Shown here piece after piece: positions 1 to 32,000 of a DNA stretch of 32,000 nt. Numbering within the stretch: position 1 is the first letter of the stretch; each line of letters begins with the position of its first letter. The DNA comes from a bacterium (GTDB taxonomy: Bacteria > Babelota > Babeliae > Babelales > RVW-14), in the NCBI GenBank assembly GCA_016699045.1, contig CP064957.1, positions 911,862 to 943,861 on the forward strand. Reading direction: 5' to 3'. Made by a program: the position numbers and the translations under genes. A model generated the notes under the pieces. It worked only from the letters and a program-made list of their open reading frames with translations. It was not told the origin of the DNA and searched no databases.

Positions 1-454
1 CTAAAACTTTAAGACCATCAAGTTTGAGAGTCTTGCGTTCCAAGTGGTCATTGATACGGCCCGGTGTACCAATGATAATGTGTACGCCGCGTCTCAGTGC
101 AGAAATTTGAGCGTTGATAGGCATGCCGCCACAAATGTGTTCAATAACAATGCCGGTACCTTTTGAAACATTTTTAAGGCTTTCATAGATTTGCAAAACA
201 AGTTCGCGTGTTGGTGCCATAACCAAGCCTTGAACCGCCTTGTTGGTTGGGTCAATAGCGTGGATAAGTGGGATACCAAATGCTAATGTTTTGCCGGTTC
301 CGGTTTGTGCTTGTACGTGCACGTCTTGTTTAAAATTTTCGAGTAAAAGTGGAACGACGTCAGATTGTACAGGCGTTGGTGTGGAAAAGCCAAGAGTCTT
401 GAGTGCATCGTGCATTTGTGGCATGAGTAAAAAATCATCAAACGTATTATTCAC
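1..454 (-). CDS. DEAD-box ATP-dependent RNA helicase, N-terminal part (3' end runs off the window)
   Basis: Absent from the ORF track because it is open at the window edge. Reverse translation from GTG at 454 gives VNNTFDDFLLMPQMHDALKTLGFSTPTPVQSDVVPLLLENFKQDVHVQAQTGTGKTLAFGIPL..MAPTRELVLQI..IIIGTPGRINDHL. This shows a Q-motif, motif I (AQTGTGKT), Ia (PTRELV) and Ib (TPGR). A GAAGGA Shine-Dalgarno lies about 6 nt upstream of the GTG. ATG at 424 is an alternative start. Confidence 0.85.
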   Translation of the reverse strand, partial: MNNTFDDFLLMPQMHDALKTLGFSTPTPVQSDVVPLLLENFKQDVHVQAQTGTGKTLAFGIPLIHAIDPTNKAVQGLVMAPTRELVLQIYESLKNVSKGTGIVIEHICGGMPINAQISALRRGVHIIIGTPGRINDHLERKTLKLDGLKVL

Positions 455-622
455 AGTGTCCTTCGGTTTAAATTAGTAATTCTTCCAATATCAGAATCTG
501 CGAATAATGCTGAAGCTCACTCGACACATCGGATATATTCATATAGATACGGGTACCTACTATCTTATTTTACTCGACTTTGACAAAAAATACTACCGCC
601 AAATAACATATTTGTCATTAAA

Positions 623-661
623 AGAGGCCAGTGGGCCGATTCAATGGATCTATTGGCCTCT
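623..661 (-). terminator. Putative hairpin terminator downstream of the 728..1591 gene (possibly bidirectional)
   Basis: Inverted repeat AGAGGCCA (623-630) and TGGCCTCT (654-661) with a 23-nt loop, flanked by A/T runs. It lies 67 nt past the stop of the minus-strand hydrolase gene. Confidence 0.35.
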
Positions 662-727
662 TTTTAATAATTTATTCAGCGAGAAAAAAGCCTAAAAAAT
701 GGCCTTTTGTAAGCTTCGGATGTTGTT

Positions 728-1591
728 TTATAGCCATTCGTTTGCCATGATGGCTTTGTAATCGTCTTTGAATTTGGCATGATCGGGCTGATGAACGGTC
801 AAATTGCCGTTATCGACATCATTAACTACCCAAGGTTGTGCGGGCACAATGTTGCTCTTTTCAAGAATAGAGAGAATAAGGCTTGAATCTTTCAAAATGT
901 ATACGTGGGTGTCAGAATCTTGTTGTGTAATAAAATAGACATTTTCAAAGCCATTTTCTTTCAGACCATAGTACAGAGCGCATGCGCCTTGGTATGGCAG
1001 ACAGCGGTCATGGGTCGAATGAACAAGGACGATAAGAATCTTTTTATTCGTTAATTTTGCGATTGATTTGATCACTTGCATGCCTGCGGGGTCGTAGGCT
1101 GGAAATATGAATTTTTTAGCAATGCGGGGTGCTGTTGATTGAACGATCCAATCAGGCAACCAGGCCAATTGGTGGGCGTTGTGAATAATCGCGCTGTTAC
1201 CGCTGGCCATTGGTGCTTCCAAAATTAAAGCCTTGAGATTTGTTTGTGCTTCAGGATGTTTGGCTAAAAAGTTAAGTGCCGTTGCCGTTCCCTGCGATGT
1301 TGCGTGAATGATATAATCCGAATTTTTCGCATTGGCATTTTGATAACAATCTTCAAGATATTTGATGCAGTTATCTTGGCCCAAATCAATTGTTTCTTGC
1401 GCGGTTGGAATATCAACCATAAGAATCTTTTCTGGTGATACACCCACTTGCTGAGCGACATAATATTGGTTACTGCCCAAGCCGTTTTGACCAGGAATTG
1501 CAAAAATTTTATAGTCAGCGTTGGCTGCGCCATGAAGATGCGAACAAAAAAAGATTACGCCAAGAATTATTTTTTTTAGAACGTTTTTCAT
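728..1591 (-). CDS. Secreted alpha/beta-hydrolase-like protein (lipase/esterase-like)
   Basis: 287-aa ORF with a signal peptide MKNVLKKIILGVIFFCSHLHGAANA. Nucleophile-elbow-like IIHATSQGTA (A-x-S-x-G). Later HSTHD is a possible acid/His region. Confidence 0.6.
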   Translation of the reverse strand: MKNVLKKIILGVIFFCSHLHGAANADYKIFAIPGQNGLGSNQYYVAQQVGVSPEKILMVDIPTAQETIDLGQDNCIKYLEDCYQNANAKNSDYIIHATSQGTATALNFLAKHPEAQTNLKALILEAPMASGNSAIIHNAHQLAWLPDWIVQSTAPRIAKKFIFPAYDPAGMQVIKSIAKLTNKKILIVLVHSTHDRCLPYQGACALYYGLKENGFENVYFITQQDSDTHVYILKDSSLILSILEKSNIVPAQPWVVNDVDNGNLTVHQPDHAKFKDDYKAIMANEWL

Positions 1592-1713
1592 GTTTGCCCC
1601 ATTTTTTTTAAAGAAATAGTCTTTTTTTGGGATAAATCCCCCGCCAATTTCCAGTATCTCAAAAATGATAAAACTTGTAAAACGCCCGTCAGATAGATTT
1701 TTTAGGATTAATT

Positions 1714-2391
1714 TTAGATATAAGGTTCAAAGCTTTCATAATCAAGTTGCCGATGATATTCAGACAAAAGCAGCAAGGCAAATAGTGTAGCTCGGAGTAA
1801 TTTTTTTTGCTTACTTGCTACAACAAGGTTTTGTAAGCCTGTAGCTCGGTCTTTAGTGCGCAAGTTGAGATGTTGTGCGGCATCATCAATATCTTTATTT
1901 ATCGAGTATTCTGCAATCTCTTTAAGAATCCAGATGCTTGAACGGCGCCATTTGTGCCAGGCAAGTTTTTCTAGGTCTCGGTCATCGGCTGCTCGGGCAC
2001 CCATAATGCAAGCAAGTGCGAGCGGAAAAGGAATAATGCTTTTTTTTGCTTGTATTTCTGGTTCTGGTTTGTATTGATACAATAAAGAAAATAAATTTCT
2101 GACTAGTTCTCTTTCTTCATCGCAAGCTCCTTCTATGCCGGTGTTTGCTAGTGATTGATAGAGTTCCAGGAGTGGCGTTGGGGTTGTTTCTTTTTCTGTA
2201 TGTTTTAGTGTAAGGATTATTTGTTCTTGGGCGAATTTTATTCCCTCTTCATTAAAAAAATCAAGAGAGCCATCGATGGGTGTTGCGCCGATGCAAAGAT
2301 AAGGTTTTTGATAAGAACGTGCATCTTTGCTGCTGCTTGCAGTAAAAATTTTAGTACTCATCAAAAGTAACAGCACAAACATTTTTTTCAT
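1714..2391 (-). CDS. Hypothetical secreted protein
   Basis: The ORF-track ORF is 1714..2415. ATG at 2391 (MKKMFVLLLLMSTKIFTASSS) gives a canonical signal peptide. No recognisable motif. Confidence 0.55.
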   Translation of the reverse strand: MKKMFVLLLLMSTKIFTASSSKDARSYQKPYLCIGATPIDGSLDFFNEEGIKFAQEQIILTLKHTEKETTPTPLLELYQSLANTGIEGACDEERELVRNLFSLLYQYKPEPEIQAKKSIIPFPLALACIMGARAADDRDLEKLAWHKWRRSSIWILKEIAEYSINKDIDDAAQHLNLRTKDRATGLQNLVVASKQKKLLRATLFALLLLSEYHRQLDYESFEPYI

Positions 2392-2492
2392 ACAAAACCT
2401 TCTTTTTATACACAATTATCATTTGTTGTGATGACCGTACTGAAATTAAGAAAGGCAAGTCAATTGTATGGCAAAAAAGAGTGATTAACTTA

Positions 2493-3191
2493 TCACGCAA
2501 CCCAGTCTTTTATTTTTACGCACTGTTCAAGCTCTTGCACATTTTCACAACTTTCAACAATTATGCCTGCTTCAAGATAATAAACGCGATCAACCATACC
2601 ACGCACAAAGCTCATGTCCTGGCTTGAAAAGCCGATTGTCAAACCGTTGGCGGCAAGCTTTTTGAGTAACGCAATCAAGATGGTGGTGTTGGCCGGATCA
2701 AGCGAAGCGGTTGGTTCATCAAACAGCATAACGCGTGGTTGCAAGCACAAAGCACGTGCAATGGCAACGCGTTGTTGCTGGCCGCCAGAAAGTTGGTTTG
2801 GGTAGCGATTTGCAAAATCAGTCATGTCCAAATCTTGCAAACAGTTGAGCGCGCGTTGCCGCGCTTGCTCGTACGCTTGCCCATGAACAAGCAGCGGATC
2901 GATGCAATTTTCAAGAACGGTCAGTTGTGGAAACAGATTAAAATCTTGAAAGACGTAGCCAATTTCTTCAGAGCGTTGGCGTGCGGTAAGCGTAGAAAGT
3001 TTTTTATCATTCACGATAATGTTTCCGCTGGTCGGCATCATCAAGCCCGCCAAGGTTTTAAGCAACGTTGTTTTGCCCGCCCCGCTCTTGCCAATAAAGC
3101 TCGTGATGCGCCCCGCGGTTAATGAACAGGATACATTTTGTAATAACGGTTGGTTGTTGATGGCGACGGTAAGATTTTTAACGCTGATCAT
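2493..3191 (-). CDS. Polar amino-acid ABC transporter, ATP-binding protein
   Basis: Walker [13 protein letters not shown] signature LSGGQQQRV, Walker [15 protein letters not shown] at 3191 overlaps the permease stop as ATGA. The 3197 start in the ORF track is TTG. Confidence 0.9.
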
Positions 3192-3847
3192 GAGCAAGCC
3201 TTTCGATTAATAAGCCATGCTAAGCAATTTAACATTCCTGAAAACAGTAAATAAATAACGGCAATGGTAAGGTAGACGGGGAGTGGGTTGAGTTCGCGCG
3301 AGATGATATTCATGCCAACGCGCGTTAGCTCGGTCACGCCAATCGTGGCCAGTAGTGAGGTACTTTTGAGCAGTTGTTCCAGTTCGCCGATCAGTGGCGG
3401 TAGGGCATGTTTAAGCGCTTGTGGCGCAATAATTCTTTTAATAGTTTGTGGCAATGAGTAACCCAGCACAAAGCAGGCATCCCACTGGCCGCGCGGAATC
3501 GCATTAATCTGCGCTCGTACAATTTCGGTAACATACCCGCTTGAGCAGATTGCCAACGCGCCGGTCGCTGCAAAAAATGCTGGCAGGTTAATACCAATCA
3601 GTTGCGGCAACACAAAGTACGCTAGTAAAATCTGTACATAAACGGGGATGCCTTTTGTCACAAACGTATAAATTCTGATCGTAGCAATAATGCCGCGTGA
3701 GCCGATTTGTTGGCAGCTGATAATGCCCAGGCAGGTGCCTAGTATCATGCTGATGGTGCCGGCAAAAAGCCAGGCACCAAGCGTTACACAACTGCCGTTG
3801 AATAATAAAACACTGTAGTTTGTCAGCGCGTTCATGCTAGCCCCCAT
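3188..3847 (-). CDS. Polar amino-acid ABC transporter permease (His/Glu/Gln/Arg family)
   Basis: 219-aa multi-TM ORF lying between the SBP and ATPase genes. The alternative ATG at 3835 forms an ATGA overlap with the SBP stop. Confidence 0.85.
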   Translation of the reverse strand: MGASMNALTNYSVLLFNGSCVTLGAWLFAGTISMILGTCLGIISCQQIGSRGIIATIRIYTFVTKGIPVYVQILLAYFVLPQLIGINLPAFFAATGALAICSSGYVTEIVRAQINAIPRGQWDACFVLGYSLPQTIKRIIAPQALKHALPPLIGELEQLLKSTSLLATIGVTELTRVGMNIISRELNPLPVYLTIAVIYLLFSGMLNCLAWLINRKACS

Positions 3848-4620
3848 TTTGTTTCGAAGGTGGCGATGGCGCCGCTCTTTTTTAATTGTTCGACGGCGGC
3901 TTCAACATTACGAATCAGTTCGGTGTTATTTTTTTTGATCATGATACCGCTGCCGCGCAAAAAATCTTCTTCGTCAAGCGGCATGTCGACGATTTGAATT
4001 TCTGGATATTTTGCCTTAAATTTTTGCGCAATGGCTTGGTCAACAAATGCTGCATCAGCTTTGCCGTACTGAATGTTTAAGAGCGCATCATCGATCTTTT
4101 CTGTTGGTAAAATAAAGATGTCGCGGTATTTATTGATGATAGAACTTTGGGCTGATGTGGGCTCAACGCACACGGTCATGCCTTTCAGATCCGCCAGCGT
4201 GGTAATGCCAGCCGGAACTTTTTGCCAAAAAATAAGTGGGTTAGTTGTTTTGATTTCGGTATTTTGGTAGCTCACCATCGCAAACTTTTGTAAGCGTTCG
4301 CTGGTGATGGTCATGTCCCAGATGACAACGTCAACGGAGCCTTGTTCAAGTGTCATCAAAAGTGGTGCCATGGAACCAAGATCTTGCAGGACCAATGTTT
4401 TGCCTAGCTTTGCGGCCAGCGCTTGTGCAACATCGATATCAAAACCTTCGTAGTCGCCCTTTTCGTTCATGCTGACAAATGGCGCGTAGCCGCCTACCGT
4501 GCCAACAACCAACGTGTTCGTAGTTTGTTTTTTAGTGGTAAAACGGCATGTTGACCACGCAACTAAACTCATGCAAATGAATACAAAGCATGCAAAAAAC
4601 ATGTTAACTGAAGCTTTCAT
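3832..4620 (-). CDS. Amino-acid ABC transporter substrate-binding protein (SBP family 3)
   Basis: 262-aa ORF with an N-terminal hydrophobic signal or anchor. Typical family-3 layout (GTVGGYAPF.., DVVIWDMTITSER, GMTVCVEPTSAQ). It is the first gene of the SBP-permease-ATPase operon. Confidence 0.85.
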   Translation of the reverse strand: MKASVNMFFACFVFICMSLVAWSTCRFTTKKQTTNTLVVGTVGGYAPFVSMNEKGDYEGFDIDVAQALAAKLGKTLVLQDLGSMAPLLMTLEQGSVDVVIWDMTITSERLQKFAMVSYQNTEIKTTNPLIFWQKVPAGITTLADLKGMTVCVEPTSAQSSIINKYRDIFILPTEKIDDALLNIQYGKADAAFVDQAIAQKFKAKYPEIQIVDMPLDEEDFLRGSGIMIKKNNTELIRNVEAAVEQLKKSGAIATFETKWGLA

Positions 4621-4764
4621 GACAAAGCCTTTCGTATAAAAAAAACAGCAAGTGTGTGCACAAAAGTGTGCAAGTACTCGGCGGTTTTGGAAAACTAAAA
4701 AAATATAAACAACAACGCTTAAAGCGTTTTAACTAATTAAAAAAATGGGAATAAGTGCTCAGAA

Positions 4765-4926
4765 TTAATGAGCGCGATGATGATGAAGATGGGAATGAGA
4801 AAGTGCTTGAATAGCAACTGATGATGCTAAAGCATCGAAAGAGTTTGTGATTGAGCGAGCGTTTTGCGTGCTGCGTAACTGGCTTGCCAGTTCTTGCATT
4901 GGCGCTGCGGCGCATGTTTTCTTCAT
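4765..4926 (-). CDS. Putative small His-rich protein (53 aa), not in the ORF track
   Basis: ATG at 4926 is preceded by GAGGGA about 6 nt upstream. Translation is MKKTCAAAPMQELASQLRSTQNARSITNSFDALASSVAIQALSHSHLHHHRAH, ending at TAA 4765-4767. The 60-aa ORF 4733..4915 in the track is in another frame and looks non-coding. Confidence 0.3.
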   Translation of the reverse strand: MKKTCAAAPMQELASQLRSTQNARSITNSFDALASSVAIQALSHSHLHHHRAH

Positions 4927-5188
4927 GAGAAGTCCCTCATTGAAAAAGAATTAATAAAATCACTATTCAGCTCCAGTATACTTTTATTGAGATAATCTTG
5001 TCAAATGTGAGAAAAATGATTGGATTAATCCTAAAAAAGTGCGCAATATAATCTTTTTTAAATTATGCGTTTTCTTGGCGCAGGGCTACCCAAATAATCA
5101 ATTTGTTGAAATTTTCATAATAATTATAGTATGTACTAAAGCATGTACTAAATAAAAATAAAAGGATGCTAAATATTTATGAGGGTTT

Positions 5189-5596
5189 ATGAACCAAATA
5201 GTATCAAAGATAATCAAGGTTGTTTCGCTTTTTTTTTCTTTTTCCACACTTGTGTGTTGTGCTTTGCCGGCATTTTTAGGGCTGATGGGTTTTGGTGCTG
5301 CATTTGCAGGGCTTGTTGCTATTTTTCCATTTCTTATAACCTTAAGCAAAATTAAGATATGGTTATTTATTGCAGGCTTTATCCTTCTTGGAATTAATGC
5401 TTATTATGTTTTTTTCAAAATTCAACAAGAATGTCCTATTTCAATTTCGCCTAGTCATCAAGAACACAATTCTGGATGTGATATAGCAACTAACTTAAAT
5501 AAGACAATGTTTTTTATTTCAGCAGCGATACTTTTAATTGGTTTTTTTATGGCATATCTTGCGCTTCCATTATTTAAATTTTTGGGAATCATGTAA
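5189..5596 (+). CDS. MerT/MerF-like membrane protein with a vicinal-cysteine motif
   Basis: 135 aa and about 4 TM segments. The first TM carries LVCCALPAFLGL, comparable to the CC..P motif of MerT and MerF. A second Cys pair sits in a loop (QQECPISISPSHQEHNSGC). Confidence 0.6.
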   Translation: MNQIVSKIIKVVSLFFSFSTLVCCALPAFLGLMGFGAAFAGLVAIFPFLITLSKIKIWLFIAGFILLGINAYYVFFKIQQECPISISPSHQEHNSGCDIATNLNKTMFFISAAILLIGFFMAYLALPLFKFLGIM

Positions 5597-5612
5597 CAAA
5601 TTTAAGGTAGAC

Positions 5613-6446
5613 ATGAAAAAGATTTTTTATCTATTGCTTAGTGTCTTTTTGTTTTGCTCAAAACAACTTTGGGCGCATGAACCTCTTTTTGGGCTAGGGC
5701 CTGAGCTTATTAGGACGGGAGGTTTTGCCATTGAGGGCGAAATTGAGCATGAAAAAAGGGGTTACGAAAAGGAAACAACGGTAAATTATGACATTATGTA
5801 TGGCGTTACCGAATACCTTGCCATATCTGCAGAAATTCCTTTTTTTATTAACAAAGAAGATTTAGATGAACAAACTAATCAGATTAATAAATCAGCGGGG
5901 CTTGGAAAAATAGAAATACGAGCAAAGTTACGAATATACAAAGATTATCTGTATGGAAAAAGAGACCAAGCGGTACTCATTGGAGGCTTTAGATTGCCTA
6001 CTGTTGGTTTGCACAAAAATCCTTTCTTAGAAAATCGATTGCTTGATTTTATTATTGCACTGGCAGCTGGTAGGGAAATGCTAAAAAATAGTTACTTTGG
6101 TACTGTCGCATATGATATTAAAACACAAGCAAATGGTCTTCAAGATGGGAATGAGTTAACATTAACCCTTGCTGCTGGATTTAGACCGGAAACAGCTACT
6201 TATTACAATTTGGACTGGTTATTTTTTATTGAAATTGATGGTGTTTTTACCGCAAAAGACAGAAGCGCTGATCAAGAAGATCAAGATTCGGGTGGGTATG
6301 TATTTTTTATTGGCCCAACGATTTTTGCATCGAAAAAAAATATATTACTTAAAGCTGGTATACAGGTACCAATGATTGAGCATGTAAATGGTCAACAAGT
6401 TAAACATGATTTGCGATTTGCCGTAGGTCTTGACCTTCATTTTTAA
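5613..6446 (+). CDS. Outer-membrane beta-barrel protein (transporter-like)
   Basis: ATG at 5613 follows AAGGTAG. Signal peptide MKKIFYLLLSVFLFCSKQLWA. Alternating hydrophobic pattern and a C-terminal ..GLDLHF ending in Phe, typical of OMP barrels. Confidence 0.6.
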   Translation: MKKIFYLLLSVFLFCSKQLWAHEPLFGLGPELIRTGGFAIEGEIEHEKRGYEKETTVNYDIMYGVTEYLAISAEIPFFINKEDLDEQTNQINKSAGLGKIEIRAKLRIYKDYLYGKRDQAVLIGGFRLPTVGLHKNPFLENRLLDFIIALAAGREMLKNSYFGTVAYDIKTQANGLQDGNELTLTLAAGFRPETATYYNLDWLFFIEIDGVFTAKDRSADQEDQDSGGYVFFIGPTIFASKKNILLKAGIQVPMIEHVNGQQVKHDLRFAVGLDLHF

Positions 6447-6468
6447 ATAAATTAAGGAGATTTTTAAG

Positions 6469-7062
6469 ATGATGAACTCAATCATTATCAAAAGAACAGT
6501 TGTTTTGTATTTTTTTATTCTGATATTTGCTTCAGTACATTCCCAAATGGATAGCATAAAGCAGCCTGATGCCAAGGGAAGTGTACAAGAGCTGATTGTT
6601 AAAATTAAAGGTATGGTGTGTCCATTTTGTTCTTATAGTTTGGAAAAGGCGCTTGAAGCCTTACCCTATATTCAGAAGGTAAAAAATATTGACTTGCAAA
6701 GTGGTAAGGTTGATTTAATAATTAAGGGAAATACATCAAAATCACTTGGTGAGATTGAAAAAAGCCTTGATGATACGATAAAAAAAGCAACATTTTCTTT
6801 TGATGGCATTGATACAATCTTTGCTACCGGCGTTGTAAAAAAGGATGATTTTGGATTTTTTGCAAATGTGGTAGGATCAAAAATCTATTTGAATGATACT
6901 CATAAAAAGGGCGATACTTTATCCAAAGAAAAAGAATCACGTATGGCACATTTTGTTGATGAGAGCAGTGTGATTGAAATTATAGCACTTATTCATAAGC
7001 ATCCGGATGGTTCATTCGGAGTATCAGATCTAAAAAATATGAAGCCAGCTGTTACAGAATAG
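6469..7062 (+). CDS. Periplasmic heavy-metal-associated (HMA) domain protein with CxxC
   Basis: AAGGAGA Shine-Dalgarno, a signal peptide, and the HMA signature KIKGMVCPFCSYSLEKAL. An extra C-terminal domain of about 100 aa follows. Confidence 0.7.
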   Translation: MMNSIIIKRTVVLYFFILIFASVHSQMDSIKQPDAKGSVQELIVKIKGMVCPFCSYSLEKALEALPYIQKVKNIDLQSGKVDLIIKGNTSKSLGEIEKSLDDTIKKATFSFDGIDTIFATGVVKKDDFGFFANVVGSKIYLNDTHKKGDTLSKEKESRMAHFVDESSVIEIIALIHKHPDGSFGVSDLKNMKPAVTE

Positions 7063-7087
7063 TCTCTTATCGCGGGGAATATATATT

Positions 7088-7618
7088 ATGACAATGTTTC
7101 GAAGGGCTACGTATCTTGTTGCATTATTTACAGCTAATGTTTTATATGCCAAAGAAGAAATTAAAGAAGTCGATATAAAAATTAAAGGGCTGGTTGGATC
7201 AAGTTATATTACTGGGGTAATCAATACAGTAAAAAACATTAAAGAGGTTGAAAAAACTGCTCTTCTTGAGCTAAAAGAGGGATTATTTCGTGTCAACTTA
7301 AAAAGAGGCAATAATCTTTCTTTTGAGGACATTGAGCAGCTTCTTTTTAGGGCAGTAAAAAAGGCCGGATGTGCATGTAATCTTATGCACAATATTACAG
7401 CAACTGGAACCATAAAAGAAAATAATCAAAAACTTGTTTTCCATATCGGAACTACAAATGATACCTTTTATCTTGAAATAGACGAGCATGACCAACGGCT
7501 TAAAGAGGTTGTGCAGGAAGCTTTTAATGATCAAGTAGAGATAAAAATAACAGGGCGGGTCTATGAAAAGCCTGGACAAGTGCTTGTGATTTCTAAGATT
7601 CAGGTGTCTGAAAAATAG
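7088..7618 (+). CDS. HMA-like paralog lacking the metal-binding cysteines
   Basis: Signal peptide. IKIKGLVGSSYITGVINTVKNIKEV aligns with the HMA beta-alpha start of the upstream gene, but CxxC is replaced by GSSY. The C-terminal domain layout is similar. Confidence 0.5.
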   Translation: MTMFRRATYLVALFTANVLYAKEEIKEVDIKIKGLVGSSYITGVINTVKNIKEVEKTALLELKEGLFRVNLKRGNNLSFEDIEQLLFRAVKKAGCACNLMHNITATGTIKENNQKLVFHIGTTNDTFYLEIDEHDQRLKEVVQEAFNDQVEIKITGRVYEKPGQVLVISKIQVSEK

Positions 7619-7705
7619 ATATTTTTTAACTCTATGACTTCTTTTCCATAGGCATTTTGGTAGTGCAAAATATTTTATAAAGCTTAAATTAAAGTAGGTA
7701 AAACT

Positions 7706-8218
7706 ATGAAAAATTATTCTCTGAAGGATTTTTTTCCCATCATTATTATGTATTTGATTATCATCATTTTCGTAATTATTAAACAAATTTTATTGCCAGC
7801 CATTGAAATTTATTCATTTATACAATCAAGTATGCTTGATTTCATGGGATTCTTTTTTATTATTTTTGGTGGTTTCAAAATAATAAAATTAGGGAATTTT
7901 GCAGAAGCATATGCGATGTATGATCTTGTTGCAAAACGTAGTCGATCATATGCCTTACTATACCCATTTATAGAGGTTTCATTGGGGGCTTTGTATTTGT
8001 TGCGCTGGCAGTTATCGTTTGTTAATTTGGTTACTTTAATCTTAATGCTGATAAGTGCTGCAGGGGTCGCGCATGAATTATTGCAAGGGAAAAAAATTAT
8101 GTGTGCATGTCTTGGGACTGTCTTTAAAATTTCCATGACCTACGTAACATTATTTGAAGATCTATTAATGATACTCATGGCTGCAATAATGATTATTTCT
8201 GCATTATTTTTAGACTAA
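7706..8218 (+). CDS. MauE/DoxX-like integral membrane protein
   Basis: 170 aa and 4-5 TM segments. The conserved-looking MCACLGTVF motif resembles the C-x-C-[FL]-G motif of the MauE family. Confidence 0.5.
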   Translation: MKNYSLKDFFPIIIMYLIIIIFVIIKQILLPAIEIYSFIQSSMLDFMGFFFIIFGGFKIIKLGNFAEAYAMYDLVAKRSRSYALLYPFIEVSLGALYLLRWQLSFVNLVTLILMLISAAGVAHELLQGKKIMCACLGTVFKISMTYVTLFEDLLMILMAAIMIISALFLD

Positions 8219-8710
8219 ATATAACGGTTTTGGTGGGTAGTGCCCGGCAATAACGCTTGGCAAATAATCAGTCAAAAAAGTAGGAAAGATCGTCTCATTG
8301 CTTGTTTGGATATCTTTCAATGAAAACCAGCGCAATTCTTTAACAACATCCTGTTCTTCTGGCGTTGCGTTATCAAGAGAAACGGTGTGCTGTTGTGTTC
8401 GTGCGACTATAAATTGCTGGTAAAGGTGGATTGGTTTGCCATGAATCACCAAGTCAACTTCATTGGTCCACACCACAGGCCCGAGTTCAACTTCGTGCGT
8501 TTTAATGCCAGCTTCTTCATAAAGTTCTCGCAAGGCTGCGTCGTGCAGCGGTTCATTAGCTTCAATCTGTCCGCCAAGCGTGCACCAAAAGCGTTTATTT
8601 CTTTTGCCGGTGGGTGTGGCAATATCAAAGCTTTCGACGCGCATAAGCAAGAGCTCGTTGTTATCATTGAGCAGTAGAAAGCGAACGGTGTTTCTGATAG
8701 TCGTTTGCAT
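8210..8710 (-). CDS. Nudix hydrolase
   Basis: Nudix box GGQIEANEPLHDAALRELYEEAGI (GX5EX7REUXEEXGU). ATG at 8710; the 8728 start in the ORF track is TTG. There is a convergent 9-nt overlap with the MauE-like gene. Confidence 0.85.
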   Translation of the reverse strand: MQTTIRNTVRFLLLNDNNELLLMRVESFDIATPTGKRNKRFWCTLGGQIEANEPLHDAALRELYEEAGIKTHEVELGPVVWTNEVDLVIHGKPIHLYQQFIVARTQQHTVSLDNATPEEQDVVKELRWFSLKDIQTSNETIFPTFLTDYLPSVIAGHYPPKPLYLV

Positions 8711-8828
8711 GATTTTTTTCCGGAGCAAGTTTGTGTAATTAATTATTTTGTAAGTATGATGCTGTGAATAAAAGTAAAATTGTTAGACAAAGCAAGGCAA
8801 CATTATTTTTCATAGCAACGTTCTTGGT

Positions 8829-17904: not shown

Positions 17905-19403
17905 CGTTGCCGTCTCCAGTTTTGGTGATGCCAGTGGTTTGGTGCTGTTGTCATAAGAGGTTTGGCGGAAGGTTGTTCTGCGCTGAGTAATTGCATGACG
18001 GCGGCAATGATAGCATTATTTTCTTGTTCTTCGTGATGTGGGGTTGGTGGTGCGGTCTGTGCAACAAATTGGGTAGCGGTATTAAACATGCCGCTGCTAA
18101 AAAGAGATGAAGATATAGCGTTGCGTAAAAAAGTACGGTTGGTGATGATGCCTTCAATGCCGTAGTGCCGCAATGCTTCGGCCATAAATTGTGTTGCCTG
18201 AACGCGGTTTGCGCCGTAGGTGGTAATTTTTGCAATCATGGGATCAAAGTATGCGGTAATCTCAACGCCCTCAAAAAGATCGTGATCGTGCCGCATAAAC
18301 GGTACGCTTGGTGGCTGAAAATAATGAATGGTGCCGGTTGAGGGCATAAAATTTTCATCAGGGTTTTCTGCGTACAGGCGGCATTCAAGTGCGTGGCCGC
18401 GCTGCGTAATATCGATTTGTTGGTACGGTAGCGCTCTGCCTTGTGCCAACTCAAGTTGGAGTGCTACCAAGTCGATGCCAGTGGTAAGTTCGGTAACCGA
18501 ATGTTCAACTTGTAAGCGCGTATTCATTTCTAAAAAATAACATTGTTCGTCGGCAGTTACTAAAAATTCAACAGTGCCAACGCTGTTGTAGCCAAGTGTT
18601 TGTGCCGCTTTAACTCCCAAGTTGTGAAGCTTGGTGCGCGTGGATTGGCTGACAAATAAGCAGGGTGATTCTTCAATAATTTTTTGGTTGCGGCGTTGGA
18701 TAGAACATTCACGTTCAAAAAGATGGATTGCGTTGGTACCATCGCCAGCAACTTGAACTTCAAGATGCCGCGTGTTTTCAAGGCAGCGCTCAATTAACAG
18801 TTTTGGTGAGCTCGTTAAATTTTTTGCTTGGCGAGCCGCCATTTCCCAGGCTTGTTCAAAGGCTGCTTCATGTGTCACGCGGACCATGCCCTTGCCGCCG
18901 CCGCCCAACGGATCTTTTATCATGAGCGGGTAGCCAAGTGATGCTGCATTTTGATGTGCTTGAGTGCGCGCGTGTGGCGCGTCAAGGTCGGCAAAAAAAC
19001 CTGGCACAATTGGGATGCCTGCCTGCTGCATGGTGTTGCGTGCGTTAATTTTGTCGCCCATCAATGCAATCAGGTCGTGATGCGGGCCAACCCATGTCAG
19101 GCCGTTTTCTTTTACGCGGTGGGCAAAGGAAGCATTTTCTGCTAAAAATCCGTAGCCGGGATGTATCGCGTCAGCTTCTGCGCGATGCGCGATGGAGATT
19201 AATGCTTCTTGGTTCATGTAGGCTGCCCGCCCATTGCCAGGCAATGGAAATGCCTGATCTGCGTTGCGAACAAAGCGCAATAAAATATCTTCTGGTGCGT
19301 AAACGGCAACCGTTGCTATGCCGAGTGCGCGGCAGGTTGCCTGAATGCGCAAGGCAATTTCAGAACGGTTGGCGATAAGGATTTTTTTGATTGGAGTGCG
19401 CAT
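17895..19403 (-). CDS. accC: Biotin carboxylase (acyl-CoA carboxylase alpha-type, ATP-grasp)
   Basis: 502 aa. KILIANRSEIALRI, glycine-rich loop MIKDPLGGGGKGMVRV, and LEMNTRLQVEHSVTE. A C-terminal extension of about 50 aa ends ..HWHHQNWRRQRWH. Confidence 0.9.
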   Translation of the reverse strand: MRTPIKKILIANRSEIALRIQATCRALGIATVAVYAPEDILLRFVRNADQAFPLPGNGRAAYMNQEALISIAHRAEADAIHPGYGFLAENASFAHRVKENGLTWVGPHHDLIALMGDKINARNTMQQAGIPIVPGFFADLDAPHARTQAHQNAASLGYPLMIKDPLGGGGKGMVRVTHEAAFEQAWEMAARQAKNLTSSPKLLIERCLENTRHLEVQVAGDGTNAIHLFERECSIQRRNQKIIEESPCLFVSQSTRTKLHNLGVKAAQTLGYNSVGTVEFLVTADEQCYFLEMNTRLQVEHSVTELTTGIDLVALQLELAQGRALPYQQIDITQRGHALECRLYAENPDENFMPSTGTIHYFQPPSVPFMRHDHDLFEGVEITAYFDPMIAKITTYGANRVQATQFMAEALRHYGIEGIITNRTFLRNAISSSLFSSGMFNTATQFVAQTAPPTPHHEEQENNAIIAAVMQLLSAEQPSAKPLMTTAPNHWHHQNWRRQRWH

Positions 19404-19412
19404 GAGGCACCA

Positions 19413-20321
19413 CTAAATTTTGTGAGCGAGTTCGTTGGCTTCTTCGGGTTCTTCTTCGTGCTGGTAGCTATTGAAAATTTCGTGCTCAAGCTCTTTTTCC
19501 AGTTCTTGAGCTGACGCTAAAATTTCTTTCACATTAATACAGCATTCTTCGTAAGAATCGTCTGATAACTCATCAATCGATTTGGTTGTTGTTTGGTCGG
19601 CGCTGGTGTCTTTTGTAGCTACTTCTTCGTCATACTCTTCGTCTTCTTCGACCGGTTTGTGAGCAAAGAAATTGATGTTGGCCTGAACGCCAGAAATATC
19701 AAAGAATGTTTTGTAGCGGGACAACAAGCGCCAGATTTCAATAAAATCAGCTAGTTCTAACAGCCAAAATGCCATGTTCTGGTTGCTTGGCGTTTGTACA
19801 GAGCTTACATACGATAAAACACGCAAAGTTCCTTCGATAGCAACTTGAAGAGCTTGTGCGATTTTAAACATGCGGAGTTTCTTTTTGGCGTTGCCATACT
19901 TATTTTTGAAGGCGACATTTTCCGCATCAACAATCCGAATAACATCGTACAAAACAGCCAATGTGTACGCGCTGACTTTTGGGATGCGGTTTGGGTAAAC
20001 CAAATCTTTTAACAGATTTGTTTCACGTGTTGTTAGTAGCTCGCACCCAATTTTTGCATCGGTTGCAAGATTAGCAATGCCAGTTGTTAGGCCGATGATA
20101 TTGGTATCTTCATGGTCCATACAGACAATGTACGGAATGTGCGCGACCGTGCGCAACAAGCCAAAAAGTACGGCATATTCAGCAACAAATTTTTTGGGAT
20201 CCTTGATTTTTTCGCTGATCGTTTCTTTAAACGATTTTGATTCTGCAGCGGCAAAGGTATTGGTCGTTGGTGTTGCCAATACAAGAACTACAAAAAATAT
20301 ACCGAAAATTTTTTTGAACAT
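19413..20321 (-). CDS. Hypothetical secreted protein with a strongly acidic C-terminal tail
   Basis: 302 aa. Signal peptide MFKKIFGIFFVVLVLATPTTNTFA. The C-terminal ~90 aa are rich in D/E (EEDEEYDEEV..ELSDDSYEE..HEEEPEEANE). Confidence 0.6.
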   Translation of the reverse strand: MFKKIFGIFFVVLVLATPTTNTFAAAESKSFKETISEKIKDPKKFVAEYAVLFGLLRTVAHIPYIVCMDHEDTNIIGLTTGIANLATDAKIGCELLTTRETNLLKDLVYPNRIPKVSAYTLAVLYDVIRIVDAENVAFKNKYGNAKKKLRMFKIAQALQVAIEGTLRVLSYVSSVQTPSNQNMAFWLLELADFIEIWRLLSRYKTFFDISGVQANINFFAHKPVEEDEEYDEEVATKDTSADQTTTKSIDELSDDSYEECCINVKEILASAQELEKELEHEIFNSYQHEEEPEEANELAHKI

Positions 20322-20375
20322 GATGTCCCTTAAGGCAGTTTTAAACCGATACTTTCTTTGGTATTGCAGCTTAAA

Positions 20376-21593
20376 TCAGTTGCTATGTTTGTCAACATTT
20401 CCTGCCATGGAAAAACATTGCGTCAGTTGATCGGTATGGTACGACAATATCTTGTCGGTTTTGAGCACATGTTCTTTGAAGTCATCAAATTCAAGATCAA
20501 CAAATAAATCGCTCATCATTTTATATAATTCTTTTTGTTTGAAATGATTGCGTACGTGCGGATTTGAGGTGATCAAAGCTGCTTTAGTTTCAAGATTAAG
20601 GCTGTGCCAAATAGTTTCCCATTCGTTTCGTGTAATCATCAAATCGTCTTTGCCATAAATAAAAAGCAGCGAGGTATCTTTAACCATTGGTAGGTAAGGC
20701 TCGATAGAAATATCGCTCAATTGTAAGCCCCAAATATTTTCGGTTAACCATTGCAACGAGTTACTGGCCCATTTCTTTTTCCAGGGCCATTGGTTTGCCC
20801 AGCCACCATTTTGTGGGGAACAGATCATTTTTGGATCGTGCTTAAGTTTTTCAACGATCAACGGCAATGATAGCCAGCAGCCATCAAGAATGATGCGATC
20901 AAAAATGCCTGGGTACATTGCGGCTGTTTTTAAGAAAATAAAGGCGCCGTAGCAAATGCCAAGCCCGCAAACTTTTGTGTAATGTTTTTGCGCTTTAAAA
21001 TGATTAACAACCGTTACCACGTCAATGTCTTCTTCTTGGCCAAGTGAGGCCAATGAGGAATCCATACCAAAGGTATTTTCAGCTAAATTCAGGCTCCAGG
21101 TGCCGATTTTAAATAAGCTAAAATCTTTAATGCCTTGACCGCGAAAATCAAACAGCACAACATCACAATCAAACATATCAACAAATGGTGTCATGTACTC
21201 GCGCGGGTTGGTAAAACCTTCGCCAATAATCATGAGCGTATCGCTACCGCGATCGAAGTAGGTGCAGCCGAGTGGTATGTGGTCGGGCGTTATCAGGGTC
21301 ATGGTTTTGCCAACACTTTTTTGATCTGGCTTTTTTTTGCGGTGGTGCGCGCGTACTTTTTTAGGTTGAGAAATAAATGAGGTGTCAAAATACAATGATT
21401 TGTTTAAGTAATTATTGCGGTAGTTGGCAAAGGCATTAAAAGCATGGGGAAGTTCTTGAGCTTGCTCTTTGCCAAACGCTATTTCGTTGTGATGAGCATA
21501 CGAAAAGGTCGGTTGTGGTTGGTTTGTTGGTGTAAGTTGTGCATTATATAATAAATTAACCATCATGGCAGCTGTTTTAATAAATTTTTTCAT
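20376..21593 (-). CDS. Alpha/beta-hydrolase-fold protein with a Cys at the nucleophile elbow
   Basis: 405 aa. LMIIGEGFTNPREYMTPFVDMFDCDVVLFDFRGQG resembles the strand, oxyanion and R-G-x-G region of alpha/beta hydrolases. The elbow reads VCGLGICYGAF (G-x-C-x-G). Confidence 0.6.
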   Translation of the reverse strand: MKKFIKTAAMMVNLLYNAQLTPTNQPQPTFSYAHHNEIAFGKEQAQELPHAFNAFANYRNNYLNKSLYFDTSFISQPKKVRAHHRKKKPDQKSVGKTMTLITPDHIPLGCTYFDRGSDTLMIIGEGFTNPREYMTPFVDMFDCDVVLFDFRGQGIKDFSLFKIGTWSLNLAENTFGMDSSLASLGQEEDIDVVTVVNHFKAQKHYTKVCGLGICYGAFIFLKTAAMYPGIFDRIILDGCWLSLPLIVEKLKHDPKMICSPQNGGWANQWPWKKKWASNSLQWLTENIWGLQLSDISIEPYLPMVKDTSLLFIYGKDDLMITRNEWETIWHSLNLETKAALITSNPHVRNHFKQKELYKMMSDLFVDLEFDDFKEHVLKTDKILSYHTDQLTQCFSMAGNVDKHSN

Positions 21594-21666
21594 GTTTTCC
21601 TACTGAAGTTAAATGTTGTTCTCAAAGATTTAATAGTTAATTTTTTATAACCAATGATTAATGTTT

Positions 21667-22182
21667 CTAACAACCTGGGTAGTTGCCGTAGGTTTGTTGG
21701 GCGTATTCTTCGATTTCTTCATCAGTTGCCAAGAGCCTGAACCAGTCTGCTGCTGGGCCTCTGCTGTCGTAAGGAACAGCAAGATTAGCGCTTAAAAGAA
21801 GATCTGCCAAATTTTGTTCATCAACGTACACTTCTCCGGTAATAGTGCCAGGACTGCCGGCGCGTCTCATTTCGCGCAATTCGATTACTTTTGCATTCTT
21901 CAAAGCTTTTTCGGTAAATGCGCGTGCTTCTTGTGCTTTTTGTTTAACAATATCGTGTCTGCTGTTCATATTAGGGCAATCGATGCCCGCCATTAAGACT
22001 GTTGTTTTTTGCCAAATTTCTGGCCATCCGTTGATGAAAATATCGAACGCTTCACCCTTTTCCACAGAAGTAACTTCTGAAATGATTATATTTCCGTAGT
22101 GACCTTGCTTTGAGGCTGCTGCAAAAAGTGATGAGTTTAAGCTCAAAAACAAAAGTAACATGAGTGCATTAACTATTTTCAT
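21667..22182 (-). CDS. Secreted SNase-like (thermonuclease-fold) protein, catalytic residues substituted
   Basis: 171 aa with a signal peptide. TTVLMAGIDCPNMNS...ARAFTEKALKNAKVIELRE...TITGEVYVDEQNLADLLLSANLAVPY follows the SNase pattern (v.RL.GID.PE...A..f....v.l...GR..a.V...g.n....l..GlA..Y). The Arg and Glu positions read M and N instead. Confidence 0.45.
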   Translation of the reverse strand: MKIVNALMLLLFLSLNSSLFAAASKQGHYGNIIISEVTSVEKGEAFDIFINGWPEIWQKTTVLMAGIDCPNMNSRHDIVKQKAQEARAFTEKALKNAKVIELREMRRAGSPGTITGEVYVDEQNLADLLLSANLAVPYDSRGPAADWFRLLATDEEIEEYAQQTYGNYPGC

Positions 22183-23117
22183 TCTTTTCCTTCTTCGGCG
22201 TATATGCCTAATTCTTTAAGCGCTTCAAAGTATAATCTAACAAAAACTACACCAGAAACAACTTGGCCGGTCCGAAAGCCCAAACCTCTGCCGATAAGTG
22301 TTTTAAAGCCGCTTTCGTTGTACAAAGATTTAAAAACAGAAAACATCGTTGGATAAATTTTTCCGTCAATATCTCCCTGCATCAGAACTTTGGCAGTATT
22401 TGGAGGAGTTGTCAAAAGGGCTGCGCATAGAGCGGCAGTTGCCCCGCCGGCAATGTTGGCGGTCCATTCATAATCAGAGTCATGCAGATCAAAAGCATTA
22501 CTGATGTGTCCGCCCCACTCCGGTACCCAGGCGGTCGTGATAATAGAATTTCTGATAACGGCTGGTCCCAAGCCGCGCCATAAACTTTGTATGCCGTGAT
22601 GATTAACTAAATGTTTAACGATTGTATAAAAGCTCGTTGTTTTTTCGAGCATAGTTTTTTGTAATTCTTGATTGTGGCGGTACATAAAAAGCATTTCGTT
22701 TGGTGTTGCAACGCTGGCAGACAAAGCGCCTGCAGTACTTGCAGCGATAATGCGGTCCTGGTCTGAAAGCGGTTTTCCTTCATGGCGTGTCAGATTGAGC
22801 AAGTAGCGTGTGAAGGCATCGTATGCTACAAACTGAATGCTCATGGTCGGGAAGCGTGCCACTGCGTTGAGGACGTACCCGCGGTACCAGAAGTGTGGGC
22901 TGTTAGAAAATGGGAGGCCACATAAATGTCTGTTTTGCAGGTGCATCCAGCGGAGTTCAGCGCCAACGCCAACGGCTCCAGCTCCGCCAGCAATCAGAAC
23001 ATCCTTGAATAAAGCTAGCTGCTTTTCGGCAATGGATTGGACTGTTTCACAAGCTTCTGGTGCTGCAGCGCGTAAGAAATGGAGAGGGAGTAAGGCGAGT
23101 AACCATACATGTTTCAT
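22179..23117 (-). CDS. Mitochondrial carrier family (SLC25)-like membrane protein
   Basis: 312 aa in three ~100-aa modules.
- Module 1: IAGGAGAVGVG.. and WYRGYVLNAVARFPTMSIQFVAYDAF
- Module 2: STAGALSASVATPNEMLFMYR.. and GIQSLWRGLGPAVIRNSI
- Module 3: IAGGATAALCAALLTTPPNTAKVLMQ.. and GFKTLIGRGLGFRTGQVV..YFEALKE
GGAG Shine-Dalgarno upstream. ATGA overlap with the downstream gene. Confidence 0.6.
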   Translation of the reverse strand: MKHVWLLALLPLHFLRAAAPEACETVQSIAEKQLALFKDVLIAGGAGAVGVGAELRWMHLQNRHLCGLPFSNSPHFWYRGYVLNAVARFPTMSIQFVAYDAFTRYLLNLTRHEGKPLSDQDRIIAASTAGALSASVATPNEMLFMYRHNQELQKTMLEKTTSFYTIVKHLVNHHGIQSLWRGLGPAVIRNSIITTAWVPEWGGHISNAFDLHDSDYEWTANIAGGATAALCAALLTTPPNTAKVLMQGDIDGKIYPTMFSVFKSLYNESGFKTLIGRGLGFRTGQVVSGVVFVRLYFEALKELGIYAEEGKE

Positions 23118-23259
23118 ACGTTTCTCCGTTTTTGTGAGTCAGTTTATGGGAGTAAAATTTAAAAAAATGAGCAGTTTTTTTTAAAATGCTACTTTTTTAG
23201 ACATCGTACACAAATCGTTTTAAACTAATCAATAAAAGCACTTTTTACCCCATCAGTAC

Positions 23260-24506
23260 GTGAGTTTATTAATGAATGCCCAGTTGCTAAAAAAACAGTT
23301 TCCTCTTTTTGCCCACCACCACGACGTGGTGTACCTGGACAATGCCGCTACTTATCAAAAGCCGCAGGTGGTGATTTCTGCCATGAGCACGTTTTATGAA
23401 ACGTCGTATGCCAGTGTGCATCGTGGTTTGTACGAGCTTGGCGAGCAGGCAACTGAGCAGTACGAGGCTGTTCGTGGCCAAATGGCAACGTTTATTAATG
23501 CCGCTCACGAGTCAGAAATTATCTTTACCAAAGGCGCTACTGAAGGTTTTAACATGGTTGCGCACAGCTGGGCAGCGCAGCATGTGAACGCGGGCGATGA
23601 AATTTTATTGTCGCAGGTTGAGCATCACGCCAATTTGTTGCCGTGGCAACGCGTTGCACAAAAGACGGGCGCCAAGCTGCGTTTTGTGCCGCTCGATGTA
23701 GAAACTTTTTTGTTAGAATTTTCAGCTGATTTGATTACGCCAAAAACTAAATTAGTATCGTTAACGTACGATTCCAACGTGCTCGGGCCGGTATGGCCTG
23801 CCGGCATGCTGGAAGACATTATGGCACAAGCCCACGCGGTTGGTGCGCGCGTCATGCTGGACACGACCCAGGCCATGATTCACCACAAAATTGACGTACA
23901 AAAAATGAATGTTGATTTTGTTGCTTTTTCCGGCCACAAGATGGCGGGGCCGACCGGTGTTGGTGTTTTGTATATCAAAAAAGAATTGCATGACGAAGTA
24001 GAGCCGTACCAAGTGGGTGGCTCGATGGTGTACTCAGTTTCTTTCGATAACGCGGTCTGGGCCCAAGTGCCACAAAAATTTGAAGCAGGAACGCCGGCCA
24101 TTGTTGAAGTTATTGGGCTGGGCGCAACCATCGACTTTTTAAATACGAACGTAAACTTTGAGCAACTGGCAAGGCACGAAGCAGCGCTTACGCAACAGCT
24201 GGTAACGGGCTTGCAAGCGCTTGAGGGCGTGCACATTGCCGGCAACACGCAGGCATTGGCAACGCATGGCCACTAGTAAGCTTTTGGGTTGATGGTATTC
24301 ATCCGCACGATTTGGCAACGTATCTTGCCAGCAAAAATATTGCATTGCGAGCCGGGCATCATTGTGCCCAACCGTTGGCAGATTTGTTGGGCGTGGCAGC
24401 GTTACTGCGCGTGAGCTTTGGTATGTACAACACGGCCGAAGATGTTGAGCGGTGTCTTAAACAGGTGGCCGACGGTATACAATTTTTTAGATCACTACAA
24501 CGATAA
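23260..24506 (+). pseudogene. sufS: Cysteine desulfurase SufS, interrupted by a frameshift near 24268-24275
   Basis: Part 1 (23260..24276, frame 1) carries the PLP-Lys motif FSGHKMAGPTGVGVLY and ends ..GNTQALATHGH*. The remaining C-terminal part is in frame 0, open from 24225 to the stop at 24504-24506, and reads ..PLVSFWVDGIHPHDLATYLASKNIALRAGHHCAQPL..VSFGMYNTAEDV. It carries the catalytic Cys. ATG at 23272 is an alternative start. Confidence 0.8.
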
Positions 24507-24511
24507 ACGCT

Positions 24512-24886
24512 ATGAATATGTATCAAGAAGAATTACTCGATCATTTTAAATATCCGCGCAACAATACGCCGCTGGATAACCCAAATTTTTCATCAGACAA
24601 AAAGAATCCTTCCTGTGGGGATGTGATGCACATTGAAGGCATTATTGTTGACAATATCTTGACTAAGGTTGCTTTTCAAGGAACCGGGTGCGTGATTAGT
24701 CAGGCAACAGCCTCCATGCTGACCGAGCAGGTTTTGGGAAAAAAAACTGAACACATTCTTGCGTTAACCGATCAGGATATTCTTGATTTAATTGGCATTG
24801 AGCTGGGGCCGGTGCGTATTAAATGCGCCCTGCTGTCGCTGCAAGCGCTTCAAGAAGGCATAAGTAAATTTCGTCAACAACCATAA
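24512..24886 (+). CDS. sufU: SufU/IscU-like Fe-S scaffold or sulfur-acceptor protein
   Basis: 124 aa with three conserved Cys contexts: NPSCGDVM, GTGCVISQA and RIKCALL. Confidence 0.85.
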   Translation: MNMYQEELLDHFKYPRNNTPLDNPNFSSDKKNPSCGDVMHIEGIIVDNILTKVAFQGTGCVISQATASMLTEQVLGKKTEHILALTDQDILDLIGIELGPVRIKCALLSLQALQEGISKFRQQP

Positions 24887-24896
24887 AGGAATTATT

Positions 24897-26420
24897 ATGA
24901 TTACGATCAAGCCAACGTCTCAAAACTTATGGGACATTGTCGCAGAAAGTTATATTTTTTTCGTTAATGAATCGTTAGATAGTGAATCTGACAATGCGAA
25001 TTTTACCAAAATTCAAGAGTACTATCCGCAGGTCAAAGCCGTTCTTAAAAAGCATAATTTTGAAGGCAAACAAGGCCAATCATACATTTTGACCGCTATG
25101 CAAAATGACCGCCTCGTAGAATTTATATTTGTCGGTCTTGGCAAGCACACCAAGAGCTGGGATGTTGAATTAGAAAAGTTACGTCGCGCCATTGGCAACG
25201 TTACCTTATTGCTCAAAAAACATGGTCTGCGTTCTGCTGCAATTGGCTTGCCTGAAGAAAAACCGTACAACATCAGCCGTGCTGAATTACTCAAGCAACT
25301 GATCGTGACCATGCACATGGCCAACTACGAATTTAATGTTTACAAAACCAAAGAGCCAAAAAAAGATTGGCAATGCGACGTCAGTTTTGTTGTTGATGCC
25401 AGCGAAGAAAAAGCATTGGCTGCAAGTGCAAACCACGGCATGATTATGGGCGAAGCGATCAACCAAGCGCGCCACTGGGCAGATTTGCCAGCCAATATTA
25501 TGACGCCAACCGCTTTGGCAGACGAAGCGGAAAAAATCGCCAAGCAGTACAAATTAAAATGCACTATCTTTGGCCGTGATGAAGCTGAAAAGCTTGGTAT
25601 GGGCGCCTTCTTGGCGGTTGATGCCGGTTCAGATCAACCAGGTAAATTTGTTATTCTTGAACACAAAGCGGCGTCAAAAGATGCACAAACGATTGCGTTG
25701 CTGGGCAAGGGCGTGATGTTTGATACCGGCGGTATTAGTTTGAAGCAATCAGATTTTATGACCGGCATGAAGTACGATATGTCCGGTGCGGCTGCAGTTA
25801 TCGCGTCCATGAAAATTTTTGCGCAGCTTAATCCCGATATTAATGTGGTTGGCATTACGCCGCTGGTTGAAAATATGCCAAGCGGCAAAGCTGCTCGCCA
25901 AGACGATATTGTGACTGCCATGAACGGCAAATCGATTGAAATTAAGAGCACCGATGCTGAAGGTCGTTTGATTCTTTCAGACGCCATGTGCTATGCCGAA
26001 AAGTTCCACAAGCCTGATATCATGATTGATATTGCCACGTTGACCGGCGCTTGTTTGTATGCGCTTGGTTACTTTTATTCAGGCCTGATGACGCAGGACG
26101 AAGAGCTGATGAAAGTGTTGCCAGAGATTGGTAAAAAGACTGGCGATCGCATTTGGCCGTTGCCACTTGATGACGATTTTAAAGCCGCCAACAATTCGCT
26201 TGTTGCCGATTTGGCCAACGTTGGTTGCCGTAGCTACAAAGCGGGCACTATCACGGCCGGCTGCTTTTTAAGCGAGTTTGTTGATAAAGCGCGCTGGGCG
26301 CATATTGATATTGCGGGGACCGCTGATGGCGTGCCGGGCAATATTAGCTACCTGGGCAAAACGTCGGCCGGTGCTGGGATCAGGCTTCTCGTTGATTTTG
26401 TTTTGAATTTTAAACATTAG
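24897..26420 (+). CDS. pepA: Leucyl aminopeptidase (M17)
   Basis: 507 aa. LLGKGVMFDTGGISLK, MKYDMSGAA, and KSTDAEGRLILSD (the NTDAEGRL signature). Confidence 0.9.
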   Translation: MITIKPTSQNLWDIVAESYIFFVNESLDSESDNANFTKIQEYYPQVKAVLKKHNFEGKQGQSYILTAMQNDRLVEFIFVGLGKHTKSWDVELEKLRRAIGNVTLLLKKHGLRSAAIGLPEEKPYNISRAELLKQLIVTMHMANYEFNVYKTKEPKKDWQCDVSFVVDASEEKALAASANHGMIMGEAINQARHWADLPANIMTPTALADEAEKIAKQYKLKCTIFGRDEAEKLGMGAFLAVDAGSDQPGKFVILEHKAASKDAQTIALLGKGVMFDTGGISLKQSDFMTGMKYDMSGAAAVIASMKIFAQLNPDINVVGITPLVENMPSGKAARQDDIVTAMNGKSIEIKSTDAEGRLILSDAMCYAEKFHKPDIMIDIATLTGACLYALGYFYSGLMTQDEELMKVLPEIGKKTGDRIWPLPLDDDFKAANNSLVADLANVGCRSYKAGTITAGCFLSEFVDKARWAHIDIAGTADGVPGNISYLGKTSAGAGIRLLVDFVLNFKH

Positions 26421-26435
26421 TTTTTTTAAAATAAA

Positions 26436-26497
26436 AATTGAGCCTTTTGTTTCATTTGTTTTATTGCAAAACGTGAGACAAGGCTCAATTTTTTTTA
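26436..26497 (+). terminator. Rho-independent terminator after pepA
   Basis: AATTGAGCCTT (26436-26446) pairs with AAGGCTCAATT (26480-26490). Extended imperfect inner pairing includes GTTTT/AAAAC. A T-run follows at 26489-26496. Confidence 0.7.
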
Positions 26498-26576
26498 TTG
26501 TATGAATTTATAACGAATGATTTTGATAAAAAAATAGCCCCAGCAAGTCTAAGCCTACCAGAGCGAATTTGAAAAG

Positions 26577-26652
26577 TGGCTCCCCGAGTAGGACTCGAAC
26601 CTACGACCTAACGATTAACAGTCGTGTGCTCTACCAACTGAGCTATCGGGGA
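26577..26652 (-). tRNA. tRNA-Asn (anticodon GUU)
   Basis: Reverse complement is TCCCCGATAGCTCAGTTGGTAGAGCACACGACTGTTAATCGTTAGGTCGTAGGTTCGAGTCCTACTCGGGGAGCCA. Acceptor TCCCCGA/TCGGGGA, anticodon loop CTGTTAA, T arm GTAGG-TTCGAGT-CCTAC. Confidence 0.9.
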
Positions 26653-26695
26653 GCGAATTTCAATGGATGGGCCAGGCATTTCCTTCAGAAATGAC

Positions 26696-26772
26696 TGGTG
26701 GGCGAAGCGGGATTCGAACCTGCGACCCCCTGCTTGTAAGGCAGATGCTCTAACCAACTGAGCTATTCGCCC
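26696..26772 (-). tRNA. tRNA-Val (anticodon UAC)
   Basis: Reverse complement is GGGCGAATAGCTCAGTTGGTTAGAGCATCTGCCTTACAAGCAGGGGGTCGCAGGTTCGAATCCCGCTTCGCCCACCA. Anticodon loop CTTACAA. All stems pair. Confidence 0.92.
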
Positions 26773-26833
26773 GGCACTGTTGTCCTCCGAAGCTATCAGA
26801 GCGTAGGAGGAGTTGTAAAAAACAGATGAACAG

Positions 26834-26862
26834 AGATTAAAGTAAAAACGTGAGCAAGTCAA
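26834..26862 (-). promoter_or_regulatory. Putative promoter of the tRNA-Val/tRNA-Asn unit
   Basis: On the minus strand, TTGACT (26862-26857), a 17-nt spacer, then TAATCT (26839-26834). It lies about 60 nt upstream of the tRNA-Val 5' end. Confidence 0.35.
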
Positions 26863-26974
26863 AGTTTTTTTACCCTTTTTACTTCAATTTTTGAGGTCGA
26901 TTTAAAAACATCTTCTGACAGAGCTTTTGTCAGTAAGTGTTTTTGGTAAAAACGTATATCGCTTTTAGCGGCTA

Positions 26975-27229
26975 TCAACAAGCCTGGTTGGCTATTTCTT
27001 CCTGCTTGATAACGTGTGCCATTTTAAAGTGCGCTACTGTTTTTGCGTCAGCTATAACTACTTTGCGGCTAGGTTTGCCAGAGTGGTCAAAATACAGCCA
27101 CAATTCTATCGAATTAAATTTACTTTTTTCCAGTTCAAATTTTTCCCACAAGAATGGATTTTTTAAATCTTTTTCAATGTCAAACTCCTCCACGTGGTCA
27201 AATAATGGCCCGACTATCATACGCTGCAT
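26975..27229 (-). CDS. Hypothetical protein (84 aa), possibly the intact tail of a decayed larger gene
   Basis: Balanced charged composition (MQRMIVGPLFDHVEEFDIEKDLKNPFLWEKFELEKSKF..). The overlapping plus-strand ORF 26937..27410 is Ser/Leu-rich and looks like an antisense shadow. Confidence 0.4.
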   Translation of the reverse strand: MQRMIVGPLFDHVEEFDIEKDLKNPFLWEKFELEKSKFNSIELWLYFDHSGKPSRKVVIADAKTVAHFKMAHVIKQEEIANQAC

Positions 27230-27475
27230 TATGAAGAGCCCTGGTTCTTCTTGTTTTATGGCTCTGACTTTTGGGATATTGTTTCAGGGCCATCTTCCGG
27301 CGATATCTCGAGGTTGTAAGTCATCTTTAAATCTTTCTAATTTGAATAATTTGACACGTTTGTTTGGTTGTAAATTTCCACTTTTCAAGCAAGATCTTAA
27401 TTTGTTTTGATAGATTTTACAATGTTTAAATTGGTTTTGTTTGTATTTTTTATCTATTGATCAATCTTGTAAATG

Positions 27476-27504
27476 TTGACATTGGTTTGTATGTATGTTA
27501 ATGT
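27476..27504 (+). promoter_or_regulatory. Possible promoter upstream of the GIY-YIG gene
   Basis: TTGACA (27476-27481), a 17-nt spacer, then TAATGT (27499-27504). The -10 is weak (3 of 6). Confidence 0.3.
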
Positions 27505-27557
27505 GTTACTCGTTGATACGATTTATTTTACGCTTAAAATGTTGCCAGAGAAACGTT

Positions 27558-28154
27558 ATGACTAAGGTTATTATTTATCAAGCAAGGGCCATAAACCAAG
27601 GTTGTATCTACATTTACGTGGGGAAAACCGAGAGAACATTGGACGAAAGAAGACAAGAGCATGAGGACAAGGCACTGCGTAATAGTCCCCGTTCTTTTCC
27701 TCAGGCGATGAGAAAAATTCCTCTTGATTGTTGGGAGTGGCAAGAGTTGTTTGTCTGTGAGGCTGCTGATGCAACAGAACAAGAAAATCAAATGATTATG
27801 AAGTATCGCATTTATGAAAAAAATAATCCTAATTTCATTGTTTTAAATGATACGCCTGGTAAAAACATAAATCAGCCTGACAAAAATGATGAACCATATT
27901 ATGGCATATCGAAGGCTTGTAGACAAAAAAATTATGCTCCTAGCGAACGGGGCAAAAGATTTGCAATGATTTCAGGAAAACTTAAACCCGTAAAAAATCT
28001 TAAAACGGGGCAGGAATATCAAAGTATTGCTGAAGCAGAAAAAATTGATAAAAATTCAAAGTTATTAATAAAAAGATCTTGCGAAACGGGAAGAATGCTC
28101 AATGATGGGACTCGTTATGCGTATATCGATTTAGATATGGTGATTCAAAACTAA
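27558..28154 (+). CDS. GIY-YIG endonuclease-like protein, N-terminal part (catalytic domain plus first DNA-binding module)
   Basis: ATG at 27558 gives MTKVIIYQARAINQGCIYIYVGKTERTLDERRQEHE, matching GIY..YVG..R..EH..E and later EQENQMI (the Asn region). The first NUMOD-like module is KPVKNLKTGQEYQSIAEAEKIDKNSKLLIKRSCETGRMLNDGTRYAYID. The stop at 28152-28154 appears to result from a frameshift. Confidence 0.7.
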   Translation: MTKVIIYQARAINQGCIYIYVGKTERTLDERRQEHEDKALRNSPRSFPQAMRKIPLDCWEWQELFVCEAADATEQENQMIMKYRIYEKNNPNFIVLNDTPGKNINQPDKNDEPYYGISKACRQKNYAPSERGKRFAMISGKLKPVKNLKTGQEYQSIAEAEKIDKNSKLLIKRSCETGRMLNDGTRYAYIDLDMVIQN

Positions 28155-28492
28155 AAGAAGGACATCAATTAGATCTTTATGTTGGTAAAAGGGCGCGAAA
28201 AATCAAAGAACTAGTTAGTAGTCGCGTTTTTAATAATGCAACAGAAGCTGCTAATGAATATGATGTATCAGTTGGTATTATTCAAGCTGGGGCTATTGGA
28301 ACCCATGGCATAATAAAGAAGAAGTACGTTTTTTGCTATTTAAACGAAGACGGCACCGAGGCAAGAATCTCGGTTCATGACAAAGCTTTAGAAAAAATCA
28401 ACAGTAGAAATCATCGTAAATACGTTGTTTGGCCTGTTGATTTTTTCTACGCAGAAGCTCTTAAAGAAAAACAAGTTGGATATTTTAAAAGT

Positions 28493-29614
28493 ATGCGTGA
28501 TCTATGCGAAGAATTAAATATCAAAAATAAGACTCATGTTAAGGCAGTATGTGATGGGAAGCGATCGCACGTAGAAACTTACCGGGTTGCTTATTACGAC
28601 AATGAAAAAAATGAGCCTAGCCTAACAAAGCGGCATAATGAAAAATCTTCAAAAATTATCAGAAAAATACAATGTTTGGATGATAAAGAAATTTTTGACA
28701 ATTGCACAGAGGCTGGTAAAAAATATTCGATTGAGCCAGGTCAAATTGGATTATGTGCTCGAGGGGTATTAAAGTCAGCGCGATGGGAAAATCCGATAAC
28801 TGGCAAGAAGGAGCGATTACGTTTTGCTTATCTTGATGCTTCCGGGAAGCCAATAATAAAACAAAAACATAATGAATCATTGATGCAGAGACAAGGTATT
28901 CCAAAAATTGAGCTGACTAATCCTGCAACAATCGAGTATTTAGGTAAGAGTACCTTTGATTCTTTGGCAGAGTATTGTCGTGAAATGGGAGTTCCGGCGA
29001 AAAGAGCACGGAAATACCTAAACAATTTGATTGATAAAGATCAAATGGATGGTTGCGAATTTGTTGAAGTTGGAACTAGAGCTGTGCGTCGCAAAGAAAA
29101 AGACATGAAGAAAAAAATCAGTACTATTTTAGAGTGGCTTTGGTGGTTTATTGATTTGTTTAACAATAGGAACGCTACTAAGTCTCAGCGTTTTGAGATG
29201 AATATCAAAAATCATGGAACAATTATTGGAGATATCAATATCGGTAATAATAACGATCAAAATGTGGGATCATTAACTACGTTGAAAGATATGAAGTCGT
29301 TTGCCGCCTTGGAGCATGCCTTTTCTGAAGCTAGCGGTATTTGGATCATTGGCAGTATTTGTGATATTAAGCGCGCCAGTCAAAAGGATGCGGGTTGTTG
29401 TACGTCGATCAAAAATATTTTTAAGAACTTAACAATAAATATGGAATATGCTCAGTTAGCTAAGTTTCAAGCTATTGAAGAAAGTGCTTTGGTGGCAATC
29501 AAAAACCTTAGTGAATCTCATGATCAAGAGTCTAGAGATCATTTTTTAAAAACTTGGCGTGATCTTGCTTCGCAAATTCAGAATTTAAAAAGCGACCTTG
29601 CTATAGTTTTATAG
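28493..29614 (+). CDS. Continuation of the GIY-YIG/NUMOD-like gene (frame open from 28106) plus a C-terminal domain of unknown function
   Basis: The frame is open upstream to 28106 and encodes further modules (..IKELVSSRVFNNATEAANEYDVSVGIIQAGAIG..YVFCY; ..GYFKSMRDLCEELNIKNKTHVKAVCDGKRSHVETYRVAYYD; ..IQCLDDKEIFDNCTEAGKKYSIEPGQIGLCARGV..LRFAYLD; ..YLGKSTFDSLAEYCREMGVPAKRARKYL). From about 29100 there is a hydrophobic segment (ISTILEWLWWFIDLF) followed by about 170 aa with no recognisable motif. Confidence 0.65.
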   Translation: MRDLCEELNIKNKTHVKAVCDGKRSHVETYRVAYYDNEKNEPSLTKRHNEKSSKIIRKIQCLDDKEIFDNCTEAGKKYSIEPGQIGLCARGVLKSARWENPITGKKERLRFAYLDASGKPIIKQKHNESLMQRQGIPKIELTNPATIEYLGKSTFDSLAEYCREMGVPAKRARKYLNNLIDKDQMDGCEFVEVGTRAVRRKEKDMKKKISTILEWLWWFIDLFNNRNATKSQRFEMNIKNHGTIIGDINIGNNNDQNVGSLTTLKDMKSFAALEHAFSEASGIWIIGSICDIKRASQKDAGCCTSIKNIFKNLTINMEYAQLAKFQAIEESALVAIKNLSESHDQESRDHFLKTWRDLASQIQNLKSDLAIVL

Positions 29615-29769
29615 TGTTATAAAAAGGCCTATTCTTATTTTATTGGTGAAGGCATCACATGAACTTAATCGTTAATCAGTCGGCACAGCCTTTGCCTGTT
29701 AAATTTGCCATAAAATTCAGTCTGAATACGTATCATTTATAGAGCGCTTTGAACTGATCTATACCCCAT

Positions 29770-29798
29770 TTGAGCTGCTGCCTGCCATGTGTTATAAT
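29770..29798 (+). promoter_or_regulatory. Strong sigma70-type promoter with an extended -10
   Basis: TTGAGC (29770-29775), a 17-nt spacer ending in TGT, then TATAAT (29793-29798). It lies 44 nt upstream of the ATG at 29842, which is preceded by AAGAAGGA. Confidence 0.55.
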
Positions 29799-29841
29799 CA
29801 TGAGCTATCGTGATTTATAATTTTTAAAGAAGGATTTTTAA

Positions 29842-30845
29842 ATGAATATCATAACCAAGCTTTTATTAAGTGTGACACTTATTCTTTCAGCGACCATTAC
29901 AGAATCAAAATGTACAGCAGAACTCAATGACAAAAAAACTGCTAACGCTGAATTAGACAAGGCTTTTATTTCAGCCGTAAAAAAACATAATCTAGAAGAA
30001 ATGCAAAAGCTCATGAAAGCAGGAGCTGATGTTAATACACCAATTCCTTACGTACACACTTCGGGCGATTGTGACTGGAACGTTGAAGCTACGCCCCTCA
30101 TGTTTGCTATAAAAGATTGCCACTTAGAGATGGCAAAGATGCTCTTGCAAGTAAAAAACAAACTTTCTACCAGTATTAATTCAGCTCTGTGTGCAGCAGT
30201 AGAAGAAGGCTGCTTAGACATAGTGGAAGAACTTATAAAAGAGGGGCTGATGTTAACTATATCTCTGGCAACCCTTGGGGAGATACGCCATTAATGTTAG
30301 CCATAAGAAAAGGAAGAAGCGGCGCGCACTATTTCTTTTAAAAGCAGGCGCTCATGTTAATTATGTTAACAAAGAGGGCGATACGGCTCTTACGATAGCT
30401 CAAAGAGGATGTAGCCTTAGGACGTTGCTAGAATTTTTAAAATGCCTTGAAACGACTTCAGGCTCATTTTTGGTTTGGAGAGACCGATTAACTATGCTGA
30501 TAAAGGTGGCAAAACGGTTCTTATGAGAGCTGTAGAACAGAATAACCTCCTATGGTGCAAGAACTTTTACAATGCCCTGAAGTGACGACAGGCTCATTTT
30601 GTGGGTTTGGAACAAAGTCAATTAATTATGCTGATAAGGATGGCAATACTGCTCTTATAAGAGCTATACAAAAGGTACAGACTTCTTACGTTGCTGGTGA
30701 CAAGAGAGGGCATAAGGCTTGTGTAGATAGCCAGAAAATTATAGACATACTTTTAAATACTCCGGGCATTGACCCTCACCATGCTAACAAAAAAGGTGAG
30801 ACAGCTATAGCCTTACTTGAAAAATTAAATAAGAAATATAACTAA
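29842..30845 (+). pseudogene. Ankyrin-repeat protein gene broken by about 4 frameshifts
   Basis: Signal peptide MNIITKLLLSVTLILSATI. The ANK-like sequence continues through five frame segments:
- frame 1 to about 30245
- frame 0: ADVNYISGNPWGDTPLMLAIRKG
- frame 2: ALFLLKAGAHVNYVNKEGDTALTIAQRG
- frame 1: INYADKGGKTVLMRAVEQNN
- frame 0: MVQELLQCPEV..INYADKDGNTALIRAIQ..GETAIALLEKL. Confidence 0.75.
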
Positions 30846-31002
30846 TTAAGCATCAATTCCTGTTGTAAAATTCGCCGGCCAAAAGTGCGAAGAGAGACCA
30901 TATGTTAATTGGCAACGAAACAGGCCAAGTCTATTTTTTTGCGCTTAAAGCAGTTTTGCAAGATATTGATTTATAAAATAACGGAGTTTTAGGAATATTT
31001 TT

Positions 31003-32000
31003 ATGAACAGAAGATTAGCTAATTTTTTACATCGTTCTTTAGTAGCCTTGCTGCTTATTACCGCAGTAAAAATTTCCCCAGCAGTGGGCAAACCTACTCC
31101 CGGCAATGATGCATTCGTTAACTATGTAAACCAACTTACCTCCGGTATGAGTGGTTATGATAAGGAATGTTATTGAGCCTATCAAGTACCAGCGGATAGA
31201 GATACCCTACATAACAACTGTACCGGTTTTGAGCTGATAGACTTAATGATACATTCGTTAACTATGTAAACCAACTTGCCGCCGGTATGAGAGAGATGTT
31301 ATTGGCTATCACAGGAGAATGTTTTGCTTTGGTAAACAAAGGTACTGAAGAGCACAAATACCAGTACCTGATAGACTTAATGATACATTCTTTAACTCGG
31401 TAAACCAACTTGTAGCCGCCTGTTAGTGCACAAGTGGCTATTGGGCTGAACGGGTTATTGAAGCACTATCACGAGTACCAGCTGATAGACTTAATGATAT
31501 ATTCGTTAACTATGTAAACCACGTTGCTCCCCGCTACGTTAAGCTGGGGCTCCGTGAGCACGACCCAAAGCTTAAGAGCAGGGTTATTCAGGCGCTATCA
31601 CAGGCACCGGCTGATAGACTTAACGATACATTCGTTACCTCGGTAAACCAACTTACCGCCGGTATGGACGGCTATGATAAAGCGCTTGTTATTGAAGCCC
31701 TATCACAAGTATCAGCCGACAGACTTAGCGATACATTCGTTAACCACGTAAACCAACTTATCCCTGGCGAGTATGGCAATTATAAGGCCTTTGCTGCTGA
31801 AGCACTATCACAAGTACCAGTTGATAGACTTAATGATACGTTCGTTAACTATGTAAACCAACTTACCCCCTATAACTCCGATAAGAGAGAGATTATTAAA
31901 GCGCTATCACAAACGCCAGTTAATAGACTTAATGATATCTTTGTTAACTATGCAAAAAAACTTTCATTCGGTTGTAACACTGATGAGGCAAAGATTATTG
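31003..32000 (+). pseudogene. Tandem-repeat (~33-43 aa unit) secreted protein gene, 5' part decayed, 3' part open to the window end
   Basis: ATG at 31003 follows AGGA. Signal-like MNRRLANFLHRSLVALLLITAVKISPA and the first repeat follow, then TGA at 31174. The repeat sequence continues in other frames. One frame is open from 31427 to 32000 and encodes ..RLNDIFVNYVNHV..ALSQAPADRLNDTFVTSVNQL..EALSQVSADRLSDTFVNHVNQL.. Confidence 0.6.
31105..32000 (+). repeat. Tandem coding repeat array (8 visible units)
   Basis: The core (G/C)ATAGACTTAATGATACATTCGTTAACTATGTAAACCAACTT recurs. Its AATGAT anchor is at 31105, 31245, 31379, 31493, 31622, 31727, 31832 and 31931, giving spacings of 140, 134, 114, 129, 105, 105 and 99 nt. 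Confidence 0.85.

Follow-up and report, generated by a model that had tools for sequence, protein, structure and literature searches.

A putative envelope cassette for a thiophilic metal, most likely copper, in a host-dependent Dependentiae bacterium

The MerT proteins of Tn501/Tn21-type mer operons are small inner-membrane proteins with a Cys-Cys-x-x-Pro motif in the first transmembrane segment (TM1) and a cysteine pair before the last one. Their genes lie beside the gene for MerP, an exported HMA protein with a GMxCxxC loop. Import of Hg(II) by these operons without its reduction is harmful. HMA and MerT-type cysteine sites bind Hg, Zn, Cd and Ag as well as copper, and the beta-alpha-beta-beta-alpha-beta HMA fold recurs in the copper chaperones CopZ and Atx1 and the N-terminal domains of CopA. 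CsoR/CueR-like sensors turn genes on under copper excess. MauE, a membrane protein with a CxC motif, is required for methylamine dehydrogenase to form its disulfides. In the outer membrane, the COG4313 channels (Pput2725, PDB 4RL8; PF13557) and FapF are 12-stranded barrels with a C-terminal Phe and a conserved segment before strand 1. The known members are linked to hydrophobic substrates or amyloid secretion, and not to metals. The COG4313 channels have been tied to hydrophobic-compound uptake, and in Pput2725 about 14 N-terminal residues occlude the lumen (PMC4493636).

Here we describe five genes that differ from mer operons by the addition of an outer-membrane barrel, OB-domain extensions, a CxC paralog and a MauE-like protein, and by the lack of MerA and of an Hg-type MerR; the regulators and neighbours of related loci point to copper. 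The window, a stretch of 32,000 nucleotides (GCA_016699045.1, CP064957.1:911862-943861), comes from a small, parasite-type, amoeba-associated member of the Dependentiae with a reduced, host-dependent genome (1.45 Mb, 95% complete). An earlier note, made from the sequence of the window alone, had listed five co-directional genes with the motifs LVCCALP (g1), GMVCPFC (g3), GSSY (g4) and MCACLG (g5) and a C-terminal Phe in g2. The ORF listing agrees on all five (plus strand, 5189-8218; Table 1), and every motif was found, that of g4 as GLVGSSY and the end of g2 as ...DLHF. The intergenic gaps measure 16, 22, 25 and 87 nt, a terminator scan found no terminator-like sites between g1 and g5, and the block is read as one operon. 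The stop of g5 overlaps a convergent NUDIX gene by 9 nt.

Table 1. Features of the locus (positions counted from the first letter of the window)
Feature	Position	Strand	Description
53-aa ORF	4765-4926	-	His-rich tail (..SHSHLHHHRAH); candidate small gene
Divergent intergenic region	4927-5188		AT-rich; tandem ATGTACTAAA repeat at 5131-5140 and 5143-5152; GAGGG Shine-Dalgarno before g1
g1	5189-5596	+	135-aa inner-membrane protein, distant sister family of MerT
g2	5613-6446	+	277-aa 12-stranded outer-membrane barrel, COG4313/FapF type; signal peptide, C-terminal Phe
g3	6469-7062	+	197-aa exported HMA protein, GMVCPFC, OB-like C-terminal domain
g4	7088-7618	+	176-aa exported g3 paralog; HMA fold without CxxC (GLVGSSY), CxC, OB-like domain
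g5	7706-8218	+	170-aa MauE/DoxX-type membrane protein, CAC motif

The first gene product has no Pfam or NCBIfam match, the MerT models included. Among its relatives 12 of 61 match PF02411 weakly (E<0.01), and one of them (P0047) reaches 22.7 bits, under the 32.9-bit cut-off. The predicted relation to MerT is visible only at the profile-profile level, where hhalign against database MerT gave probabilities of 94.5% (E 7.5e-8) and 96.5% (E 9e-10), the latter bearing out the MerT-like assignment of the earlier note. In the alignment C23, C24 and P27 of the TM1 CCxxP motif correspond to C24, C25 and P28 of MerT. C82 of the loop cysteine pair (C82, C97) falls on MerT C76, while the second cysteine, whose loop varies in length, is shifted by about two columns. 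None of the five residues varies among 61 diverse homologue representatives. By analogy with MerT the loop pair would face the cytoplasm. The protein differs from MerT in its identity of about 20%, in a 6-residue insertion after TM1 and in forming a separate sister family.

The g2 product likewise lacks a Pfam or NCBIfam match of its own and stays under the PF13557 threshold; six of 13 relatives match that family. Its AF2 model (pLDDT 82.6, pTM 0.76) has 13 DSSP strand segments, read as 12 barrel strands of which one is split. Foldseek placed the model with FapF (5o68, E 1e-9) and with the COG4313 channel 4rl8 (TM 0.70, rmsd 3.7 Å), in line with the earlier reading of a signal-peptide barrel resembling an outer-membrane channel. 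Size, strand number, terminal Phe and the conserved segment before strand 1 are shared with these proteins, at only ~10-14% identity. What sets the g2 subfamily apart is the invariant His with which the mature protein is predicted to begin; this N-terminus is strongly conserved as HEPLFGLGP (AHEPLFGLGP), and A21, H22, E23 and P24 are invariant or almost so. Residues 15-33 have pLDDT <50 in the model.

The g3 product is borderline on PF00403 (22.7 bits as protein and 24.7-25.2 in six-frame translation, cut-off 24.8), with weak matches to CopZ-type NCBIfam models, and five of ten members of its family match PF00403. The family profile finds the structures of CopA, CopZ and MerP with single-domain E-values from 3.5e-11 to ~1e-3 (1.6e-4 for MerP), which upholds the HMA assignment. 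The AF2 model of g4 (pLDDT 85) has a beta-alpha-beta-beta-alpha-beta domain followed by beta3-alpha-beta2, and Foldseek matched it to Ccc2a, ATP7B, CopZ and MerP with target-normalised TM scores of 0.75-0.84. Both proteins differ from CopZ, Atx1 and the CopA domains in being exported and in the fused OB-like domain; the C-terminal domains of the two align with each other. The plain HMA pair of the earlier note keeps its HMA fold and gains a second domain in each partner. Its Cys-minus paralog has indeed lost CxxC to GSSY, but it is not Cys-free: in place of the loop CxxC, which g3 retains in its GMxCxxC loop, it carries a CxC (C95, C97) at the alpha2-beta4 junction, kept in orthologues from L001, L004 and L005; among the paralog and its orthologues the motif reads GCAC, GCLC or QCLC.

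The MauE-like assignment of g5 held up on PF07291 (E 2e-13; 51.2 bits, cut-off 27), the match covering profile positions 11-127 of 128 and the CxC motif. Orthologues are 48-63% identical and all have CAC. The methylamine dehydrogenase context of described MauE proteins is missing here, as no mauA, mauB or mauD was found among ORFs within 5 kb. In Dependentiae the partners of MauE are instead COG4313-type barrels and copper genes, and relatives also occur as fusions with kinase-like domains or with rhodanese (L061). One orthologue (L062) has DUF305, multicopper oxidase, OEP and DUF326 genes clustered around it. Of the ~31 genomes with both MauE and a barrel-family gene, six, drawn from four families, have the two side by side (about 0.2 expected by chance; hand count). 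MauE adjoins g1, g2 and g3 together in a single genus (G000, G124), so its part in a relay with them is weakly supported.

The first three genes are contiguous, with no pump or reductase among them, and the same triad was found in six related loci, which answers the question of whether the genes co-occur elsewhere. Within the phylum g1 is present in four of 261 genomes, each time next to a close barrel orthologue, and is linked to both the barrel and the HMA gene in L001/G124, L004, L005/G058 and L006/G130. Two loci from other phyla have the triad in shuffled order, as Grx-MerR-Trx-DsbD-g1like-HMA-barrel (L045) and barrel-HMA-g1like-Trx-DsbD-MerR (L047), and a further two (L055, L056) have HMA and g1-like genes as a pair. 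Neither MauE nor DsbD accompanies the triad in L004, L005 and L006. The conserved core is the g1-barrel-HMA triad only; MauE and the CxC paralog have joined it in particular lineages. The earlier note could not match the block to a described operon, and a literature search likewise found no description of the cassette.

The company that these relatives keep suggests which metal is handled. In L004 the genes directly upstream of the triad encode a copper P1B ATPase (TIGR01511, 533 bits, with a CPH motif) and a CopZ-like HMA protein. In L057, alone among the loci, the g1-like gene is followed by a CsoR-type repressor (RYC...H-x3-C) whose best match is RicR. The MerR protein of L047 has a terminal C-x6-CPIIE loop. 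A point against copper is that the best-scoring models for the MerR proteins of both L045 and L047 are those of ZntR, with every score under the curated cut-offs. Because of these metal-type MerR and CsoR-type regulators, the copper P1B ATPase neighbour and the MauE orthologue in a multicopper-oxidase island, copper is most likely the metal. Amoebae are reported to deploy copper against the bacteria they ingest (PMC11197307).

The base composition of the block had been judged atypical by an eye count, and computation agrees. GC is 33.3%, at the 0.17th percentile of 3-kb windows along the 1.45-Mb genome (40.3±2.2%), and GC3 of g1-g5 is 0.235-0.31 against 0.365±0.059. The contrast with the neighbouring ABC operon is sharper because that operon is itself a high-GC outlier (GC3 0.48-0.51, 97th-99th percentile). 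The modules of relatives also lie 2-6 GC points under their own flanks, so the AT bias may partly reflect the composition of membrane and exported proteins instead of a foreign origin. Housekeeping proteins are 74-85% identical within the genus, 53-62% within the family and 44-51% between families, while module identity is flat at 54-62% across relatives. In the barrel tree the barrel of the window groups with L004, G058 and P0005, apart from its congener; the support of this node (92/90) is below the tool's mark for strong support. The chromosomal slot is common to the sister-genus genome G132, where it holds a different barrel/HMA-OB set with a barrel of another subclade. Since both the identities and the barrel tree depart from the species relationships, lateral exchange of the cassette among Dependentiae is suggested. 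The earlier suggestion of acquisition as a unit is refined to exchange among Dependentiae, not a one-off import; the block is a GC and GC3 outlier with a patchy distribution.

With a probability of about 60%, we take the block for the form that a widespread but unannotated type of cassette assumes in Dependentiae, one that handles a sulphur-loving metal, most likely Cu(I), in the envelope. The component assignments, the co-occurrence and the composition support the self-contained cross-envelope thiophilic-metal module, free of pump and reductase, that had been proposed. A metal species would cross the outer membrane through the g2 barrel, which may be plugged by its own N-terminal HEP segment. 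The exported HMA-OB proteins would hold it in the periplasm, g3 on CxxC and g4 on the relocated CxC. The g1 protein would then swap the metal among the periplasmic chaperone, the TM1 Cys-Cys and the loop Cys pair, much in the way Hg(II) is handled by MerP and MerT. MauE, the lineage-specific membrane partner, probably sets the thiol redox state of the periplasm, which would parallel the apparent role of DsbD and thioredoxin in the cassettes of other phyla. We infer the identity of the metal, the order of hand-off, the direction of flow and the role of MauE. There is no obvious reason for net transport by an energy-free relay. A bolder and doubtful version holds that Cu(I) moves across the Gram-negative envelope in a new, pump-free way by ligand exchange alone, with the free N-terminal His of the barrel plug gating or binding it, the HMA-OB pair relaying it from CxxC to CxC, the four-Cys MerT-like protein carrying it across the inner membrane and MauE resetting the thiols. 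If this were true, protist-associated Dependentiae would have in MauE/COG4313-barrel pairs a general means of defence against copper.

The purpose of such a cassette bears on two of the alternatives. Scavenging of trace copper, or of another soft metal (Zn, Ni), from the host to the cytoplasm in the MerP-to-MerT direction would suit the homology to an importer pair, the uptake-type fold of the channel, an operon without an efflux pump and a reduced, host-dependent 1.45-Mb genome. It is an unlikely purpose, however, as searches of the 95%-complete genome turned up no COX1, SodC or multicopper oxidase, presence in four of the 261 genomes is odd for a nutritional need, and the cassettes of relatives accompany copper-export or detoxification genes and CsoR/CueR-like copper-excess sensors. 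A remnant or minimal mercury system, importing Hg(II) to feed a reductase of the host or one encoded at another locus, would account for the MerT-like CCxxP and loop cysteines of g1 and for the MerP-like HMA protein. MerA is nevertheless absent from the genome (best match 78 bits, cut-off 454), which extends an earlier failure to see it near the block, and no Hg-type MerR is present. Furthermore, merA was found in none of the ~10 related loci examined, g1 belongs to a sister family under the Pfam MerT cut-off, and import unaccompanied by reduction would do harm; this origin is very improbable. Given the missing MerA, COX1, SodC and multicopper oxidase, we regard the handling of copper stress inside the host as likelier than nutritional uptake or mercury resistance.

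Other readings dispense with a metal path altogether, or with the unity of the block. In a thiol-disulfide or sulfur redox relay, g1 and MauE would work like DsbD/CcdA or MauE/MauD, passing redox equivalents over the inner membrane for use by the exported CxxC and CxC proteins in the folding or repair of envelope proteins. The genuine MauE family membership of g5, the known requirement for MauE in methylamine dehydrogenase disulfides, the DsbD_TM and thioredoxin-like genes beside the triads of L045 and L047, the MauE-rhodanese fusion and the loss of the metal-type CxxC from g4 all fit such a relay. We consider it quite improbable, since g3 keeps the canonical GMxCxxC and the family profile matches only metallochaperone and ATPase HMA domains, the neighbouring genes encode a copper ATPase and metal sensors of the MerR and CsoR types, an outer-membrane channel would be superfluous, and three of the triads do without MauE or DsbD. 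The barrel might instead move a hydrophobic small molecule, as suggested for other members of the COG4313 family (PMC4493636), and the adjacent genes work apart from it; of 261 Dependentiae genomes, 85 contain barrel-family genes, mostly without g1. Against this, close barrel orthologues always adjoin g1 and HMA genes, in other phyla g1-like/HMA pairs have barrels of this family beside them, in differing orders, and the intergenic gaps are short and free of terminators. Mere juxtaposition is accordingly a far-fetched account.

Neither a regulator nor a cytoplasmic acceptor for the cassette was identified within its own genome. CsoR (PF02583) had no match anywhere in the genome. The earlier statement that no MerR was visible is correct for the metal-sensing type, but there is a MerR/TipAS gene, split by an IS, at 10106-11645, and one further MerR-family gene nearby is of a non-metal type. 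The divergent His-rich ORF upstream of g1 had been counted with the block. Its membership in the module is not demonstrable: it matches no protein family, has no homologue across 34 same-family genomes and sits outside the AT-rich block. As a candidate gene it has promoter-like, Shine-Dalgarno (GAGGGA) and terminator-like (hairpin at 4728-4714) signals, and its sigma-70-like site (TTGACA-18-TATACT, 11/12, at 5004-4975) is the best match of the region. On the plus strand of 4927-5188 no sigma-70 site passed the scan; the tandem ATGTACTAAA repeat there is a putative operator.

The earlier note had described five co-directional genes on the + strand at 5189-8218. The ORF listing bears this out, and all of the motifs quoted at that time are found in the ORFs. 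The intergenic gaps from g1 to g5 are 16, 22, 25 and 87 nt, and a terminator scan identified no terminator-like sites between the genes. Because the gaps are short and free of such sites, one operon is the natural reading.

Features of the cassette and of its upstream region (positions in the window)
Feature	Position	Strand	Length	Basis	Remark
g1, MerT-like	5189-5596	+	135 aa	ORF listing	
g2, barrel	5613-6446	+	277 aa	ORF listing	counted from the ATG ahead of the signal peptide
g3, HMA-type	6469-7062	+	197 aa	ORF listing	
g4, HMA-type	7088-7618	+	176 aa	ORF listing	
g5, MauE	7706-8218	+	170 aa	ORF listing	
ATGTACTAAA tandem repeat	5131-5140, 5143-5152			sequence read directly	intergenic region upstream of g1; putative operator
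53-aa ORF	4765-4926	-	53 aa		divergent

The Mer-like nature of g1 is sustained by profile-profile comparison, though g1 matches no Pfam or NCBIfam model. Alignment of the g1 family to a MerT profile with hhalign gave 94.5% (E 7.5e-8) and 96.5% (E 9e-10) over approximately 100 columns, with the CCxxP motif and the first loop Cys in register. The MerT profile was built from annotated plasmid records of genuine MerT genes. The Tn501 MerT sequence served only as bait (100% match to an annotated record), and a Salinibacter 'MerT family' record was left out of the reference because its annotated start truncates TM1. Besides the initiator Met, only C23, C24, P27, C82 and C97 are invariant in an alignment of 17 homologues and in a later one of 61 diverse representatives. 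Because just 12 of these 61 match PF02411 at E<0.01, g1 falls outside the curated MerT family and is, by its profiles, a member of a sister family. Against the PDB the g1-family profile retrieved no MerF and no meaningful match, only COX3 noise at E≥0.04.

The g1 family comprises 878 clusters (50% identity) at E≤1e-3 and 543 at E≤1e-10 in an exhaustive HMMER search of 1.84 billion proteins. The members are nearly all single-domain proteins of 115-145 aa. The RefSeq plasmid copies examined are annotated as 'hypothetical protein', and a plasmid search with a MerT-positive member of the family returned only Variovorax 'hypothetical proteins'. One member of 434 aa (P0137) is fused to a beta-helix/NosD-like periplasmic domain, with weak Pfam scores at or below the cut-offs.

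Nothing usable was found for g2 in Pfam and NCBIfam. Its AlphaFold model is confident (pLDDT 82.6, pTM 0.76) and resembles 12-stranded barrels, namely FapF (E 1e-9) and Pput2725, a COG4313 channel (4rl8; TM 0.70, rmsd 3.7 Å). PF13557 is matched by 6 of 13 relatives. The outer-membrane channel proposed for g2 is thereby supported, as a barrel of the COG4313/FapF type. The known COG4313 channels are linked to hydrophobic substrates (PMC4493636), and the literature searched holds no tie between them and metals. Residues A21, H22, E23 and P24 at the predicted signal-peptidase site (A21|H22) are invariant or nearly so, which also holds for homologues of other phyla. The predicted mature N-terminus HEP(L/I)FGLGP (window 5676-5705, g2 residues 22-31) is conserved from Dependentiae to Calditrichota-type homologues (P0010-P0013). 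In Pput2725 the first ~14 residues fold into the barrel lumen (PMC4493636). Model confidence is low for the equivalent segment of g2, and a plug bearing a free N-terminal His is therefore offered as a hypothesis only. Speculatively, such a residue might bind copper in the manner of histidine-brace proteins.

The HMA assignments of the earlier note hold, by different evidence, for g3 and g4. The g3 protein carries GMVCPFC and is borderline for PF00403 (22.7 bits as protein and 24.7-25.2 in six-frame translation, cut-off 24.8), and its family profile matches CopA N-domains, CopZ, TTHA1718 and MerP. No usable match to g4 exists in Pfam and NCBIfam, and a word-indexed homologue search returned g4 alone; its relatives were obtained by tblastn on neighbour loci. 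The g4 model (pLDDT 85) has an HMA fold, with target-normalised TM scores of 0.75-0.84 to Ccc2a, ATP7B, CopZ and MerP. This is followed by a second β3-α-β2 domain with just weak OB-fold matches. The description of g4 as a Cys-minus HMA protein was correct for the loop CxxC, which is absent from g4 and its orthologues, but all of them carry an aligned CxC (GCAC, GCLC or QCLC) where α2 meets β4. Judging from ferredoxin-like fold topology, the CxC would lie beside the canonical metal loop, and the metal site appears to be relocated there. The CxxC proteins of the relatives consist of a bare HMA domain (107-119 aa); judged by this comparison, that of the window (g3) has acquired an OB-like domain. 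Outside the window, at genome 342.3-342.9 kb (G000:C1:342273-342947; L044:7273-7947), there is a third, free-standing HMA(CxxC)-OB paralog. It has a VTCSYC motif and a longer linker, and by inspection lies downstream of an rplU-like gene.

The nearest homologues carry the names Babeliales, Dependentiae or TM6. The distribution of the cassette was determined in 261 Dependentiae genomes, which represent a single order and are about 1-2 Mb each. The g1 gene is present in 4 of the 261 (G000, the genome of the window; G124, GCA_019749895, of the same genus; G130; and G058), from three genera and two families. Each copy lies directly beside a close barrel orthologue and an HMA(CxxC) gene. The same core, with a g4 orthologue, occurs on an unplaced contig (L004). 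A contig scan with closer alignment returned just two loci. The minimal core of g1, barrel and HMA is exemplified by the G130 locus (L006), and g4-like genes are added in L001 (G124), L004 and L005 (G058). The neighbourhood search thus recovered the triad within Dependentiae and, in other gene orders, outside the phylum. Locus L045 has the order Grx, MerR, Trx, DsbD_TM, g1-like, HMA and PF13557 barrel, then MacB-type ABC genes. Locus L047 has the order barrel, HMA, g1-like, Trx, DsbD_TM and MerR; its first gene is truncated and was recognised as a barrel by BLAST (39% identity). L055 and L056 contain HMA/g1-like pairs, and in L057 a g1-like gene is followed by a CsoR-family repressor. The three families stay linked through shuffled gene order, which argues for a functional unit. 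LOG/lysine-decarboxylase-like (PF03641-type) genes adjoin barrel/HMA clusters at two unrelated loci (L004:2478-3206 and L037:4713-5381).

Module identities depart from the gradient of the housekeeping genes. Housekeeping identity to the window is 74-85% for G124, 53-62% for G130 (same family) and 44-51% for G058 (other family). The corresponding values are 56%, 55% and 60% for g1, with 65% for L004, and 61%, 55% and 54% for g2, with 66% for L004. In a maximum-likelihood tree of the barrels, the window groups with L004, G058 and P0005 (support 92/90) and is separate from G124. The low GC noted by eye was confirmed by the windowed GC and codon-usage calculations suggested at the time: the block is at 33.3% against 40.3±2.2% in 3-kb windows of the whole 1,451,127-bp genome (0.17th percentile), and the GC3 of g1-g5 is 0.235-0.31 against 0.365±0.059 for 1081 long ORFs of the genome. 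Together the flat identities, the barrel tree, the low GC3 and the 4/261 distribution favour lateral exchange of the module among Dependentiae.

The contrast with the flank looked so sharp because the neighbouring ABC operon is itself an outlier in the opposite direction (GC3 0.48-0.51, 97th-99th percentile). In relatives, too, the module has a GC content 2-6 points lower than that of its flanks, and some of the AT bias may thus be a property of the genes themselves. In G132 (same family) the slot between the orthologous ABC operon and a MerR/TipAS gene holds two HMA(CxxC)-OB genes and a barrel from another subclade, but neither g1 nor MauE. Judged by this synteny, the chromosomal slot is older than the cassette now in it, and its content has been replaced or remodelled. 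A discrete inserted island is unsupported; no mobile-element boundaries were seen on either side of the block, just short low-identity repeats. The amino-acid ABC operon (ATPase, permease, binding protein; window 2493-4620) has high GC yet is syntenic with G132. At the other side, the stop regions of g5 (+) and a convergent NUDIX gene (-) overlap by 9 nt (8210-8218), with no terminator-like structure between them.

The closest working likeness of the cassette is the MerP-to-MerT hand-off of Mer-type thiol-relay transport. Mercury detoxification would be the corresponding function, but the cassette differs from the mer operon in having neither MerA nor an Hg-type MerR. No MerA had been seen at the locus and none is present anywhere in the window's genome. 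Supply of copper to enzymes is a second alternative, against which COX1, SodC and multicopper oxidase are all absent from this genome, as is CsoR. Both functions are therefore poorly supported. Copper itself is indicated by linked genes. Immediately upstream of the triad, L004 has a CopZ-like gene and a gene for a copper P1B ATPase (TIGR01511, 533 bits vs 397; CPH motif; His-rich N-terminus). A RYC...H-x3-C pattern, the Cu(I) x-C-H-C fingerprint of CsoR, is present in the L057 repressor, which scores best with the model of the copper sensor RicR. The L047 MerR has a CueR-like C-x6-CPIIE ending, but curated models leave both the L045 and the L047 MerR ambiguous between ZntR, CueR and MerR, with scores under every cut-off. 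These lines of evidence and the MauE neighbourhoods described below agree, none being decisive alone.

Amoebae and other phagocytes are described as killing ingested bacteria partly by copper poisoning (PMC11197307), and isolated Dependentiae as infecting amoebae and other protists (PMC6561590). Since amoebae use copper on ingested bacteria, the handling of copper stress inside the host fits best, where we infer both the metal and the direction of its flow. Candidate partners elsewhere in the genome were also considered. The sole P1B ATPase (remote, Cd/Zn subtype, without CPC) has no linkage to the module. This gene (G000:C1:31197-33125) scores 510 bits with TIGR01525, lacks an N-terminal HMA and has GSPIE instead of the usual CPC/CPH. 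An intact MerR-family gene at 16770-17267 was rejected as regulator, being 8.5 kb off and by inspection not of the metal-sensor type. The genome has one remote DsbD_TM gene.

Known bacterial copper defences are ATP- or proton-driven pumps, oxidases and cytoplasmic chaperones. The cassette is compact, with five small genes, and combines hardware of the mercury-import type with a dedicated outer-membrane channel, without a pump. In several phyla, copper sensors and other copper genes are linked to it. Should copper be what it handles, bacteria would have one more way of managing metals at the envelope, and a function would be gained for a sister family of MerT that spans at least 543 sequence clusters. 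The Dependentiae version adds an HMA domain with an apparently moved CxC site, an OB-like partner domain and a recurrent MauE-barrel pairing. No description of a MerT-like/HMA/barrel combination was found within the incomplete coverage of literature searched, where the earlier failure to match a described operon also holds. The Dependentiae host is new, as are the HMA-OB pair with its apparently relocated CxC, the association of MauE with barrels and the evidence of lateral exchange. That the cassette is patchily distributed and laterally exchanged suggests an accessory trait selected inside hosts.

The fifth gene, previously called MauE-like, scores as MauE above the curated threshold. MauE adjoins a COG4313-type barrel in G177, G248, G242, G022, G000 and G124, that is in 6 of ~31 genomes with both genes and in four families, against ~0.2 by chance (counts and estimate made by hand). 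The window's genus is the only one with MauE beside the triad, and the G124 copy of MauE carries a fused choline-kinase/APH-like domain (L001:4052-5560). A role for g5 in the cassette is presumed. A g5 orthologue (58% identity) belongs to the copper-type island L062:9975-15547 of another Dependentiae genome (G098). Besides this MauE, the island contains DUF305, multicopper oxidase, an OEP/TolC-like protein, a 139-aa protein without assignment, two very Cys-rich small proteins (one matching DUF326) and a His-rich 86-aa exported protein; ~8 kb upstream are a second MauE and a broken barrel gene. MauE is fused to an N-terminal rhodanese domain in L061:3930-5024 (G022). In L059:3530-4246 (G177) it has a ~100-aa N-terminal extension with a pattern like a Cys-less HMA domain and no Pfam match.

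Of the promoter-like matches in the region, the best belongs to the 53-aa ORF with the His-rich tail, which also has a terminator-like hairpin and a Shine-Dalgarno sequence. The ORF lies outside the AT-rich block with which it had been grouped. It has no family match and no homologues in 34 same-family genomes. The ORF may be a real orphan gene, and its position and His-rich tail are what would tie it to the module. In G124 a 72-aa lipoprotein-like ORF (L001:3724-3942) with an LVSGC lipobox is extremely Lys/His-rich. It immediately precedes the MauE fusion and the triad, and recalls the His-rich small ORFs near other copies.

Follow-up and report, generated by a model that had tools for sequence, protein, structure and literature searches.

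Mitochondrial carriers have been treated as a eukaryotic invention. According to a 2017 survey, bacterial homologs are confined to a few members of the Chlamydiales, Rickettsiales and Legionellales (PMC5621508). The 32-kb stretch of bacterial DNA analysed here, referred to as the window, contains a gene for a carrier-like protein that runs directly into a gene for a nuclease-like protein. This raises the questions of whether the first product truly belongs to the carrier family, in which membrane it would act, and what the gene coupled to it contributes.

The DNA comes from a host-dependent bacterium with a reduced genome, a relative of Candidatus Babeliales (Dependentiae/'Babelota'), and the gene block is collinear with that of a Candidatus Babeliales metagenome-assembled genome (MAG) at 57-88% protein identity. 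The neighbouring genes include those for SufS/SufU, PepA, biotin carboxylase, TruB, MerR, tRNAs, an ABC transporter, MgtE, a NUDIX protein and ankyrin proteins. The sufS gene has an apparent frameshift at 24276-24283. Two downstream genes on the same strand are kept with the carrier-SNase pair in the Babeliales MAG and are counted here as context. PADLOC defence models matched none of the four cluster genes, and a defence-system reading was dropped for this reason. Consensus scans for promoters and terminators gave nothing above the shuffled expectation. The features are listed below with their positions in the window and the evidence on which they are based.

22179..23117, minus strand: carrier gene, 312 aa, mitochondrial carrier (SLC25/MCF) fold (ORF, Pfam, AF2, Foldseek, dN/dS)
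23061..23117, minus strand: N-terminal Sec-type signal or signal-anchor of the carrier, aa 1-19, MKHVWLLALLPLHFLRAAA (inspection)
22779..23033, minus strand: carrier repeat 1, aa 29-113, comprising H1, a very short matrix helix and H2 (AF2 helices 29-65, 74-77 and 81-113)
22494..22763, minus strand: carrier repeat 2, aa 119-208, comprising H3, a matrix helix and H4 (AF2 and family alignment)
22212..22469, minus strand: carrier repeat 3, aa 217-302, comprising H5, a matrix helix and H6 (AF2 and family alignment)
22179..22192, minus strand: translational coupling junction with AAGGA at 22188-22192, the SNase ATG at 22180-22182 and the carrier TGA at 22179-22181 (sequence)
21667..22182, minus strand: SNase-fold gene, 171 aa, catalytically degenerate (Pfam, PDB matches, residue mapping, dN/dS)
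22111..22182, minus strand: signal peptide of the SNase-fold protein, aa 1-24, MKIVNALMLLLFLSLNSSLFAAAS, without a lipobox Cys (inspection)
21970..21996, minus strand: degenerate active-site strand L63-M-A-G-I-D68-C-P-N71 (alignment)
23118..23259, no strand: divergent intergenic region between the carrier gene and sufS, presumed to hold the promoter, with GGAG 8 nt upstream of the carrier ATG (sequence)
19413..21593, minus strand: downstream genes for a 405-aa alpha/beta-hydrolase-like protein (20376-21593) and a 302-aa signal-bearing protein without a family (19413-20321)

The 312-aa protein is a divergent mitochondrial carrier

The tripartite SLC25 architecture that had been proposed for this gene from the letters alone was borne out by a Pfam profile search, in which the product matched PF00153 (Mito_carr) above threshold in three stretches, one per repeat (77.7 bits, E 5.7e-22, cutoff 22.3). 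The Pfam matches of both genes of the pair are well above chance; NCBIfam gave no match for the carrier. An AF2 model built from a 123-sequence alignment had a pLDDT of 87.2 and a pTM of 0.84 and shows the anticipated six-helix bundle with threefold pseudo-symmetry, its six long helices being accompanied by three short matrix helices. A model from a 3-sequence alignment had given a pLDDT of 36.6 and was discarded. All 17 Foldseek matches with E < 0.005 were carrier-fold proteins, including UCP1 (TM 0.68/0.73) and, among the top matches, carrier-fold subunits of Tetrahymena complex IV. The significant matches were of this fold both in the PDB and among viral structures. By profile, predicted fold and structural matches, the 312-aa product is therefore a true but divergent, highly derived mitochondrial carrier family member.

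Word-index protein searches gave very few relatives, few of them named, and it took an exhaustive profile search to expose the family. The nearest relatives among those found are unnamed metagenomic proteins, and peptide patterns of the carrier, searched against species-representative genomes, were detected in the Babeliales MAG only. The carrier is under strong purifying selection across its whole length, with a dN/dS of 0.089 relative to its ortholog in L005, which is near the value of 0.063 for PepA.

Gates and predicted binding site of the carrier

The register of the carrier signatures was taken from the 123-sequence family alignment. H1 reads R56-W-M58-H-L-Q61 and has lost the Pro, the acid and the Lys, in agreement with the earlier statement that the first module lacks the Pro-Asp-Lys signature. 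H3 reads P139-N-E141-M-L-F144, in which the Lys is lost, and H5 reads P238-P-N240-T-A-K243, in which the acid is lost. The strings TPNEMLF and TPPNTAKVLMQ, which had been taken as relics of P-x-[DEN]-x-x-[K], are present in the translation, as are all other carrier and SNase motif strings quoted in the sequence-only reading, but the basic residue of the first and the acidic residue of the second are gone. The R..P box assigned to all three modules needs correction in module 1, which has R-F-P instead of R-x-x-P and Ala87 at the canonical Arg position. Repeat 2 contains the best Pfam stretch (121-194) and the best match of the carrier to UCP2.

The complete PX[DE]XX[KR] motif is thus found on none of H1, H3 and H5, and one of the three matrix salt bridges is possible (E141-K243), compared with two of three in the related bacterial carrier family. 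In the cytoplasmic network on the opposite side, [FY][DE]XX[KR] is canonical on H6 only (F297-E298-A-L-K301); H2 has Y99-D100 with the Arg one position out of register (R104), and H4 has E200 without a basic partner. The single matrix bridge suggests that transport would be loosely gated and possibly uniport-like rather than a strict exchange.

Under the contact-point rule reportedly formulated by Robinson and Kunji in 2006, G-[IVLM] at contact point II on H4 is said to be typical of nucleotide carriers. The window carrier has R189-N190 at this point, as do all three ortholog lineages, instead of the G-[IVLM] of nucleotide-type carriers (AAC, LncP-like). R189 and R282 of the central cavity are nearly invariant across the whole family in the alignment. 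The predicted binding-site positions hold R88, R189-N190 and R282, and the acidic residues found in related carriers, E50 and D190, are missing; for this reason, applying the contact-point rule to the alignment-derived register, we consider the substrate to be probably anionic.

A signal-like N-terminus and a likely place in the bacterial inner membrane

By inspection and a hydropathy heuristic, residues 1-19 of the carrier comprise a basic n-region, a 12-residue hydrophobic core and an Ala-rich c-region. The signal-like N-terminus noted previously thus appears to be a Sec-type segment, and its character, if not its sequence, is kept in the orthologs P0002 and P0005, at 47-52% identity of the carriers. 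The segment is of low confidence and detached in the AF2 model. A cleavage site is uncertain because Ala-Ala-Ala precedes a Pro, and the segment may be an uncleaved anchor.

Similar N-termini were found in 37 of 41 members of a related bacterial carrier clade, compared to 1 of 24 eukaryotic relatives. All four sampled members of this signal-bearing clade are encoded among core bacterial genes (MurD/F, FtsW, ThyX, L34, RNase P, aaRS), and the window carrier shares both traits, namely a signal-like extension before H1 and a location among core bacterial genes. In hhalign comparisons, the window group scored 331 against the bacterial clade and 267 against the eukaryotic carriers, and it was farther from both than these were from each other; in a distance-based NJ tree it formed a separate long branch. 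These comparisons place the window group, weakly, somewhat closer to the signal-bearing bacterial clade than to eukaryotic carriers, and the window carrier may be a strongly remodelled offshoot of this clade or a neighbour to it.

The matrix side of the carrier has a net charge of +8 to +11, and the opposite side one of -5 to -8. It should be noted that this positive-inside bias is also typical of eukaryotic carriers and is therefore consistent with a location in the bacterium's own membrane without discriminating for it. Altogether, the Sec-type N-terminus, the positive-inside bias and the relative closeness to the signal-bearing bacterial clade lead us to prefer an importer that resides, probably, in the inner membrane of the bacterium itself.

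The coupled SNase-fold gene has a degenerate active site

The ATGA overlap of stop and start codons that had been noted between the two genes is located at 22179-22182 and is accompanied by a Shine-Dalgarno-like AAGGA at 22188-22192. The same overlap is present in L001, where it is accompanied by AAAGGAG, and L005 has a 12-nt spacer that contains AAGGA.

The 171-aa protein matched PF00565 (SNase) with 29.6 bits (cutoff 21) over profile positions 1-82 of 107, in line with the SNase fold proposed earlier. NCBIfam gave only sub-threshold nuclease matches, and the PDB sequence matches were weak, with SND1 on top (E 0.0024) in addition to staphylococcal nuclease. By inspection, the signal peptide is kept in P0004, L006, L007 and L001.

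The active site was mapped by alignment with S. aureus nuclease A and the intact L001 ortholog. The canonical strand is R-x-x-G-I-D-T-P-E, which reads RVFGIDTPE in L001 and L63-M-A-G-I-D68-C-P-N71 in the window protein. The substitutions in the latter are D19K, D21E, R35L, E43N, K84S, Y85P and R87T (nuclease A numbering), which means that seven of the nine main catalytic and Ca-binding residues (D19, D21, R35, D40, T41, E43, K84, Y85, R87) are lost. D21, D40, T41, R35, E43 and R87 read E, D, C, L, N and T in the window protein, whereas the L001/L002 ortholog has all six unchanged; D40 and Y113 are all that the window protein has left of the active-site set of nuclease A. As judged from this alignment, the protein has lost its catalytic residues. 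The previously described degeneracy of GIDCPN was correct for Glu43, which is Asn71, but Arg35 corresponds to Leu63 and not to Met64, and the loss is wider than had been stated. Two Cys, C69 and C171, are specific to the clade.

The dN/dS of the SNase-fold gene is 0.26-0.40, which is below 1, and nonsynonymous change is about four times faster than in the carrier gene.

The pair was found as neighbours in two of the three ortholog lineages, namely the window clade (L005, L006, L007) and the L001-L004 lineage, so that conservation of the pair beyond the window is real. A carrier combined with an inactivated nuclease is, however, not a conserved design: the Babeliales MAG nuclease keeps 10 of 11 checked active-site residues, only Tyr115 being different, and the L009 carrier ortholog has no SNase neighbour. 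The nuclease degeneracy is therefore lineage-specific, and the coupling itself is lineage-restricted.

Comparison with known carriers and SNase proteins

Mitochondrial-carrier-family transporters have already been listed for Babela massiliensis and read as nutrient transporters (Pagnier et al. 2015, PMC4378268), which displaces LncP of Legionella as the nearest precedent. This annotation, a single sentence, was all that we found in the literature on Dependentiae/Babelota and carriers. It concerns the same phylum-level type of host-dependent organism (reduced amoeba or protist parasites), the same protein family and the same proposed role in nutrient transport, and it probably refers to the signal-bearing bacterial clade described above. 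The window carrier is thus a new example of something already noted in the phylum and not a new kind of system. Nevertheless, its ortholog group is only 20-27% identical (31% at most) to most signal-bearing bacterial relatives, a comparison that covers the clade members on Dependentiae-like contigs. Relative to them it has lost the family-typical E50, K61, D190, D240 and R285 and gained R88, R294 and the E200 insertion, and SNase coupling is confined to this group among related bacterial carriers.

The best matches of the carrier among solved structures are UCP1/UCP2 and related eukaryotic carriers, which have the same six-helix threefold bundle; like UCP2, it has R-N at contact point II, and the H4 sequence around this point is also similar. 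It differs from these proteins, to which it is 17-18% identical over the Foldseek alignments, in that its PX[DE]XX[KR] network is incomplete, its first matrix helix is very short and its N-terminus bears a signal segment. Carriers of giant viruses (Yasminevirus, Pithovirus, mimivirids) were likewise captured by protist parasites and match at the level of the fold (TM 0.6-0.77), but they are 12-18% identical and occur in a viral context. We know of no signal peptide or SNase partner for these viral carriers. The SNase-fold protein resembles the staphylococcal nuclease family over about 80 residues and is predicted to be Sec-exported like bacterial thermonucleases. Its catalytic residues are replaced as in the SN domains of SND1 (Tudor-SN), but unlike SND1 it has no Tudor or other domain.

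Weighing the explanations

We consider it most probable (about 0.6) that the carrier is an own-membrane importer and that the SNase-fold protein is a coupled, exported, non-catalytic partner. The Sec-type segment would direct insertion into the bacterial inner membrane with both termini in the periplasm, and the positively charged 'matrix' face would then lie in the bacterial cytoplasm, which is the same orientation as in the mitochondrion. The carrier would import or exchange a host-derived solute. The SNase-fold protein would be made by coupled translation and exported via its own signal peptide; its ancestor would be an active Ca-dependent nuclease, either periplasmic or secreted, which the Babeliales MAG has kept intact, and relaxed purifying selection has retained the window protein, probably as a non-catalytic one.

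The two proteins might instead form a single nucleic-acid scavenging pathway, in which host nucleic acid is bound or broken down by the exported SNase-fold protein in the periplasm or vacuole and the resulting nucleotides are taken up by the carrier, the dead nuclease of the window clade serving as a binding or hand-over subunit. This is possible but rather unlikely. In its favour, the stop/start coupling has outlasted a protein divergence of about 50%, L001 encodes an ancestral-type partner that combines a signal peptide with an entire active site, and purifying selection continues to act on the dead SNase. In TM6/Dependentiae, nucleotide biosynthesis is missing, so that nucleosides or nucleotides have to be taken up (PMC4776705), and many carrier-family members including LncP transport nucleotides (PMC3252375). 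However, R189-N190 at contact point II is not of the nucleotide type. The predicted binding-site residues are the same whether the neighbouring nuclease is active (P0002), dead (window) or absent (P0005/L009), and constraint on the carrier stayed strong after the nuclease had died; carrier function therefore does not track nuclease activity. The faster nonsynonymous change of the SNase-fold gene argues in the same direction, as does the identity to L006/L007, which changes sharply at precisely the border of the two genes.

A narrower version of the partnership, in which the dead SNase-fold protein has been recruited to capture ligands in the periplasm for a 'binding-protein-assisted' carrier in the bacterial inner membrane, is speculative and very improbable. 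In that case, the clade-specific Cys pair, with C69 in the former active site and C171 at the C-terminus, would give the ancestral nucleotide pocket a new shape.

The sequence-only reading had framed the carrier by LncP (Lpg2905), a Dot/Icm substrate of Legionella pneumophila that assembles in host mitochondria and bypasses the Sec/YidC route (PMC3252375). Like the window carrier, LncP is a bacterial carrier-family gene product, presumably eukaryote-derived, of an intracellular parasite of protists, and this one experimentally studied bacterial carrier does behave as an effector (PMC3252375). Chromulinavorax (Dependentiae) replicates wrapped by a host mitochondrion and sheds outer-membrane vesicles (PMC6561590). 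The carrier and SNase genes are, moreover, the fastest-evolving genes of the syntenic block, as is often the case for host-facing proteins. Even so, delivery of the window carrier into the host mitochondrial inner membrane, where it would alter metabolite fluxes, is highly improbable. LncP lacks a Sec signal and is injected by a type IVB system, whereas the window carrier has a conserved Sec-type N-terminal segment, a non-nucleotide contact point and degenerate gates. Its hydrophobic N-terminus would drive Sec/YidC insertion within the bacterium and, in a eukaryote, lead to the ER and not to mitochondria. A dN/dS of 0.09 is unlike that of an arms-race protein. Type II secretion is, to our knowledge, not a route for six-helix membrane proteins, which also counts against this view. 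For TM6 genomes, Sec, T2SS and type IV pilus components have been reported, and an effector-injection system has not been described for the phylum (PMC4776705, PMC6561590); for the source genome, our view of secretion systems is that of the 32-kb window. An importer in the bacterium's own inner membrane fits better.

Since both salt-bridge networks are degenerate, there is room for a non-transport role of the carrier fold, either insertase- or scramblase-like as in MTCH2 or structural as in Tetrahymena complex IV, the subunits of which are among the top structural matches. The replacement of the H1 kink Pro by Arg in the window clade would fit such a role. However, the near-invariance of the cavity residues R189 and R282, the two of three bridges in the wider bacterial clade and the strong purifying selection along the entire carrier leave it a slim chance.

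Finally, a host gene mis-binned or mis-assembled into the contig would be in keeping with the overwhelmingly eukaryotic occurrence of the carrier family and with a source that is a metagenome-assembled genome. This reading is effectively refuted and was rejected, since the same gene and bacterial neighbourhood occur in at least five independent assemblies or runs, the gene lacks introns, comes with a Shine-Dalgarno element and overlaps the following gene by 4 nt, its GC content is like that of its neighbours, and its flanks are housekeeping bacterial genes.

Implications

Our findings point to a diversified clade of carriers with Sec-type signals in Dependentiae-like bacteria, which seem to employ these proteins in the inner membrane of their own cells. 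If confirmed, this would mean that a bacterium has re-domesticated the fold of an organelle transporter in the orientation known from mitochondria, and such carriers could serve as models that bacteria express naturally, in a family whose bacterial production is notoriously difficult. Should the SNase-fold protein indeed be a ligand-capturing partner, this would be the first SLC25-fold transporter to work together with a soluble protein dedicated to it, and the carrier would be one that is naturally adapted to a bacterial membrane. The carrier-SNase pairs offer a clean natural comparison of active, dead and absent nucleases beside an otherwise conserved carrier, which bears on possible cooperation between the two proteins. 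For the biology of this almost uncultured phylum, confirmation would add a transporter class to its toolkit for nutrient piracy.

A carrier-family gene overlaps a SNase-fold gene in a bacterial context

The two genes lie on the minus strand, and the stop of the first shares one tetranucleotide with the start of the second.

22179-23117, minus strand: carrier ORF, 312 aa
21667-22182, minus strand: SNase-fold ORF, 171 aa
22179-22182, minus strand: ATGA, the TGA stop of the carrier gene and the ATG of the SNase-fold gene

This overlap, like all motif strings quoted in an earlier sequence-only reading of this DNA, was recovered from the sequence and its translations. An AAGGA element lies 5 nt upstream of the ATG of the SNase-fold gene, and a GGAG 8 nt upstream of the carrier start. 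Both family assignments proposed in that reading exceeded the profile cutoffs: the carrier matched Pfam Mito_carr over three stretches (E 5.7e-22, 77.7 bits; curated cutoff 22.3) and the SNase-fold protein matched Pfam SNase with 29.6 bits (cutoff 21). No NCBIfam model matched the carrier, and the thermonuclease matches of the SNase-fold protein in NCBIfam were all sub-threshold. The nearest solved structures by sequence are UCP2 (E 4.5e-11) and UCP1 for the carrier and, with marginal E-values, human SND1 and staphylococcal nuclease for the SNase-fold protein. The carrier gene belongs to the carrier homology family.

An AlphaFold2 model of the carrier, based on a 123-sequence alignment taken from an exhaustive profile search, reached a pLDDT of 87.2 and a pTM of 0.84; a model from a shallow alignment was unusable (pLDDT 36.6) and was discarded. 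The model comprises six long helices (H1-H6; 29-65, 81-113, 119-148, 183-208, 217-248 and 279-302), three short interposed helices (74-77, 163-174 and 258-269) and a detached N-terminal stretch of low confidence (residues 1-28). All 17 Foldseek matches in the PDB with E < 0.005 were carrier-fold proteins, including UCP1 (TM 0.68/0.73), ADP/ATP carriers in both states and Tetrahymena complex IV carrier subunits, and a viral structure library yielded only giant-virus and insect-virus carriers. Because the model and its structural matches are all of the carrier fold, the expectation of a six-helix carrier bundle stands.

The window is bacterial and resembles a reduced, host-dependent genome. It carries five tRNAs and genes for an amino-acid ABC transporter, MgtE, NUDIX, RluA/TruB-type pseudouridine synthases, MerR, biotin carboxylase and biotinyl carrier, SufS/SufU, PepA, two ankyrin-repeat proteins and a DDE transposase. 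Among named sequences, the carrier is closest to a protein of a Candidatus Babeliales MAG (about 52-53% identity), whose contig and the window are collinear (SufS; carrier, SNase, hydrolase-like, hypothetical, biotin carboxylase, BCCP, MerR and, further on, TruB). Protein identity to this MAG is 57 to 88% for housekeeping genes, and the most diverged products of the block are the carrier (53%) and the SNase (46%). The bacterial context, the ribosome-binding sites, the gene overlap and the recovery of this arrangement in several independent assemblies exclude a eukaryotic contaminant. Three features adjoin the pair.

20376-21593, minus strand: alpha/beta-hydrolase-like protein, 405 aa, scoring below Pfam cutoffs
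19413-20321, minus strand: 302-aa protein, clearly signal-bearing, its C-terminal tail acidic, at the same position in the Babeliales MAG (63%)
17377-19403, minus strand: biotin carboxylase (502 aa) and an overlapping biotinyl-carrier-like protein (175 aa), conserved beside the cluster (5039-7071 of the MAG contig L001)

The nucleophile elbow of the hydrolase-like protein reads G-I-C-Y-G, with Cys for Ser, and is kept in the MAG ortholog (68% identity). The 302-aa protein has no Pfam or NCBIfam match. No carboxyltransferase was detected within the window, and the phylum has been reported to lack fatty-acid synthesis (PMC4776705). Elsewhere in the window, GC content falls to 0.32-0.34 at 5001-8000 and to 0.35-0.36 at 27001-30000, as compared to 0.39-0.48 over most of the rest. 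These stretches, which may be acquired islands, contain several family-less ORFs, an HMA-domain protein, a MauE-like protein, a weak GIY-YIG match and an ankyrin protein; 10581-11243 holds part of a DDE transposase.

Distribution and strain-level variation of the gene pair

An exhaustive carrier profile search of 1.84 billion representatives returned 847 proteins with E <= 1e-3. Only two reached E <= 1e-30, and the ortholog group is therefore rare. Its members fall into three lineages.

Carrier ortholog lineages
Window clade (window, L005, L006, L007): carrier identity 92-99%; dead SNase; ATGA overlap, 12-nt spacer in L005; the SNases of L006 and L007 are fragments ended by the contig end
Babeliales MAG lineage (L001-L004): carrier identity 52%; SNase predicted to be catalytically intact; ATGA overlap
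Third lineage (L009): carrier identity about 46%; no SNase partner

Conservation of the pair thus holds for two of the three lineages and fails in L009, and the pair is not universal, nor does it occur only with a 'dead' nuclease. At 1771-3203 of L009, three small proteins in a row stand in place of the SNase; they have MKKL-type signal peptides and match no family.

Comparison with L006 over 21774-26968 revealed a mosaic. Identity is about 97-100% over 22174-24173, covering the carrier, the intergenic region and most of sufS, versus about 86-93% in both flanks, where it is higher only over the tRNA genes near 26.6-26.8 kb; the corresponding dS values are 0.02 and 0.2-0.4. One boundary coincides with the carrier/SNase junction. 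Since L007, an independent assembly, repeats the carrier/SNase contrast, this divergence suggests strain-level recombination rather than a chimeric contig. Separately, sufS (23260-24506, plus strand) is broken at about 24276-24283 into ORFs of 338 and 64 aa, one nucleotide being missing as compared to the 99%-identical strain L006 (GGCCAC-TAG versus GGCCACTTAG), where the gene is intact (411 aa). The break marks either a true frameshift or a pseudogene at this Fe-S assembly locus, or else an assembly error.

Predicted loss of catalysis in the SNase-fold protein

The SNase-fold protein was aligned to mature S. aureus nuclease A, and 11 active-site residues were mapped.

Residues at the 11 active-site positions, in order
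S. aureus nuclease A (reference): D19 D21 R35 D40 T41 E43 K84 Y85 R87 Y113 Y115
L001 ortholog: D D R D T E K Y R Y G (Y115 alone differs)
Window protein: K E L D C N S P T Y S (D40 and Y113 kept)

The substitutions at 9 of the 11 positions bear out the catalytic degeneracy noted in the sequence-only reading. That reading took the Arg and Glu of the GIDCPN motif to be M and N; the second is right (E43 is N), but the first is off by one, the aligned position being Leu63. Close relatives of the window protein are degenerate in a similar way. The predicted loss of catalysis is thus real, but a derived trait of the window's clade. With a dN/dS of 0.26-0.40 in three comparisons, as compared to 0.089 for the carrier and 0.063 for PepA, the gene is not decaying. 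The signal peptide of the protein is typical and contains no lipobox. Two conserved Cys residues of the dead clade are absent from the active ortholog: C69 in GIDCP, which replaces T41 (all four members), and the C-terminal C171 in PGC (both full-length sequences, window and L005). A C69-C171 disulfide may tie the C-terminal tail to the one-time active site.

Candidate substrate site of the carrier

The register of the signature motifs was set by the family alignment.

Signature motifs of the carrier
H1: window R56-W-M58-H-L-Q61; related family P...V..K; Pro, acid and Lys lost
H3: window P139-N-E141-M-L-F144; related family P-x-E-x-x-M; Lys lost
H5: window P238-P-N240-T-A-K243; related family P-x-D-x-x-K; acid lost

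Module 1 indeed lacks the Pro-Asp-Lys signature, as had been remarked; P56 on H1 is retained in the orthologs of the Babeliales MAG lineage (P0002) and of L009 (P0005). In this alignment, one of three matrix salt bridges is possible in the window's group (E141-K243) versus two of three in relatives, and the cytoplasmic network is canonical on H6 only (F297-E298-x-x-K301). The carrier thus does not qualify as a canonical strict exchanger.

At contact point I, the G+7 position is A/S87 with a group-specific R88 in the window's group, and M in the family. Contact point II reads R189-N190, versus R-[DE] in 105 of 119 family sequences, and contact point III has Q285, versus R in 90 of 119, adjoining the invariant R282. 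In addition, the group has replaced the family's E50 and has an R294 of its own. Under the Robinson-Kunji rule, amino-acid carriers are recognised by R-[DE], keto-acid carriers by R-[QHNT] and nucleotide carriers by G-[IVLM]. From R189-N190 we therefore infer that the site of the window's group would have moved from the relatives' type towards an anion type. By this rule the carrier would not be of the nucleotide type, contact point II not being G-[IVLM]. The candidate binding-site residues do not differ between the three ortholog lineages, regardless of nuclease state.

Predicted location of the carrier

The carrier N-terminus, MKHVWLLALLPLHFLRAAA, shows the n/h/c organisation typical of Sec signals. 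P0002 and P0005 keep this signal character, though not the sequence, in agreement with the signal-like N-terminus noted previously. A distance tree separated the carrier relatives into two clades. In the first, all four contig-sampled proteins are encoded within a setting of bacterial core genes (MurD/MurF-type ligases, FtsW, ThyX, F-ATPase a/c subunits, S21, RbfA, L34, RNase P protein, trigger factor and aminoacyl-tRNA synthetases). The second includes EukProt and MMETSP eukaryote proteins (diatom, foraminifer, choanoflagellate), one labelled SLC25A21-like. A relaxed hydropathy test assigned signal-like N-terminal extensions to 37 of the 41 bacterial-clade members versus 1 of 24 in the eukaryotic clade. 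The hhalign score of the window's group is higher with the bacterial clade (331 versus 267), and the group is farther from both clades than these are from each other; its placement relative to the bacterial clade is weakly supported.

In the window's group, the matrix-side segments have a net charge of +8 to +11 and the opposite side one of -5 to -8, a bias that fits N-out insertion, by which the matrix face would point into the bacterial cytoplasm. The Legionella pneumophila effector LncP, invoked as a precedent in the sequence-only reading, has been described as Dot/Icm-dependent and avoiding Sec/YidC (PMC3252375), and the signal-like N-terminus of the carrier does not agree with such a framing. 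TM6 genomes are reported to encode Sec, type II secretion and pilus components and to lack nucleotide, amino-acid and lipid synthesis (PMC4776705; PMC6561590). Because of the Sec-like N-terminus, the clade pattern, the charge bias and this literature, we favour the view that the carrier would be a transporter of the bacterium's own inner membrane rather than an injected effector. Since a Pro follows the Ala-rich c-region, its N-terminal segment may be an uncleaved anchor.

A MurD/MurF-type ligase gene adjoins the signal-bearing carrier in three of the four sampled bacterial contigs (L010 5830-8900; L011 572-3165; L012 7001-9363), which may represent a conserved neighbourhood of the bacterial clade. 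On the compact, prokaryote-style contig L014 (385-4465), a carrier homolog without signal segment (P0009) is flanked by a CitMHS-family transporter on one side and a PHO4 phosphate transporter on the other, and may be another bacterial carrier lineage inside a transporter cluster.

Do the carrier and the SNase-fold protein act together?

The conserved coupling of the genes, the reliance of the phylum on imported nucleotides and an ancestral-type partner that would be an active exported nuclease could all speak for a shared pathway. We nevertheless consider this unlikely: the predicted site of the carrier is not nucleotide-like, it is identical and under strong constraint with the nuclease active, dead or absent, nonsynonymous sites of the nuclease evolve about four times faster than those of the carrier, and one identity boundary with L006 falls exactly between the two genes, a contrast repeated in the independent assembly L007. 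That the dead nuclease serves as a dedicated binding partner of the carrier is very improbable.

The core observation, a carrier-family gene coupled to a degenerate SNase-fold gene, is confirmed, but the idea of a designed combination of carrier and inactivated nuclease is not supported, given the intact SNase of the Babeliales MAG and its absence from L009. Bacterial carrier homologs have been described as limited to a small number of Chlamydiales, Rickettsiales and Legionellales (PMC5621508), and one sentence in the literature concerns Babela carriers (PMC4378268), so that the system found here is not new in kind. The window carrier is a strongly remodelled variant within a poorly described bacterial branch of the family, and its coupling to the SNase gene is lineage-restricted and so far unexplained. 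For follow-up, the pair is outweighed by a broader point, namely the existence of a diversified, signal-bearing carrier clade that is apparently used in bacterial inner membranes.
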